The notes under the pieces were generated by a model that was not told the origin of the DNA, made no database searches, and saw nothing but the letters and a program-made list of their open reading frames with translations. 64,000 nucleotides of DNA from Candidatus Micrarchaeota archaeon (GTDB lineage Archaea; Micrarchaeota; Micrarchaeia; Micrarchaeales; CABMGC01): NCBI GenBank assembly GCA_021827925.1, contig JAKATZ010000024.1, forward strand, positions 4,726 to 68,725, given 5' to 3'. This document shows, in pieces, positions 1 through 64,000 of the stretch; position 1 is the stretch's first letter, and every line of letters begins with the position of its first letter. The position numbers and the translations under genes are program-made.

Positions 1-82
1 GTATGCCTATCGTATCTCCTTTCTTCAGGTGCCCTGGCTTTATCAAGTCCATTACATCCCTTGCATGCAGTAATATAAATCA

Positions 83-733
83 TTGAAACGTATCATATTT
101 ATCATGTACGCTAGCAGAAGGACAGAAGGGGATGGCATAGCAGCGCAGGTAACACTGATAGTCCTTGGAAAGGCAACGCATATGGGTCCGGGAGGGGAGC
201 ATATGCTCTCGCCAAGAGGGGATGCCGTGATGAAAGCCTCGGTTGCAAGTTACATGATGCACAAGGAGAGCGGCCACAAGGTCCGTGTGTATTATACAGG
301 AGGTGCACCTAATTTCACAGTTGCACAGAATGCCATTCCGATTTTGAGAAGGAGCGTGCCCGGAGTCTCGCAGGCAGAATTGTTCAGGAACATAGCCGTT
401 TCGCATTACGGAGTTCAGGAAGGGGATACAGTGGCGATAGCCAAAGGGTCAGACCTCATGCAGAACCTGCGCAATGCGAAGAGGAGGCTCGATCAGGATG
501 GCGCAAGAGACATTACGACAGTTGAGATACACGTAGACGGATACCAGTCAGGAAGGGCGGCGATGGTCGCGAAGAGTACGTTTAGAGGATATGAATATAG
601 CGTGCGCCCGGCTTATGCTGAGAGGGGCAGAGCAATGGCAGCATTTGAATGTTGTTGTTACGAGCCGATAGAAACTGTATACATGTTCGCTGCGCTTAGG
701 CTGCATGACCTTTTTGAAGACAGAAGGAAATAG
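83..733 (+). CDS. DUF218/YdcF-like protein (tentative)
   Basis: 216-aa ORF. The pattern IVLG...LSPRGDAV...VYYTGG...VSQAELF...GDTVAI resembles the YdcF/SanA (DUF218) family as I recall it. The start is uncertain because there are several in-frame Met codons. Confidence 0.4.
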   Translation: MKRIIFIMYASRRTEGDGIAAQVTLIVLGKATHMGPGGEHMLSPRGDAVMKASVASYMMHKESGHKVRVYYTGGAPNFTVAQNAIPILRRSVPGVSQAELFRNIAVSHYGVQEGDTVAIAKGSDLMQNLRNAKRRLDQDGARDITTVEIHVDGYQSGRAAMVAKSTFRGYEYSVRPAYAERGRAMAAFECCCYEPIETVYMFAALRLHDLFEDRRK

Positions 734-781
734 ATTTCCGCAGGTCTGCAGAGGATAGGAGTAGAAAGGAAGAAAGCAGGT

Positions 782-1150
782 TTACTGCTTCTTCCTCTTT
801 ATTATCTTTACTTTTGCGGGTGTTATGAGTATTCTGCTCTCGTCTATCTGGCCTATGTCCCCGTTAGTCTTCTCGATGTATGCCTTGAGCTTCGTAACTA
901 TGCTATTCCTCGTAGTAGGCCTTTTGTTAAGCTCGGATATATCCAACAGTATTATGTTTCTCTTTGAGAGTTCATCCTGTATCGGCTCCACATCGTCCTC
1001 GCTTACAGCGGTGACTGGCTTTACGTACATGTCCGCAGGTTCATGGAGAAGATCTACGTCCTCCATTTCCGCTGAATTCATGTACTCCTCTATATTCATC
1101 TCCTTTGCGGAGGAACCGAATGCTTGGCCAAGCTTGCTAAAAACTCCCAT
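782..1150 (-). CDS. sepF: Cell division protein SepF (archaeal FtsZ anchor, DUF552)
   Basis: 122-aa ORF with an N-terminal amphipathic MGVFSKLGQAF, an acidic linker and a C-terminal core (VKPV...DDVEPIQDELSKRNIILLDISEL...GDIGQIDESRILITPAKVKI) typical of SepF. Confidence 0.65.
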   Translation of the reverse strand: MGVFSKLGQAFGSSAKEMNIEEYMNSAEMEDVDLLHEPADMYVKPVTAVSEDDVEPIQDELSKRNIILLDISELNKRPTTRNSIVTKLKAYIEKTNGDIGQIDESRILITPAKVKIIKRKKQ

Positions 1151-1255
1151 TTTATCGCCAGTTTGTTCTGGATAGACATGTACGAATAGGTATTAAAAAC
1201 TTTCGCATGGCGGACGCGACAGCAGATATAACGCAGCTCGTGGCCCGCATTCCGG

Positions 1256-1900
1256 CTATCGCTCTGCCTGCGGCGGGACTCCGTCGCGTATTAGACGTGA
1301 TATGGAGGCTTTTGAAAGCCCGTTGTGCGCAGGGAGTGATGCTTCCCGCAGGGAGGGCAGCATGCCGAGGACGGAGAATGGGTCGGAGCAGACGCACACA
1401 CTTGCAGAAGCCTCGCGCAGTCGTGCCGTCCCCTGAGAAGACCTTGCGATCCATGCGAACTGCTTTGCTGCAAGCTCAATGGTGGCAGAGGATAGCCCGA
1501 GACCATGCATCTTCGTCAGAGCAGCGTGCGCTATCGCGGTGCGTTCGGCCCTCTCTCCGATCGAATCGGAAGGAGCGGACCATACGTCGTAAAGATGACC
1601 GGAGGAAGCATGGGATATTCTTGAGAGCGATATCATAAGGCGGATGGAAGCAGAAGCATGGCGGCGCGCTTCGGCAGTTGATAAAGGACCTTCGGTGGCC
1701 TTTGAGATCTGGCTGGCCATCCATCCGAACCAGAATGCACGCAGAGTAGATGCTGGTTCTGCTATCTCTTCGGAGTAGAGCTCAGCCATCCTTTTGTGAA
1801 CATCTGCCGCTACGGATCCTCCTAGAAGCCGCAATACGTCTGCGACGTACCTCTTCCCGGTGGCGTCTGGCATTTTTATCTCTCCTGCGTGTATTTTCAT
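1256..1900 (-). CDS. Hypothetical protein in a locally GC-rich, CGN-Arg-using segment
   Basis: 214-aa ORF that is Ala/Ser/Arg-rich and helical-looking. I recognise no family motif. It competes with a 143-aa plus-strand ORF at 1207..1638. Confidence 0.35.
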   Translation of the reverse strand: MKIHAGEIKMPDATGKRYVADVLRLLGGSVAADVHKRMAELYSEEIAEPASTLRAFWFGWMASQISKATEGPLSTAEARRHASASIRLMISLSRISHASSGHLYDVWSAPSDSIGERAERTAIAHAALTKMHGLGLSSATIELAAKQFAWIARSSQGTARLREASASVCVCSDPFSVLGMLPSLREASLPAHNGLSKASISRLIRDGVPPQAER

Positions 1901-1960
1901 GGTGATCAGGTTATCTGCTTTCTGGGCATGATATTTATGCTTTGCTGAAGGATTGAATTC

Positions 1961-4090
1961 TCATGCGCTTACCTGCGCCCATATCTTCTGCGCGACCTCC
2001 CTGCCGAAGAGCTTTGTGAGCATGGCTTCAGACCCTTTTTCCCTGAGTTCGGCGACGCTCCGTATGTTTCCGGAGTGCAGGACCCTTGCCCTAACCCTTC
2101 CAACTTGCTCTAGGCGCACGAGATCAAGAAGCTCCTTCTTTATCCCGTATTTTGTCCTGACCCTCACCTCCAGTATCTTGGCAGGGCTCATGTGCATTAG
2201 CCTTGCAATCTCGGCGCTTGCGTGCAGCAGCCAGTCGGCATTCTGTATCTTTGTAAAGAGGGAACCAGGAGTCTCGCCGTATTTCTTAGTGATGAGATAT
2301 TCATTCGCCTCGCTTATCCATTCGTCAAGCATCAGCGCCGTGCTGAAAGGCCGCTCGGGCTCGTAGTGGGAGAGCTGGTATGCGAATTCGCTGTCGATCA
2401 GATGGTTGTAATCAGGCATCCTCTCCCATGCATCCTCAGCTACCTTTGAGTACGGAACCATCTCAGGAGTATTGGATACCATGAATAGGATGCCAAGGTC
2501 GTCCTTTGCCTTTGGTATCGAATCGATCATCCATTTCGCGGAGATGGGATTTATGTATAATTCGCTCACCCTCCTGCCTATCCTCGTTGCTGAGAAGATG
2601 CCTTCATTATCCTCTATGAATTTCCATTCCTGCAGCTCGCGCAGTACCATTGTGGTTATGCGCTTGAGTTCCTCTGAACTCCCATACTGGTACCCGTAAA
2701 AGGTTTCGGAAAGAAAGCCAAGCATGGAATCCTCCCTGTGAAGGAACCCGGAAGCTATGAAGGAGAGGAGATGCATCCTCAACACGGGCAGCACCCCTAT
2801 CTTCGATACTATCGGAGATAGCTCCGCGTCGATGTACCGTTTCCACAGCTCCTTGAGCTCGGCCTTGCTTCTCGCTATCAGCATGGCTCTCCCCTCGGTA
2901 TCGTACTTTGGCCTGCCCGCCCTACCGAAGAGCTGGGCCACCTCATTGGCGCCTATCTTTACGCTTCCTTCTCCGCCGCGATACCTGGTTGTGTCCCTTA
3001 CCACCACAGTATGCGCAGGCAGATTGACACCTATCCCGAGAGTAGTCGTTGAACATAGAACCTTTATCTCGCCGTTCTTGAATGCATCCTCAACCTCGCG
3101 GCGCTGCTCATTCACAAGGCCGCTATGATGGAAGGCTATGCCATTCCCCACAAGGCCAGATAGCTTCTCGCACTGAAGGGTGGGCTTTCCCAATGCTGAG
3201 AGGATGCGCTTTCCGGATTCCATTAACAGTGGTTTGGTTTCTTCCTTCAGGTACCTGGCGGTAAGCTTCGAGAGCCTTTCGGCCCCGGCTTCCGCGTTCC
3301 TCTTCGTAGCGTAGAATAATATTGCCTGCTTTCCTCTTCGTAGAGTGTCTTCTGTTATCCTTGCCTCCGGAGTCTTCCCTTCGCTCTCAAGTCGTTCCTC
3401 TTTGCCATTGAGATAGCTGACGATGCCTTCCAGCTCCACGCCTTTTTCAAGCGGAACAGGACGGTAGCTGCTCTCGACCAGGCCGGAGCCGAGCCAGTCC
3501 CTCAGCTCCTGCGCGTTGCCGATGGTTGCGCTCAGGGCTATGAACTGCGCATCGCTGCAGACACGCTTCAGTCTTGTCAGGAGTATCTCAAGGGTAGGCC
3601 CTCTGCCAATCTCGTCAAGCAGGTGTATCTCGTCGAATATGATGCAGCCTATGGATTCTAGCCAGCTTATGCCCCTGCGCATCAGGCTGTCGAACTTCTC
3701 CGTTGATACGAATATTATGTCGTACTCCCCAAGCCAGCTGTCAAGGGAGTCAAGATCGCCTATCGATAGCGCTACTTTCACGAAAGGATAAGAGCTCTTG
3801 AACTCGTCGTACTTCTCGCTCGCTAGGGCGCGCATCGGGGCTATGTACACGGCTTTCTTGAATTGCCACAGGACGGTGCGCAGCATAGCCATCTCGGCTA
3901 TGAATGTCTTTCCGCTGGCGGTAGGAGCTGCAACTACAATGCTTCTCCCTGATAGAAGGCCCTCATTAACAGCGATCTCCTGAGGAGGAGTCAGTTCCAC
4001 GACTCCGCGCTTAGCCGCCTCTGCAATCACTTCGTCGGGCAGCCTGCCCTTCAGCTCTGTCATGCGCATCGATAAGGACCCTGCAGCCAC
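1961..4090 (-). CDS. hel308: Ski2-like DNA helicase Hel308
   Basis: 709 aa. Walker A is AAPTASGKTF and the DEAH-type box is FDEIHLL. Helicase motifs follow (SATIGN, HHSGL, TTTLGIGVNLPA, GRAGRP), and the C-terminal winged-helix/ratchet/HhH length is typical of Hel308. Confidence 0.9.
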   Translation of the reverse strand: MAAGSLSMRMTELKGRLPDEVIAEAAKRGVVELTPPQEIAVNEGLLSGRSIVVAAPTASGKTFIAEMAMLRTVLWQFKKAVYIAPMRALASEKYDEFKSSYPFVKVALSIGDLDSLDSWLGEYDIIFVSTEKFDSLMRRGISWLESIGCIIFDEIHLLDEIGRGPTLEILLTRLKRVCSDAQFIALSATIGNAQELRDWLGSGLVESSYRPVPLEKGVELEGIVSYLNGKEERLESEGKTPEARITEDTLRRGKQAILFYATKRNAEAGAERLSKLTARYLKEETKPLLMESGKRILSALGKPTLQCEKLSGLVGNGIAFHHSGLVNEQRREVEDAFKNGEIKVLCSTTTLGIGVNLPAHTVVVRDTTRYRGGEGSVKIGANEVAQLFGRAGRPKYDTEGRAMLIARSKAELKELWKRYIDAELSPIVSKIGVLPVLRMHLLSFIASGFLHREDSMLGFLSETFYGYQYGSSEELKRITTMVLRELQEWKFIEDNEGIFSATRIGRRVSELYINPISAKWMIDSIPKAKDDLGILFMVSNTPEMVPYSKVAEDAWERMPDYNHLIDSEFAYQLSHYEPERPFSTALMLDEWISEANEYLITKKYGETPGSLFTKIQNADWLLHASAEIARLMHMSPAKILEVRVRTKYGIKKELLDLVRLEQVGRVRARVLHSGNIRSVAELREKGSEAMLTKLFGREVAQKIWAQVSA

Positions 4091-4464
4091 AATTCCCCGC
4101 GGCAGTATCTTTTTATACCAGAAAGTGTACCGTTATGTTAGAAATTGTAAGGGTATAAAGAGGATTTGTACAAACATATATAAATATTGTATGCATCTTA
4201 TCTGCAAATAAAGAGCGAAAAAGGAACCGTTCAATATGCAACAAAGACCGTTTCTAGGAAAGATCGCAGGGATCGCAGTGGTTAGGGGCGGCTCAGTTCT
4301 GTCTAATCCTTCTGGCGTTAGCACGCATACAAATACCATTGGTATGTGAGATGAGCAATACTATAGCTTGCGCAGTTTATACTCCAGCCGTTCCTCTGTC
4401 TTCATACACTGATTCGCAGATACGGTATTTCGTTATTCATGCTGAAAAATATAGGTAGATAAGA

Positions 4465-4887
4465 ATGTTTGGTCCACACCTAACTATAGACATATATGGA
4501 TGCGATGAGGGTGCGCTAAGTTCCCCCGAGTGTATAAGGGAGATGCTGAACGAGATGCCAGAGATGCTCGGAATGCACAAAATATCGGAGCCGAGCATAC
4601 TTCCATACAGTGGAAAGGAAGGCTCTTTTGACAAGGGCGGAGTTTCCGCCTTTGTGATAATAGCCGAATCCCATATAAGCATACACACTTTTGTCTATCA
4701 GAAGTACGCTTCAGTAGACATCTTCTCCTGCAAGGAGTTCGATGTGGAAAAGGCGGTTAAGTATGTGACCGGCAAATTCAAGGCAAAGAAGGCCGAAAGG
4801 AATTTCATAATGCGCGGGCGGGAATTCCCTAAAGAAGTAAGCAAGGCAAAGGTAATAGTAAGGAACCAGAGGCACAGCCTCTACTGA
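4465..4887 (+). CDS. speH: Pyruvoyl-dependent S-adenosylmethionine decarboxylase proenzyme (SpeH/SpeD class 1)
   Basis: 140 aa. G.HL.ID.YGC is present, as is the self-cleavage motif AESHISIHTF. Confidence 0.85.
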   Translation: MFGPHLTIDIYGCDEGALSSPECIREMLNEMPEMLGMHKISEPSILPYSGKEGSFDKGGVSAFVIIAESHISIHTFVYQKYASVDIFSCKEFDVEKAVKYVTGKFKAKKAERNFIMRGREFPKEVSKAKVIVRNQRHSLY

Positions 4888-4908
4888 GGAAGAGCCATTG
4901 CAAGAGGC

Positions 4909-4928
4909 GTCCCGCCGCAAGGCGGGAC
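4909..4928. terminator. Perfect 8-bp GC-rich hairpin between convergent genes
   Basis: GTCCCGCC-gcaa-GGCGGGAC read directly. It sits 22 nt after the speH stop and upstream of the 3' end of the convergent flavin reductase gene. Confidence 0.35.
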
Positions 4929-4976
4929 TGCCACCATATCTTTTCGTGCTTATGTGAAATGCCAGGGATTGCCAGA

Positions 4977-5570
4977 TCAATCCTTCCTGTGTTTGGAGAC
5001 CACATCCCCCATATCCTCAAGCGCCTTAGCATCCGGCTTCTGCACTTCGGCGCCTATCTTGTAATACTTCCGCTTATGGTAGATTATGGGATTCGCATCA
5101 GTGTACGATGCTTTTACAACATAACCGATATACATTATGTGGCTGCCCAGCTTTCTGTGCTCCACGACCTTGCACTCGTAGTTGGCCGCAGCACCCTCGA
5201 CCATGTGTGCGTTTATCTTTTCAGCCTTGTAGAATTTGACGCCGAGTTCTTCAAGAGTCTTTACCTTGTCGACCTCCCTGCCCGAGTAATTGCCGGCTAT
5301 GCTTCCCGCCACATTATGGCTTTCAGCAGCAAGACTGACTCCGAACTCGTTGGTTGCCTTTATGTTCTCGTTAGTAGCGTCAAGGGGATTTAGGCATACT
5401 GCAAGCAGAAAAGGATCGGATGAAACCCTGTGGACCCATTCTGCGGACATGACATTATTACCTACTGGGCCGTTGCTAGTCACCAGTCCGACATTGGTAA
5501 TTAGTTTCCTCCCTGCGTTTATAGTATTCTCGTCCATACGGACATATTGGCTCCCATGATTATTAAGCAT
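4977..5570 (-). CDS. Flavin reductase-like FMN-binding domain protein
   Basis: 197 aa. VGLVTSNGPVGNNVMSAEWVHRVSSDPFLLAVCL matches the flavin-reductase-like domain pattern. Confidence 0.7.
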   Translation of the reverse strand: MLNNHGSQYVRMDENTINAGRKLITNVGLVTSNGPVGNNVMSAEWVHRVSSDPFLLAVCLNPLDATNENIKATNEFGVSLAAESHNVAGSIAGNYSGREVDKVKTLEELGVKFYKAEKINAHMVEGAAANYECKVVEHRKLGSHIMYIGYVVKASYTDANPIIYHKRKYYKIGAEVQKPDAKALEDMGDVVSKHRKD

Positions 5571-5655
5571 TGCACTGTAGGAACTGCGTAGCCTGTGTGG
5601 CAGTAGGGGCGCCAGGATTGGGTTTATTATCTTTTATGTGAATCATATTAGCAAT

Positions 5656-5766
5656 GCCCTGGTAGCTCAGTGGTAGAGCGCTTGTCTTGTAAATAAACTT
5701 CTTAGAAAGAAGTTTAATCAAGAACTGGAAAACAAGAAGTCGGGGGTTCAATTCCCTCTCAGGGCT
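5656..5766 (+). tRNA. tRNA-Thr (anticodon UGU) with a ~39-nt intron
   Basis: Cloverleaf read by eye. The acceptor is GCCCTGG/TCAGGGC and the D arm is GCTC-AGTGGTA-GAGC. The anticodon stem is CTTGT/ACAAG with loop CTTGTAA, and the T arm is GGGGG-TTCAATT-CCCTC. An insert at about 5692..5730, 3' of the anticodon, holds a perfect 9-bp hairpin AAACTTCTT-aga-AAGAAGTTT. Confidence 0.85.
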
Positions 5767-5852
5767 ATTAAGCCAAGAGCCGCGAACCTCAGCCGTTTTG
5801 TATGGTTTTAAATATTATTCCTGACCAATAACTGGTGTGCCGTTGTGACACC

Positions 5853-6320
5853 ATGGAAGCGGATCCGATCGTAGAAGATGCCGACGATATGCTGATTGGA
5901 GAAGGGGACGAAGAATCAGGTGAAGAGGGAGGGAAAGAGGCATATCCCACCACACCCATGGTTGAAGATAAGGAAACTGAAGATGAGATCAATAGACTTG
6001 ATGATGCCATAGTTGGTGAAGAGAAAGCTGCGGGTGTCTTTGAAAATAATACAGTCAGCATGGTTGGATTAGCTGTAGTGATGGTTATCGGGTCTCTGAT
6101 GAGCCTTTCTTATGTTATTGCGTTGAACAATGGCGGAGAGCTTCTTATTATTATTATTCTGTATGGATTAGCAATAGCCCTGGTTATTGCGTTCTGGAAA
6201 AAATATATGCGAAACATATATGTGGCAATGATTGCATGGTCTTTTCTCTTCGGGGGCCCGTGGGGTGCGCTATTCTTTTATTATGTGATAGCTCAGAGTA
6301 GGGGTTACTCAATAGGATGA
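5853..6320 (+). CDS. Hypothetical membrane protein with an acidic N-terminal domain
   Basis: The ORF track gives 5835..6320 with a GTG start; the first ATG is at 5853. It has a very acidic ~70-aa N-terminus followed by 3-4 hydrophobic helices. Confidence 0.5.
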   Translation: MEADPIVEDADDMLIGEGDEESGEEGGKEAYPTTPMVEDKETEDEINRLDDAIVGEEKAAGVFENNTVSMVGLAVVMVIGSLMSLSYVIALNNGGELLIIIILYGLAIALVIAFWKKYMRNIYVAMIAWSFLFGGPWGALFFYYVIAQSRGYSIG

Positions 6321-6338
6321 TCATGCCCATAGGCGCAC

Positions 6339-7138
6339 GTGCAGATTGATCGTATGAATAATGTCCTCAAGCGCTTTGTTCTTTATATTGCCGCACTGCC
6401 GATTTTCTTGTTAATGGCAGCAGGAATTGTAGCGTATGCCAAAAACGCGCAGCCAACGGTGCAGTGGATAGGATATATAGCTGCCACAAATGCAAGCAAT
6501 CCTGCGCGTTCTGTAACCTTCGTCAATGGCTCCTGGATAGTCCCGCTCCTTGGTCCTGGCCTGTTTGCAAGGACTTTTCATCTTCCATGGGATGCAAAGG
6601 AATGGATAGGGATTGGGGGCTATGACAACGATCCCACTATCGTTCAGATCGGGACTGAGACGACTTATTACGGGAATGATACAACGAGCTATTACGCATG
6701 GTATGAATACTTCAATAGCAGTTACAGGACGACCAACAGAAAGAAGGTTATAGCAAACTTTACAATTAACCCTGGAGACATCATGTACGCTAGCGTAAAT
6801 GCATTGCAAACTGTTCTTCTTCACCGCAGCGCTGGTCCATTATTCTAGAGGATGTGTCTGCCAGGGAGAAGTTTCAGAACGCCTCCGTATTTAATGCTAC
6901 AAGAACATATGCGGATTGGGTAGTTGAGGTTTTGCCTAAAGCGGACATATTTTCACAATACTTCGTTAATATGACGCATGTGTTTTTTGGCCAGACATAC
7001 ACAGGCATAGAATCGGATTATGCTACAGTAGGCAATATCACAGGTCCGATCGGACTTTTGAATCACAGCAGGATAAATCAATCGGATATAGAGCACGCAT
7101 CAGGACTGTATGATAATGCCAGCTTTACGATAAGATGA
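6339..7138 (+). pseudogene. Peptidase G1 (eqolisin/glutamic peptidase) family gene split by a frameshift
   Basis: ORF 6339..6848 carries W.GY.A and WIGIGGYDNDPTIVQIGT (catalytic Gln context) and YYAWYEYF. ORF 6854..7138, in another frame, carries YADWVVEV (catalytic Glu context). The second frame is open back to 6794 and reads ...RWSIILEDVSAREKF, so the two halves overlap around 6800..6850. Confidence 0.6.
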
Positions 7139-7228
7139 TCTACCTGGCAGTGATGCTACGCTAAGTATTAGAGGCAAGAGATTGTTGAATATCTGTACAT
7201 ATTATTTTAACGACAATTATTTGTCATT

Positions 7229-7679
7229 TTACATCATCTTCTGGCTTTTGCCTCTTTCGCATGTGTAGTCAGATGGAAGATGCGCAGTGAATGAGCCAGA
7301 CGGAGGAGATTCTGCTGTTGCTGCGTACTTGGAAAGTACAATGCAGATACTTGGCTTTTTCCGCACTGCATCGTGCAATGATGCGATAGTCTCATCCAGG
7401 ATAATTGTACAGATTCCTTCTCCGTGCAGCGGTGAGGGCGGTATCGAGCACCTGCGCGCCTGTTTTTGGATTTCCGGAGATTCCGCCGATAAGCACGCCC
7501 CGTATAACGCCATGGAGATAGTTTTCATCTCCTCGTCTCAGGCCGCTAAGTTCTTCCAGCTTTCTAAGCAGGGGTTTTGCCTGCACTCCGTAAATTCCTC
7601 GCATAGGAGATGTTGTTAGTGCTCTTTCGAATGCGGAGGTTTGTGGCAATTCGGGGTTCAGAACTATCCTAAGGGTCAT
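7229..7679 (-). pseudogene. Possible frameshifted gene (two overlapping same-strand ORFs), function unknown
   Basis: ORFs 7392..7679 (95 aa) and 7229..7528 (99 aa) overlap on the same strand in different frames. I recognise no family. Confidence 0.2.
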
Positions 7680-7836
7680 CGGATCACATGGCTTTTCTGC
7701 TTTGTTGGCTTATAAAGCTTTTCTGCTAGGAATTAGAGGATAGCAGGCTTGCATTACGGCAATACGGGCGCGTTTTCAGGAAAAGGAATTGGGTACCGGA
7801 GTTACCAGTCACAAGACCCAAAAGAATAAAAGAGAG

Positions 7837-8016
7837 ATGCGGGTAATATCGGCGATTGATATGTGCAAGGCTTGTCATGCGATGATAGGATGCAGCTGTT
7901 ACTGCAAGAAAGAATGGCACGCCAACGTGAACGAAGGCAGTACTGGAGGGAAGGGGGAGTTCTGCACGAAATGCAACCACCCGTTCAGGGAAGAAAGCGT
8001 TGGAGTAACAATATAG
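7837..8016 (+). CDS. Small zinc-ribbon-like Cys-rich protein (tentative)
   Basis: Internal ATG of ORF 7789..8016. It has CKAC...C.C...CTKC cysteine pairs. It competes with an antisense ORF at 7726..7980. Confidence 0.3.
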   Translation: MRVISAIDMCKACHAMIGCSCYCKKEWHANVNEGSTGGKGEFCTKCNHPFREESVGVTI

Positions 8017-8099
8017 TTTGATACCAAGCGTTAGAAGATATTACGTTAGGCTGTCATATTTTTCAGCCTTCTCGGTGTGTGATGGCGGCCTTTTTGCAT

Positions 8100-9056
8100 T
8101 CATAGGATTGTGAGCAAGGCAGGAGTGGTGGCAATTGCCAGCGCGGTGCCAATGCTGATGCAAAGGAGGATGGGGGGAAGCGCGGGAATAGGTTTCTTTA
8201 ATCTGTTGGAAACGTAAAAGGCGAAGAGTATGCCTACTGCAAATGAGAGAAACATTATTGCAAAAGGAAGGCCCAGCTGCTCCGATATGCCCCGTGACAT
8301 GGCTGCGGGAATTATGGAAAGCACGAACGCGCCGGGAATGACCACATCCCCGGCTCCGAGCGCTGCGCCAGTGCCTGCGCGCTTCCTACTCCGCCCTGAA
8401 GAGTTACCGGAATCGAACCTTGAAACAAGGTCCTTAATGCTTCCGGATACGAAAAGCACGGGAAGCGGATCGCCTTCGAGCGAGATGCGCGAAAGCGTCA
8501 GCATGTGCTTGGTCTTGAAGACTGCGAGATAATCGTATACGGAGAAACCTACGAAGAGAATATATAGGTACAGAGGTACGACCTGCGTTGCCAGGCCTGT
8601 CATCATGTACACGGATACCGATACTGTGAATAGATTCAGGTACTTCTCCCTGCGGGTGAAATAAAGAAACACTGATAGAGCAAGAAGCCCAAACGGCAGG
8701 AAGAGAAGGGTGTAGTTCGAATTGTGCGAGGAGAGCGGAGTAGGCACTCCGAATGCGCCCAGAAGGAGTAGCAGGCCGTCGCCTAGGTATAATGCGGAAA
8801 GCGGCACCATCAGGCCGGTTAGAAAACCAAGCGCTCTGCGAATGTTGGGTTTCTTCTTAAGCCCAAATTTTATAATTATAGCAGAGAAGGCCGCAAGGAG
8901 GATAAACTGGAATGCGAGATATCCTTCCCCTGTTGTGCCGTTTATCTGCTGCAGGGAGTGGGAAGCGGTCAGATACTGTGAGTAAAGAAGCGTAGCCCCG
9001 GATGCTATTGCAAATGTCAGAACCGAGACAGCGAAAAGCTTAGCCCTATCATACAT
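8100..9056 (-). CDS. Presenilin/signal-peptide-peptidase homologue (GxGD intramembrane aspartyl protease, A22)
   Basis: 318-aa polytopic protein with the three signature motifs in order: FSVYDYLAVF (YD), ALGAGDVVIPG (GxGD) and IPALPPILL (PAL). Confidence 0.8.
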   Translation of the reverse strand: MYDRAKLFAVSVLTFAIASGATLLYSQYLTASHSLQQINGTTGEGYLAFQFILLAAFSAIIIKFGLKKKPNIRRALGFLTGLMVPLSALYLGDGLLLLLGAFGVPTPLSSHNSNYTLLFLPFGLLALSVFLYFTRREKYLNLFTVSVSVYMMTGLATQVVPLYLYILFVGFSVYDYLAVFKTKHMLTLSRISLEGDPLPVLFVSGSIKDLVSRFDSGNSSGRSRKRAGTGAALGAGDVVIPGAFVLSIIPAAMSRGISEQLGLPFAIMFLSFAVGILFAFYVSNRLKKPIPALPPILLCISIGTALAIATTPALLTIL

Positions 9057-9273
9057 TCATTTGCACCGGTATCGCAACTGTTTATGCTAGTAAAATACGC
9101 AATAGTATTGCAATCTATGAGTATTTATATCCTAGCTGAATGCCAACCGTGACATCATCGCGCGCACGGATGGCGCAGTGTCTCCTGCCACTTTTTAACC
9201 CGGACACTGCCGTACGCATGCGGCAGATAGTGTTGTTTAGGAAGGAAGCAGGTAAAAGAATAGCCGAAGGAGG

Positions 9274-9549
9274 CTATTCTCTGCCGCAACTGCAATTGTC
9301 TTTGTCGCAGCTGCACGCACAGCTTCCGCAGGAACCGCAGCTGCATTGCGAAGACTCTTTGCAGCTTCCGCCGCAATCGTCAGAGCAGCAGGAAGATACT
9401 GACTTCATCCTTCTGAAAGTCATCCTCTCGGCCATCATGTACCCTTTTATGAATGCGCGTAGCTCTTTCTCATCCATTGACTTCAGAAGTTCCTCCCTTC
9501 TCCGGAACATCTCCGCCTTTCCCTCATGCTCTTCTTTTACATCTTTCAT
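9274..9549 (-). CDS. Small protein with a metallothionein-like Cys-rich C-terminal tail
   Basis: 91 aa. A charged helical N-terminus is followed by CCSDDCGGSCKESSQCSCGSCGSCACSCDKDNCSCG. The overlapping plus-strand ORF 9140..9592 is low-complexity. Confidence 0.5.
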   Translation of the reverse strand: MKDVKEEHEGKAEMFRRREELLKSMDEKELRAFIKGYMMAERMTFRRMKSVSSCCSDDCGGSCKESSQCSCGSCGSCACSCDKDNCSCGRE

Positions 9550-9602
9550 TATTCCACCAATTTATTTTTGTTCTTTAAGCTTATATAGTTAACTTCTAGA
9601 AA

Positions 9603-11813
9603 TTGCGAATGTGCCATTGGAAGAGCCGATGGTCTGCAGGGCATAATGTTTTAAACAGAGCGGGCAACGCTTTTAAATCAGGAGATGCCACCGATAATAG
9701 GGTCCTGGGTTCCGGGAGCCCTGATCGGGTGTTTTTGATGCCTTCTTATTTTGATGAAGAGACAGAAAAGATAGCCGATGCGGCCATGGCAGTAATAGAG
9801 GAGGAGGTAGGCAGGGGAAAGGTAAATGTTGCAGATTATGAAGATTTGCGCGACACAGTAAAGGCACTTGCCGAGAGGATCCTGCAGGTAGGAGGGATGC
9901 GGAAGGCAATCTCTTCGGCGCGCAGGGTGGTGAATATCGCCAATGCCCCTTTGCTTCTTGCACTCGGGGATAGCGACGGGACGGCAAGAGGTGTGCTTTT
10001 AGGAGACATAGAGCGCCTAGGGCAAGGAGGGAACGATTTGCCTAAAGAGATAAAGGCAATGGAAGAAAAATATGCCCCTCTAAGAAAGAGAAGAAAGGAG
10101 ATAACAGCCCTCCTTGCGGCCTTTCACGGAGACGCCGCAAGATTCGCCTCTTCTTTCGTATTTAGGGTTTTCGATAAGACCGGGAACGGGGACGCGCTTG
10201 AAGACGCGTGCGCTATGCTGGAAATGGCCAAGAAGGCGGGAGCCGTAGATGAGAATGACACTGCCGTGGCGACAGTAGAGACGCTTGCCGGATTTGCGAA
10301 GGTATCAAGCGGGAGAAATATGGCTGCACAGCTCAGTGCACTGCGAGGATCGCTCGGCGTGTTTCTCAGGCGCGGGGACTTGGAAGGCATGGAATTCTGC
10401 GCGAAACTTGCCGAGCAGGGAGTGGGGACAGAAGGAATAGACTTCTTCGGAAAAATGCTCAACGAGCCGTCGAGCAGGAGGATACTCCTGCATATGGCGG
10501 CTGATGAGTTCGGCGGGGAGCTTGTCACTGCGGCTGTGAGGCATGGTGCCGGCGCTGAGAGGTACAGAATGGTTTCATTCATGCACGCTGGAGGGGATCC
10601 ATTAGATATTGAGGGGTTGTTTGCAATGGAGGAAGGCGCGCTGCGCGGCAGACTGGAAAGGATGCTTGGCGAACGCGGAATATCGCATCCTGGCGCCCTC
10701 AGCGATGAGGAGAAGATCAAGGTTATGCAATCCTTGTCGAGCAGGTCTGAAGAAGAGGCCGCAGAGGATATTGCAGCGCTAGACGAACTGATGAGGCTGC
10801 GCAGAATGCCGGGAGGACAGATGCGCGGCATTGAGAGAATAAAGAGCAAGGGATTCTGTGCAGAGAGATTGCAGGAAACAGCGATAATAGGAGAACTGCC
10901 TCTTGATGCGAAAGGAGTGCAGATGAGAATAGAGCCGGAAGCTCTAGTAAACGATCTCGCAGCGAGCATTTCAGGCAGAAACGGAGGAGATGCCAGGGCA
11001 AGGCTCTCGCAAGTGTTCTCCTTGGATAAGATAGGCAGCGCGCAGGGAGAATGGGCAAGGATAATGCATCAGGAGCCTGATGCGAATCTAGCTCTTAGAA
11101 GCTTCATCTCTGGAGACAGGGAAATATCGCATCTGAGCTTGCTGCAGCATATCTCTTCTGCCGCTAGAAACTCGGCGTCTGGTGCCGGCAGGGATGCACT
11201 GCTGGAGATGGCAAACACCGTGAGGGGAGCCTTCGACACTTCCAGCATAACAAACGGCAGCAGGATTATTGCTTACACAGTAAAAGGCAATGGAAACGCA
11301 CTTGTGATAGAATCGCCAAGGACAGGATGCTGCGCATTTGACCATTACACAGGAGGGCTGAAAGGTCCTGCAGGCTATGCCGCAGATCCAGCAGTGATAC
11401 TGGTACAGTTTGCAGCAGCAAGAACCATGCTGAGATCGCCGGAGGAATTGAATCCAATAGGAGTAGCTATCACTGCACTGGGAATTGAACGCGATGGCAG
11501 CAGGGTCCTTTTCGTGAACAGCACGGAGGGCGGCATCGAGTTCAGGAGGGCGGTTTCAGGACATGAGGGATGGGTGCTCGAGATGCTCAGGAAAAAGGCC
11601 GCAATGACAGGCGCGCAGGTGCTCGTCTTCGGTACAGATGTACTTAATGAAACGCCAAGGGAGATCGTAAACAGGCTGTCTGGCAAAGGGAGCATAGGGA
11701 GAGAAGAAACAGTTGAGTTAATGATACTATGCAGGAGGGAGAGGATGCTTGACAACGTAAGGACAGGCACTGCGTCGTTCGAGCGTGCGAAGGCGGCAAG
11801 GTGCAGGGTATAG
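9603..11813 (+). CDS. Large hypothetical soluble protein
   Basis: 736-aa ORF with a TTG start. Alternative starts are ATG 9609 or ATG 9738 (MPSYFDEE). A TATA-like cttatatag lies around 9580. I recognise no motif. Confidence 0.6.
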   Translation: MRMCHWKSRWSAGHNVLNRAGNAFKSGDATDNRVLGSGSPDRVFLMPSYFDEETEKIADAAMAVIEEEVGRGKVNVADYEDLRDTVKALAERILQVGGMRKAISSARRVVNIANAPLLLALGDSDGTARGVLLGDIERLGQGGNDLPKEIKAMEEKYAPLRKRRKEITALLAAFHGDAARFASSFVFRVFDKTGNGDALEDACAMLEMAKKAGAVDENDTAVATVETLAGFAKVSSGRNMAAQLSALRGSLGVFLRRGDLEGMEFCAKLAEQGVGTEGIDFFGKMLNEPSSRRILLHMAADEFGGELVTAAVRHGAGAERYRMVSFMHAGGDPLDIEGLFAMEEGALRGRLERMLGERGISHPGALSDEEKIKVMQSLSSRSEEEAAEDIAALDELMRLRRMPGGQMRGIERIKSKGFCAERLQETAIIGELPLDAKGVQMRIEPEALVNDLAASISGRNGGDARARLSQVFSLDKIGSAQGEWARIMHQEPDANLALRSFISGDREISHLSLLQHISSAARNSASGAGRDALLEMANTVRGAFDTSSITNGSRIIAYTVKGNGNALVIESPRTGCCAFDHYTGGLKGPAGYAADPAVILVQFAAARTMLRSPEELNPIGVAITALGIERDGSRVLFVNSTEGGIEFRRAVSGHEGWVLEMLRKKAAMTGAQVLVFGTDVLNETPREIVNRLSGKGSIGREETVELMILCRRERMLDNVRTGTASFERAKAARCRV

Positions 11814-11875
11814 TGCCGCAGGGCGTTTGGTTTAGATAGCTTTAAAGGAGTTTTCAGTTCATTATCCTTGATTCA

Positions 11876-12145
11876 ATGGTCTTCGGGATAGGCAACGCCC
11901 TCGTATCTGAGCTTGTCATCGTGGCAGCCTCGATACTGATACTTTATATCATCTTCAGACTCGGAAAGCTCCTGATGGGACTGATAGTTAACGTTGTACT
12001 CGGCTTCGTATCTATCTTTGTCATAAACGCGGTGTTCGGCCTTGGCATAAGCTTCAGCCTTCTTGCAATCATAATAACTGCGCTGCTCGGCCTGCCGGGA
12101 GTCGCGCTGATAATAATACTGAAGGTGCTTGGAGTAAGCATCTGA
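11876..12145 (+). CDS. BofA-like small membrane protein
   Basis: 89 aa with 3 hydrophobic helices. The C-terminal LLGLPGVALIIILK resembles the BofA family signature (ILGIPGIAALVVIK in B. subtilis BofA, from memory). Confidence 0.5.
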   Translation: MVFGIGNALVSELVIVAASILILYIIFRLGKLLMGLIVNVVLGFVSIFVINAVFGLGISFSLLAIIITALLGLPGVALIIILKVLGVSI

Positions 12146-12227
12146 GTGGTTTCGAGGCATTCCGCTAAATAAAAGCCACGCGAGCCTTTTTATCACATCT
12201 CATACTCTTTAGAATTGCGACCGTGGT

Positions 12228-12704
12228 GTGTGCTTCGTGAGGGGCGTTTTTATAAGAGGCAGGATGAGAAGGAGGCTGCGCGAGGATACGCTTAGCGCTA
12301 TTTCTGCCTTTGGAGCGCATGTGCTTTACCTGCTCAGGAACAGATACATTGCGTTCGCTACTGCGGCGTCGGTGCTGCTCTTCAGCTATTATGTCATGCC
12401 TTCCATGTGGAAGTACATCATCTCCACGCTTATAACGTACTTCGTGTTTACCATATTCATGCGCTACTCGCTACCCATCGGAGTTTTCAGGATAAAACGC
12501 CATGGCAGGAACGTTGTTTCTGACGGGCACGCGTACCTGCTGCTGATATTCATAATAATAGCAGCCACCATACTCAGCAGCGTGGCTTCTGACTACATGG
12601 AGTTGGTAGCATCACTCAGCCCGGGCAACGGACATGCGATAGTAGCAGTGCAGACGTTCGCCATACTCGGATTGCTGCTCCTTGACATGAGGTTCGAACT
12701 TTGA
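12228..12704 (+). CDS. Hypothetical membrane protein
   Basis: 158-aa ORF with a basic N-terminus and 4 hydrophobic segments. The start is uncertain. Confidence 0.45.
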   Translation: MCFVRGVFIRGRMRRRLREDTLSAISAFGAHVLYLLRNRYIAFATAASVLLFSYYVMPSMWKYIISTLITYFVFTIFMRYSLPIGVFRIKRHGRNVVSDGHAYLLLIFIIIAATILSSVASDYMELVASLSPGNGHAIVAVQTFAILGLLLLDMRFEL

Positions 12705-12761
12705 GATGGAAAGGAGAAGGTTTAAATTGCTTGCTATTCTAGGAATTACCGGGATGGTGGC

Positions 12762-12956
12762 TTGGACAAGAGAAGCAGGCAGGTAATAGCGGCTATACTT
12801 TTGCTTATACCTTTCGTGGTGTATTTCGACGTTCCGTTTTACAACGTGGCTGATCCGACACTGGGGGGATTGCCCTTCTACTATTGGTTCCAGCTGATAA
12901 TGCTTCCCGTTTCCGCCGTACTTTTCCTGATAGCGGCTATGCTTATAGATAGGTGA
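12762..12956 (+). CDS. DUF3311-like small membrane subunit preceding an SSS transporter
   Basis: 64 aa with 2 TM segments. It sits directly upstream (5-nt gap) of the symporter, the usual DUF3311 arrangement. Confidence 0.55.
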   Translation: MDKRSRQVIAAILLLIPFVVYFDVPFYNVADPTLGGLPFYYWFQLIMLPVSAVLFLIAAMLIDR

Positions 12957-12961
12957 AATGA

Positions 12962-14536
12962 ATGCTAGTGAGTATTGCAGGTATTGTGCTTTTCCTGATA
13001 CTTTTCGTTATATTCGTTGCGCTTGGTTTCTACGGTTCCAGGTGGCGCAGGGGCAATCTAGGCCAGCTGGCCGAATGGGGCATAGCAGGCAGGAGACTTG
13101 GCCCTTATGTCAGCTGGTTCCTGATAGGGGCGGACGTTTTTACAGCATATACGTTCGTGGCCGTGCCCTCGCTAGCTTACGCAAGCGGCTCGATGGCATT
13201 CTTTGCCGTGCCGTATGTGGCGATAGTGTTCGCTATCGCGATGATGACGATGCCAAGGCTCTGGCAGGTTTCGAGAAACAAGGGTTACATTACCGCTTCT
13301 GACTTTGTAAAGGACAGGTTCAACAGCAGGTTCCTCTCGATTGTGCTTGCGATAACGGGAGTGGTGGCAACGCTGCCGTACATAGCACTTCAGATAACCG
13401 GCATGCAGGCGGTGCTCACGATAATGCTACAGGGGATAGCAAGTGCAAGCGTGGAATCCGAGATTGCACTCGTCATATCCTTCATAATACTGGCGGCATT
13501 CACCTTCACAAGCGGGCTCAGGGGAGTGACTCTGGGTTCGATATTCAAGGATGTGCTCATCTTCCTTACAGTGATAGTAGTAATAGTAGCTGTTCTCGTA
13601 TCTTACGGTGGATTCGGTCACGCCTTCTCGGCCATTGCCGCTGCAAAAGGTGCAGCTGCTGCGAATTACTCAAGGCTGCCTCCGGAGAGCGTACCTGCTT
13701 TCTTCACGCTCTTTCTAGGCAGTGCTCTTGCGCTTTACCTTTACCCGCACATAATAAACGGAAGCCTCGCCTCTGAAAACAAGAAGACATTGAGGAGGAG
13801 CCTGGCCATGCTACCAGTATATTCAATAGGGCTTGGATTTCTCGCACTTTTCGGAATCATAGTGTACGCTGTGCCTAATGCCCTTGCGATCGTAAAGTCT
13901 ACAGGCAACGGCCTTCTGACTGTGCCGGCACTGATAGTGACTGTGCTGCCGGGATGGCTCGCAGGGATCTGCCTGCTTGGGATATTCATAGGAGGAATGG
14001 TGCCCGCTGCGCTTATGGCGATAGCATCAGCGAACCTCCTCTCGAGGAATGTCGTCAAGGAATTTGTAAAACTGAGCCCGGAAGGCGAGACAAGGCTGGC
14101 GAAATGGCTCTCTGCTGCCATAAAGTTCATAGCACTGGGATTCGTCTTCGTTGCCCCGCTTACCTACGCCATACAGCTACAGCTTCTCGGAGGCATAATC
14201 ATACTTCAGCTGCTGCCCGCTGTCTTCCTGGGCCTTTACATTAAGAAGATGGACTGGAAACCGCTTAGCCTCGGATGGGCGGCAGGGCTCATATCAGGAA
14301 TATGGCTTGTGCTTGTGGCGAATCACTTTTCCTCGCTTGCAACCTCTGATTTCCATACAGGACTCGGATTGCTCTACATAGGCCTGATAGCGCTTGGAAT
14401 AAACCTCTTGGTATCGTTCCTGGGCTCGGTGCTTGTCAATGCAATGGGTGCCAGAAGGAATGGGCTGCTCAAAGAGAGCGATCTTGTGAGTGAAGTGAAA
14501 GCAAGGGTCGCTGGCAGCCGAGTGTCGAGAAGGTAG
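12962..14536 (+). CDS. Sodium:solute symporter (SSS) family transporter
   Basis: 524 aa with about 13 hydrophobic helices. The N-terminal GRRLG...W.L.GAD..TAYTF pattern is typical of the SSS family. Confidence 0.8.
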   Translation: MLVSIAGIVLFLILFVIFVALGFYGSRWRRGNLGQLAEWGIAGRRLGPYVSWFLIGADVFTAYTFVAVPSLAYASGSMAFFAVPYVAIVFAIAMMTMPRLWQVSRNKGYITASDFVKDRFNSRFLSIVLAITGVVATLPYIALQITGMQAVLTIMLQGIASASVESEIALVISFIILAAFTFTSGLRGVTLGSIFKDVLIFLTVIVVIVAVLVSYGGFGHAFSAIAAAKGAAAANYSRLPPESVPAFFTLFLGSALALYLYPHIINGSLASENKKTLRRSLAMLPVYSIGLGFLALFGIIVYAVPNALAIVKSTGNGLLTVPALIVTVLPGWLAGICLLGIFIGGMVPAALMAIASANLLSRNVVKEFVKLSPEGETRLAKWLSAAIKFIALGFVFVAPLTYAIQLQLLGGIIILQLLPAVFLGLYIKKMDWKPLSLGWAAGLISGIWLVLVANHFSSLATSDFHTGLGLLYIGLIALGINLLVSFLGSVLVNAMGARRNGLLKESDLVSEVKARVAGSRVSRR

Positions 14537-14610
14537 AGGGGCAGTTGCAATATAAACCTTGCCGGCAAAGGTATAAGCGTATACTGCAGGAATTCTTTAA
14601 GGCGATAGCG

Positions 14611-15516
14611 ATGCTTGTCTGTAAGGGGCTTACCAAGAGGTATGGGAAGAATCCGAATGCTCTTGAGAGCATTGATTTTTCAATACCATCGAAGGGCATC
14701 TTTGCGCTGATAGGAAGGAACGGTGCGGGAAAGACAACGCTTGCAAGGATCCTTGCAACAGAGCTGATACCGAGCTCCGGAAGCGCGAGCATAGACGGAA
14801 TGGATGTTGTTGCCGATGCCACCAGGCTTAGGGAGCAGATAGCGATACTGCCGCAGGAGGCAAGGGCAATACCGTGGCTGACATCGAAGCAGAGCATTGT
14901 CTCGTATCTCCTTTACAGGGGCTTTTCTCTTGGCGAATCAGAGGAGAGGGCACAATCGGCACTTGCAAGGCTGGACCTGCAGGATTATGAGAACAAGCTG
15001 ACAAGGATACTTTCTGGAGGCCTGAAGAGGAAGGTTCTCGTAGCCACGATACTCGCGGCAGATTCGAGGATCGTATTTGTAGACGAGCCGACCACAGGGC
15101 TGGACCCGATATCCAGAGCGGACCTCTGGAAAGTGCTTGAAGAGCTCAAGAAGGAGCACTTCGTATTCCTCACGACGCACTACCTAGAAGAGGCGGAGAA
15201 GCTAGCAGATGTGATAGGCATACTTGACAGCGGCAAACTCCTGGGTTTAGGAAGCCTTGCGGAGCTGAGGAAGCAGGCGGGATACCAGTACAGCATAAGG
15301 ACGCAGCAGGAGGATGTGAAAACCAAGGAAGGCATTGCAATAAGGGGGCTTGACGGTTCTGTGCAGATACTCACCACCGAGGAAGAGGCCGGAAGGCTTG
15401 CCGAGAAGCTCGTAAAGGACAAGGCACGGTTCTCGATAAACCCGACATCACTTGAGGACATATTCTATTACCTGGTGAAGAAGCCGATAGAGGAAGAGAA
15501 TTATGAAGAAGAGTAG
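14611..15516 (+). CDS. ABC transporter ATP-binding protein (ABC-2 type)
   Basis: Walker A is GRNGAGKTT, the signature is LSGGLKRK and Walker B is IVFVDEPTTGLD. The ATG at 14611 is preferred over the track start at 14545. Confidence 0.85.
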   Translation: MLVCKGLTKRYGKNPNALESIDFSIPSKGIFALIGRNGAGKTTLARILATELIPSSGSASIDGMDVVADATRLREQIAILPQEARAIPWLTSKQSIVSYLLYRGFSLGESEERAQSALARLDLQDYENKLTRILSGGLKRKVLVATILAADSRIVFVDEPTTGLDPISRADLWKVLEELKKEHFVFLTTHYLEEAEKLADVIGILDSGKLLGLGSLAELRKQAGYQYSIRTQQEDVKTKEGIAIRGLDGSVQILTTEEEAGRLAEKLVKDKARFSINPTSLEDIFYYLVKKPIEEENYEEE

Positions 15517-16237
15517 CCAGGTTTACGCGTCAGTGTTGGTTAACGCGCTTTACGTGATGAAGAACTATCCAGTTACACTGGTTAACACTCTCCTCGCGCC
15601 GCTCTCCATACTGGTCGTCATTGTGCTGGTGAGCAAGGGGAGTCTTCTGGCCGTCTCGGTGGAAGGCGCGCTTATAATGACGATGGTATCGGCAGGGATA
15701 GGTCTGCAGGGGGACCTCTCGCACCTTAAGAACGATTTCAGGTTGCAGGACATGGTCGTAAGCTCGCCCACAAGCGCCTTTGTTTACATGATTGGTATGG
15801 CATTTTCAGAGATAGTCTATTCCGCGCCTGCGCTGATGATACTGATTGTGCTCGCCATGCTCTACGTGCACACAAGCATCGTTGGAGTGGCAGTCACTCT
15901 TGCTGTGCTCGCTATGATATTCACTTTCTCTATAGCGCTAGGTTTTCTTCTCTCTACGTTCAGCTCGGATATAGTGCAGAACTGGGCTTTCTTCGGACTT
16001 CTCTCCACGATACTGACCACAATACCACCCATTTATTATCCTATTACATACATACCACTTCCATTCAGATACATAGCGTATCTCTCGCCGACCACGTACG
16101 CGGCGGAAATAGCGCAGAATGCCATAGGTTACCTTCAGCTGCCTGCGTCCTCGCTGGCCATAGACTGGATAGTGATAATAGCAGTGACGATGGCGCTCTT
16201 CGTGATGGCGATGAGAAAGAGCAAGTGGCGCGAATGA
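15503..16237 (+). CDS. ABC-2 type transporter permease
   Basis: 244 aa with 6 hydrophobic helices. It overlaps the ATPase gene by 14 nt. Confidence 0.75.
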   Translation: MKKSSQVYASVLVNALYVMKNYPVTLVNTLLAPLSILVVIVLVSKGSLLAVSVEGALIMTMVSAGIGLQGDLSHLKNDFRLQDMVVSSPTSAFVYMIGMAFSEIVYSAPALMILIVLAMLYVHTSIVGVAVTLAVLAMIFTFSIALGFLLSTFSSDIVQNWAFFGLLSTILTTIPPIYYPITYIPLPFRYIAYLSPTTYAAEIAQNAIGYLQLPASSLAIDWIVIIAVTMALFVMAMRKSKWRE

Positions 16238-16256
16238 GATAAGAAAAGGGTAGCGC

Positions 16257-17498
16257 ATGAAAGACGAGATGGGATTCGGGTTCCTGCTTTATTCGAGGAT
16301 ATTCAGGAGCGTAGCGATAATATTTATGACACTGGCATCACCTCTTTACTTGAGCCTTGCCGGATTCAGGGTTCAGGAGATAGGGCTTGTGTATCTCGGG
16401 CTCATGCTCTTCAACTCGGCGTTCTCACTCTTAATAGGCGCGCTCGGAGACAGAATGGGCTACAGAAGGATGCTAATCGTTGCAGAGGTTCCTGCGCTTG
16501 CCGGAGCTGCCATCATCTGCCTGAGCGGCAACAACCTTGCCATAGCGGTTGCAGTGATAGTAGGCGGGATAGGCGGGCTTGCAGGTGGCATTAGGGGGGC
16601 ATTCTCACCGGGACTGACCGCACTGACAGCAAGGAACTACACTGACGATAAAAGCAGGATAACAAAGCTGAGCATGCTGACAATGGTATCTTCGTTTGCC
16701 TCAGTTGGAGGAGCGCTGCTTCTTGTCGCACAGTCGTATGTTGCGGTCTCTATAGGAAACGCGGTCATGGCGTATCGGCTGCTCTTCGGCTTTTCAGCAG
16801 TGCTGATGCTGCTCTCCATGGCCAGCGTTGCGCTAGTGAAAGAAGCCGAGAGGCCCGTGAAGAGCACAAGAATAATGAGGAAGGACAGCTTCAGGTACAT
16901 GATGAGAATAGTAGTTGTGAGAATCATAAACGGGGCTGGACTGGGACTCGCGATGCCATTGCTTCCGCTCGTATTTTCGATAGCATTCGGGCTCTCGCCT
17001 TCTGAGAGCGCGTTCTATATAGGACTAGTGTACATACCCTCGTATCTGGCGACGGGTCTTGGCGCCCGTATTGCCGGTGGCAAGAGGGCTGAAAAGGATT
17101 CAGTCAGCATAGCGTTCCAGACAAGGGCAGCAAGCGGCATACTGATGGCTGCGATGGGTGCTGTTGTGCTTGCAGGCCATGCGTACAGAAATTATGGCAT
17201 AGAGCTCCTCGGTCTTGTCACAGTTCTTTATTCGGCGAGGGCCCTCGTTGCAGGAATGGGAAGCCCTGCTGTGACTGCACTAAACGTGAAAGGCATACAC
17301 AACGAGGATTACGGGACTGCTTCAAGCGTTCAGGGAGTGGCCGGTTCTCTTGCACAGACAAGCACAGGCGCCAGCGGTTATCTGATGGATTACTTCCTCC
17401 CGCTTCCCCTGTTCCTTGGGGGCCTACTGCAGGTGATAGGAGGCATAGCGTACCTCGGCATTCTCGGTAGAAGAGGGCGCAGGGAAAAGAAGGCGTGA
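16257..17498 (+). CDS. MFS transporter
   Basis: 413 aa with about 12 TM segments. It has the MFS loop motif GALGDRMGYRRM between TM2 and TM3. Confidence 0.75.
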   Translation: MKDEMGFGFLLYSRIFRSVAIIFMTLASPLYLSLAGFRVQEIGLVYLGLMLFNSAFSLLIGALGDRMGYRRMLIVAEVPALAGAAIICLSGNNLAIAVAVIVGGIGGLAGGIRGAFSPGLTALTARNYTDDKSRITKLSMLTMVSSFASVGGALLLVAQSYVAVSIGNAVMAYRLLFGFSAVLMLLSMASVALVKEAERPVKSTRIMRKDSFRYMMRIVVVRIINGAGLGLAMPLLPLVFSIAFGLSPSESAFYIGLVYIPSYLATGLGARIAGGKRAEKDSVSIAFQTRAASGILMAAMGAVVLAGHAYRNYGIELLGLVTVLYSARALVAGMGSPAVTALNVKGIHNEDYGTASSVQGVAGSLAQTSTGASGYLMDYFLPLPLFLGGLLQVIGGIAYLGILGRRGRREKKA

Positions 17499-17502
17499 AA
17501 GA

Positions 17503-18243
17503 TCAGCGCTGCCACGCATTTACATATTCGGTGATTGTCGAGTATGTTGCCTCGTCGAGAAGCCCGCTTTTAAGAAGCGACGCGGCCACCTCGCTTATCG
17601 TTGCCACAGCATGCAGATCCATGCCTGCCTCCCTTAGGGACTCCAAACCGCCCTGCTCTCTGTCGAGCAGAACAATCACCCCTGCGACATTGACAGCGAT
17701 GTTCCTTCTTCTGGCTTCGCTTTCAACGAGTTCTCTGTTCTCTATCTTGCTTACTGCGGTCGTTATCAAGTCATCGACAAGCATAACCGTGGCGCCGTCG
17801 GATAATTCTCCGTCCACGTACCTGGATATGCCATGGCCCTTCATCCCGCTCATCTCCTCTATCCTGCGTATGACATCATCAGCGCCATGCGAGTCGTGGT
17901 TCCCGAATGAACCGCTTTCGAACATCGATCTCAGAGATTCTGCTAGTTCTTTATATATTATCGGCTCCTTGCGCGTATATATGACAGGTATGCCTGTTCT
18001 TATCCCTATGGCAGTTGCAAGCGGGATTGCGGCGAGAGGAATGCCGCATAGCGCAGAAGGCTTGTGCTCCATTCTGCTTATCAGCTCCGACATTGCTTCG
18101 GATGCACGGACCAGCACAGCGGGATGCGATGAAAGGATGCGGAGGTCAACATAGTAGGGACTCTGCAACCCTGATTTTAGGGTGAACTTGCCAAACTTTA
18201 TTGCCCCTATCTTCTGTATGCTCTCCCAGAGATCCTCGTACAT
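17503..18243 (-). CDS. pyrE: Orotate phosphoribosyltransferase (with an unusual ~35-aa loop insertion)
   Basis: FGKFTLKSGL.SPYYVDLR is present, and the PRPP motif is VMLVDDLITTAVS. It lies adjacent to pyrF. Confidence 0.8.
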   Translation of the reverse strand: MYEDLWESIQKIGAIKFGKFTLKSGLQSPYYVDLRILSSHPAVLVRASEAMSELISRMEHKPSALCGIPLAAIPLATAIGIRTGIPVIYTRKEPIIYKELAESLRSMFESGSFGNHDSHGADDVIRRIEEMSGMKGHGISRYVDGELSDGATVMLVDDLITTAVSKIENRELVESEARRRNIAVNVAGVIVLLDREQGGLESLREAGMDLHAVATISEVAASLLKSGLLDEATYSTITEYVNAWQR

Positions 18244-18247
18244 TGTT

Positions 18248-18976
18248 TCACCTGTCTTTCAGGATTTGGGAGATCAGGTCCTTCGCTGCTTCGTGAGGAT
18301 CGCGCGAAGAATATATCGCCCTCCCGATTATGGCATACCATGATTCGCCTGCGGCTTTCGCGGCGGCGGTTATCTCTCCCCCCTGGGTTATGAATCCCGG
18401 TACGTACAATGAAATATTCTCGACCTCTGTTTCCAAAAGCGAATGGTAATGACGTATCCTTTCTGGGCTGTTCCCAGGCACCACGAAATTGCTTATTCCC
18501 TTCCTTGCACTGAGAAGATACGCATCGTCAAAACTGCTGTCGGAGAGATATCCGCCCTCGCTGAGCCTGTACTTGGGGTGGGTCATGTCCAGACCGCTTA
18601 TCAGGCCTATGCCCACCTCCTTCGCGTCTGTTATCCAGCGTTCCTGCGATGCAGGGCCGGTCATATGGAATGCTATGAACGCATCGAGACCGGTGCTCTT
18701 CGCGGCACCCAGTATTTCCCTGCCTGTTTCGGGTATATCCGTTCCGCCCTTCTGCAGATCGAGTATGCTTTTCAGACCAGTCCCCCTTACCTCCTCGAGG
18801 AGGGCGGGCAGCCCGTATCGTATGGTGAGGGCCGCGCCGATCTTGACAGCTTCTACTCCTTCGACATCGCACACGCCTTGGACAAGATCGGCGAATTTTT
18901 TCATATCGGCAACATCAGTGGCCACGATTATGCCGCGCTCCTGCTTTATTATGCCGCCCATCAGGAATCCCTGCAA
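18248..18976 (-). CDS. pyrF: Orotidine-5'-phosphate decarboxylase
   Basis: IIVATDV is present, and DLQKGGTDIPET corresponds to the D.K..DI..T motif. It sits 4 nt upstream of pyrE. Confidence 0.75.
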   Translation of the reverse strand: MQGFLMGGIIKQERGIIVATDVADMKKFADLVQGVCDVEGVEAVKIGAALTIRYGLPALLEEVRGTGLKSILDLQKGGTDIPETGREILGAAKSTGLDAFIAFHMTGPASQERWITDAKEVGIGLISGLDMTHPKYRLSEGGYLSDSSFDDAYLLSARKGISNFVVPGNSPERIRHYHSLLETEVENISLYVPGFITQGGEITAAAKAAGESWYAIIGRAIYSSRDPHEAAKDLISQILKDR

Positions 18977-18993
18977 TACAAATTGAGGTTGGG

Positions 18994-19500
18994 TTATTTA
19001 GCCATTTGCGAGCGGCGACGTGCTTTCCTGTCAAGGCTCCTCTTCGAAGATCGGAGGACTCTTCCCTCTGCGTCTATCTTTCCGGCGCGTATCCTTGATG
19101 AGGATATGGGAAGTTTGTCTTCGGCCAGAACGTACCTTACCTTAACTATGCGCAGCTCCTTCAGCCCTTTGGACTTACGTATCTGATTTATCTCCTTTGC
19201 AGTTCGGTATGTCTCCCCGCTCACGACTATGGCATCGAGATCCCAGCGGAGTGAGAAGCTGAATTTGTCATGGATCTTTATTATACGGAACCTTTTTCCA
19301 AAACCTGCGGCAAATCCCTTAAGTTCGCGTTTCCTCTCTGCGAAGCTCTTTGTCGGATTGCCCTTATGCTTTGCAAAACTGTCAGAAGTGAGGGCTATGT
19401 ACACCGGTTCGCCCAGTTCAAACGCTTTCCTCAGAAGTGCCCTGTGCCCTTTGTGAAGATACGCGAATGTACCGCCCACAAGCACTTTCATTTCCATCAC
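18994..19500 (-). CDS. coaD: Archaeal phosphopantetheine adenylyltransferase (cytidylyltransferase fold)
   Basis: GGTFAYLHKGHRALL is the (T/H)xGH nucleotidyltransferase motif, and the C-terminal motif is ISSSRIR. Confidence 0.8.
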   Translation of the reverse strand: MMEMKVLVGGTFAYLHKGHRALLRKAFELGEPVYIALTSDSFAKHKGNPTKSFAERKRELKGFAAGFGKRFRIIKIHDKFSFSLRWDLDAIVVSGETYRTAKEINQIRKSKGLKELRIVKVRYVLAEDKLPISSSRIRAGKIDAEGRVLRSSKRSLDRKARRRSQMAK

Positions 19501-20699
19501 AAAAGCAATTTAACAGTCTTGCCGTAGTGCTTTTTCAGAAGCCACTCGAGCTCCTCGCAGAGGTTCTTTTCCTCGGTCCTCAGGCGCTCGGCGTCTTCGG
19601 AGGCTGACTTGCGCTCTGTCGCAAGCCTTTCGGCGCGTGAACCCTTATCGAGCATCTTCAAATGCTCCTGCCGTAGGGCAGATGCCTGTGCCTCGAGGGA
19701 AGCCTTCTCCTCCCTGCTGGATCTGGCCCTCTCGATCTCGCGCTTCAGGTCCCCGGAGAGCACAAACCCGACGCTTGCGATAGTTTCATCGGCGTTCTTC
19801 ACCTCTATGCTCCCTGATTTTATTCCTGCGGCGAGACCCTTGGCAAGACCCGCGAATATGGAGTATTCTTCCTGCGATTCGAGAGATTGTGGAATGGATA
19901 TGAATTCGGCAAGCTTCCTTTTCTCTAGAGAGAGATGGTCGTATTTCCTTGAGGCGCGTTCGAGAGGCTGCAGCATCCAGGCTATGCGCTGCTGCGAGCG
20001 CAGCATTGCGGAATAGGCGCTAGCAACCTCAGCTTCCTTCGCTGCAAGCTTCTCGGCAAGCTCGCCTGCGGCTTCTGACCCAGGTGGCGCATCTGAACCG
20101 GGAGGGTGTGAAGAGAGAAAATCCTTTAATTCCTCAAGCTCTGAACTTACCCCCATGAGCTCTGATAGTTTGCCTTTCAGCAGAAGGTATTCCGAGTAAT
20201 AAGGTTCGCCCCTGTCCAGCTCTGACTTGAGGCTCGCTACAAGCTTCTCGATCGAGGAGAAGTTCTTCTTGAACGAGCCGAGGTGACGCGAATATGCGAG
20301 GAAGGCAAGCCTGTAAGTGCCGTTTATGCCCATGATCTCACGGATCATGGCTTCTGCGTCTGTGTAAATGCGCTTGTACTTCTCGTAGGCATTGCCCGAG
20401 TCCGCGGCCTTTCTGTATTCCGACATGGCCCTCTTCAGGGTCTTTGCGTACGTGCTCTTCTGACTCTTTACAGACCCGGTATTTGCAAGGTAGACTTCCT
20501 CAAGCTCGGGTTCATCCTCTATCCCATCAAGATAGTCACATGCTTTGATGAACTCTTCCTCCTTTGACCGGAGCTCTTCCAGCATCGCCTCTGCTCTGGA
20601 ACTTAATTGCAGGGTTTTTCTTCCGAAGAGCGATTCGAGGAGAGCAGGTAGCTCGCTTGCCTTCACTTCCTCGGGTGGCTCCCGTCTGCCCAAGAACAT
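19497..20699 (-). CDS. Hypothetical coiled-coil protein
   Basis: 400 aa, rich in E/K/L/A with heptad-like stretches. Its stop overlaps the coaD start by 4 nt, indicating an operon. Confidence 0.55.
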   Translation of the reverse strand: MFLGRREPPEEVKASELPALLESLFGRKTLQLSSRAEAMLEELRSKEEEFIKACDYLDGIEDEPELEEVYLANTGSVKSQKSTYAKTLKRAMSEYRKAADSGNAYEKYKRIYTDAEAMIREIMGINGTYRLAFLAYSRHLGSFKKNFSSIEKLVASLKSELDRGEPYYSEYLLLKGKLSELMGVSSELEELKDFLSSHPPGSDAPPGSEAAGELAEKLAAKEAEVASAYSAMLRSQQRIAWMLQPLERASRKYDHLSLEKRKLAEFISIPQSLESQEEYSIFAGLAKGLAAGIKSGSIEVKNADETIASVGFVLSGDLKREIERARSSREEKASLEAQASALRQEHLKMLDKGSRAERLATERKSASEDAERLRTEEKNLCEELEWLLKKHYGKTVKLLL

Positions 20700-20896
20700 C
20701 CAATTGACCTCTTACTTATGCTACTACATCATACTTATATCTTGTTGCCTCTTGGAAGAGACGTATGGCTTTGCGCAGCCAGGAATCAACCACCCCACAG
20801 CAAGCTGTGAGGTATGCTGTATCGCAAGACTGTTGCATCTTCGATATTAGTGTTCCCACCCCAGGGGTTGGGGTATACTCTAGGCTAATTAATGAG

Positions 20897-21418
20897 TTAC
20901 AGCCGTAGATTGCGCGCTGGTGCGCCGTCTGTGCTATTGAGTAGCCCAAGTTCGCGTGCCTTTGCAAATGCCTTGTGCAGGACATATTTTACGTTTGGGT
21001 ATGTCTCAAGGCCGTCTATATCCTCTTCGCCAAACCACCCTAGAGCGGTCTCCGCTTCCCCGGATGGATCACCTTCATTCTTTGCAAGATAGATCATATC
21101 GAAGTGCTGATGATTGCCGCTCTTGTAAGCAACGTCCTCATGCATTATGATGAAAGGACGTGGCAGTTCGTAGTCGTGTGCATCCGTAGCGCCGTTCCAC
21201 TCGATAGCATTGTCGGTATCGATGATCCTTATCTTCAACCCTGTTTCCTCGAGCGTTTCGCGCACGGCAGTGTACTGCGGGGTCTCGTTTTCCTCAGTGT
21301 GCCCGCCGGGCTGCAGCCATACTCCTAGCTTCAAGTGTTTAAGAAGAAGCACTTTTCCATTCCAGAAAACCAGGGAGGAGCCGCATACGCAGACTTTTGA
21401 CATGGAAAACCCATACAT
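20897..21418 (-). CDS. NUDIX hydrolase
   Basis: The Nudix box is GGHTEENETPQYTAVRETLEETGL. Confidence 0.85.
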   Translation of the reverse strand: MYGFSMSKVCVCGSSLVFWNGKVLLLKHLKLGVWLQPGGHTEENETPQYTAVRETLEETGLKIRIIDTDNAIEWNGATDAHDYELPRPFIIMHEDVAYKSGNHQHFDMIYLAKNEGDPSGEAETALGWFGEEDIDGLETYPNVKYVLHKAFAKARELGLLNSTDGAPARNLRL

Positions 21419-21579
21419 AAAACGCGTGGAAGTTATAAAAAGTTAGGCGCAACGTGGCATGATTATGATACACGCACCGGTTCATGCGCAGGTTATGCGC
21501 ATACGGCATGGCAGAAGAAAATTGTCATGCATCATAATCTCTTTATACTTTTGCGACTCCCATACTAATTGCAGCAACA

Positions 21580-22089
21580 ATGGATGGTCAGATGGAGGTC
21601 TTACTTATACCTGAAAAGAGGGCGAAGTTACTTTTAGCGGAACTTGAGAGCGTAAGGAAAAAATTGAAATGCAAGATAGAACTGGATAACGAGAATGAGG
21701 TAAGGATAGAGGGCGACCCTTATGATGAATACACGGCAAGGAATGTGATAGAAGCATTCGGCAGGGGCTTTGACTTCAGTGATGCGTACAAGCTGCTTAG
21801 CGACGACTATTTCTTCAAGTATATAAGCTTGAAGGAGATGTTTAAGAGCAAAGAGCAGGCAAAGAGGATAAAGGCGCGCATAATAGGCACTGAGGGCAAG
21901 GCCAAGGAGTATATGCAGGAAGTAAGCGGTGCCCGCATAGCCGTCTACGGGAGCACCGTAGGGATAATAGGCAGGATAGACGAGGTAGAGATCGCGACAA
22001 GCGCACTACAGGTGCTGCTTGAGGGCGGAACGCATAAGAAGGCGTATAGGATAATGGAAAGCACGCGAAGGAAGAAGAGTGAGGAGTGA
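21580..22089 (+). CDS. KH-domain RNA-binding protein (archaeal Dim2/Pno1-like)
   Basis: 169 aa with two KH-like modules. The second carries IIGTEGKAKEYMQEVSGARIAV (GxxG loop). Confidence 0.75.
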   Translation: MDGQMEVLLIPEKRAKLLLAELESVRKKLKCKIELDNENEVRIEGDPYDEYTARNVIEAFGRGFDFSDAYKLLSDDYFFKYISLKEMFKSKEQAKRIKARIIGTEGKAKEYMQEVSGARIAVYGSTVGIIGRIDEVEIATSALQVLLEGGTHKKAYRIMESTRRKKSEE

Positions 22090-22095
22090 ATGTGA

Positions 22096-23757
22096 ATGGC
22101 AGAGGAGGTAAGTTCCGAGAAGATATTCAAGGAGTTCAAGGAGCATTCGATATCGGAGTTCTTCAGGAAGAACAGTCAGATGCTTGGCTATTCTGGAAAA
22201 GTGAGGTCGCTGACCACCATAGTCCACGAATACGTATCGAATTCCCTCGACGCTTGCGAAGAGGCAGGCATACTGCCGGATATATCGGTAGAGATAAAGG
22301 AGCTTGAGAACGGGAAATATGCCGTAGGCGTAGGAGACAACGGGCCGGGAATACCGAGCAAGATAGTGGGGAAGGCGCTGGCAACAGTCCTCGCAGGCAC
22401 AAAGTTCCACAGGTATCTGCAGCAGAGGGGGCAGCAAGGAATAGGAGCATCGGGATGCACACTGTTCTCGAAAATAACCACCGGAAAGGACATACGTGTC
22501 AGGGCGATGACTGAAAGGGAGAACTACGGATGCGAAGTCACGATAGACATAATATCTAACAGGCCGCTAATATCGAATTTTGTGAAAGACGGGAGCAGGA
22601 AGGAAAGGGGCACAAGCATATATGGCGAGTTCGGAGATGTTAAGTATGAGAACAGCGATCATGGAGTGTACGAGTATCTAAAAAGGACGGCTCTCTCAAA
22701 TCCGCATGCGACCATAAGACTTCTTGATCCGACAGGCAAGGAGAGCCTCTTCGTAAGGGCCACTGACGAGATGCCAAAGAAGGCAAAGGAGACAAAGCCG
22801 CACCCCCTGGGCATATCCACAAATGATCTCGTGGAGTTTGCACACAGGAGCACTGCAAAGAACGTGGGCGTATTCCTTGCCGAGGCTTTTTCAAGGGTCT
22901 CTCAGGGCAAGGTCGCTGAACTGAGGGAGATAGCAAAAGAGGTGAACTTCGATGCGGCGCCGAGGAGCCTCCGATGGAAAGATGCGGAGAGCATAGTGAA
23001 TGCGTTCAAGCAGGTCAAGTGGGTCGGCCCTGAGATGGATTCGCTGTCCACAATAGGGGAGAAACAGATAGAGATAGCAATAAGGAATATATTGAATCCG
23101 AAATTCCTGAGTGTTGTTGAGAGAAAGCCCAAGGTCTTCAGGGGAGGGATACCATTCGTTGTCGAGGCAGGCATAGCGTACGGAGGTGATGCGGGAAAGC
23201 GCACCGGTGAGAAGAAGGAGGGAGAGGAGGAGGGATCGGCTTCAAACGTGGAGGGAAGCGTATTACGATTTGCGAATAAGGTGCCCCTTCTTTTTGACGG
23301 CTCTAACTGTGCCATAACAGAGGCGGTCAGGAGTATACAGTGGAAGAGGTACGGCATAGCCAGATTCGAGGAGGAGCCCGTGAGCGTGCTAATAAACATA
23401 TCTAGCGTGTATGTGCCGTACTCAGGAGTAGGCAAGCAGGCTGTAGCGCAGGAGGACGAGATAATAGAGGAGATAAAGCTTGCGGCAATGGACTGCGGCA
23501 GAACCCTCCAGCGATATCTTAGTGGAATAAGAAACATGGCGGCGCAGGAATCTAAATACAAGACGATAATGAGGTACGTTGATCAGCTCTCCGGGGACCT
23601 GTCAGAGATAACTGGCAAAAGCAGCATCGAAATAAAAGCCTCGCTTAAGGCCCTCGTGGAGAGCAGGTACAAACCAGCGGAAGGCAGGCGCCTTGCGGAG
23701 GAAGAGAAGGAAAACGAAGCCGAGGCTGATGAAGGAGAAGAAGAGGCAGAGGAATAG
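22096..23757 (+). CDS. top6B: DNA topoisomerase VI subunit B
   Basis: 553 aa. The Bergerat/GHKL motifs are HEYVSNSLDA, GDNGPGIP and GQQGIGASG. The N-terminus SISEFF.KN...LG is typical. The C-terminal tail is acidic. Confidence 0.9.
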   Translation: MAEEVSSEKIFKEFKEHSISEFFRKNSQMLGYSGKVRSLTTIVHEYVSNSLDACEEAGILPDISVEIKELENGKYAVGVGDNGPGIPSKIVGKALATVLAGTKFHRYLQQRGQQGIGASGCTLFSKITTGKDIRVRAMTERENYGCEVTIDIISNRPLISNFVKDGSRKERGTSIYGEFGDVKYENSDHGVYEYLKRTALSNPHATIRLLDPTGKESLFVRATDEMPKKAKETKPHPLGISTNDLVEFAHRSTAKNVGVFLAEAFSRVSQGKVAELREIAKEVNFDAAPRSLRWKDAESIVNAFKQVKWVGPEMDSLSTIGEKQIEIAIRNILNPKFLSVVERKPKVFRGGIPFVVEAGIAYGGDAGKRTGEKKEGEEEGSASNVEGSVLRFANKVPLLFDGSNCAITEAVRSIQWKRYGIARFEEEPVSVLINISSVYVPYSGVGKQAVAQEDEIIEEIKLAAMDCGRTLQRYLSGIRNMAAQESKYKTIMRYVDQLSGDLSEITGKSSIEIKASLKALVESRYKPAEGRRLAEEEKENEAEADEGEEEAEE

Positions 23758-23764
23758 GCAGCCG

Positions 23765-24187
23765 CTACCTGTATCCGCTCAGGTCAGGTTCGGTTTTTGC
23801 GCCAGGAACCTTTGCAGGCTTTAGTCGGTACCAGTTCGCATACAGCCACATGTTATAGCGATGCTGCTCATGAATGAACGTGAGCGTGAGGTATCCGAAC
23901 TCGTCTTCGTGCCCCATCACTGCTATCGAATCTGCATCTGCAACTTTGCCGCCGCCGACGTATATCATCCTGACCCCCAGTTTGGCGGCGGCATCGAGAA
24001 ATTGCTTGTAATCCGTTCCGCCTGCAGGCGCCCACCAGTCGACATTCGTGTAGTTTCCTGCTGGCCAACCGAAGAAGACAGCAAACCTGCTTTTGCAGTA
24101 TTCCTTTATCTCGCCCAATACGGGCTTTAGATCGTCCGCCACGCCGAACTGTACCTTCCTCCATTCCGGACTGGTTTCCGCTTCCAT
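23765..24187 (-). CDS. Hypothetical protein (possible last gene of the large minus-strand operon)
   Basis: 140-aa ORF, Trp/Tyr-rich, with no motif I recognise. It starts 48 nt downstream of the preceding gene on the same strand. Confidence 0.5.
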   Translation of the reverse strand: MEAETSPEWRKVQFGVADDLKPVLGEIKEYCKSRFAVFFGWPAGNYTNVDWWAPAGGTDYKQFLDAAAKLGVRMIYVGGGKVADADSIAVMGHEDEFGYLTLTFIHEQHRYNMWLYANWYRLKPAKVPGAKTEPDLSGYR

Positions 24188-24235
24188 TAAATCACTTCAA
24201 TATCGGTTATAGCGCATAGCGCAATGATCATGCAT

Positions 24236-26602
24236 TCAGAAAAGCAGCTGATCCAGATTGTTTGTATCTATCATCTTTATCGTAGAGTACGAGACGCCCA
24301 TTTTGAGAAGCTCGGATTCCTCGCCATAAGAGAAATACAGCCTGTCGGTAAACTCTGCCCTCGACTCCTCGTCGAGGAATACAAGAAATGCACGCTGATC
24401 CTTGCTCATCTTTATCTTCTTCCTGCTAGTGGGCCCGGATTGTATGAATATCTGGCTCTGGGAACCGGACCTGGTGATGACCATGTCCGCATTATCGTTT
24501 GTATCGAGGTCGGTGAAGAGTATGGCATGCTCAACGCAATAGTCGCGGAGCTTGCGGAATATCACAAGGTAGGCAATGTCATGATTCGCTGCATCGACCC
24601 AGCGCTTCGGCGCGTAGTAGTTCGAGGCCGAGAGCAGCTTGCCCTGGGATACCAGCCTGTCCAGTATGTAAGCCGTGTTCTGCAGGGTTATTGCTATGGG
24701 CATATTGTTGTACCGTACGTTACCGCTTATGCCAGTCTTAACTTCCTCTGGGGTGAGCGGCATGTACCTCCAATGGAAGCGGTAATTGACAGTATCGAAT
24801 ATGTTGAGGATCGTGTTGGCGTCAGTCTTCGCCTCCGCCTTCTTACCCGATGAGAACTCCGGCACGTCTACGTAGTACTCGTCCCTTACCGGCGTCTTGA
24901 TTATGAGATTCAGCAGAAGGATAACGAACACTGCTATCCCGAACTCGAGGTAGAACGGAGGTATAGGGCTCTTTCCGGAGTACCTTGCGGAGTAGTAGTA
25001 GGTGTAATTCAACAAGCTTACAGCAAAGGACTGCTGACCGTAGCTTATGACTGTGCCCTTCGGCAGGAGATATGAGATGAGGCCTTCCGCCACGGTGCCG
25101 TTTTCACGGTAGATGTTGTTTATGCTTGCAGTATATGGAACCCCGGAGATGTATCTGCCATTGCTCTCCGCGCTGAATACGAACGTCCCGTTCTTGAAGT
25201 TTATGGTAACCGGAGTTATGACCACTCCGGCTTCGTAGAATAGTGCAGACCCGTAAAGGGTGTCGTTTGAATCACGCAAGGACGCCACGTAATAGCCGCT
25301 TGGAAGTGCGAATGAGGTGTACTTCACAGGCACGAGCGATGCGTTGAAGAATCCCACAGGCAGGCTCTCTTTCAGGTTGAGGCTTTGATCGTATATGTCC
25401 AGATAGAAGAGCCTTGAGCCTATGTTCGGATTTGAGAGCTTTATGTACACAGGTACCACGTCTGTTGCGCCTATGACCCGCGGCATTCCCACGCTGGCAC
25501 TGGCATTGTACCTGATGCTTATGGGCGCCTCTTCGTACGAGCTTCCGTTCACGTTGGATGCGGTGAATGTTAGAAGGGAGTATGAGGAATTTATGACAGC
25601 TGAAGCGGATGCGTACTGGACTGGGGAGTTTGATGCGAATACAGTTGTTATCCCGTGAGAGGTTCCATTGATGAAGACACTTCCGCTCTCCACCGGACGC
25701 ATCCATGCCCTGGACGCTATTATGCGCGATATGTCGCTGGCCTCTGCGCTGGCATTGACATACGCATCGGTAGGATAATTGCTTAATGCCAGGATGGTGC
25801 CATTGCCATAGTTCGCATAGGTTACAGGGCCGATACTTGAACCGTTCATGAAGCTGAAGGTAGGCGAATTGAAGTATATTGTGCCGAACTGAAGCCTGGT
25901 TGCTGTGGCATTCTGCGGATATGCAGAAGGGGCTGTTCCTAGACCTGCGGCGCCCAGAACGTCAAGCGTCCCCTGAGGGGTGAGATATATGACTCCGTTC
26001 GTTATGCTCTTTGAGAAATTCTGCCCCACGTAGATTATAGTATCGCCTTTTTCCATGAGGCTGAGAATGGTGGCATTGTCGCTCTGGTTTGGGCTTCCGG
26101 AAGGCAGCAAAGAAGTAGGCATTATGCCCGAAGGCACTACTATGAGGGAATTGTCGGGCACGGTGCCTATGTCGAATAGACTGACCATGCGCAGACTGCT
26201 CGCGTTGCGCAGCAGGCCGTACGCCTGCATGTCGGAAAGCATCGACGAGTATAACTGGAGCTCATCGAAGCATTTCTCGCACGTGCTTCCGAGATTCAGG
26301 AGGACGACGCTTTCGAAAGGGTTATTCTTGTACATGCTGAGGGTGACATTGAGCGTTGAGGAATTCGTGAGGTTGTATCTGAACGTAGCATATCCTACCG
26401 CATAACCGGAATTGTTGTAGGAGAATACACCTTTGGAGACTATGGAGTGGCTCATCGCTATTTGGCCTGACGGAGGCGCGGTCACATTAGAGGCAAGGCT
26501 CTGCAGTACCGAGATTTCATTGCGCAGGTATGCCGAGATTCCTGCCAGAAATAAGACCGCGAGAATCACGGAAACGAGTAGTATAACTTTCTTTGAAGGC
26601 AT
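24236..26602 (-). CDS. Large bitopic protein: N-terminal signal anchor, sequon-rich beta-rich ectodomain, one TM, ~210-aa cytoplasmic domain
   Basis: 788 aa. The N-terminus is KKVILLVSVILAVLFLAGISAY. More than a dozen N-x-S/T sequons are present. A second TM (FYLEFGIAVFVILLLNLII) precedes the C-terminal soluble domain. Confidence 0.65.
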   Translation of the reverse strand: MPSKKVILLVSVILAVLFLAGISAYLRNEISVLQSLASNVTAPPSGQIAMSHSIVSKGVFSYNNSGYAVGYATFRYNLTNSSTLNVTLSMYKNNPFESVVLLNLGSTCEKCFDELQLYSSMLSDMQAYGLLRNASSLRMVSLFDIGTVPDNSLIVVPSGIMPTSLLPSGSPNQSDNATILSLMEKGDTIIYVGQNFSKSITNGVIYLTPQGTLDVLGAAGLGTAPSAYPQNATATRLQFGTIYFNSPTFSFMNGSSIGPVTYANYGNGTILALSNYPTDAYVNASAEASDISRIIASRAWMRPVESGSVFINGTSHGITTVFASNSPVQYASASAVINSSYSLLTFTASNVNGSSYEEAPISIRYNASASVGMPRVIGATDVVPVYIKLSNPNIGSRLFYLDIYDQSLNLKESLPVGFFNASLVPVKYTSFALPSGYYVASLRDSNDTLYGSALFYEAGVVITPVTINFKNGTFVFSAESNGRYISGVPYTASINNIYRENGTVAEGLISYLLPKGTVISYGQQSFAVSLLNYTYYYSARYSGKSPIPPFYLEFGIAVFVILLLNLIIKTPVRDEYYVDVPEFSSGKKAEAKTDANTILNIFDTVNYRFHWRYMPLTPEEVKTGISGNVRYNNMPIAITLQNTAYILDRLVSQGKLLSASNYYAPKRWVDAANHDIAYLVIFRKLRDYCVEHAILFTDLDTNDNADMVITRSGSQSQIFIQSGPTSRKKIKMSKDQRAFLVFLDEESRAEFTDRLYFSYGEESELLKMGVSYSTIKMIDTNNLDQLLF

Positions 26603-26607
26603 CGTAC

Positions 26608-26751
26608 CTATCCCTTGTATTCCATCTTATTGCTCTTGAGGAGGTACTTGTCTACAAGGGACTGTATCTTCCTTGATACGATGTTTGCCTCCCCGCCGTA
26701 GTGCTTGAGTATGCGGTATATGCGGATATTCCTGTACTTTCGGTTTATCAT
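26608..26751 (-). CDS. Candidate small basic protein (47 aa), below the usual ORF cutoff
   Basis: MINRKYRNIRIYRILKHYGGEANIVSRKIQSLVDKYLLKSNKMEYKG. The ATG lies 24 nt after the upstream stop and the stop lies 5 nt before the downstream start, so it fills an otherwise empty 172-nt gap in a tightly packed operon. Confidence 0.35.
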   Translation of the reverse strand: MINRKYRNIRIYRILKHYGGEANIVSRKIQSLVDKYLLKSNKMEYKG

Positions 26752-26774
26752 CACGCGGTATTGCAACGAAGCAC

Positions 26775-27509
26775 CTAGCTCTGAAGGCTCAGGTACCCCA
26801 TGGATACCATCTTGTCGAGTATCTCCTCGACACGCGGCGCGGCTACGCCATGGTTCTTGGCGAACTCGTTGATGTCGATGGTATTGTTGTGCACCTCTAT
26901 CCAATCTTGGACCATACCCATCAGCGAACCGTCCGAATAAGTTTGCAGCGTCTTAAGGCGCTCGCTCAGCTTCTTATTGTCATCATTCAGCTGTGCCGAC
27001 TGTATAGTAAGGTTTCGGTTCGAAGAGGCGAGCTCCAGGTTGAGTCTCTTGAGCTCGCGGTACTCGCCCAGCATGACATCGTACTTATTGAATAGGGTAC
27101 TGTACGGCTGCGAGAGGCCATTTATTATGTGGTCGAGGACCGAATCTATGTATTGCATGAACGTGCCCTCGCTTATATCGTACTGGTCGGATATCATCGA
27201 GATCAGGGAAGCCATGTTTTTCAGTATCACCGCTCTGCGCATGTTCTCGCTTGTATCGTGCGGTATGGAGTATATAACGCTGAGCTCATTGCCGGTTATC
27301 GAGATTATATGGAAAAGATACGGTTTCTTGTGTATGTTCCTGCTCTCTACGCGTACTATCACGAGCTCGCTGCCTTCGATTTTTGAGGAGTAGAATGGCA
27401 CTCTCTTGATTTTGTCCCGTATCCCGTCCAGGCTTCCGATAAGCTTCCCGCTGAAGGAGATCTTCTCCGTCTTGGGCTCGGGCGCCGTCTCTTCTGCCAC
27501 AAGTATCAC
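26775..27509 (-). CDS. Coiled-coil protein with a C-terminal winged-helix-like domain
   Basis: 244 aa. A central heptad region (ELKRLNLELASSNRNLTIQSAQLNDDNKKLSERLKTLQ) is followed by a C-terminal INEFAKNHGVAAPRVEEILDKMVSMGYL wHTH-like segment. Confidence 0.6.
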   Translation of the reverse strand: MILVAEETAPEPKTEKISFSGKLIGSLDGIRDKIKRVPFYSSKIEGSELVIVRVESRNIHKKPYLFHIISITGNELSVIYSIPHDTSENMRRAVILKNMASLISMISDQYDISEGTFMQYIDSVLDHIINGLSQPYSTLFNKYDVMLGEYRELKRLNLELASSNRNLTIQSAQLNDDNKKLSERLKTLQTYSDGSLMGMVQDWIEVHNNTIDINEFAKNHGVAAPRVEEILDKMVSMGYLSLQS

Positions 27510-27533
27510 ATATTACTAAGAGTCTAAATCTAT

Positions 27534-27944
27534 TTATTGCTTGCGCTTCTCTCCGAGAGAGACTGGTTCGGCTTTCCTTCGTGATATCGAACCTCTGCTG
27601 ACCGAAAGTGCAGGGAGCCAGTTTATGAGAGAGAGAAGATAGAGGAGTATGATTATCATTACGCTGAAGAGCAGTGAGCCTATGCTAGGGGAGAGGAGCA
27701 TGCTCACCACCAGCACAGCGACGCCAAGGATAAGGTATAGCCTCTGCCGAGATATGTATCTCTTGCGGTACTTGTTGTATTTGGGATAGCACTCTTTACA
27801 GACGACAACGCGGTTGTTCAGTCTCTTTCCGCGAACGTAGCCGTTTATTGTGCGTATCGCACGGGAAACGTTATCCTCGCGTATCTCTATGCCGTCCTTC
27901 TCCTTGCCGCATATTATGCAGTAGCTCTTCCTCCCCTGTGTCAT
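27534..27944 (-). CDS. Zinc-ribbon membrane protein
   Basis: 136 aa with an N-terminal CIICGK...CKEC ribbon, 2 TM helices and a basic tail. It has a 4-nt overlap with the upstream gene. Confidence 0.6.
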   Translation of the reverse strand: MTQGRKSYCIICGKEKDGIEIREDNVSRAIRTINGYVRGKRLNNRVVVCKECYPKYNKYRKRYISRQRLYLILGVAVLVVSMLLSPSIGSLLFSVMIIILLYLLSLINWLPALSVSRGSISRRKAEPVSLGEKRKQ

Positions 27945-28246
27945 TCGACCACCAGGGTAACGACCCTGCCGAAAGTGCTCTTTATCTTCTCCTCGTCGAG
28001 GGTATTGAATATGTCAGTTATGGTTACGTCGTCTATGCCTATGCGCCGGAGCAGGTTTGAGACTTCTGGCTGCCTAAGGCCAAGCTTCTGCAGCATACCG
28101 ACAAAGGCGACTACGTTCACGTGTCTGTGCATCTTGTTCAGGGAGGATAGCATTCCTTCTATGCTGCTTTCACTGATGCCCATGGAAGTGAGCATCCTCT
28201 TCATATCTATACGGCTTATTATGAAAGTTCCGGGCAAGGCAACCAC
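27941..28246 (-). CDS. Small helical protein built from repeated 'L..(M/I/L)G(I/L/V)....(I/V)...(L/F)' hairpin modules
   Basis: 101 aa with three copies (MLTSMGISESSIEGML, MLQKLGLRQPEVSNLL, LLRRIGIDDVTITDIF). The same module ends the upstream ATPase (FLRSMGVSDSIITRIF). It starts 1 nt after the ATPase stop. Confidence 0.55.
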   Translation of the reverse strand: MVALPGTFIISRIDMKRMLTSMGISESSIEGMLSSLNKMHRHVNVVAFVGMLQKLGLRQPEVSNLLRRIGIDDVTITDIFNTLDEEKIKSTFGRVVTLVVE

Positions 28247-28247
28247 C

Positions 28248-29753
28248 TTACGAAGTGTATGTGAAGATTCGTGTTATTATGCTGTCAGAGACGCCCATGC
28301 TTCTCAGGAAGCTTATTATTATCTCCCTGCCTACGTTCCTTCCGGATATCGTCTGCACTAGCCATCTCACGTCGACCATCCTGTTCTTATCGTCCATGTC
28401 CTTGAATATGTCCTGGATCACCTGTGAACTCAGACCGCTCTCCACGAACTTCGAGGTAAGATCCATCTTCTCGAAGGAGTATTCCTTCTGTGTCTCGCGG
28501 GCAGCCAATTCGTCCGGATTCAGAACCTCGGCGATGGTTATCGTGTAGCTGTTCAGCGGCACCTCCCCTATTATGCGGTCTATTATGAACGTGTTGGGGA
28601 ACTGCACGGAGGTGTTGAACGACATGTCAACCGCGGCCTGACCGACACCGAAGCGCGTTATCTCACGGCGTATAAACCCTGAAAAGTTTAGCGAACCCTG
28701 CAGATAGTTCATGAACTTCTCGAATCGTATCCTTAACATCACAGTGGTGCCTACGTTTGAGAATATCGCCTCGTTGATGTCGGTTGGATTCTGTGAGGCA
28801 ACTATGAGTCCGAACTGATACTTTCTGCCTTCCCTTATGATCGTTATGGCATCGCTGCGTTCATCACTGGCGACCTTCCATGCCTCGTCAAGGACGACAA
28901 GCGCCTTGAGCCCGCGTGCGGCACTCCATCCTTCGGCACGCATCTTCTCCTTCAGCGTCTGCAGTATGAAAAGCGCTGCAAGGGCCCTGAATCTCTCGTC
29001 AGGTAGACTTGATAGATCGAGATCCACAAGGCCGGAGCTGGATAGCTTGCCCAGATCTATGGTGCTCTCCCTTGCAAAGTAATCTTCGCCTTCCCGGGAG
29101 AACTGCCGCAGCCGGTATATCGCATTCTCAAGTTCCGCAGGATACTCGTAGCTTCCTTCCTGCAATTTTTCATCGAGAAGACTTGCGACGTCTTTAAGCG
29201 TAGGCGCCTTACCGTCAGGTGAAGCCGGAGCGGCAAGGTTGAAGCCGGCATTGATGTACGCCTGCTCTATCGCCTCTGCAGTGAGCCTCCTCTGCTCTGG
29301 AAAACCGGATATATCGGTGAGTATGTCGAGCGAGTTCATTATCTGTTTTACCCTGTCTATGGGCTTCATGCCCGATAGATCCATTATGTTTAGGTAGTCT
29401 CCCTTCGCCAGGGATATGACAGTGCCGCCGCTCTGCTTCACCCATGCAACATATTCCCCCGCCCAGTCGATTATTATCGCATTGGTATTCCAGATATAGC
29501 TTGCGCGCGTTATGAATGTCTTGACGAAAAAGCTTTTTCCTGCCCCGGTTATCCCCACAACGGCTATGTGCGGATTTGTGAGGTTGGAGTACGTCCACGT
29601 GAAAGGCACGCTGAACAACTTTGTTATGCCCAGGAATATGGAGTTTGTGGGGTCGTTCAGAAGGAACTCCTGCGGCGGCTCCGGAGGGCGACTTAGGAAG
29701 ATCCTCTTTGAAAGCTCGTTGCTCATAACATTCTGTATCCTTACAAGCGTCAT
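28248..29753 (-). CDS. FtsK-HerA superfamily ATPase (DUF87 / HerA-VirB4-like)
   Basis: 501 aa. Walker A is GITGAGKS, encoded at 29532..29555 and checked against the nucleotides. Walker B is ALVVLDEAWK. REGRKYQFGLIVASQNPTDI is typical of HerA/VirB4-type P-loop ATPases. Confidence 0.85.
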   Translation of the reverse strand: MTLVRIQNVMSNELSKRIFLSRPPEPPQEFLLNDPTNSIFLGITKLFSVPFTWTYSNLTNPHIAVVGITGAGKSFFVKTFITRASYIWNTNAIIIDWAGEYVAWVKQSGGTVISLAKGDYLNIMDLSGMKPIDRVKQIMNSLDILTDISGFPEQRRLTAEAIEQAYINAGFNLAAPASPDGKAPTLKDVASLLDEKLQEGSYEYPAELENAIYRLRQFSREGEDYFARESTIDLGKLSSSGLVDLDLSSLPDERFRALAALFILQTLKEKMRAEGWSAARGLKALVVLDEAWKVASDERSDAITIIREGRKYQFGLIVASQNPTDINEAIFSNVGTTVMLRIRFEKFMNYLQGSLNFSGFIRREITRFGVGQAAVDMSFNTSVQFPNTFIIDRIIGEVPLNSYTITIAEVLNPDELAARETQKEYSFEKMDLTSKFVESGLSSQVIQDIFKDMDDKNRMVDVRWLVQTISGRNVGREIIISFLRSMGVSDSIITRIFTYTS

Positions 29754-29785
29754 GATATCTTACCCCTGGCTAAACATATAAGCAT

Positions 29786-30613
29786 TCACTTTTGCACCTG
29801 GAAGAACTTGTTTATCTCTGCGAAATCGTACGTGCGGTAGTTGAACTTGTGCAGGTAGTACAGCTCCCTGCCGACTACGCGGCTTATGCTGAGATCGAAC
29901 GCGTTGAAGAGCGTCTGCAGCTGGCTTAGCTGGTTCGCCAGTGCATCCGTGGCCTCCTTTTCGCTTATCCCGACGGCCGTGCTCTCTATGTACATTAGAG
30001 AAGTTATTGGCCTTTCGCCTCCGGATATGCGGTCTATGCGTGTCTGCATCACATTTATCTTCCTCTGAAGCTCCTGGACGGTCATCTGGCTTGGATTCGT
30101 GCCGCTCAGCTCCTTTGATAGCTGGAATGATAGAAGGCCTCTCTGGGCCTCGAGCTCTTCGCGGTAGCCCTGTAGATCCTTTGCGGCGGATATGGCATTG
30201 AACTTGAAAGGGAAGTTTATGTTCATGACCATGCGTTCCCACTTGTCAGGTGCTGATGCCATCGCCTCTTCCTCCCCAGCAACCACATTCTCAGCTGTGA
30301 ATATGTATCCATAGATATTTGCAGTCAGATAACCTGTTGCGTAATGCAACCCTTTGGTGTATTTTAGTATGCAGTTTTGCGAGCTTGGTATCAGGTAATC
30401 CTTCGCTGGTATCGTGTTTATCTTGAGGATTTTCGTGAAAGCGGGGAATATTATGAAATCCGCATAGTTTATTATGAGGATAGCAAGTATGGCGAGGATG
30501 GCAAGTGCGAGCATCAGAATTCCGAAGGCGCCGTAGCTAGCGTAGTTAAGCGCCACGACAAGCACGGCAGCTAATGACGCCCCGAGATAGAGTATGGTTG
30601 ATTCGTCCATCAT
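29786..30613 (-). CDS. Bitopic (2-TM hairpin) protein with a ~200-aa soluble coiled-coil-containing domain
   Basis: 275 aa with two N-terminal TM helices followed by a soluble domain. It has a 4-nt overlap with the upstream gene. Confidence 0.65.
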   Translation of the reverse strand: MMDESTILYLGASLAAVLVVALNYASYGAFGILMLALAILAILAILIINYADFIIFPAFTKILKINTIPAKDYLIPSSQNCILKYTKGLHYATGYLTANIYGYIFTAENVVAGEEEAMASAPDKWERMVMNINFPFKFNAISAAKDLQGYREELEAQRGLLSFQLSKELSGTNPSQMTVQELQRKINVMQTRIDRISGGERPITSLMYIESTAVGISEKEATDALANQLSQLQTLFNAFDLSISRVVGRELYYLHKFNYRTYDFAEINKFFQVQK

Positions 30614-31503
30614 ATCCCCTCTTCGATTGTCTTCTGCCGCAGGCGTTCGCTCACCGTTTCCACAGGTATCATGTAATCTGGCTCTGTGAAGTTTAGCATC
30701 TCGGATCCAGTGGCTATTGATGCGTTTACCCCAAGAGTGGCACTGATGCCTGCGGCGAGCTCTTCTGCCTGCTGAACCGCTATGTTTACCGCCTCCTCGT
30801 CGCTCCCGCCCATCGCAGTTAGCATTGCGTACGTAAACAGTGATTGCGAGTGCACTTCACTGACATTGTTCAGTAGGTTGCGCCACATCGTAACCTCTCC
30901 CCTTATGCGCTCTGAAACGCTCTTCGGCACCCCTTTTTTCGCCTCGCTCTCAGCGTATCTCTCTCCGGCCTCATTGAGCTTGTTCCTTATGCTGTTGATA
31001 TAATCGTCCTTGTTTATCACATAGAGCTGGGAGGAGATCTTGACGGGGGATTTTGTTAGGGCGAGTATCCTGCTGAAGAGTCTGGCAAAATCCGCTTTCT
31101 CCGCTGCGCTCATCTCGGTGGAGGATCTGTACACGGGAATCTTTATGAAAACTGAAGCGTAGGAGTTAGAACCTTCCTTCACTATCAGGGCATTGCCAGA
31201 AGGCGCCATGTAGAAAGGATCATCGGCGCTGAGAACCATGGCTCTGCCTTTCATGCGCAGCGCAGGCAGTACAAGATATGAATAGTACTTGGTTGAGAAT
31301 GCCACAACTGCTAGAAGAAGCGAGAGTATCCCGAATGCCACGTTTGCAAGTGGATAAGGTGTAGTGGATGCGACAAACGCGAACAGCAGGGCCGCGCCTA
31401 TAAATATCACGAATATCAATAGCTGCGAATTGGTTGGCAGTGTAGCACCTTCCTGTATGATCTCTGAATGGTAGGAGCATCCTTTTATACTTTTATACAG
31501 CAA
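30610..31503 (-). CDS. Bitopic (2-TM hairpin) protein with a ~200-aa soluble domain, same architecture as 29786..30613
   Basis: 297 aa with two N-terminal TM helices followed by a soluble domain. It overlaps the upstream gene by 11 nt. Confidence 0.65.
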   Translation of the reverse strand: MLYKSIKGCSYHSEIIQEGATLPTNSQLLIFVIFIGAALLFAFVASTTPYPLANVAFGILSLLLAVVAFSTKYYSYLVLPALRMKGRAMVLSADDPFYMAPSGNALIVKEGSNSYASVFIKIPVYRSSTEMSAAEKADFARLFSRILALTKSPVKISSQLYVINKDDYINSIRNKLNEAGERYAESEAKKGVPKSVSERIRGEVTMWRNLLNNVSEVHSQSLFTYAMLTAMGGSDEEAVNIAVQQAEELAAGISATLGVNASIATGSEMLNFTEPDYMIPVETVSERLRQKTIEEGI

Positions 31504-32593
31504 AAGCGCGCATCCTGCCGGAGAGCTGCGTCATCCCGCCTATGAATTCTGCAATCTGGCCTATGATAAGGTAGGTCACGCCGAGTATGAGCGCAGGATA
31601 GAAGAGCACAGAGAGCCAGTAGTCGCCCATGCTCGCCTGTATTCCGTCCAGGCCTTTCGTCACCAGGTTGGATGATGGCGAAGCAGCACCGAATATCGCG
31701 CCGCTCGTACCGCCGTACTGCTGCAGCTCGCTGCTTGCAATGACAGCCTGCTGCATCAGCTTAGGAGCTGTGGAGATTTCAGCGAAAGAAAATAGGACGG
31801 GCATCACGAAATAGAAGCCTATTGCTACGGCTATCATTATTCCCCCCAGGCCGCGGGTGGGAAGCACTGTGCGGAAGATCACCCCAGGTATGAGGAAAAC
31901 TGGTATTGCCATGTAAGAGAACAATAAGATCAGATAGAATTCACCGTAAAGCAGCATTATGCCGTCGAGCTGCAAGTCGACAATGGCCCATGCCGGCGTA
32001 TAGAAATACCATGTGGCCAGATACGCGAGCGGCTCTGTTATCGGTCTTATGCATAGGGGCAGGCATATCTCTGTCCTTATGCTTGTGTAGAACCTTACGG
32101 CTATTATTACCCTGAAGAGCTGATATACGCTGTTCTGCTCTGCGTTTATTGTATTGCTTATGTAGGTGAGGGACGAGGTATAAGGATTCCCGCTAAGCAC
32201 GAAGCTTGGGAGCAGGCCGAATATTATGCCGGCAATAGTGAGGAACATTATGACTATTATCGCGCTTGCCAGGGCTTCGTACATCTCCCCTATGCCGAAC
32301 GTTCTCAGGCGCTCATTGCGCAGGACTGTGCCCATAACGAAGATAAGTATGGCGATGAAGAAAGAGAGGAGCACCGCAAGGAAGGCGAGAGGCTCCCACT
32401 TTGTCCAGTTGGAGATCAGGGCCTGGTTTATCGACTGGGCGCCTTTCTGGCAGTACCATGGGGAGACTGCGTTTACTATCCCCGTCTTTGCGCAGTATTC
32501 ATATAGAGGCACGGCTGCGCCTGCTGCTGCCATGGTGCCGAAGACCAGAAGCGCGCACAGTATAAGAAATTTTTTCCTCTCCGTTTGTATCAC
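31493..32593 (-). CDS. Polytopic membrane protein, paralog F of a 6-member tandem family
   Basis: 366 aa with a signal-like N-terminus and multiple TM segments. The family motif is GVIFRTVLPTRGLGGIMIAVAIGFYFVMP. The upstream motif is ERLRTFGIGEMYEALASAIIV. Confidence 0.7.
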   Translation of the reverse strand: MIQTERKKFLILCALLVFGTMAAAGAAVPLYEYCAKTGIVNAVSPWYCQKGAQSINQALISNWTKWEPLAFLAVLLSFFIAILIFVMGTVLRNERLRTFGIGEMYEALASAIIVIMFLTIAGIIFGLLPSFVLSGNPYTSSLTYISNTINAEQNSVYQLFRVIIAVRFYTSIRTEICLPLCIRPITEPLAYLATWYFYTPAWAIVDLQLDGIMLLYGEFYLILLFSYMAIPVFLIPGVIFRTVLPTRGLGGIMIAVAIGFYFVMPVLFSFAEISTAPKLMQQAVIASSELQQYGGTSGAIFGAASPSSNLVTKGLDGIQASMGDYWLSVLFYPALILGVTYLIIGQIAEFIGGMTQLSGRMRAFAV

Positions 32594-33762
32594 CTGAGTA
32601 TTCCGGTCAGCATGGACAGGAAGTCCATGCGCTCGCCTATTGCCTGCGAGAAATCAATTATGAAAGTATCTACTATTATAAAGTTCAGTAGAGGCACAAA
32701 GACCAGCCCTATTATGATCAGCCCAAGATAAGTCATTACCGAGCCCATGTATACGGATAATGCATTCACGCCTATTGCTGCAGGGCACAGCGTGATGTCT
32801 ATGATGCATGCTGCAACTTCCAGCGGAGACTGCGGAATTAGTGAGTTAGGAAGCAGGAGGATTCCTGCTTTCGCAGCTGCAGGGAATACTTGGTTAAGTC
32901 CATAATCTATGAATCCGTAGGTCATGCTTACCATGAGCGGATATATGAGGCCTATGCCTAGCGCAAATGCTATCATTGAGCCGCCGAATGTGCGCGTTAT
33001 ACCAAATGTTCTGGCTATCAGTCCCAGGGCCATGAATATTGAGAATATAAGCACGGATGCCGAAAGCAGGACCAGCTGCACCTGATTCAGTATCATCATG
33101 CCATAAATGAATGCTATCGCAGGGCCGCTGTATTTGTAAACAGTGTTGGCAGGCAGCAGGGATATTGCCTTCGATCCTAGTGTGAATGAAAACAGTGCAG
33201 AGAATCCGGTGGGAACCCCGCTGGCAAGCTTTGAACTTAGGGAGAAGTCTAAAGAAGGAATCAACGAGGATACAAGAAGTGCGTAATAGAGATAGGAGTT
33301 AGCCTCACTGGTGAATACGTTGAAGGTGTACATGTCACATATGCCGAGTGAGTAGAAATTATTAGGAGTAACTCCGGAGGGATTCGATGCCTGTGGTACT
33401 GTAGGGTTTCCAGGAGTCGGAGAGCATTGAGGAGGCACTAGTCCGCCTATTACCAAGGCAGGAACAGGATTGGCAGTGCAGAGGACTGTCGAAAAGGAGG
33501 CAAATATCAGTATCAGCACTATGGAGAGAAGGACTTCGTATATCTTTATCCTCGTCCATGTGCGGATATCGCTCCTGCCAACAAAAGGGCTCAGCCCATA
33601 AACAACGGAAAGAACGGCTATGACAGCAAACACAGCAAGGACAACTACAGGAAACCAGGAGGTGTAAGGAGAAGTTAGGAAAGCGCTGACGCTGCTGGTG
33701 CAAGCGTTGACAATGCTAAGCATGAAAGGCAGCATCACACGGTAGTAAAGGAACTCTTCCAT
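32590..33762 (-). CDS. Polytopic membrane protein, paralog E
   Basis: 390 aa. The family motif is GLIARTFGITRTFGGSMIAFALGIGLIYP. The upstream motif is RTWTRIKIYEVLLSIVLI. Confidence 0.7.
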   Translation of the reverse strand: MEEFLYYRVMLPFMLSIVNACTSSVSAFLTSPYTSWFPVVVLAVFAVIAVLSVVYGLSPFVGRSDIRTWTRIKIYEVLLSIVLILIFASFSTVLCTANPVPALVIGGLVPPQCSPTPGNPTVPQASNPSGVTPNNFYSLGICDMYTFNVFTSEANSYLYYALLVSSLIPSLDFSLSSKLASGVPTGFSALFSFTLGSKAISLLPANTVYKYSGPAIAFIYGMMILNQVQLVLLSASVLIFSIFMALGLIARTFGITRTFGGSMIAFALGIGLIYPLMVSMTYGFIDYGLNQVFPAAAKAGILLLPNSLIPQSPLEVAACIIDITLCPAAIGVNALSVYMGSVMTYLGLIIIGLVFVPLLNFIIVDTFIIDFSQAIGERMDFLSMLTGILR

Positions 33763-35028
33763 TCAGATCAACTTGTTCATGAGCTTGCCGCTTTGCAGTG
33801 AAGGCGCGCCGAGTAGATCGCCGACCATCTCAAGCATGTCGTATGCCACTACAAACGCTATTCCGAAGCCGAGTACCTCTAGCGCGGAATCCGCAGCTCC
33901 TTGTGCAAATATCTGCAGTGTTATTATAAACGCATTACCCATAGCGACATTTGCCCCGCCTGGAGCTAGAAGCGAGAGCATCGCGGCGCCTAACTGATAT
34001 ATCCTACCGAGGGTTATTGAACCTGCGTCACCAGTGCAGAAAGCGATCTTTTGGGTTGAACTATTGCATACCGTGTTTTGTGATATCGTACTAGGAGTAG
34101 GCGCCAATGCAAGGAATGGGAACAATATTGAGGGGAATATTATGAAGAAAGATATGAAAAGAGCTATGAGTGATCCTCCCGCAGGCCTTGTCCATGGCAA
34201 TGACCTGAGCACAAGGCCGACGTAAAGAAAGAGGGGGAAGAGGAAGTAGAAGATGTAAAGCAGAAAGATCACGCCAATCCCCAGAAATAGGAAGAGGAAG
34301 ATTATTGCGGTCTGCAGGAACGTCACAGAGACCATAGGGCCTATGCCTTCAAAAGGCTGCACTGTGCCCTGTGGGATATAGTTTGATAGCGGACCCCCAA
34401 CGGAGAACGAGAAGTATGAGTTTTGAACTATCTCGAATGGTATCAGGAGTGCGAAGGTGCCGATTATGCTGAATAAGGATGGCGTGACCTGACTGTTCAT
34501 TATATTAGTACAGAGCGAAGAGTAGAGAGCAGTGACTCCGGAGCCTTCCGTTATGTGCGTTGTTGTAACCCCCAAGGCATCCGTGATATTTGAGAAAAAA
34601 TTGAGTGTGCTGTAGGCAAACGAGAGGCTTGCTGTGATCACAACCACTATTATTATGTTCAGTATCTGCTCCATGTATTCTGCCCTAACGAATGCCACGA
34701 GCTTGTGTATCCCGAAAGCCGCGCCTATCGCATACACCACAGATAGCACGATGAGAACCATTGTTACTATCAGCATTGAGAGGTCTATCAGATGCGAGTA
34801 TATCAAGGTGGAGCCAGCGGGGTTGAAGCTGTTTGTGACGATGTTGGGATTCGTATTTGCGAAGAGGGTATCGCAATATCCAGCAGATGCAGCGTTTACA
34901 AGGAAGAAAGATAGCATTGAGAATAGGGATATTGCAAGGAAGGCGCGCCTGCGTACCGTACTGTGAACTGCTTCGCGCTCACGGGCCGGCTTTCCGAAGT
35001 CCATATTAACAGTTCTTCTTTCTTTCAT
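33763..35028 (-). CDS. Polytopic membrane protein, paralog D
   Basis: 421 aa. The family motif is GLVLRSLPWTRPAGGSLIALFISFFIIFP. The upstream motif is VAFVRAEYMEQILNIIIV. Confidence 0.7.
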   Translation of the reverse strand: MKERRTVNMDFGKPAREREAVHSTVRRRAFLAISLFSMLSFFLVNAASAGYCDTLFANTNPNIVTNSFNPAGSTLIYSHLIDLSMLIVTMVLIVLSVVYAIGAAFGIHKLVAFVRAEYMEQILNIIIVVVITASLSFAYSTLNFFSNITDALGVTTTHITEGSGVTALYSSLCTNIMNSQVTPSLFSIIGTFALLIPFEIVQNSYFSFSVGGPLSNYIPQGTVQPFEGIGPMVSVTFLQTAIIFLFLFLGIGVIFLLYIFYFLFPLFLYVGLVLRSLPWTRPAGGSLIALFISFFIIFPSILFPFLALAPTPSTISQNTVCNSSTQKIAFCTGDAGSITLGRIYQLGAAMLSLLAPGGANVAMGNAFIITLQIFAQGAADSALEVLGFGIAFVVAYDMLEMVGDLLGAPSLQSGKLMNKLI

Positions 35029-36599
35029 ATAAGCCTACCTAGTCCTAGAAGGAAGGTGTCTCCTCCGAAAAGCGAGGATAGACCTTTCAGGCTTGCAAGC
35101 GTCAGCAGGATGTTGAGGATCGGGAGCACAATTCCGATCACAGATATTATCCCGTACATCTGCTCAAGACCGAATAACGTGTTTATGACCTCTTTCGGAT
35201 CGCAACCGAGATTATACGTGAGAAACTTGGGTGCACTCTGATATACATTTCCAATCAGTGCCGTAAGTGCAAGGTACTGACTGTATCCAGGTACAAGGTA
35301 TGAACCAGCATCCAGAAGTTCCTGCTGCAGAAGGTTGCTCCCTCCGCTAGAGCCGAATGGTATCGGCCAGCAGCCGTAGTAGTTTATTATGGATTCAGCG
35401 TTTGGAAATACGTAGAAGTTTATGTTCTTGGCGTAGTCCACACACGGTGTTCCTTTGTCAGTAAACCGAGGGCAGCTGCTGTCCCCAGGAGGCGTGCCGT
35501 TCAGATATAGGACAGGTATGACAGAAGGAGATGATGGCGATGGAGGAGAGCCGAGTATGGATGTGGTTGGCGCACCGGTTATTGGCATCCTGCTGCATGA
35601 GCCCGTAGTAGGACAGGTCAGCGAAACGTACTCGAACAGGTAGATGGTAGGGTAGATTATCACTGAGGCAAGGGCTATCGCTATCAGAAGGCCTCCGAGC
35701 CGGCGCGTTAGAAATGAGGCGCGCAGTATCACGCCTGCTGCTAACAGATACGGCCATGCGAAGAGCGCGAAGAGTATGGCCAGAAGCTGTATTTGGAACA
35801 TGTAGAACATCATTGTTGCCTGGGTGAGCACCGAAAACATTACCCCTCTGAACACAGTGTAAGCAGAATACGGCAGATAGGCTATCATCACCTGCCAGGT
35901 GTCAGGTATCTGGCTAGTCCCAGACGCCTGCAGATTCTGCACACCATTCTGTAGACAGAAGAGCTCAGGGAGGCAAGCGCCGCTTATTGGCTGCAGGGCG
36001 GAAAGATAGTTTGTATATCCCTCGAAGATGTAGACTGCGTTTATGTTCTCGGATATCTGCTCGGTAAGATTCGCGGTTATTAGATAGGTTGATGCAAGTC
36101 CGTAATCGAGATTGGCGGTCGCATCTGTCTTGCCGGCCTTGCTTATCAGACTCGAACATATGGTGTTTGTAGGAGTAACGGTAGACGGTGAGACGAGGGT
36201 TGGCGGCTCTATGTTGCCTACCAGCAGTATGTTGGCATTGTCGAGCTGACCACATATTTTGTTCACATTGCCTTGTGGTAAAGAAGAAAGTACGGCATAG
36301 AAAGTACTGCCATAGAAGTTCAGAACCATGAGTATTATTATGACCATTGCAACAGTACCTAGTGCCTGGCTGTATTCACTTATCGCATTTGCCTTTATGC
36401 GGCGGTTGTTCAGCAGATATCCTATTATGTAGTATATCAGCGTTATGCCTACTCCCAGAAGCGAAGCAAGAAGCACAAGTGGGAGCCAGCTGTTTAGCAC
36501 AGATACACTCGTTTCTACGGTTGGAGCTGCCGCGTGAAGTGAAGCGAAAAATACTGCAGATGTTACTGCCGCAAGATAGAGGCATAGTGAGCGTCGCAT
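35025..36599 (-). CDS. Polytopic membrane protein, paralog C (largest, with long extracytoplasmic inserts)
   Basis: 524 aa with signal peptide ...FFASLHAAAP. The family motif is GVILRASFLTRRLGGLLIAIALASVIIYP. The upstream motif is RIKANAISEYSQALGTVAMV. Confidence 0.7.
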   Translation of the reverse strand: MRRSLCLYLAAVTSAVFFASLHAAAPTVETSVSVLNSWLPLVLLASLLGVGITLIYYIIGYLLNNRRIKANAISEYSQALGTVAMVIIILMVLNFYGSTFYAVLSSLPQGNVNKICGQLDNANILLVGNIEPPTLVSPSTVTPTNTICSSLISKAGKTDATANLDYGLASTYLITANLTEQISENINAVYIFEGYTNYLSALQPISGACLPELFCLQNGVQNLQASGTSQIPDTWQVMIAYLPYSAYTVFRGVMFSVLTQATMMFYMFQIQLLAILFALFAWPYLLAAGVILRASFLTRRLGGLLIAIALASVIIYPTIYLFEYVSLTCPTTGSCSRMPITGAPTTSILGSPPSPSSPSVIPVLYLNGTPPGDSSCPRFTDKGTPCVDYAKNINFYVFPNAESIINYYGCWPIPFGSSGGSNLLQQELLDAGSYLVPGYSQYLALTALIGNVYQSAPKFLTYNLGCDPKEVINTLFGLEQMYGIISVIGIVLPILNILLTLASLKGLSSLFGGDTFLLGLGRLI

Positions 36600-37766
36600 T
36601 CATGCACCCCAGAAAGGACCTACGCCAATTATCGAAGACAATGAGTTGAGTCCCTTCGTGAACCCTATCGCAAATCCCACAGTCATCGCAAGATCTAACG
36701 CTATTAATACAATTCCCTCGAAGAAGTACGCGCCGACATCAGGCACGAATGAATTTATGATGTCAGGAAGATCAAAGAAACCTTTTATCAGGTTGATGTA
36801 GAATCCTGTTGTGCCGCTTTGCGCATATGAAAAGTAGTAGTTGAAGGGTACGCTGAGAGTTCCGTACCCGAATATGTTGGGAGCCTGGTTTGACGAGAAG
36901 AGGCTACTGACAGGTATGTTTGAAATCGGATATTTGCCAAGGTAAGCCGAGTAAGGATTGCATACTGTCCCTTTGTTTGTGCAGTAGAGCCAGCCAGTTA
37001 TGTAATAATTCATGGATATGGTCATGGGAAAAATGAAATATAAGGCTATGGCAAGGGCTATCACAGAATTTGCAGCCTCGCGGAGCCTGGGTCCCGAAAA
37101 GCTTATCGATCTTAGTATGACCGCAGTGGGTATCAGGGTTATTAGGGCAAATTGTTCTATTAGGGGCATGATGAAATACAGCGAGAAGAGTATACCGAAG
37201 GTAAGCATGATTATGCCAGTGAAAACTCCTGAAAACGTTGTAGCATAATCGTAGGCTATATAGACCAGCTCGCTGCCAGGCGACACGCCGAGGGAAAAGA
37301 AGGGCGTTGGTATCGAGAAGGAGGTGACTATGTTTGCAATTGCGCTGTCTAGATTTCCATCTATTATGAATGATATTCCCTCGGACCACACATTGGTTGC
37401 AAGTCCTATGCCCTTCGAGTATAGAAGATTATGCAGGTAGAGATGGGCAAACTGGTAAGGATCGAACTGCGCAGAGTTGCCAGTAAGCAGCGCTGCGGTA
37501 CTGCACATGGGAAGTGCGAAGGTTATCAATGAGACCACGAGAAGCATGCTTATCACACCCTGCACGAGCTCGTACCTGACAACTCCCCTCAGCCTTTCCC
37601 TTGTGGCTATTGGAAGGACACTCCCTACTGCATATATGAATGAAGAGATGGCCATCGTTGCTAACACTATAAGGGCTGTTGCTTCGATCCACTGTGGCCG
37701 GTATATTGCGCCGAACGTGCAGGTGGACTGGAAGAGTGAGGTTACGGCGAAGAAAAAATCCATCAT
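36600..37766 (-). CDS. Polytopic membrane protein, paralog B (most divergent motif)
   Basis: 388 aa. The motif is AVILRSISFSGPRLREAANSVIALAIALYFIFP, where GG is replaced and 2 residues are inserted. The upstream motif is RLRGVVRYELVQGVISMLLV. Confidence 0.65.
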   Translation of the reverse strand: MMDFFFAVTSLFQSTCTFGAIYRPQWIEATALIVLATMAISSFIYAVGSVLPIATRERLRGVVRYELVQGVISMLLVVSLITFALPMCSTAALLTGNSAQFDPYQFAHLYLHNLLYSKGIGLATNVWSEGISFIIDGNLDSAIANIVTSFSIPTPFFSLGVSPGSELVYIAYDYATTFSGVFTGIIMLTFGILFSLYFIMPLIEQFALITLIPTAVILRSISFSGPRLREAANSVIALAIALYFIFPMTISMNYYITGWLYCTNKGTVCNPYSAYLGKYPISNIPVSSLFSSNQAPNIFGYGTLSVPFNYYFSYAQSGTTGFYINLIKGFFDLPDIINSFVPDVGAYFFEGIVLIALDLAMTVGFAIGFTKGLNSLSSIIGVGPFWGA

Positions 37767-39173
37767 TCACACCAGCTTCAGCTTGCCGCCTATCTGCAGG
37801 CGTATCGTGCCGCCGAGCATCCTCGCGATGTTGTCTGTCATAGGGAATGCGATTATCGCGTCCAGAATGAACAGGAAGTAAGTCTGCAGCATTATGTAGA
37901 TGTTGTTTTGTATGACGAAGTTCATTGCAGGATAGGGATTGTAGATTGACTCGAATGCAATATTGTTTGTAACACCAACTATCAGAAGAGGATTTGAGGG
38001 AATCCCGGAAGGAGAGCATCCGTGCGAGGTTAGGAAGTTGAATACCTTGTTAAGGATTGTGGGAGAGTAGGTACTGCACGAATAAGCCGGAAGGTCTGTC
38101 GGCATCATGTTCGCCGCGCCAAGTACGTTTGAAAAATAATTGGATACAGGGGTGTTGAGAATGATTAGCAAGGAAGGCCAGATGATACTAATGCCTATCC
38201 CAAAAGCTATAAGTGTGCCGCCTATGCCCCTTATGAATGGGAATGCGCGCATAATCAAGCCCATAGGTATGAGAACAAGCAGGCCGATGCGTATCAGAAG
38301 AGGCAGGAGTACTATCTGGCCTATGAATACGGCCATCGCTGGCGTTTCGAGAAAAACCAATGCATCATTAAACACGGATACAAGCTGTACGTGATATATG
38401 AAATCGGATTGAAGGAAGAAATTCCCGAATATGATGAAGGATACCATTGACCTGAAGACTGGTATGAAATCAAGGGCCGCTGGAAGCGGAACAGGAGGTA
38501 CAGGAATCCCAGGAAAGACAAATGAAAGACCGGAATACACCCCGTTTCCAGCAAGTCCGTTGTTTTTCGTGCCGCTGAAAAGGGAACCTATGCTTGTAAG
38601 CTGGCTTGTGAAACCGCCGCCTCCGCCCAGCCCTCCTTTGAATAACCCGAATGAGAGGAAAAGGGAGATCATGTGCTTTATTCCGTACTCTATCTCACCC
38701 TCGGTGTTGCAAAGATATACCTCTGAGCCGTAAGTAAGCAGATCTGCATTGGCTATATAGGTAGGGGTTCCTGCGCGCAGGGAAGCGCGACCTGAAGCGG
38801 GTATGTTATTGCCAGCAGTTATCACGGCTATGTTGCCTATCAACGTGACTACTGAGAATATAGCTGCTACGAGCATCACAGACTTTGCGAACTCCCAGTA
38901 CTCATTGCCCAACCAACCGGAGATGCCCGCCGAGGGAAATAGCTTGCTCAGTATGTACCCTATGACTATCACATCGAAGGATATGAAAAGTGCGATTATG
39001 GATATGCCTATTGAAATCGCAGGGATCTTGAAGCCCAAGCCTATGTTGTTTGCTATGTTCCCGGGCTGACACTGACTGAGGCTTGATAGCGTAACAGAAG
39101 GAGCTGCGTTTAGTGTGCAGAGCATCATGAGAGAAGCTAGCAGCAGGAGGATGCCATGCCTTAAAGAGGGCAT
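37767..39173 (-). CDS. Polytopic membrane protein, paralog A
   Basis: 468 aa with signal peptide ...MLCTLNAAPS. The family motif is GLIMRAFPFIRGIGGTLIAFGIGISIIWP. The upstream motif is GNEYWEFAKSVMLVAAI. Confidence 0.7.
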   Translation of the reverse strand: MPSLRHGILLLLASLMMLCTLNAAPSVTLSSLSQCQPGNIANNIGLGFKIPAISIGISIIALFISFDVIVIGYILSKLFPSAGISGWLGNEYWEFAKSVMLVAAIFSVVTLIGNIAVITAGNNIPASGRASLRAGTPTYIANADLLTYGSEVYLCNTEGEIEYGIKHMISLFLSFGLFKGGLGGGGGFTSQLTSIGSLFSGTKNNGLAGNGVYSGLSFVFPGIPVPPVPLPAALDFIPVFRSMVSFIIFGNFFLQSDFIYHVQLVSVFNDALVFLETPAMAVFIGQIVLLPLLIRIGLLVLIPMGLIMRAFPFIRGIGGTLIAFGIGISIIWPSLLIILNTPVSNYFSNVLGAANMMPTDLPAYSCSTYSPTILNKVFNFLTSHGCSPSGIPSNPLLIVGVTNNIAFESIYNPYPAMNFVIQNNIYIMLQTYFLFILDAIIAFPMTDNIARMLGGTIRLQIGGKLKLV

Positions 39174-39232
39174 GTATTCTTCTTGACATCAACAGCTATA
39201 AATAAGGCGCGCATTACACACTGCATGCTCTG

Positions 39233-40687
39233 CTAGGTAAGGGGTGTGCTGTGGGTGCGCATACGGTAGTGGAAGAGACGCATTCTGGTGATCCCGCCTC
39301 CTGCATTCATTTCGGCTACGGGCTCGCCTCCTTCTAGCCATATCCTTCCGGTAGGTTTCAGTATAACCTGTCCTTTGCGTGGCCCTTCTGTTTCGCGCAG
39401 TATCTTGCCTTCGGCATTCATCATTGGCGCTATGACGAATGCTCTGCGTGGATTGAAGGAAACGCCGATCCGCATCTGAGTCCCTGGAAAAAGGCCGTGC
39501 CGGAGTTCAGCATGCTCGAATTCACCAGTAGTGACTACCCTACCCAGGGAACGGCCGTAAAACTGCGTTGTACGCGAGAGCCTGATGTGCCTTAGCTCGG
39601 TAAGCCGGCGTTGCAGCTGGTCGATGTGATCACTGTGCATCGCAGCGATGCTGTCTTCGCCTGAGGAGATGGCATTATTCCATGCCATTCTTGCGGCGCT
39701 CATCTGCCTCTGAAGAAGCGCTTGCTGCCTGTTGAAATCCCTAACCTCAAGAGTGCGCTCCCATTTATCCGCTATATCGCCCCACATCCTTGCATGGTAA
39801 TTAAGCGCACGTTTTTCCGCACCTTCGAATGAGGATCTCGCCGTCTCAATGCCTCCTATTATTCTCCGCATTCTCGCAGCGTATCTTCTTCTCTGGCGCT
39901 CGGTTCGTGCATTCATGAAGCCTTGATAAGCCCTATCCCGCCTATCATATAACCTTCCAAGGTATTGCATTCTGCGTTGCTTATATACAGCAAAATGGTA
40001 TCTGAGGTCCGCCTCGGCTCGCTTGCTTTGCGAGCCCTCGAATAACGTGCTTGTCGTACTCCTGAACGCTTGACTTGTTTCCCTTCTTCTCCCCCACTCT
40101 GCCTTCGCCGCGGAGATCCTCTGGCCTTTGCGCGCACGAATGCTGCTCCTTATCGGATTGTATATCACAGCCCAGCCGGAGGCGTTTTGCCTTCTCATAC
40201 CAGGCCAATTTAGCGGATTGAATCTCGAGAACCTAGTACTTGCGCCTCCTGCAGGGCCCTGTGGAATTCCATGCGGAGAGCTTGGCGCGCCGCTTGGAAG
40301 GGCAGAGGCCGGCGCCGCGCCTGCGGCTGCAGCCGCAAGTGCAACTTCAGAGGTAGGTATTGTGCTAGGACCTGAGGGTGGGCTACCTGCACCTGTGCCT
40401 CCGCTGCCGGACTTTCTGCCGAACGTCCAGCCGCTTTTGGCTCCCACAGTCCTCCTCAGGTTGGGATCGAGTATCGTCCTGAAAGGAAATGCAGACTTGC
40501 CGGAAAGGTTGCCCTTTGAGCTGGGAGTTATGCCTGCCAGCGTCGCTATTCCGAATATCGCGAATATGTTGAAGCCGCGCGTTGCGCCTGCAGCGGCGAG
40601 TATGAGTATCGCTATTATGAACAGAGGTATGAATGCGTTAATCGAGCCTATCGAGAGCAATATGTACAGCAACGTTGCCAGCAGCAT
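39233..40687 (-). CDS. First operon gene: N-terminal TM hairpin, Gly/Pro/Ala/Ser-rich linker, Arg-rich helical domain, C-terminal beta-like domain
   Basis: 484 aa. The N-terminus is LLATLLYILLSIGSINAFIPLFIIAILILAAAGA. The low-complexity stretch is SGSGGTGAGSPPSGPSTIP...AAAAAGAAPASALPSGAPSSP. A long R/Q/A-rich helical region follows. Confidence 0.65.
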   Translation of the reverse strand: MLLATLLYILLSIGSINAFIPLFIIAILILAAAGATRGFNIFAIFGIATLAGITPSSKGNLSGKSAFPFRTILDPNLRRTVGAKSGWTFGRKSGSGGTGAGSPPSGPSTIPTSEVALAAAAAGAAPASALPSGAPSSPHGIPQGPAGGASTRFSRFNPLNWPGMRRQNASGWAVIYNPIRSSIRARKGQRISAAKAEWGRRRETSQAFRSTTSTLFEGSQSKRAEADLRYHFAVYKQRRMQYLGRLYDRRDRAYQGFMNARTERQRRRYAARMRRIIGGIETARSSFEGAEKRALNYHARMWGDIADKWERTLEVRDFNRQQALLQRQMSAARMAWNNAISSGEDSIAAMHSDHIDQLQRRLTELRHIRLSRTTQFYGRSLGRVVTTGEFEHAELRHGLFPGTQMRIGVSFNPRRAFVIAPMMNAEGKILRETEGPRKGQVILKPTGRIWLEGGEPVAEMNAGGGITRMRLFHYRMRTHSTPLT

Positions 40688-40719
40688 CGCGTTTCCCTAT
40701 TGGGAATAGCCGTTTATGA

Positions 40720-40729
40720 TTTATATAGT
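40720..40729 (-). promoter_or_regulatory. Candidate TATA box for the large minus-strand operon
   Basis: The minus strand reads ctatataaat, centred about 37 nt upstream of the ATG at 40687. That is consistent with an archaeal TATA at about -26 and a short leader. Confidence 0.3.
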
Positions 40730-40882
40730 TTGGCACGCGGAGCAGAAACCTGAGGGGGAGGTGCGCAGCGCGTGAGCCCTATACAGAAACGGATAGATTT
40801 ATAAATGAGAAGCAGCATATACTAATTACGTAGTAAGGCTTAAGCTGAAAGGCAGACGGCTGATCCTACAGAGGAAAACAAA

Positions 40883-41143
40883 ATGTCCAGAGAATTTGGA
40901 GAAGAAGAAGGAAGGGGAGATAGGAGATCGGGAATGAAGCCGAACTATTTCTTGCCGAAGCCAGTGAAAGTTGGCGACGAGGTAGAGCTCACTATAGAAG
41001 CAACAGCTTCGAAGGGAGACGGTATAGCAAAGAGGGAAGGCTACGTTATCTTTGTAAAGGATGCGAAGCCTGGCGACACCGTCAAGGTCAGGATAACCGA
41101 CGTGAGAGCCAAGTTTGCTATAGGAGAGCTTCTCAGCGCATAA
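40883..41143 (+). CDS. TRAM domain protein
   Basis: 86 aa. PVKVGDEVELTIEATASKGDGIAKREGYVIFVKDAKPGDTVKVRITDV matches the typical TRAM beta-barrel sequence pattern. Confidence 0.8.
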   Translation: MSREFGEEEGRGDRRSGMKPNYFLPKPVKVGDEVELTIEATASKGDGIAKREGYVIFVKDAKPGDTVKVRITDVRAKFAIGELLSA

Positions 41144-41303
41144 ATACAGTGCGTGAAGGGAAACACAGTAGTTATTTGAATATTCTTTTATTCTATTTCT
41201 GATTGTTTTTTAGTTGTTAGCAGAGCTTAGTTTAACCTGTAGGGAGCGAATCCGGCAGTCGCATATAAAATAGTTCTCATCCAATGGCGTAACGGTGTTG
41301 AAA

Positions 41304-41909
41304 ATGGGAAAGTACGAAGTTCCACAGCTGCCTTATAGTTACGGTGCTTTAGAGCCGTATATATCGGAACAGATAATGAAGCTGCATCATGACAAACATC
41401 ATGTGGCATACGTTAACGGCGCGAACGCTGCGCTGGAGAAGCTCGAAAAGGCAAGGAAAGGGGAGGCGCAGGTAGATATAAGGGCGGTTTTGAGGGATTA
41501 TAGCTTTAATTTCGGCGGGCACAAGTTGCACAGCCTCTTCTGGCCGAATATGGCGCCTTCTGGGAAGGGCGGCGGCGGCCCGGGCGGCAGGATTGCCGAC
41601 AAGATTAATGCGAGCTTTGGCAGCCTTGAAAAGTTCAAGGCCCAGTTCAGCGATGCTGCCAAGACGGTGGAGGGAAGCGGATGGGCACTCCTCCTTTACG
41701 ACGATGAGACGGACCAGCTTGTACTTACGCAGATAGAGAAGCAGAACTTCATGCATCTAGCAGGGTTGCCGATACTCCTAGGCCTTGATGTGTGGGAACA
41801 CGCATACTACCTGCAGTACTGGAACGACAGAGGCAAGTATGTGGATGCATGGTGGAACGTAGTGAACTGGGACGACGTGGAGAACAGGTTCGGCAAGGCA
41901 ACACAGTGA
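41304..41909 (+). CDS. sodA: Fe/Mn superoxide dismutase
   Basis: LPYSYGALEPYIS, HHDKHH and DVWEHAYYLQY are present. The track start is GTG 41295 and the first ATG is 41304. A TATA-like catataaaat lies around 41262..41271. Confidence 0.9.
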   Translation: MGKYEVPQLPYSYGALEPYISEQIMKLHHDKHHVAYVNGANAALEKLEKARKGEAQVDIRAVLRDYSFNFGGHKLHSLFWPNMAPSGKGGGGPGGRIADKINASFGSLEKFKAQFSDAAKTVEGSGWALLLYDDETDQLVLTQIEKQNFMHLAGLPILLGLDVWEHAYYLQYWNDRGKYVDAWWNVVNWDDVENRFGKATQ

Positions 41910-42043
41910 GAAGCACATGTGCAAAAAGCAGGGAGCCCAGGAACAGACTCGCCTGCCTAATGCCATGTCTTGAAAATCGCGCAGTAGTATGCAGTTAAAA
42001 AGCTTAGGCATGCTACCGGATAGGCCTATATATCAAGAATCAC

Positions 42044-43021
42044 TTGATACTGCTTGACAGTGTTGCGATGTCACTCTTAAGCAAAAATCACGCATGCGAG
42101 CCACGGCACCGGGAGATGGTACAAGCCGCGGGTGGAGATGCGGAGGAGGCGCTGAGGGGAGCTGTACGGAAAGCCGCAGGGAATGGTATTATTGGAGCGA
42201 TGAGGACTACGGCTTCGATGCTTTGCAGTAGCCTGGAAATTGCAATGAAATCAGAAGCAATCACAGTAGGGCTTGCCGCAACGCTCTTCTGGATGAGCCA
42301 GAATAACGTGTGGCAAGTGCCTGGCATATCGCCGAACTGGGGAGGCTACGTCGCAAGAACGGATCCCGCGAAACAGAAGGAGGAGATAACATCGGCCAGC
42401 GCAGCGTTTACGGTGCCGCCTGTGAAAGGAGGCGATTTCTCTCAGTGGGTTGGGATAAGCTCTACGTTAGGCACCGGGGAGATAGTGCAGGCAGGAGTTG
42501 TGGCGTTCGCATTTAACAAAGGAGTTGTGTACCTCGCATTCGCAGAAGACTTCCCCCACAGGATAGAACCGCTAGGCGCAGTGATGCCTGGAGATGAAAT
42601 ATCAGTAAATATCGCGCTTAAGGAGAACAAGTGGAATGTCACACTGTCTGATACAAACGGCAGAGGCCCCGGAAATGCTTCTTTCAAGGCTTCTTTTGAG
42701 AAGGATTCGCAGCTAAGGTATGCAGAGTGGATTGTGGAGCCGCAGACTATATGCACAGGAGGGCCGCAGACGTGCGTGATAGAAAAGCTCGGAGATTTTG
42801 GCGTAGCAAGGTTTTCGAGCGCGGGGTTCTGGATAGATGGAACCGCAGGTAAGATTGATCACGCTTCTATGCGCCCCGTGGTGCTTGCCGAACCTGTGAT
42901 CGCAGGAGATGGGAGCCTCTCCGTGTTAATGGGCCTCTCGTCATTGATTCGGAACGGGGACGGATTCGCTGTAACATACAGCAAGACCACGCTGTTTGAA
43001 CCCGAACGGCAGAAGGCATGA
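42044..43021 (+). CDS. Peptidase G1 (glutamic peptidase/eqolisin) family protein
   Basis: NWGGYVA, WVGISSTLGTGEIVQAGV (Gln context) and YAEWIVEPQT (Glu context) are present. It is a paralog of 6339..7138. The start and prepro region are uncertain. Confidence 0.65.
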   Translation: MILLDSVAMSLLSKNHACEPRHREMVQAAGGDAEEALRGAVRKAAGNGIIGAMRTTASMLCSSLEIAMKSEAITVGLAATLFWMSQNNVWQVPGISPNWGGYVARTDPAKQKEEITSASAAFTVPPVKGGDFSQWVGISSTLGTGEIVQAGVVAFAFNKGVVYLAFAEDFPHRIEPLGAVMPGDEISVNIALKENKWNVTLSDTNGRGPGNASFKASFEKDSQLRYAEWIVEPQTICTGGPQTCVIEKLGDFGVARFSSAGFWIDGTAGKIDHASMRPVVLAEPVIAGDGSLSVLMGLSSLIRNGDGFAVTYSKTTLFEPERQKA

Positions 43022-43120
43022 ATGCGACGCAGGAGATGCATGCCTGGCAGCGATGGAATTCTTGGCATCGGCTTCTACGAATGCGCTATTTGGGATTGCA
43101 GGCAGGCCTTGAAATGGAGA

Positions 43121-43729
43121 TTAGTCTTTGACAAGAGATATCCCTATCCTGGTGCCCATCCTCTGCATGAAACCCATCGAGATCAGAGCGAGCCCCATAG
43201 GCTCTATGTACCTTGAGGTCCTCAGGGGACCTACGTCTACAGGCTCAAAACCTATGTCCTTGCCTATGCCCTCTACGATGCCCTTTGCACTCTTGTCGTC
43301 GCCTGCGATAAAAAGGGTCAACTTGTGCGCCCCTATACTGCCTGAGCCCATGTTCTCTGCGAATACAGTATTGAATGCCTTGACAACCTTCGCCCCAGGG
43401 AGCATCTTCGAAAGCTCTTCTGCGGCAGAGGACGAGAAGCCTACTGCCTGTGCGCCGGATTCGTCAAGAGGATTCGATACGTCTATGACAACCTTGCCCT
43501 TGAGGTTCTCCTTTCCCGCTTTCTCGACAACTTCGCGCATTGCACGATAAGGGACTGCTGCTATAACAACGTCTGCCCATTTCGCAGCGTCGCTTAGATG
43601 CAGCACCTCTGCGCCGTTAACTTTCGATGGGATTGGATTTCTGGATCCGAACTTAACTTCGTGCTTCTTTGAAAGGCCCTTCCAGAGTGCCTTGCCCACG
43701 TTTCCCGTGCCCAGTATGGCGATTTTCAT
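43121..43729 (-). CDS. NADPH-dependent F420 reductase-like / NADP oxidoreductase (PF03807-type)
   Basis: The Rossmann motif MKIAILGTGNVGKAL sits at the internal ATG 43729, verified as cat at 43727..43729. The track start at 43783 adds 18 unlikely residues. Confidence 0.7.
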   Translation of the reverse strand: MKIAILGTGNVGKALWKGLSKKHEVKFGSRNPIPSKVNGAEVLHLSDAAKWADVVIAAVPYRAMREVVEKAGKENLKGKVVIDVSNPLDESGAQAVGFSSSAAEELSKMLPGAKVVKAFNTVFAENMGSGSIGAHKLTLFIAGDDKSAKGIVEGIGKDIGFEPVDVGPLRTSRYIEPMGLALISMGFMQRMGTRIGISLVKD

Positions 43730-43833
43730 GAAACCATCCAGGTTCATTCTCTGTGGGGGCATATTTATGCCTATGCCAGGCACGCTTGCTCTAGGGTAAA
43801 CTGGGGGTTTCTTTTAGTATACATCAGAGGAAA

Positions 43834-43909
43834 TGGTGCGAGCGCCGGGATTTGAACCCGGGTTCTTGACTTGGCAAGCCAAAGTCCTACCAGGCTAGAC
43901 TACACTCGC
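43834..43909 (-). tRNA. tRNA-Gly (anticodon GCC), CCA encoded
   Basis: The reverse complement reads GCGAGTG-TA-GTCT-AGCCTGGTA-GGAC-T-TTGGC-TTGCCAA-GTCAA-GAAC-CCGGG-TTCAAAT-CCCGG-CGCTCGC-A-CCA, a full 76-nt cloverleaf. Confidence 0.9.
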
Positions 43910-44028
43910 AAACTATCGAGTGGATATATCGCTGCAATAGTATATATTGCTTGCGCTGTCAAATTCGCGCTTTATGCTAGAGTCGTGAAGCGGCGCTTGC
44001 CTTCAAGCAGATATTCGGAAGGTCTATA

Positions 44029-44856
44029 TTGTTTATGAGCTCCGTAATTGTCATGGAATTCCTTGAGTTGGGAAAAAGCGGGGAGAAGATACCCGTTCTT
44101 GGGCAAGGGACATGGAAGCTTGGCCTAGACAGGGAGAAGGAAAAGGAAGCCCTACTTGCAGGCATCGAGAATGGCATGACGCTCATAGATACCGCAGAGA
44201 TGTACGGTACGGAGGACATAGCGGGGGAAGCGGCAAGGGGGAGGGAGGGATTGTTCATAGCCACAAAGGTATCTCCCAGCCATTTCCATTATGCGGATGT
44301 GATTAAGTCATGCAATGCAAGCCTTGAAAGGCTGGGCATTGGATGCATAGACCTGTACCAACTGCACTGGCCCAACTCGTCGGTGCGTATCAAGGAGACA
44401 ATGGAAGCGATGGAGAAGCTTGTCGAAGATGGCAAGATCAGACATATAGGCGTTAGCAACTTCTCGGTTAGAGAGATGGAGGAAGCGATGGGTGTGATGA
44501 AAAGAAACGAGATAGCATCAAATCAGATCGAGTACAGCGTAATCTCGAGGAGGGCGGAGAAGGAAGGCATAACGGATTTCTGCAGGAAGAACAGGATAAC
44601 GGTAATTGCGTACAGCCCGCTGGGCAGGGGGAGCGTGCTTAGCATGAAGGGAGATGGACTTAACGCCGCGCTTGAGGAGATAGGCGGCGCGCACGGCAAG
44701 AGCAGGGCCCAGGTGGCGCTGAATTGGCTGGTATCAAAGGGAAATACGGTAGCTATACCAAAGGCAGGGAGCATGTCCCATGCGATAGAGAATTCTGGGG
44801 GCGCGGGATGGAGAATGGAAAGGGAAGAAGAGGAGAGGATAGATGGTTTTTTATGA
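44029..44856 (+). CDS. Aldo/keto reductase
   Basis: LGQGTWKLG, IDTAEMYG, DLYQLHWP and IGVSNF are present. Confidence 0.85.
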   Translation: MFMSSVIVMEFLELGKSGEKIPVLGQGTWKLGLDREKEKEALLAGIENGMTLIDTAEMYGTEDIAGEAARGREGLFIATKVSPSHFHYADVIKSCNASLERLGIGCIDLYQLHWPNSSVRIKETMEAMEKLVEDGKIRHIGVSNFSVREMEEAMGVMKRNEIASNQIEYSVISRRAEKEGITDFCRKNRITVIAYSPLGRGSVLSMKGDGLNAALEEIGGAHGKSRAQVALNWLVSKGNTVAIPKAGSMSHAIENSGGAGWRMEREEEERIDGFL

Positions 44857-45029
44857 ATGGGGACAGCAGGGGCATGGCAAGGCTCCTGAATCCCTTCACA
44901 AAAAGGACTGCCTCATTCTGGGCGGAGCTTCTCTCAAGAAGGGAGGCGAAGCGGCAGGAGATTCTGAAGTCCGGGAAGAATTCGGAAAAGGATATATAGA
45001 TTTTGAGATGCTGATCTGTAGGGATTGCG

Positions 45030-45785
45030 ATGAGGATCTCTGCAAAGATAGCGATATACATTTTTGTAATACTGTTAATATTCCTCTTCGGGACCTTCGG
45101 CACATACGTGCTGGGGCACTACGACAACGGTTTCAACGTAAGAATCAATTCGTTGATAGATGCGGCATACTTCACAGTGATAACAGTATCGACAGTAGGA
45201 TACGGGGATATTTATCCGGTAAGCAGGACGGCGAAGATATTCGTCATGGTGCTGGTGGTAGTAGGGCTTGGCGTATTCCTGAGCGCCGTCAGCGTGCTTT
45301 CGAGTGATTTTGTGACTGAGAGAATAGAGAGGATTTCAGGCAGACCTTCTTCGATAGAAAGAAGGTTGCTAAAGAATCATGTTGTGCTGATTGGAGCAGA
45401 CACTGTGAATGCGAACCTTGCGGAAAGGCTCAAATCGAAGAACATAAAGTTTGTGATGATAACCGCGGATAAGAGCACAATGGAGAGCCTTAGGGACAAG
45501 GGCTACAGGGCTTACATAGCTGACGAGACTGACGAGAGGGATATGATGCTATTCGAACTCGGGAAGGCGAAATCGATCGTGCTAGACATGCGCGACAAGT
45601 CAAGGATGGTGTATGCAGTGCTAGTTGTAAGGAACCTTGCCAAGGATTCCAGGATAGTGATAGTTGCACATAACAAGGAAGAGGAGAGGAACGCAAGGAA
45701 GCTCGGCGCAGGGATAGGGATAATAAACCCTGCAAACCTCGCGTCGGAGATACTTTCGAAAAAGATAATGGAGCTCAAAGCATAG
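45030..45785 (+). CDS. Two-TM potassium channel with a C-terminal RCK/TrkA-N domain (MthK-like)
   Basis: The selectivity filter is TVSTVGYGDIYP, followed by the Rossmann-like HVVLIGADTVNANLAERL. Confidence 0.85.
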   Translation: MRISAKIAIYIFVILLIFLFGTFGTYVLGHYDNGFNVRINSLIDAAYFTVITVSTVGYGDIYPVSRTAKIFVMVLVVVGLGVFLSAVSVLSSDFVTERIERISGRPSSIERRLLKNHVVLIGADTVNANLAERLKSKNIKFVMITADKSTMESLRDKGYRAYIADETDERDMMLFELGKAKSIVLDMRDKSRMVYAVLVVRNLAKDSRIVIVAHNKEEERNARKLGAGIGIINPANLASEILSKKIMELKA

Positions 45786-45798
45786 AAGGAGGGAGAGA

Positions 45799-46863
45799 TT
45801 GTTGCAGGCATTATTGCTTAGGATAAACAGCAAGGACCCAGAGAGCACGAGAATACGCATAGCTGCATCCGCGATAAGGAGAGGAGGCATTGTTGTTTTC
45901 CCGACGGAGACTGTTTACGGCATAGGTGCCAACGCTCTTGACCGGAAGGCGTGCGAAGGAATATTCAGGGCAAAGGGCAGGGAGAGGGACAACCCGCTAA
46001 TCGTGCACGTGGAGGGTATGGCGATGGCGGAGCGCATAGCGCTTGTGCCTGAAAAGTACAGGAAGTTTATAGAAAAGACGTGGCCGGGACCAGTGACATT
46101 CGTAATGAGGGCAAGGAGCGCCTTGCCCAAGGTCGTCACTGCCGGCAGAAAGACAGTCGCGGTGCGCATGCCTGCTAACAGGATAGCGTTGGCACTCATA
46201 AGGGAGAGCGGCGTACCGATAGCTGCGCCGAGTGCGAACAAGTCAAAGATGCCCTCGTCGACTTCGGCGGCGCATTCGATGAGATACTTCGGCGAGACTG
46301 CAGATGTCATAATAGACGGGGGGAAAGCGCGCATAGGACTTGAATCGACGGTTGTTGACCTTCGCAGCTTCTCGCTGCTCAGGCCAGGCGCTATGACTGC
46401 CGAGAGGATCGAGCGCGTGTTTGGGAGAAAATTGAATATGCTGCACGAAAAGAAAGTAAGGAGTGGCAGAGCGCCGCCCAGCCCAGGCATGAAATACAAG
46501 CACTATGCGCCGGAAAAGCCGCTCTTCCTGTTTGAGGGCAGGGCTGCTGCGCTTGCTCCAATTCTGAAGAAAACAGGCAGGAAGGCCGCATTCATAGGCT
46601 CTTCCGAGTCGTGCATGAAGCTGCACGGCATTGCGGTGTGCATCAGCTTAGGAAGCGCGAGGAGCCAGGCGGCGGTAGCAAGGAATCTCTTCGATGCACT
46701 GATTAAAGTTGATAGCGTAGGCGCGGAGTTCGCAGTTATAGAGTCTTTCGGGGAGAGAGGCATCGGTCTCGCAATAATGAACAGGATAAGGAAGGCTTCA
46801 GACAACAAATCTTTCAGAAGCATGAAGGAGCTTGAGGCCCTGCTTTCGCAGGCAGGGTACTGA
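45799..46863 (+). CDS. sua5: L-threonylcarbamoyladenylate synthase (Sua5/YrdC with Sua5 C-terminal domain)
   Basis: VVFPTETVYGIGANALD, RAKGRERDNPLIVHV and APSANKS are present. The 354-aa length is consistent with a Sua5 extension. Confidence 0.85.
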   Translation: MLQALLLRINSKDPESTRIRIAASAIRRGGIVVFPTETVYGIGANALDRKACEGIFRAKGRERDNPLIVHVEGMAMAERIALVPEKYRKFIEKTWPGPVTFVMRARSALPKVVTAGRKTVAVRMPANRIALALIRESGVPIAAPSANKSKMPSSTSAAHSMRYFGETADVIIDGGKARIGLESTVVDLRSFSLLRPGAMTAERIERVFGRKLNMLHEKKVRSGRAPPSPGMKYKHYAPEKPLFLFEGRAAALAPILKKTGRKAAFIGSSESCMKLHGIAVCISLGSARSQAAVARNLFDALIKVDSVGAEFAVIESFGERGIGLAIMNRIRKASDNKSFRSMKELEALLSQAGY

Positions 46864-46879
46864 TTTAGGCGCACACACG

Positions 46880-47677
46880 TCAGCCGCCCCTCCTGAAAAG
46901 CCTTGAGATGAATGAGAAAAATCCCTGCGAGACTGCTTCCTTTGAGCCTATGCCTGTGCGAGTGACGTACTTAATGCTCATGTCATGTATGGCCCTCGAG
47001 AACTTTGAGCGGCGCCTGAGATATGCAGGTATGTGCGATGCCACGCTGATTGGCACGCTCTCGTCTTCTGGAAGCGCTGCGAACAGGTTATCCTTGCATA
47101 CTTCCTCTATTTCCTTGAGGCTAAGTTCGTACCGCTTGTATCTGAGCCTGTTCGCAACGAAGATCTTTGCTATCCGCGATCTCTCGTATATGTGTGCAAG
47201 CCTGACGGCGCTCACGCATGCGGACATTTCAGGAGTCAGGAGTATGAGAGCTTCTGTGTTAGAATCTATGTTGAGATACTTTAATATCCCAGTGGAAACC
47301 GGGCCAGGATATGTGTCTATGATATTGAAGTCGTAATTGGAACTCGTTATCTTCCGGTATACGTAGGAGATGTTCCTGAAGCTGGATTGATCCGGATCCT
47401 TCCCTGTTATCTCTCCGGGAAGCACGTGAAGCCCTGTCGGCCCGTGTATAGTTACTGCGCTCTCAAGGCTTGCTTTGCCGGACATTACGGCGCGTATGCC
47501 AATGTTTGCATCAGCGAGACCCATTTGGAAACCTACGCTGGGATTATAGAAGTCCATATCGGTCAGTAGGGTACGGTAACCCTGCATCCTTAGAGCGACC
47601 GCGAGATTGACAGCGACAGTTGTTTTTCCCACACCTCCTTTCTGCGAGGAGATTATAAGGTTATACGTTTTGTTCAT
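46880..47677 (-). CDS. MinD/ParA-family P-loop ATPase
   Basis: The deviant Walker A is SSQKGGVGKTTVAVNLA. The gene start lies within the last 17 nt of the upstream surface-protein gene. Confidence 0.8.
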   Translation of the reverse strand: MNKTYNLIISSQKGGVGKTTVAVNLAVALRMQGYRTLLTDMDFYNPSVGFQMGLADANIGIRAVMSGKASLESAVTIHGPTGLHVLPGEITGKDPDQSSFRNISYVYRKITSSNYDFNIIDTYPGPVSTGILKYLNIDSNTEALILLTPEMSACVSAVRLAHIYERSRIAKIFVANRLRYKRYELSLKEIEEVCKDNLFAALPEDESVPISVASHIPAYLRRRSKFSRAIHDMSIKYVTRTGIGSKEAVSQGFFSFISRLFRRGG

Positions 47678-49682
47678 CGCCGCCGCTCCTTTTGATCTGC
47701 TCGCGGATTCTTACGAGCTCTTCGGCCCTGCGTTTCTGGTAACGAGGCCTGCCTGACCTTATCCTGAGCAGTATTAATCCTACCAGAAATATTATAAATA
47801 TGGATAGACCCACCTCAAGCTCTAATAAGCCTATGTTTATCTGGTAGGTGTTTGGAGGTATCTGCTGCGGAATGGTGGTAGTTGGTATTTTCTGCAGCAC
47901 TATCAGAGGTATCGTGTAGGTAAGATTTGATCCAGCGGTAGTTATGTAAAGAGTTACCAGGTTTGTGCCTGTCTGCGATCCTGCGGTCACATTGAAGTAC
48001 TCAATCATTAGCCTGTTTGGAGTGGCGTTCACAGTCTGGGTGGGGTTCTGCACCGCGAGAGAAGGAGGAGCGGTCAGCGAAAATGCGACCGCGTGTGAAG
48101 AGGTACCTGTGTAGAGCGCATCAACCTCTATCTGTGCAGTGCTGTCATTGTAGAAAGTAGGAACCTTTATATTGAGAACGCGAATTATGCCCTGCGGATA
48201 GCTGGGGGCCGGCTCCTGTAGCGTAGCCTGTATCTGGCTTAATGCAGTTATGTTTATCGGGTTGCTTATCGAGTAGTAGACGTATGCTGCACCGCCGGCG
48301 GGGAGGTGGGCGAGGAACGATGAGATTGTGTAATCGTAATTTGATGCGTTTACGGTGCTTGGGAGCCCTGTCGCGGTGATGTTGTTCTTGCCATGTGCCA
48401 CAATTTTTGGAAGGCTTGCGACGACAGTCGCGTTGTTTATATCCTTGTTCTGCGGCCCTATGACTTGCAGAGTTACTAGTGCAGTGTTGTTCTGCGAGAT
48501 TATCTGCTTCAGCAGTAGGCTCTTGCCTGGGGAAGGGCTTGCGACAAGGAATTCGAGGAACTCGGTCCTTTGGGTAGCCACGCCGTTCACTATGCTGAGC
48601 GTCATGTTTATTGGTATCACGTAAAGACCGCTGCCAAGGCTGCCGGCACCCGGATTGAACAGTATGCGGACAGACACGCCGCTGCCAGGATTGAGAAGAA
48701 GGGAGTATGCGGAGAGGGAGAGGATCTTCGAGTATGATGAAGGGAAGGACATATTGACGTATTCCTGATTGTTTCCGGTATTGGCTATGCCCAGTTCGGA
48801 TATTGCACTGCTATTCTGCTGTGTCGAGATTAGAAGAGGGAAGGAAGTGAATGATAATGTGGGAAAGCCGGCCACCTGCTGCTTAGGAGGCGGTCCGGGC
48901 TGCTGCTGCGGAGCGGAGGAGACAAAGTAGCTTGCGTTTCTGGAATTTGAGCGCACGGTTGTCCCGTTTGCAGTGTAATTGACATATGCTGTTGCGAAGT
49001 AGCTACCGCCGCTGCCTGTTACATTGCTCAGTGATATTGTTAGGTTCTCTTCCTGTCCGGGAGTCAGCGGAGAGGCGGAAAAGTTGAACGTGTGGTCGGA
49101 GCTCCCGTTTATGATCAGGAAGAGGCTCAGCGAGTTTGATGCGAAATCGCCGATGTTCTTCAATGTCGCGTAGAATGTAACCGTTGCGCCTATGCCAGCG
49201 GATGACGGAGATTCAGAAAAGTCTAACAGGCTTATATTCACAGGCATTAGAAGGTCTATGAGCTTTGAACTGGAGTTGCTGCTGGGCCCCTGGGAAAAGT
49301 GTATCCTGGCTATGTAGTTGCCCGCAGGCAGCGCTAGCGAATTTATCGGAGCTATTGGATACGTTGCCTTCGCAGATACTATGCTATTGACTATCTCATT
49401 CTCTGATACGAACTGGTGACCCGTTGACTGGTAGGTCAGGGTGAATGTGCCTGGAACATTCTGCAGAGTGCAGGTTGATTGCGCAGACAGCGTGTAATTC
49501 AGAAGTATGTTTCCAGTACGTACGTACAGAGTATTGGCATTTAGCGTGACGTTAAACGGGCATGCAACTCCGACGTTAGCAATCACGTTCTCGGTTGTGG
49601 CGGCATTGCCTGCGCCGGGAACTGATGCAAGAATGATTGCAGCCAGAAGGGCGATTTTGATAATAGTCTTATCGCGAGTCAT
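47661..49682 (-). CDS. Large cell-surface (glyco)protein with a CARDB-like domain, signal peptide and C-terminal TM anchor
   Basis: 673 aa. The signal is IALLAAIILASVPGAGNAAT. There are many N-x-S/T sequons. VTFYATLKNIGDFASNS is CARDB-like. The C-terminus is GLSIFIIFLVGLILL plus a basic tail. Confidence 0.7.
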   Translation of the reverse strand: MTRDKTIIKIALLAAIILASVPGAGNAATTENVIANVGVACPFNVTLNANTLYVRTGNILLNYTLSAQSTCTLQNVPGTFTLTYQSTGHQFVSENEIVNSIVSAKATYPIAPINSLALPAGNYIARIHFSQGPSSNSSSKLIDLLMPVNISLLDFSESPSSAGIGATVTFYATLKNIGDFASNSLSLFLIINGSSDHTFNFSASPLTPGQEENLTISLSNVTGSGGSYFATAYVNYTANGTTVRSNSRNASYFVSSAPQQQPGPPPKQQVAGFPTLSFTSFPLLISTQQNSSAISELGIANTGNNQEYVNMSFPSSYSKILSLSAYSLLLNPGSGVSVRILFNPGAGSLGSGLYVIPINMTLSIVNGVATQRTEFLEFLVASPSPGKSLLLKQIISQNNTALVTLQVIGPQNKDINNATVVASLPKIVAHGKNNITATGLPSTVNASNYDYTISSFLAHLPAGGAAYVYYSISNPINITALSQIQATLQEPAPSYPQGIIRVLNIKVPTFYNDSTAQIEVDALYTGTSSHAVAFSLTAPPSLAVQNPTQTVNATPNRLMIEYFNVTAGSQTGTNLVTLYITTAGSNLTYTIPLIVLQKIPTTTIPQQIPPNTYQINIGLLELEVGLSIFIIFLVGLILLRIRSGRPRYQKRRAEELVRIREQIKRSGGDEQNV

Positions 49683-49795
49683 CTATGCGTCCCCATACGA
49701 ATGATAAAGATAGTAGTATAATGCTCTTACCTTCCCAACTAAATGCCTTTCTGAAGAAGTATCAACTGTCAGATAAAGCAAGAGCGGACACAGGG

Positions 49796-50197
49796 TCAGT
49801 GCCTCCCCATGTCGTAAAGAGTTACTGCAAGAAGGAGCAGGACTATAACATGCACGGCTGTGCAGAATATGCATATATTGCCGACCAGCTTTTCTAGATA
49901 AATGAAGTACACGACAAATCCTATGCCCAACGCATTCCATATGGCTAGCGCATCTTCGCTTCGCATGCGCAGTAGAAGCAGAATCTCTACTGCGAAGAAT
50001 GCTACCCCGAAAACGGCGATAGGAACACCGAGTAGGTATGCGTAGCTGCTATTAAGAACATTCTCGCAGTTTATTATCCCGCCAGAGGGACAGGCAAGAG
50101 GTATTCCAGCATAATGATATGCGGTAAGATATATGGAAATCATTATGCCGAGAAGCGAGAGTGCCAGCGAGATGCGCCTGGCGCGCGGCGATGCCAT
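49796..50197 (-). CDS. Vitamin K epoxide reductase (VKOR) family membrane protein
   Basis: The loop cysteines are LACPSGGIINC and the redox motif in a TM is CIFCTAVH. The ATG at 50197 (verified) avoids overlap with the upstream gene; the track start is 50275. Confidence 0.7.
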   Translation of the reverse strand: MASPRARRISLALSLLGIMISIYLTAYHYAGIPLACPSGGIINCENVLNSSYAYLLGVPIAVFGVAFFAVEILLLLRMRSEDALAIWNALGIGFVVYFIYLEKLVGNICIFCTAVHVIVLLLLAVTLYDMGRH

Positions 50198-50201
50198 CAG
50201 A

Positions 50202-51023
50202 TTACCCTGCGGATTCTGCCTGCTTGACATAGCCCTGGCCGCACACGCTCGCCGGAGTGTTGTTGTCCATGGCACAGATCTGTGCGGTGAGCAGGTTCGC
50301 AGAGCCCACTATGGCCTGCGATTGCATTGTTGACGGATCGTGCAACTTTCCCTCTATTATGCTCCAGTTGTCTCCGTTAAGGACAGAGAGGGGATCATAT
50401 GTCGCACCTACAAGCACAGAGCTGTTCCCGAAATCCACGAACGGTATGGAGCCCCCGGGATTATAAGCGAAGAAGGTAGTGTTCTCTTGGTGGGTGGGCC
50501 TTTGTAGAGTCGGATATGAAGGGGGAAAACTCCCGTTTATGGCCTTGTTGCCTTCAATCTCAACGCTGACGAACGAGATGTAAGGGCTGTAGTATGTGGA
50601 ATTTACGAAAGTGAACGTCGGAGAATTCGGAGCGTAGTCGCTGCTGCTGGAAGTCATGTAGGATATGCCGCTGAATGTTCCGAATCGCATCAGGGCTATT
50701 ATCATTGCCCATCTCTCTGCTGCGCAGTAAGGACAGTACTCAGCGCCTATGTAAAGCACCTCTGGCTTCCCATTTAGATAAAGTGGCGTTGTGTTCTTTA
50801 TCTTGCTTATTCCCTTGTACCCCTCAGGCCATATTCCTACAGCATTGCTCACGTTTGCAGGTATCGCCATGCCATTGAGGAATTGCGGAGATACGGGCTT
50901 GCCGTCGTATGAGACCATGCTGGCTCCGCCTGGATTCCCCGCGCCGCTGAGCGAAAATATGAGCACTGCTGAAGCAAGTATGGCCACAAGTATTACTATC
51001 AGGTGAAGGTGCTTTTTATTCAA
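50202..51023 (-). CDS. DUF929-like secreted thioredoxin-fold protein (CxxC)
   Basis: 273 aa with a signal anchor. [22 protein letters not shown] is the DUF929 signature as I recall it. It lies directly upstream of VKOR. Confidence 0.65.
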
Positions 51024-51099
51024 GAAACCACAGAGTATATAATCCAGGGTAGATATTTAAAACTATTGAGCGCCGGATTTCTTAACGGCGCTGTACGAT

Positions 51100-52521
51100 T
51101 CATGCTGTGCCGTAGGAAAGGCGCGCCTTTATTAGCTGCACAAGCTCGGAAAGCATCCTTTTCTTCTCGGATTCTCCCGAGAGTTTTATGCTTGCTGCGC
51201 TCTGGTGTCCACCTCCGGAGATTATATCTGAGGGGTGCCTTTCACGCATCTCGCGTATCACTTCTAGGAGCATTACCCGAGATGCAAGCTGTTTGTCGAC
51301 CCTTATGGAGAGGTAGGAATCAAAATGCAGCACTAGCACGCATGGAGATCCACGGAGTTCGGAAAGCTTGCCAAGCAGCTTAGAAGAGAATCTCCCCGGA
51401 AGAGGATACTTCACTCCGTCGTCACGCATCTTACTGAAATCGAGGAGGTATACGCAGGTATCCGCATATCTGTACTCCTTCACAGATTTGACAGCTTCGC
51501 CGAGAAGCTCCCCAAGCCTGACCCTCGCATAGCTTATGAGCTCTTCCCTCCTTGTTTTGTTTTCAAGCACTGCCGCTATATCCATCGGAGTTAGATTTCC
51601 AGGTGCTGACGATGCCAGTTTCGTGTCGCTTGTGAGGAGGTCAAGCAGCAAGGAGATGCCATTGTCATTACCGTCTCCTACGCGGTACGAGCTGTAATCG
51701 CCTATCAGGGATGCGTTCTCGATCATAATTGTGTCTGACCTGCATAGTGTCTTTGAGAATGCAGAAGCAAGGAATCCTGCGGTGTAGTTCGAATCGCCTT
51801 CGAATAGCCAGGGATTGGAATAATGGGCCATCCTGCTCCCGAAGAATCCTTCCGGCACTGGATGGTGATCCAACCAGAGTATATCGAACCTTTTCTCGGC
51901 GGCGTGTATGCCGGCCTCGCTCTCAGGGGCGGTGCCGAAATCTATCAGCACCAGCAGCGGCTTCTCCAGTGACTCATAGTTGTTTGATATGAGTATGTCT
52001 GAAGCTGCATCATACTCGGAGTATGTGACTCCCTTGTGCATCAGCCATACCGTGTTGGATTTTTTCACAGCGAGCTTGCCGGTTCCCATTAGCTCAGACA
52101 AAGCAAGATACAGGCAGTATGCACCGCTAGAACCGTCAGCATCGTTGTGGAACCTCACTAAGACAGGCGCGCCGTATAGAAGTTTCTTTACAAGCATGCT
52201 TGATGATGCGATGAGGGAATCCCACATCGCGCGAGTGGTTCGGTCTATCTCTTGCGAACCAGTAAGGTACGGCTCCATTATCGGAAGCCTTGCCGCCTCC
52301 TCGGATATCGCAGAAGATATGCCTCCGTTGAACAGCCCCTGCTCTTTTGGGGCAGGATAAGCGATCCCGTTCTCAGTATTTACTGCTTCGCCAAGGGAAA
52401 GCATCTCGATGCCTTTCGCCTCTTCGAGAGTAGCGCCGGATGCGGAGGCGCTCGCTACGTAATAGACAGGATTCATACCCGAATGTTTTATGCATGATAT
52501 TATTCCTTCCATAGGTTGCAC
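51100..52521 (-). CDS. RecJ-like DHH/DHHA1 phosphoesterase (archaeal RecJ/GAN family)
   Basis: The motifs HNDADGSSGA, LIDFG, WLDHHP and GGGHQSAAS occur in the canonical order. Confidence 0.8.
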   Translation of the reverse strand: MQPMEGIISCIKHSGMNPVYYVASASASGATLEEAKGIEMLSLGEAVNTENGIAYPAPKEQGLFNGGISSAISEEAARLPIMEPYLTGSQEIDRTTRAMWDSLIASSSMLVKKLLYGAPVLVRFHNDADGSSGAYCLYLALSELMGTGKLAVKKSNTVWLMHKGVTYSEYDAASDILISNNYESLEKPLLVLIDFGTAPESEAGIHAAEKRFDILWLDHHPVPEGFFGSRMAHYSNPWLFEGDSNYTAGFLASAFSKTLCRSDTIMIENASLIGDYSSYRVGDGNDNGISLLLDLLTSDTKLASSAPGNLTPMDIAAVLENKTRREELISYARVRLGELLGEAVKSVKEYRYADTCVYLLDFSKMRDDGVKYPLPGRFSSKLLGKLSELRGSPCVLVLHFDSYLSIRVDKQLASRVMLLEVIREMRERHPSDIISGGGHQSAASIKLSGESEKKRMLSELVQLIKARLSYGTA

Positions 52522-52524
52522 CGG

Positions 52525-53613
52525 CTAAGGGGTCTGGTTGAGCGTCTGGTACAGGCAGTCGCTGTTGAACGTGGCATTATGTATATACCCACAGTAGGAG
52601 GTATCATTGTAAGCTGATGCGAGACTGTCATAGCACTGGGATTGCATATCGGCAGCGCCTAGGGATGCGCATATGCTTGCATTTCTTGTGCTTATGGCCT
52701 CTGAGAGCAGAACGCCGTACACACATTCCTGGGAGTACTGCGGAGAGTTTCTGCAGTCTGAGAGGAGCATTGTGTAGTTAAGTGAGGTTGTTGCGTTGCT
52801 GCCATAAACAGGCGGTGCAGAGTAGTAGCACAGATTCAGAGCGGAGCTGCCTGAGATAGAAGGGCAATAGCTTGAGTTGTCCTGGCTCTCCGCCAGGTAC
52901 AGATAGCACAGGTCCCTCGGGCTGTATGTGCCGTTTGCTGTGGCATTCAGATAGTAGAGCAGCGGACCTAGCGATGCCGCAAGCTTCTCCCCTGTACCGG
53001 CGGAGGAGCTCAGGTTTTCGTAAAGCGCCTCGGCGATGCTGGCCGATGTGCTGTTCGTAACTGCTGTGCAGTAAAACCCATCCCCCGTGGTGGATGCTTT
53101 CTCCAGGTACACTGCGGAGAGGCACGATGCTGATGGCGAGCTATTTCCATAGCTGCATGCGCTTGCATTAGCGTGCGACAGAGCGAATGATTCAAGGCAG
53201 GCTGAACGGGAAGATGCATTAAGCATGGTGCATGGCTCTGCTGAGGAAGTTGCATTGGCTATCTCAGCGCCGCACTGCTGCGCGTATGCGGTAGATGAGA
53301 GCAGTGTGCACGTGCTCGCATTGGAGTATAGCGTAGCTGCTCCATAGTAGCACGAATCGGAATAGGGCTGAGGAAGCGAGGCGCATCCGGAAAGATTGTT
53401 GGACTGCGCAGAGAGTAAAGCCAGACAGGAATACCTTTGCTGACCCGTTCCGGAGCATCCGCCGGCGGTGCCGTGATCATATGCAAGAACCACTGATGCC
53501 GCCGCGACAAGCGCAATGCACAGTACCGCAAGAGCGTAGAGCTTTGTTTTTTCTCCTGCCGAAAGCAGGGACATGCTCCCTCCCGTACTTTCTTTCGCAT
53601 CAACGTAGGGCAT
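52525..53613 (-). CDS. Secreted or anchored Cys-repeat protein
   Basis: 362 aa with an N-terminal signal anchor. About nine ~30-aa repeats each hold a Cys pair (e.g. SDSCYYGAATLYSNASTC, RSACLESFALSHANASAC, MQSQCYDSLASAYNDTSYC) and embedded sequons. Confidence 0.6.
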   Translation of the reverse strand: MPYVDAKESTGGSMSLLSAGEKTKLYALAVLCIALVAAASVVLAYDHGTAGGCSGTGQQRYSCLALLSAQSNNLSGCASLPQPYSDSCYYGAATLYSNASTCTLLSSTAYAQQCGAEIANATSSAEPCTMLNASSRSACLESFALSHANASACSYGNSSPSASCLSAVYLEKASTTGDGFYCTAVTNSTSASIAEALYENLSSSAGTGEKLAASLGPLLYYLNATANGTYSPRDLCYLYLAESQDNSSYCPSISGSSALNLCYYSAPPVYGSNATTSLNYTMLLSDCRNSPQYSQECVYGVLLSEAISTRNASICASLGAADMQSQCYDSLASAYNDTSYCGYIHNATFNSDCLYQTLNQTP

Positions 53614-53694
53614 TGTCGCTGCACCTTTCAGGTATTTTGAACCGTTTACGCATAATTATATCAATATTGCTTCATATTTATAACCTTGTAAGCG

Positions 53695-54417
53695 GTGTTT
53701 CCATTGGACAGAAGAATCCTGGCTTTCGGCATCCTGCTGATGTTGGTAGGCGTGATTGTAGGCTCTGCTGCAATGAACAGCAGCCTTGGAGATCTGGGAG
53801 TCCATGGAACAGTTCTTGCGCCAGGAACGGCTGCGAGTATGAGCATGCAACTCAACCGTTCGAGCGAGGCCGTGCTCTCTTACAATTCTACAGCTCCCAT
53901 TGATTTTTATTTCATGGACAGCAGCGCGTTTGCCATGCTCCCCCAGAATGGTAGCGCGCATGGAATACGCGGCATCGCAGCAAGCATGAATGGCAACGGG
54001 ATTTATTTCTCTTCGGTCAACAGGAGCTATGGTGGCTTTGTATACACAGGGGAGAATGCAACGGCAGAGTTCATAGGGCCGCAGAATAACGGAAGTGGAA
54101 TATCGGGGCCTGTTACACTGAAGAACGGCACGTATTATGCAGTTTACGCGGACAACTATCCCTATGCCGCGAATGTGGTAACGGGATTTAATTACATAAA
54201 CCCGCAGTCGATACCGGCATCGGTCTCGTTTGCAGGGCTGATGTTCATGGCAGGCGTAATCGCAGTCATACTGTCATTCCTTAGGAAAGGCAAGGGAAAC
54301 GCAGAGCCGAGGGAGGAGGAGATAAGGAGGGCGTATGATGAGATAGACGCGGATAACGCAAGAACGGGTAGCAAGAGCAGGAAAGGGAAGGCTGCTCGGA
54401 AAAGGAGCAGGGGCTGA
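53695..54417 (+). CDS. Bitopic membrane protein (TM, ~170-aa ectodomain, TM, basic tail); first gene of the KaiC-like operon
   Basis: 240 aa with a GTG start. The TM segments are ILAFGILLMLVGVIVGSAA and FAGLMFMAGVIAVILSFL. The C-terminal tail is rich in K/R. Confidence 0.55.
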   Translation: MFPLDRRILAFGILLMLVGVIVGSAAMNSSLGDLGVHGTVLAPGTAASMSMQLNRSSEAVLSYNSTAPIDFYFMDSSAFAMLPQNGSAHGIRGIAASMNGNGIYFSSVNRSYGGFVYTGENATAEFIGPQNNGSGISGPVTLKNGTYYAVYADNYPYAANVVTGFNYINPQSIPASVSFAGLMFMAGVIAVILSFLRKGKGNAEPREEEIRRAYDEIDADNARTGSKSRKGKAARKRSRG

Positions 54418-54423
54418 GGCGCT

Positions 54424-55380
54424 TTGATGGAAACGGGGAACGTTGCCGAAGGCTGGAGGACAGAAATAGCAGGCGTGATAGTTGCAGTTGCCGATCTTAT
54501 AGCAAGGATCATACTCTCTGAAGTCGAGGCCGCGAGGGAGAAGCAGAACATTCTCGCAAAGATGTACATGAAGCTAGAGCAGGATAAGCTTGAGAAGGCG
54601 ATGGCGCCGTACATAGGCGCAGTGGTTTTCCTCTCTTTTACAGGCAAGGAAGTGAACGGAAAGAGCATCGAGGGCATAGTAAGGTCGGCAGGAATAGAAC
54701 CGGAAGACAGGTTTCTGAAATTCGCGGCATCGCTTAATTTTGAGAACAGCATCATAGCATATGCACCTGCAGTATACTTCTTGAAAGTGGTGAGGAGGGA
54801 GATCACCGCAGAAAACGTGATGGCAGTAGTAGGCGCAATGGGAAAGAGCACCGACGAGAAGATAGCAAGACACGTGCTGGATATCTACAGTATGCAGAGC
54901 GCAGCAAGCAAGAAGAGCGCAGAGATAGGATTCGAGGAGAGGATGATAAGCTCGGTTAGGGAAGCTGCGACCATGCTCTCTAAGATAATGCTGATAGAGC
55001 TTGACAGGACCTTCGAGAAGAAGGACATCGCAGACCATATAGGGAAGGGATTCATACCTTACCTCGCAGCGGTAGGTACGCTAGTGTATGCCGGAGAGGA
55101 CATAGATGCGGTTGGTGCGGAGAAATTCTATAGATACATAGCAGCGATGGTTGAGGCAGTTGGGGTCGCCGCTGACAAGTCGATGCTTGAGTACGTATCG
55201 TCATTCAACTACGGCAGCTCCGGGTTCGTGTATGTCTCTGCCGCATATTACCTGAAATCAATTGGCATGAATGTGGATATACGACAGGTCATGGCCGTTG
55301 TAGCGGCATCCGGAGAGAATCCGGATGAGGCTACCGCGGGCTTTGTATTGACAATATACAAGGATTACAACAAGGTATAA
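54424..55380 (+). CDS. Protein built from four ribosomal-stalk-P1(N-terminal domain)-like half-repeats (two double units)
   Basis: 318 aa; the ATG is at 54427. YIGAVVFLSFTGKEVNGKSIEGIVRSAGIEPEDRFLKFAASL aligns position for position with my recollection of archaeal P1 (Y..AALLL...GKEI....I..VL.AAGVEVDE......AL). A second unit begins at YLAAVGTLVYAGEDID. There is no acidic stalk tail. Confidence 0.55.
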   Translation: MMETGNVAEGWRTEIAGVIVAVADLIARIILSEVEAAREKQNILAKMYMKLEQDKLEKAMAPYIGAVVFLSFTGKEVNGKSIEGIVRSAGIEPEDRFLKFAASLNFENSIIAYAPAVYFLKVVRREITAENVMAVVGAMGKSTDEKIARHVLDIYSMQSAASKKSAEIGFEERMISSVREAATMLSKIMLIELDRTFEKKDIADHIGKGFIPYLAAVGTLVYAGEDIDAVGAEKFYRYIAAMVEAVGVAADKSMLEYVSSFNYGSSGFVYVSAAYYLKSIGMNVDIRQVMAVVAASGENPDEATAGFVLTIYKDYNKV

Positions 55381-55404
55381 AAAACGATTATAATAGGTAT
55401 ATGC

Positions 55405-56118
55405 ATGGCTTCAGCAAAGACACAGGTCAACAAGATAAGCACAGGGGTTGTGGGCCTTGATGAGATGCTCTACGGAGGCATACCCGAGGGCAACCAGATG
55501 CTCATGGCCGGAGATGCGGGAACCGGAAAGACGCTGATGTCTTTCGAGATGCTGTACAGGAACGCGAACATAAATATACCGAGTACGTTCATAACACTCG
55601 AGGAGGGAAGGAAGTCGCTGCTCGAGAATGTTAAGGGAGCGTTCTCGTACTTTGATGACATCGACGACCTTGTGGATAGGAATATGATAACTGTAACTGA
55701 GCAGAAGGTAGTGGAGGCATTCAAATCGAGGGAGAGCCTGCAGTCGTTCATAGTGGGCATAAACAGGATAATTCAGGCAAACAGCTCAAGAATAGTTGTC
55801 TTTGACTCTATCTCGCCCATAAGGCCGCTGATAGACAGTGACAGGACGTTCACGCGGGCGATAAGCCAGATGATAGAGAACTTCAGGAACCTGGGCGTGA
55901 CTAGCATAGTCAACGTGGAGACTGCTTCGCCAACGCTCACAGAGGTTGCAGGGCTTTATGGCACGTACATGTTCGATGGGATAGTCAAGCTCAGCACTTA
56001 CAAGGAGCAGAACAGTTTTCAGTACCTGATTACCGTTGTCAAGATGAGGAGGTCGAATCACAAGAACAGCTCGATGCCTTTCGAGATAACGCCGAAGGGC
56101 TTCAACATATTCAGATAG
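55405..56118 (+). CDS. KaiC/RecA-superfamily single-domain ATPase (ArlH/KaiC-like), copy 1
   Basis: 237 aa. TGVVGLDEMLYGGIPEG is present, Walker A is GDAGTGKT and Walker B is IVVFDSI. KMRRSNH is the typical KaiC-like C-terminal motif. Confidence 0.85.
   Translation: MASAKTQVNKISTGVVGLDEMLYGGIPEGNQMLMAGDAGTGKTLMSFEMLYRNANINIPSTFITLEEGRKSLLENVKGAFSYFDDIDDLVDRNMITVTEQKVVEAFKSRESLQSFIVGINRIIQANSSRIVVFDSISPIRPLIDSDRTFTRAISQMIENFRNLGVTSIVNVETASPTLTEVAGLYGTYMFDGIVKLSTYKEQNSFQYLITVVKMRRSNHKNSSMPFEITPKGFNIFR
55450..55676 (+). repeat. Near-identical nucleotide block shared with 56986..57212 (KaiC-like copies 1 and 3)
   Basis: Compared base by base: about 227 nt with roughly 15 mismatches, including a perfect run of about 70 nt. 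The first 50 nt (55450..55499) are identical between copies 1 and 3, and a 33-nt core of that stretch (gctctacggaggcatacccgagggcaaccagat) also occurs in copy 2 at about 56236. Confidence 0.8.
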
Positions 56119-56158
56119 TTTTGAAGATGGAAAGACGTGGTATAAAAATATAAAAGCT

Positions 56159-56932
56159 TTGTGTGATATTAAGATTCCTGCCAGTGATTTGATGCGAGAA
56201 AGGATAGAAACGGGGATAGGGGGTATAGACCGTATGCTCTACGGAGGCATACCCGAGGGCAACCAGATAGTCATAGCAGGAGGTCCTGGTTCGGGAAAAA
56301 CTCTCCTCTGTTTCGAGTATCTTTACAACAACGCGATCAACGGGCAGATAGGGCTCTTCATCTCACTTGAGGAAGACACCGGGCTCATAATAGAGAATGC
56401 GAAGGAGGCATTCTCGGATTTCAAAGACATAGACAAAATGATAGCAGACAAGAAGATAGTCGTGCATGGGGCTAATGACACGAGATCGTACATACAGCGC
56501 GATGCCCAGGGATCATCTTACACATTCGGAAAGTTCGTCACCGAAATAGAGTCTTTGATAGAATCCACTAACGCCACGCGCGTTGTGATAGACTCGGTAT
56601 CGATAATAAAGCTTCTTATGAAGGATCCTTTCGAATACAGGAACACTTCGATGAGCCTTGTCGCGGTGTTGAGGAGGTCCAAGGTAACCGCGCTGCTTAC
56701 GATGGAGATAGAATCCTCGGAGAAGAACAAGCTGATATTCCAGCCGGAATTCTTTATATACGATGGCATAATAATAATGTATTCAAGCGCGGGGGAGGGA
56801 GGTAGCAGGATACCTACGATGGAGATAATTAAAATGAGAGGCTCGAACCACAGTTTCGCTACGGTGCCTTATGAAATAACCGCGGGTGGGATCAACCTCA
56901 TGCTGCTCGCCGAAAGGCGCGCTGACGGATAG
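56159..56932 (+). CDS. KaiC/RecA-superfamily single-domain ATPase, copy 2 (divergent)
   Basis: 257 aa with a TTG start, verified. Walker A is GGPGSGKT and Walker B is RVVIDSV. KMRGSNH is present. Confidence 0.8.
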   Translation: MCDIKIPASDLMRERIETGIGGIDRMLYGGIPEGNQIVIAGGPGSGKTLLCFEYLYNNAINGQIGLFISLEEDTGLIIENAKEAFSDFKDIDKMIADKKIVVHGANDTRSYIQRDAQGSSYTFGKFVTEIESLIESTNATRVVIDSVSIIKLLMKDPFEYRNTSMSLVAVLRRSKVTALLTMEIESSEKNKLIFQPEFFIYDGIIIMYSSAGEGGSRIPTMEIIKMRGSNHSFATVPYEITAGGINLMLLAERRADG

Positions 56933-56940
56933 ATGATGCG

Positions 56941-57654
56941 ATGGCAGCCGAGAACAAGATAGTAAACAGGATGAACACAGGGATAGTGGGCCTTGATGAG
57001 ATGCTCTACGGAGGCATACCCGAGGGCAACCAGATACTGATTGCGGGAGATGCAGGAACCGGAAAGACGCTGATGTCTTTCGAGATGCTGTACAGGAACG
57101 CGAACATAAATATACCGAGTACGTTTGTAACTCTTGAGGAGGGAAGGAAGTCGCTGCTCGAGAATGTTAAGGGAGCGTTCTCATATTTTGACAATATCGA
57201 CGATCTTGTGGAGAACAATACGATATCGATATCGGAACAGACAGCTATGAGCGCATTCAGATCGAAGGAAAGCTGGCAGACGTTCATAGTAGGCATAAAC
57301 AGGGTGCTGAAGGAAAACAACTCGAAGATACTGGTAGTGGATTCGCTTGCTCCGCTCAGGCCTCTTGCGGAGGATGACAGGACGTTCACGCGGGCGATAA
57401 ACCAGATGATAGAGAACTTCAGGAACCTGGGGATAACGAGTATCATAAATATGGAGACGTCATCAATGAACCTCACTGAGGTTTCAGGCCTTTACGGAAC
57501 GTTCATGTTCGATGGGATAATAAGACTTGGCACCTTCTACATGGAAGGCAGCTTCCAGTACCTGGTTACCGTTGTCAAGATGAGGAGGTCGAATCACAAG
57601 AACAGCTCGATGCCTTTCGAGATAACGCCGAAGGGGCTTAACGTATTTAGATAG
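56941..57654 (+). CDS. KaiC/RecA-superfamily single-domain ATPase, copy 3 (recent duplicate of copy 1)
   Basis: 237 aa, colinear with copy 1 at a constant offset of 1536 nt. It has the same Walker motifs. Confidence 0.85.
   Translation: MAAENKIVNRMNTGIVGLDEMLYGGIPEGNQILIAGDAGTGKTLMSFEMLYRNANINIPSTFVTLEEGRKSLLENVKGAFSYFDNIDDLVENNTISISEQTAMSAFRSKESWQTFIVGINRVLKENNSKILVVDSLAPLRPLAEDDRTFTRAINQMIENFRNLGITSIINMETSSMNLTEVSGLYGTFMFDGIIRLGTFYMEGSFQYLVTVVKMRRSNHKNSSMPFEITPKGLNVFR
56986..57212 (+). repeat. Partner of the repeat at 55450..55676
   Basis: See the partner entry. Further identical patches lie at about 55839..55895 vs 57375..57431 and 56032..56099 vs 57568..57635. Confidence 0.8.
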
Positions 57655-57665
57655 AGGAGTAGCGC

Positions 57666-58622
57666 ATGGAAAGGGTTCTGGTAACCGGCTCGACCGGATT
57701 TATAGGAAGGGAGCTTGTGCGGCGTCTGCTTGATAGCAACCGTGAAGTCCATACACTGGAAAGATACGTGACCGGGAGGTACAGCTTCGATGGCGGTGCA
57801 CGCGTGGTGAATCATCATGCGAGCCTTACAGATTATCCCGCAGTAAGGAACATAATAGGAGACGTCAGGCCGGATTACGTAATACACCTTGGAGCTGTGA
57901 GTGCGGTATCATTCTCTTATGACCATTATATAGAGATAAGCGATACGAACTATATAGGCACGATAAACCTCGCCGAGGCATGCTACAGGGAGGTGCCAGG
58001 ATTCTCGCAGTTCATTTTTGCAAACACGAGCGAGAGCTATGGAATGACTTTGAAGAGCAAGTCTGGGAAGTTAACCGAGGAATCGGAGTTCAACCCAAAC
58101 AGCCCGTACGCAGTTGCTAAGGTGGCATGCGAGATGTACCTCAGATACATGGGTCAGGCGTACAGGTTCCCTTACACTGCAATGAGGCCTTTCAATACCT
58201 ACGGTAGGAAGGAAAACGCCCATTTCTTCATAGAGAGGACGATAACCCAGATGCTTGCAGGAGAAACAGTACATCTAGGCGATCCTGAAACGGTTAGGGA
58301 CTGGCTTTACGTAGATGACCACGTTGACGGCTATATGAAGGCACTTGGGAACAAAAAGGCCGTAGGTGAATCAATAAATCTCTGCACTGGCAGGGGATAT
58401 ACCACAAAGGAAACTGCGGATATCATAGCGAAGCTTGCAGGGTTCAGTGGTAAGATCGTATGGAACTCCACACCAAGGAGGCCTCTTGACGCGAGGATCC
58501 TCATAGGAGACAACAGCAAGGCCAAGAAGCTGCTGGGGTGGGAGCCCAGATATCAGCTTGAGGAAGGGCTGGGCAAGATAATAGAGTATCTGAAGTCTAA
58601 GAAAGGAGACGCGCGGGCTTGA
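57666..58622 (+). CDS. NAD-dependent sugar epimerase/dehydratase (extended SDR)
   Basis: VLVTGSTGFIGRELVRRL is present, and the catalytic motif is YAVAKVACE (YxxxK). Confidence 0.85.
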   Translation: MERVLVTGSTGFIGRELVRRLLDSNREVHTLERYVTGRYSFDGGARVVNHHASLTDYPAVRNIIGDVRPDYVIHLGAVSAVSFSYDHYIEISDTNYIGTINLAEACYREVPGFSQFIFANTSESYGMTLKSKSGKLTEESEFNPNSPYAVAKVACEMYLRYMGQAYRFPYTAMRPFNTYGRKENAHFFIERTITQMLAGETVHLGDPETVRDWLYVDDHVDGYMKALGNKKAVGESINLCTGRGYTTKETADIIAKLAGFSGKIVWNSTPRRPLDARILIGDNSKAKKLLGWEPRYQLEEGLGKIIEYLKSKKGDARA

Positions 58623-58692
58623 TCCGGAAAGATAATGTCCTTACATTTGGATGCGAGGATTGCCGTCGATTTACTACTGTGGATCTGTAGAT

Positions 58693-59304
58693 TTAAGGCG
58701 TATTTAGCAGATGCTGCGGCACGGCGCTTGATGCTATGAAAAGCGCAAGCGCACTCCCCAGAAAGAGGAATACGCAGAAGATTGCTATCACAGCCACCCA
58801 CGCGATTGACCTGTTTTTGATTCCGGATTCCGCCCTGTCTATCATCAAGGATACGGGATACCCGAGTATTCCAACTATGCCGAATGATGAGTACAGACCT
58901 AGCAGGGCTATCGGTGCAGAAGTAAAGTTGAGATCGTATCCTGTAATCCCGTAGTATATCGCAACGGCACCGAGAAGCAGTGAGAGGATGCCTATGAAAC
59001 GTAGCTGCGATTTGATGCGCATGGCCCATGCAGTGCCTATGAATATTAGGCCTACAAGAGGGTAAATATCATAGAACAGGATGTTGTAGCTGCCTGGCAG
59101 GGGCCAGAAGAACTGGCCGTACAGTCCTGTCAGAAAGATGTATCCCCCCAGAAGGGCGAGAGGCAGAAAACCTGAGCGCATGCTCTCGGTGGATTTCTTC
59201 CCGCTCCGATATATCAGGTAGCTTTCTATTATTATATACAGCAGTATGAAACCGGCAAATCCAAGCACTATCAATTGTGAGGTAAGAAGGTCTACGAAAG
59301 GCAT
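58693..59304 (-). CDS. Polytopic membrane protein (DUF981-like, tentative)
   Basis: The internal ATG at 59304 (verified) gives MPFVDLL.... The protein has 6-7 TM segments, and WPLPGSYNILFYD resembles DUF981 as I recall it. Confidence 0.5.
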   Translation of the reverse strand: MPFVDLLTSQLIVLGFAGFILLYIIIESYLIYRSGKKSTESMRSGFLPLALLGGYIFLTGLYGQFFWPLPGSYNILFYDIYPLVGLIFIGTAWAMRIKSQLRFIGILSLLLGAVAIYYGITGYDLNFTSAPIALLGLYSSFGIVGILGYPVSLMIDRAESGIKNRSIAWVAVIAIFCVFLFLGSALALFIASSAVPQHLLNTP

Positions 59305-59370
59305 CCCAACACTAATGATACTGAAAAGGCTGCGTTTAAATAAGTAACGGTATCTACAATGCAACCCGGG

Positions 59371-60057
59371 TCAGAGATTCCCCAGCCGCACCTTTATCTC
59401 CTCGGAGCTTAACTTGGTGGTAAGAAGGGGGATGTGCTCTATCTGAGAAATCTTTACGGCCAGCTTGTCTACAGCGTCGAGATTCTGTATGACGACAAGG
59501 CGCGGTTTTATCGGAGCTACCCTTACTACGACCATGGGAGACCTCCCGGTACTTACCTGGTCAAAGATGAATGCCCTTTCGTTTGTAGTCCCGAATAGCC
59601 GAGGGTACTCCGCAGGAGATATCTCAAGTATGACCCGCAGGCTGTCAAGAAGGGTGTACCCGAAAAGCTTCATCGTATCCAGGTAGCTGGGATTCGCCAC
59701 TATCTTTGCGTCGATTATGCGCGCGAAGTCTATGCCGCTTATTGGAGCTGAAAAATCGCGTATGGAATAGAACGGCTCTTCGTTTGCGCTGTTGAATTTC
59801 TGTAGGTTGCGCACGACCTCCCCGCCGCGCTGCGCGTCTATCGAGAATAATGCATTTATGAAGCGCTTTATAACGCCAGCGCCAGGGCTGGCCCTCCTGT
59901 TGCCTTCGTAATCACTTATTGTAGATGTTGATATCTTCAGCAGCTTGGCAAGCTCTATCTGGGATATGCCGAACAGCTCGCGCCACTTCTTCATCGTACT
60001 GCCAGGTGTCTCTGAGAGGGTTATCTCTCCTGCTATGCGTTCCTGCAGGCTGTCCAT
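59371..60057 (-). CDS. XRE-type HTH transcriptional regulator with a conserved archaeal C-terminal domain
   Basis: The HTH is WRELFGISQIELAKLLKISTSTISDYEGNRR. The internal ATG at 60057 (verified) removes the overlap with 60129..60839. Confidence 0.7.
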   Translation of the reverse strand: MDSLQERIAGEITLSETPGSTMKKWRELFGISQIELAKLLKISTSTISDYEGNRRASPGAGVIKRFINALFSIDAQRGGEVVRNLQKFNSANEEPFYSIRDFSAPISGIDFARIIDAKIVANPSYLDTMKLFGYTLLDSLRVILEISPAEYPRLFGTTNERAFIFDQVSTGRSPMVVVRVAPIKPRLVVIQNLDAVDKLAVKISQIEHIPLLTTKLSSEEIKVRLGNL

Positions 60058-60128
60058 ATTTATCGTTAATATAGATAGTAAGCGAACCTTAATAAGGCTT
60101 TTGACGAAGTCTCTTGAAAGCAGAGGTA

Positions 60129-60839
60129 TTACTCTCCCCACATCTCGGCCTTGATGCTCTTCTCCTCTACTCCGAGAGAGATCAGTGCATCCTTCAGGGC
60201 TCTTACGAATGCCGGAGGGCCGCATATGTAGCTTATGCGTTCCTTGAAATCCGGCACATCCCTCTTTATCATGTCCGCATTCACGTGCCCTGTTTCCCCT
60301 TTCCAGATATCGTTCTCCCTCGGCCTTGTTACAGTGACGGTAGTCCTAAGGCCGTCTTCCAGCTCCATCCCCTTCAGTTCGTCAGCATAGATTATTTCGT
60401 CGGAATACTTGACGCTGTACATGAGGCTGCAGTCGAGCTTCTTACCAACGCTTTTTGCGTATCGCAGCATTGAAAGGAATGGCGCTATCCCCGTTCCTCC
60501 TGCGAGAAAGAGGAATTTGGTTCCTGAGTTTATCTCGAATTTGAACTGGCCGTAAGGAGCAGAAAGAAGATACACGTCGCCGAGCTTTGCAGCCTCCAGT
60601 TTCGAAGTCAGCCTGCCGTGTATGAGCGCTATCAGGAACTCGAATCTGTCGGCAGGGGGTGAATTTGCCATCGAGAAAGCCCTGGCGATGCTCTCTTTCT
60701 CGTCCTTATACTGAAGCATAGCAAACATTCCAGGCACAAAATCCACGCTGGTGCCATCCTTTGCCCTGAATACAAAAGAGGTTACTAGTGGTGTCAGTCG
60801 GGTTATTTTCTCCAGAACATAGGATTTGTTAAGTATCAT
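60129..60839 (-). CDS. FNR-like FAD/NAD(P)-binding oxidoreductase
   Basis: FVPGMFAMLQY, RAFSMANSP (the R.YS-type FAD motif) and LFLAGGTGIAPFLSML are present. Confidence 0.75.
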   Translation of the reverse strand: MILNKSYVLEKITRLTPLVTSFVFRAKDGTSVDFVPGMFAMLQYKDEKESIARAFSMANSPPADRFEFLIALIHGRLTSKLEAAKLGDVYLLSAPYGQFKFEINSGTKFLFLAGGTGIAPFLSMLRYAKSVGKKLDCSLMYSVKYSDEIIYADELKGMELEDGLRTTVTVTRPRENDIWKGETGHVNADMIKRDVPDFKERISYICGPPAFVRALKDALISLGVEEKSIKAEMWGE

Positions 60840-60932
60840 GGCAGCACAGGATATGATGCATAGTATATGGGGGAAACGCTTATAATGATAACCTTGCGGA
60901 CGGCGAAAAACGGAGAGGAAAAGCCGCTGAGA

Positions 60933-61271
60933 TCATTGCGTGCTCTTTATGCCGGTGAAGCCCTCCACGGCCTTCTCGAACTTCTCGAGCGCCTTTATGA
61001 TCTCCTTAAGTTTTGGATTTATGTTGTATCCGAGATCGTAGCCGCGCTCTGTACGGATGTGAGTAGGCTGCAGTATGTTAAGGTTCATTGAGAGATTCCT
61101 TAGGGTCAGTATCAGGGTTTTGCGGGTAAAACTCTTGCCGAGCAAAGTGTATAGTTCGCGGGTCGTCCTCGGCGACTTGATCATTAGCAGCTTCAGGACG
61201 GCATAATTCGGCTTGCTCAGAAGCTTCCTTATCATCCATACTCCGTCGTCGTCCTTTTCGCGCTTTGCCAT
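60933..61271 (-). CDS. Small winged-helix transcriptional regulator (tentative)
   Basis: 112 aa. YAVLKLLMIKSPRTTRELYTLLGKSFTRKTLILTLRNL looks like a wHTH. Confidence 0.5.
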   Translation of the reverse strand: MAKREKDDDGVWMIRKLLSKPNYAVLKLLMIKSPRTTRELYTLLGKSFTRKTLILTLRNLSMNLNILQPTHIRTERGYDLGYNINPKLKEIIKALEKFEKAVEGFTGIKSTQ

Positions 61272-61438
61272 GCTTGCACCCGATTGCGATAGTATTGAAA
61301 CGCCAAGTTTTATAAATGTATATTTATTTTATTGAGGTCTACTTTTTTTATTGGGCTAAACTATTTTTAGAAAAGTATAAAAACTTTTGTCCGCTTTAAT
61401 ACCATAATAAAATATACTTAAGTATATGAGAAGATACC

Positions 61439-62971
61439 ATGATAAAAGAAATTGTTGACTCTGCACTCGGAATGTTTTACGGAATGGCATTACAGGATGG
61501 GAAAAGTGCCGGGATGGGATTTTCTGTCGGAGCTCCGGCAGAGATCGGACAGGGGCAGCGCACGGCGGCGGGACCCGTAGAAAGGCGCTTCGTGCAGACA
61601 GGGGATACTTACGCGTATTCCATCGGCAGCGGCGCTGTCACCTGGCAGGAAATGAAGCTGATGGCGGTTGCAAAGACGAGGGTGAGAGAAAGGATCGCCG
61701 ACGCTGATTCGCATTGTCATGGCTTCTTTACGAAAGCGTCTGATCTGGCTAATGAGGCGCTGAATGAACTCGGCTGTCACGAGGAGGCGCGCTGGCTCTC
61801 TTATTTAATAGCGCACGACATGGCAGGATACGGCCCCATAAGCATATTGCTTGAGGACAGGGATAATATAGCAGGTGTGGAAGTTAAATCCGCTTTTTCG
61901 CCGATATTGGTGCTTTCGAAAAACCATGGGAGGTGCTTGACAAATCTCCGTTTTGCAGGAGAAGAGGCCTTCAGGAGTACTATGAACAGATTCGTACTCG
62001 AGAATGGAAGAGGTCTAGGGCAGGAAGGCGTGGAAATCGATGTGAGGATAAGAGATGCCATACCGCATGCGCTGGCAGGACCTTATGCGGGAAGAGGGCC
62101 CGCTGCCTCGATAATGACAGGCAGGAACATGGGAGCAGAGAATATCCTGCTTGACGGAACGGCAAGCCCGGATGTCATTGCATACCTATGGATTGCACTT
62201 GAGTCAAGAATGAACGTTATTGTTTCAGGCGGGCGTGCTAGCGGAAAGTCGGCTTTGATTTCAGCACTGGCGGGCTTCTTACCAAGGCATAGCAGACTAG
62301 CAGTGATCGGAAATCGGACCGATGAACCATTACCCATGGGACCTCTTTTCTGCGTTGCGTCTGTTGATGGGTCTGGATACGGGAATATCGATACGGGAGA
62401 ACAGGTGGCTGAATTGCTTGGGACAGGACCGGATAGGATGATCTTCGGTGAGGTCAGGGGAAGGGAGGCTGCAGCGCTTTTCTCAGGAGCAAATGAGGGA
62501 GTGCCATTTATAACCACTGTGCGCAGTGATGAAGGAGGACTTTCTCTGCCGGTAATGCTCAACGCAAAGCCCATATGCATAGGACCGGTGGCGCTGAGCA
62601 TGCTCGATCTTTCGGTGCACATGATGCGGACAGATCCAGAAACTGTACACATCGCTTCCATATCCGAGTACCTCTGGCTGAGCAGGGCGGAGACCGAGTG
62701 CGGATCGGATATCGGCAATGGAGATTCTGTTGAAGAGTTGCCGCTGCTTGAATACGGCACGTTCGGAAAAAACCTGGAAAGATCGAAGGTCTTGAAGGCG
62801 TATTCAAGAATGATGGGGGTAGGGATTGCATACGCAGTTGCAGAGCAGAAAGCCAGGGCTGATGCGATAAGGAAAGCGTTGGATGAGAAAGATAGCAGGG
62901 ATGGCCTGAAAAGGCTTGTCTCACATCATCTCGGCCTCATGAGCAGGAGGTACGATCAGCCAGTCGAATGA
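61439..62971 (+). CDS. Divergent type II/IV secretion-family ATPase (FlaI/ArlI-VirB11-PilB class)
   Basis: 510 aa. Walker A is SGGRASGKSA, and the Walker B region GPDRMIFGEVRGREAAALF is typical of the family. The Asp-box (IGNRTDEPL) and His-box (ITTVRSD) positions look degenerate. Confidence 0.7.
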   Translation: MIKEIVDSALGMFYGMALQDGKSAGMGFSVGAPAEIGQGQRTAAGPVERRFVQTGDTYAYSIGSGAVTWQEMKLMAVAKTRVRERIADADSHCHGFFTKASDLANEALNELGCHEEARWLSYLIAHDMAGYGPISILLEDRDNIAGVEVKSAFSPILVLSKNHGRCLTNLRFAGEEAFRSTMNRFVLENGRGLGQEGVEIDVRIRDAIPHALAGPYAGRGPAASIMTGRNMGAENILLDGTASPDVIAYLWIALESRMNVIVSGGRASGKSALISALAGFLPRHSRLAVIGNRTDEPLPMGPLFCVASVDGSGYGNIDTGEQVAELLGTGPDRMIFGEVRGREAAALFSGANEGVPFITTVRSDEGGLSLPVMLNAKPICIGPVALSMLDLSVHMMRTDPETVHIASISEYLWLSRAETECGSDIGNGDSVEELPLLEYGTFGKNLERSKVLKAYSRMMGVGIAYAVAEQKARADAIRKALDEKDSRDGLKRLVSHHLGLMSRRYDQPVE

Positions 62972-63057
62972 AGCCATAGGTATGCAAGGTTTTTCACGCG
63001 AATTTATAAATGGTGCGCGTGTATTATCCTAAGTATAAGGTTTGGGGTGTCGCATAG

Positions 63058-63549
63058 TTGGAAGTATCTGACCCAATCGCGAGCAATGCTCAGTTAAGCC
63101 AGCAGGGGAGTGCGCCAGACGGTGAGAAGAAACTTGAGGCGATGGTAAGATCGCTGGCAGTACTGATGGCGAAAATCTCGCTGAGGGAGACAAGTAGGGC
63201 ATTCGAGGATGGAGGGGTCAAGGATTATCAAGACAGGATAGTACCGTACCTCGCTGCTGTGGACATGCTAGCCTTCACAGGCAGGGACATAGATTCTGAG
63301 GGCATAATAAAGCTGGTAAGATCCATAGGAATAATACCTGAAAGCAATATGGTGGATAAGGTCATAGCGCTTAGATTCAAGAACAGCCTCGTTTATGCCT
63401 CTGCGGTGTACTTCCTTGTTTCGGCAGGCAAGGAGCCCACGGTCGACATGATACTGCTCGTGATAAGGGCACTTGATATGCACCCTGATTCAAGCCTTGC
63501 AGGGTACGCAATAACCCTCTACAGGCTTTATAAGGATGCGAGCTTGTAG
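63058..63549 (+). CDS. P1(N-terminal domain)-like double-repeat protein, paralog of 54424..55380
   Basis: 163 aa with a TTG start. YLAAVDMLAFTGRDIDSEGIIKLVRSIGIIPESNMVDKVIALRF and YASAVYFLVSAGKEPTVDMILLVIRALDMHPD repeat the unit seen at 54424..55380. A TATA-like aatttataaatgg lies around 63001..63013. Confidence 0.55.
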   Translation: MEVSDPIASNAQLSQQGSAPDGEKKLEAMVRSLAVLMAKISLRETSRAFEDGGVKDYQDRIVPYLAAVDMLAFTGRDIDSEGIIKLVRSIGIIPESNMVDKVIALRFKNSLVYASAVYFLVSAGKEPTVDMILLVIRALDMHPDSSLAGYAITLYRLYKDASL

Positions 63550-63648
63550 CGGAATCGTATGGATAGATATGGCGTGAATACGCCCGGATACGGGGCGCTG
63601 CCCAATAATTTTAAACGATGCGGTGCATTGTAGAGTAAGTTGATTCGC

Positions 63649-64000
63649 ATGGAGGACTCATTGAAATTGGACATGGAAAGCACCGCGCTTGTTGTAATAG
63701 ACCTGCAGAAGGGCATAGTAAGAATGCCCGTTGCGCCGAATGACGCTAAGACAGTAATAGCAAATGCTGCGGCTCTTGCAGGCGCATTCAGGAAACGGGG
63801 GATGCAGGTATTCCTTGTCAGGGTTATGCTTAATGAAAAGGAGCGGCTCGAGCCAGTGGCAGATCAGCAGTCTAGCCTCGGAGATCTTCCGAAAGACTGG
63901 TCGGAGATAGTGCCGGAACTCGGCCCAGAGGAGGGAGATGTTGTAATAACGAAGAAACAATGGGGTGCCTTCTACGGTACCGAACTGGGCCTGCAGCTCA
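63649..64000 (+). CDS. Isochorismatase-family cysteine hydrolase (partial, runs off the window)
   Basis: It is absent from the ORF track because there is no stop in the window. I translated it by eye: MEDSLKLDMESTALVVIDLQKGIV...GMQVFLVRV...VVITKKQWGAFYGTELGLQL. An in-frame stop lies at 63631. Confidence 0.7.
   Translation, partial: MEDSLKLDMESTALVVIDLQKGIVRMPVAPNDAKTVIANAAALAGAFRKRGMQVFLVRVMLNEKERLEPVADQQSSLGDLPKDWSEIVPELGPEEGDVVITKKQWGAFYGTELGLQL

Follow-up and report, generated by a model that had tools for sequence, protein, structure and literature searches.

A degenerate type IV filament ATPase, probably left over from a lost pilus-like operon, in a Micrarchaeota archaeon

Type IV filaments and related secretion systems provide several points of comparison for the ATPase that we describe here. 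In the archaellum motor (FlaI/ArlI plus ArlH), ArlH binds ArlI. The nearest system with a solved structure is that of the archaeal GspE2/FlaI-clade pilus ATPases, represented by Archaeoglobus fulgidus GspE2 (PDB 2OAP), and a further one is CpaF/TadA, the motor of the bacterial Tad pilus (PDB 8RJF, 9E24). Operons that combine an ATPase with TadC and pilin genes have been described for archaea and for DPANN (PMC4858521, PMC6393860). Unlike the GspE2/FlaI clade, the ATPase gene that we analyse has neither a TadC nor a pilin partner at its locus, and in its product an arginine finger, the trans-acting Arg, the histidine of the His box and two acids of the Asp box are replaced.

The window, i.e. 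the whole stretch of DNA that was analysed, comprises 64,000 nucleotides from a genome of Candidatus Micrarchaeota. The genes and regions that matter for the argument are the following:

54424..55380, + strand: two-unit P1-like paralog of 318 aa, upstream of a KaiC-like triplet; examined, with no link to the ATPase found
60129..60839, - strand: FNR-like oxidoreductase, the second synteny anchor, on the upstream side
60933..61271, - strand: p112, a conserved 112-aa gene divergent from the ATPase and the synteny anchor for positional orthology
61272..61438, no strand: AT-rich spacer separating the divergent p112 and ATPase genes, with several TATA-like stretches; putative promoter region
61439..62971, + strand: degenerate secretion-superfamily ATPase of 510 aa, assigned from the ORF list, Pfam T2SSE, the PDB 2oap match and identity to orthologs
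63058..63549, + strand: one-unit P1-like protein of 163 aa, assigned by paralogy to the 318-aa protein and by its match to the P1 N-terminal domain

The original prediction, which was made from the sequence alone, had placed an ATPase ORF at 61439..62971 and a P1-like ORF at 63058..63549, and both lie at these coordinates. The ATPase stop codon is followed by a run of five T, and the 86-nt gap between the two genes does hold the predicted TATA-like box of its own (TTTATAAAT at 63003..63011). The genes downstream of the ATPase are the P1-like gene, one for an isochorismatase and a relocated aaRS-S15-S3Ae block. The gene arrangement is identical in three independent assemblies with a DNA identity of 99.8-99.9%, and an assembly artefact is therefore ruled out. 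Rfam and tRNA scans of the 53-64 kb region returned no matches.

The ATPase is a member of the PilB/GspE2/FlaI superfamily. Its score against T2SSE (PF00437) is 28.1 bits, which barely passes the gathering threshold of 24.9 and is about one third of the score of intact orthologs (72-89 bits). A. fulgidus GspE2, its best match among solved structures (2oap, E 1e-21; E 2e-55 when the clade profile is used), has in common with it a length of ~510 aa and the layout of an N-terminal domain plus a RecA-like core. The alignment to CpaF spans both the N2 domain and the core of the ATPase (E 8e-17) and permits a residue-by-residue mapping. Identity to the orthologs P0002-P0024 is 35-42%. The more specific models were all missed, with 77 bits against a cut-off of 373 for CpaF/TadA (TIGR03819), 49.5 against 249.95 for the VirB11 equivalog (TIGR02788) and 64.6 against 550 for the FlaI equivalog (NF058587), a cut-off that the intact orthologs also fail (139-156 bits). 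An ArlI-like identity had been proposed, and we do not retain it: besides the FlaI score, the orthologs head pilin/TadC operons that lack archaellum genes, and neither archaellins nor ArlF, ArlG, ArlH or ArlJ genes occur in the window or at any orthologous locus; the orthologous loci have no ArlX gene either.

What the gene once belonged to can be read from its relatives. In ~78 other Micrarchaeota genomes an ATPase gene with intact motifs adjoins the same conserved 112-aa gene divergently. A p112 homolog occupies this upstream position at 78 of 88 loci (57-86% identity, median 75%), and an FNR-like homolog lies upstream of p112 at 52 loci (45-69% identity), so the genes are orthologous by synteny. 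The order in these relatives is divergent p112, the ATPase, two TadB/C-like platform genes, a major pilin and further pilin-like genes, which is an operon of the described ATPase-TadC-pilin kind. The major pilin carries a class III signal peptide, and the pilins have signals of the 'RKAQSSLEYIMM' type. Platform genes and the major pilin are found at nearly every locus with sufficient downstream flank (T2SSF in L004 scores 25.5 bits, the gathering threshold being 25.2). The operon is missing only in the present genome and in a related MAG, L072.

At our locus no TadB/C-like platform gene and no pilin gene with a class III signal lies directly downstream, and the P1-like gene fills the position that these genes have in the relatives. 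The original prediction had reported that no platform, pilin or prepilin-peptidase-like gene is adjacent to the ATPase; this holds for the entire window and for a further 10 kb of flanking sequence on contig L001. A tblastn search of the window and L001 with 23 operon proteins and a scan for the class-III-signal motif gave no matches to pilus components; the motif scan recovers the pilins in control loci, and a Pfam scan covered part of the window ORFs. Other parts of the genome could still hold platform and pilin genes, or another ATPase that is intact. It had also been suggested that the ATPase, as part of a supposed module, might serve a large membrane operon (28248..40687, - strand). That operon encodes a HerA/TraG-like ATPase of its own and is free of pilin-like signals, and hence we found no link. 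As for p112 itself, its profile had no meaningful match among PDB sequences, and its single-sequence structure model (pLDDT 52) is unusable.

We mapped the residues of the ATPase by profile alignment to CpaF, afGspE and FlaI. The regions concerned are:

62042..62116, + strand: N2-domain strand region, site of the arginine fingers; R208I and R226M lost, Q203R gained
62228..62251, + strand: Walker A GGRASGKS, in agreement with the GxxxxGK[ST] consensus and with K270 kept; the clade consensus is GxPASGKT
62306..62326, + strand: Asp box IGNRTDE, aa 290-296; E291G and D293R lost, E296 kept
62414..62467, + strand: LLGTGPDRMIFGEVRGRE; R328G loss, R330G in this allele only, E338 and R340 kept
62498..62530, + strand: His box GVPFITTVRSD; H362R

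Both the Walker A motif (aa 264-271) and the family-typical GPDRMIFGEVRGRE (aa 330-343) are present as predicted, and FGEVRG matches the atypical Walker B pattern GE[IV]R[DG] with its catalytic Glu E338. The claim that the Asp and His boxes are degenerate was borne out, with two refinements. The Asp box reads 'IGNRTDE' where the family has 'IEEDxNE'; two of its acids are indeed gone, but the last Glu, E296, the Mg-coordinating equivalent of CpaF E312 and PilB E357, is still there. The His box reads 'TTVRSD' where the family has 'TTMHS'. Here the second His is a private loss, being kept in all ~78 relatives, whereas the first is missing clade-wide in Micrarchaeota and does not set this protein apart. 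The lost His is the equivalent of CpaF H382 and PilB H420, which contacts the gamma-phosphate (residue roles: PMC11300603, PMC5424180).

Additional losses had escaped the original prediction. R208I replaces the equivalent of the CpaF R223 arginine finger, and R226M sits in an invariant 'SIR' strand of the alignment, where R226 would be the second arginine finger; neither of these two N2-domain positions retains its Arg. The trans-acting Arg (CpaF R347, FlaI R326) is lost through R328G. Thus, where CpaF has R223, R347 and H382 the present ATPase has I208, G328 and R362, whereas the equivalents of K287, E312, E357 and R359 are kept. All motifs are intact in all ~78 other distinct clade members, the only exceptions being the present ATPase and that of L072. 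The catalytic attenuation raised in the original prediction is very probable, judging from the replacement of residues that contact phosphates or couple subunits in the structures of CpaF, PilB and FlaI (PMC11300603, PMC5424180). The protein probably retains nucleotide binding, with hydrolysis poor or nil. Some residual ATPase activity is possible, with K270, E296, E338 and R340 kept and an Arg gained, through Q203R, at the CpaF R217 position.

The ATPase has also diverged in excess of its relatives. At 63 columns that are at least 95% conserved in 77 relatives it deviates at 17 and the L072 ATPase at 26, whereas the relatives deviate at 1 in the median and at no more than 6; the deviation of the present ATPase is far above chance. 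Genome pairs with an FNR-like identity of 60-75% ordinarily have an ATPase identity of 46%, against 35% for the present genome and 29% for L072, on a rough baseline in which FNR-like identity predicts ATPase identity weakly (slope 0.29). In L072 the decay has gone further: Walker A and Walker B consensus residues are also lost, the P-loop is broken (G269Q) and the T2SSE score of 16.6 bits lies below the gathering threshold. The two ATPases are neighbour-joining sisters and have E146G, I147V and E291G in common, a grouping that could be due to long-branch attraction. Losses in L072 are significantly concentrated at active-site columns (17/29 vs 9/34 elsewhere, p = 0.012). The corresponding excess in the present ATPase is not significant (9/29 vs 8/34, p = 0.58), and selective active-site erosion was therefore dropped for this protein.

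The ATPase is a relic or a repurposed pseudo-enzyme. The account that we favour, and hold to be rather more probable than its competitors together, is that of a leftover motor ATPase of a pilus operon that is gone from the locus, its residues eroded and the protein probably kept for a non-motor role. The gene is the positional ortholog of the assembly ATPase at the head of the conserved type IV pilus-like operon of Micrarchaeota. This lineage has lost the platform and pilin genes from the locus, and what now follows the ATPase is the P1-like gene, the isochorismatase gene and the aaRS-S15-S3Ae block. With its motor job gone the ATPase evolved faster. It gave up one arginine finger, the trans-acting Arg, the histidine of the His box and two acids of the Asp box, residues that drive hydrolysis and subunit coupling, and it kept K270 of the P-loop, E296, which binds Mg, and E338 of Walker B. 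Of this account, the orthology by synteny, the disappearance of the operon from the locus, the individual residue losses and the excess divergence are demonstrated. Finally, the ORF of ~510 codons is intact both here and in the more degenerate L072, and for this reason the protein is probably still made and kept in a non-motor role.

The strongest competitor is a pseudogene-in-waiting, in which the gene lost all function together with the operon and too little time has passed for the ORF to close. Besides the lost catalytic residues, the accelerated divergence and the further decay of the sister L072, such a reading can draw on variation within the population, where an allele still carries the invariant R330 and the window has G330. 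Among near-identical strains, 2 nonsynonymous and 1 synonymous differences fall in the ATPase and 2 and 7 in the neighbouring genes, a contrast that is anecdotal; for dN/dS, the close ATPase sequences offer 3 differing sites, and the remainder, at most 42% identical, are saturated. Against this stand the ORFs of 509-510 codons, without stops or frameshifts in either lineage despite a mutual identity of 32%. In a neutral simulation of the excess divergence, with substitutions only and indels ignored, an open ORF survived in 0.25% of runs with the present ATPase and in <0.05% with L072. Neutral decay is thus unlikely to have left both ORFs intact, which makes a retained non-motor role likely. 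The clade-specific signatures outside the catalytic sites (GRCxTNLRF, EYxW(L/M)SRxETE, C-terminal SK, E..R) are, moreover, fully kept in both proteins. On balance we consider the pseudogene unlikely, albeit a serious contender.

A working pilus assembly motor, with its platform and pilin genes relocated elsewhere in the genome, is very unlikely. The kept Walker A Lys, Mg-Glu and Walker B Glu would allow it, and archaeal pilins are often stand-alone genes, with ATPase/TadC pairs able to work with different sets of pilins (PMC4858521). However, TadC-like genes lie directly downstream in cis in essentially all ~78 relatives, and the lost arginine finger, trans-acting Arg and His-box His are completely or highly conserved superfamily-wide. 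The related L072 protein has a broken P-loop, and that MAG contributed no second family ATPase to the 80 loci kept from a scan of GTDB representative genomes.

The neighbouring P1-like gene was predicted to be a one-unit paralog of the 318-aa protein, and the 163-aa product indeed matches both halves of that protein (E 2e-23 and 1e-20). It is adjacent to the ATPase but independent of it. Each unit has two repeats that resemble the N-terminal dimerisation domain of the ribosomal stalk protein P1: a search with the family profile recovers this domain (3a1y, E 9.5e-8), and the AF2 model of the 163-aa protein (pLDDT 88) has 3a1y_A as its top Foldseek match (TMt 0.70, prob 0.99; rmsd 0.6 A over 42 residues). 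Unlike P1, the P1-like proteins have an extra long N-terminal helix, lack a hinge and an acidic C-terminal tail (the 163-aa protein ends ...YRLYKDASL) and are not encoded after L10/P0; a genuine P1 exists separately, following L10 in L091. Against NCBIfam ribo_P1_arch (cut-off 100) the 163-aa protein has no match and the 318-aa protein scores 32 bits. Elsewhere the P1-like genes form a multi-copy family of one-unit and two-unit members, in their own tandem arrays or standing alone. A metagenome pattern scan with the P1-like alignment A5 gave 600 pattern matches, none of them confirmed.

The original prediction joined the KaiC-like triplet, the ATPase and the two P1-like proteins into one divergent regulatory module of the ArlH/ArlI type. 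The binding of ArlH to ArlI in the archaellum speaks for this, as does the presence, in this one genome, of a P1-like paralog next to each of the two ATPase types. A resemblance to the archaellum motor is that KaiC-like single-domain ATPases lie within 4 kb of the ATPase. The idea also had a precedent, since an association of KaiC-family ATPases with type IV pilus loci has been reported for several other archaeal clades (PMC4858521). The evidence from the Micrarchaeota clade does not support it: none of the 80 further ATPase loci, inspected with flanks of up to 8 kb per side as far as the contig allowed, has a KaiC-like or P1-like gene, neither is near the degenerate ATPase of L072, and six P1-like loci in other genomes have no KaiC-like or T2SSE gene within 6-8 kb. 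Such independent occurrence of the P1-like genes is an outcome that the original prediction itself had named as refuting it. Within the window, the triplet lies ~3.8 kb from the ATPase, with five intervening genes of mixed orientation. The triplet's scores of 50.9, 31.3 and 46.4 bits fall far below the ArlH cut-off of 215 (NF052589), and its best matches are generic archaeal KaiC models, also under their cut-offs. We therefore regard the module as the least probable of the readings.

The leftover-motor reading admits a more specific form. In at least two Micrarchaeota lineages, selection may have kept a pseudo-enzyme after pilus loss, namely a nucleotide-binding, hydrolysis-impaired PilB/FlaI-like hexamer that acts as a sensor or scaffold. 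This is a speculation, and we would not count on it. The partner of such a protein might be the divergently encoded p112, whose degree of conservation is unusual; the KaiC-like or P1-like proteins are less likely.

In summary, this locus is a dated-by-synteny example of the fate of a type IV filament motor ATPase after filament loss in a reduced-genome DPANN archaeon. The operon disappears from the locus, and the residues for catalysis and coupling are eroded in an order that differs between lineages, yet the ORF persists. For annotation, caution is warranted, as neither a FlaI/ArlI identity, motility nor a KaiC-coupled motor should be inferred from the ATPase gene. If the persistence of the ORF reflects function, the gene is a candidate pseudo-ATPase of pilus-motor origin, and should the pseudo-enzyme reading prove true, a type IV filament ATPase would have been put to use outside a motor. 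The loss of a pilus-like operon in some Micrarchaeota also bears on host attachment by these presumed ectosymbionts.

The ATPase encoded at 61439..62971 descends from a known pilus-assembly ATPase; it is orphaned, evolves fast and has catalytic motifs that are partly degenerate. Its match to Pfam T2SSE is a narrow pass (28.1 bits, threshold 24.9), and it misses every NCBIfam equivalog cut-off by far (FlaI 64.6 vs 550, TadA-type 77 vs 373, VirB11 49.5 vs 250); the closest solved structures are Archaeoglobus GspE2 (2OAP, E 1e-21), CpaF (8e-17) and FlaI (6e-10). All of the ATPase motifs quoted in the original prediction are found in the protein. The locus is not an assembly artefact, as the gene and its neighbours recur, 99.8-99.9% identical in DNA, in three independent metagenome assemblies. 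An antisense ORF of 225 aa lies inside the gene (62083..62760, - strand), where public contigs have no gene call; it is probably a shadow ORF.

61439..62971, + strand: ATPase, ORF of 510 aa, with Walker A GGRASGKS (aa 264-271), Asp box IGNRTDE (aa 290-296), GPDRMIFGEVRGRE (aa 330-343) and His box GVPFITTVRSD (aa 354-364)
60933..61271, - strand: p112, the divergent gene of about 110 aa 5' of the ATPase, with a homolog in 78 of 88 loci (median 75% identity)
60129..60839, - strand: FNR-like gene, further upstream, with homologs in 52 loci

About 24 relatives of the ATPase were returned by a protein search (35-42% identity), every one from Micrarchaeota, and a scan of GTDB representative genomes gave 80 further loci, labelled Micrarchaeota or unnamed archaeal MAGs in nearly all cases. 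Gene order at the relatives' loci is stereotyped: the divergent gene, the ATPase, two membrane-protein genes of about 210-280 aa directly after it (one product reaches Pfam T2SSF, 25.5 vs a threshold of 25.2), a small pilin that is well conserved and carries a class-III-type signal ('RKAQSSLEYIMM...'), several further genes of pilin-like type and finally a protein of about 430 aa. This operon is type IV pilus-like, of the ATPase-TadC-pilin kind already known from archaea, DPANN included (PMC4858521, PMC6393860). It is not an archaellum locus; KaiC/ArlH-like genes are found in 0 of 80 loci.

The upstream side of this arrangement is conserved in the window, where identity to the relatives' proteins is 57-86% for p112 and reaches 69% for the FNR-like protein; the ATPase is therefore the positional ortholog of its relatives. 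p112 itself, the divergent neighbour of the pilus ATPase in Micrarchaeota, is more conserved than S15, S3Ae and the aminoacyl-tRNA synthetase of the same genomes, and is retained even at loci that lost the pilus operon. It has no match in Pfam, NCBIfam or PDB sequences; it is helical and, by eye, resembles a winged helix-turn-helix protein.

Downstream, the operon is gone. In L001, a contig that carries the same locus and reaches 10 kb beyond the window end, the ATPase is followed by a P1-like gene, an isochorismatase, a ferredoxin-like gene, an aminoacyl-tRNA synthetase, S15 and S3Ae. The original prediction that no platform or pilin gene lies nearby was borne out: when 23 platform and pilin proteins of three relatives were used as tblastn queries against the window and L001, no match was better than E 0.04, and a scan of both for class-III-signal motifs was empty, while recovering the pilins of control loci. 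The synthetase-S15-S3Ae block (L001 8230..11674), 3' of the ATPase here, lies upstream in the closest relatives (L009, L010, L077 and L072 compared) and is there on the other strand, and thus a rearrangement accompanied or followed operon loss. Elsewhere in the window there is a large membrane operon, with no class-III-signal pilin motif and no detected link to the T2SSE ATPase.

28248..40687, - strand: ten-gene operon of nine membrane proteins (two to nine hydrophobic segments each, no Pfam match) and one ATPase
28248..29753, - strand: HerA/DUF87/TraG-like ATPase of this operon

It had been proposed that the orphan ATPase forms an ArlH/ArlI-type module with a KaiC-like triplet (55405..57654, + strand) and two P1-like proteins. 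Other archaeal clades do have KaiC-family ATPases associated with their type IV pilus loci (PMC4858521), and the proposal is reasonable, but it has no support in this clade, where P1-like or KaiC-like genes occur at 0 of 80 other ATPase loci. The P1-like genes of six other genomes are solitary or lie in their own tandem arrays, with no KaiC-like or T2SSE gene within 6-8 kb; they thus occur independently of both ATPase types, which is what the original prediction had named as refuting the module. All three KaiC-like proteins have scores far under the equivalog cut-offs for ArlH and for the named KaiC families; genes 1 and 3 (about 74% protein and 83% DNA identity) flank a more divergent middle copy, a sign of recent duplication. 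Between the triplet and the ATPase lie five genes in mixed orientation, a T5 run lies 3' of the ATPase stop codon, and the separate TATA-like box reported for the 163-aa P1-like gene is present.

63058..63549, + strand: P1-like one-unit protein, ORF of 163 aa
54424..55380, + strand: P1-like two-unit protein, 318 aa, paralog of the 163-aa protein
L092 990..4381, L093 6001..8192 and L094 6001..8683: P1-like gene regions in comparison contigs

The paralogy was as described, the 163-aa protein matching the two halves of the 318-aa protein at E 2e-23 and 1e-20. An exhaustive profile search yielded 162 cluster representatives, some one-unit and others two-unit, of a multi-copy Micrarchaeota family with up to four genes in tandem (four in a row in L092), for which no description was found in the literature consulted. 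The family profile hits the N-terminal domain of Pyrococcus P1 (3A1Y, E 9.5e-8), and an AlphaFold model (pLDDT 88) has 3a1y_A as its top Foldseek match; IMG auto-names these proteins ribosomal L12E/RPP1/RPP2. The 163-aa protein is not ribosomal P1, as it has no acidic tail and the genuine P1 is located after L10 in contig L091. Unlike the stalk protein, the family has tandem repeats of the P1 N-terminal domain behind a long helix, without an acidic tail.

Which catalytic residues have been lost is seen when about 78 distinct members of the clade are aligned. R208, the 'SIR' Arg, GxPA[ST]GKT, [IV]E[ED][DE]xxE, L[RH]xRP, GExR[GAD] and T[MLI]H are kept throughout, a pattern broken by two sequences only, the ATPase studied here and that of L072, a related MAG contig. 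In the whole clade (L004-L088) the His box is without its first His, with G[IV]PF rather than GH.. (window aa 354-364), and the Asp box has one inserted residue, IE-E-DxNE (window aa 290-296); these are clade traits, not degeneration. Residues were mapped onto CpaF via a profile alignment, with roles taken from the CpaF and PilB structures (PMC11300603, PMC5424180). The P-loop Lys (K270), the Mg-coordinating E296 (CpaF E312, PilB E357), E338 and R340 (CpaF E357 and R359) are retained. Lost are R208I (the CpaF R223 arginine finger), R226M, R328G (CpaF R347, FlaI R326, the trans-acting Arg stabilising the gamma-phosphate) and H362R (CpaF H382, PilB H420), and, in the Asp box, the other two acids (E291G, D293R). 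Because of this mapping the original prediction needs two corrections: the Asp box has lost E291 and D293 but keeps its functionally critical Glu, and in the His box H362R is private to this protein but the first His is absent clade-wide. The protein can probably still bind nucleotide, and its hydrolysis is probably weak or absent.

DAHXKV010000009.1 3914..5443, + strand: orphan ATPase of L072, related MAG, intact ORF of 509 aa

The L072 locus is also without the pilus operon, an ABC transporter on the opposite strand taking its place 3' of the ATPase. This protein is even more degenerate: its arginines are retained, and its P-loop (GPAASQKA), Walker B region (SECTP) and His box (ASASW) are damaged. 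The two orphans are only 32% identical, are neighbour-joining sisters and have three identical derived residues in common (E146G, I147V, E291G). Across 63 columns at least 95% conserved in 77 relatives, the window protein deviates in 17 and L072 in 26 (relatives' median 1, maximum 6). For genome pairs with 60-75% identity between their neighbouring FNR-like proteins, ATPase identity is 46% in ordinary pairs (minimum 36%), 35% for the window protein and 29% for L072. Judged from these alignments, the degeneration is real, specific and common to one other lineage. There is also strain polymorphism: the window has G330 (site 62426), three other assemblies the clade-invariant R330, and C93S and one synonymous change are found at sites 61715 and 62098. 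Within the population the ATPase has two nonsynonymous changes and one synonymous, the adjacent 5.7 kb two and seven, small numbers that are only suggestive.

Is the gene a relic, or has it been repurposed? In both lineages the ORF, of 509-510 codons, is still uninterrupted despite their mutual divergence. When only the excess divergence was simulated, by placing neutral point substitutions in an intact gene of the family and ignoring indels, the ORF was still open in 0.25% of runs for the window protein and in <0.05% for L072. Non-catalytic clade signatures are intact in both (GRCxTNLRF, EYxW(L/M)SRxETE, C-terminal SK and E..R). In L072 the active-site motifs are enriched for losses (17/29 vs 9/34, p = 0.012), and not significantly so in the window protein (9/29 vs 8/34). 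The best reading is that the protein is probably still made and kept for a non-motor role. There is nothing unusual in a reduced genome losing an operon; the retention of the ORF in two lineages gives the case a mildly interesting twist.
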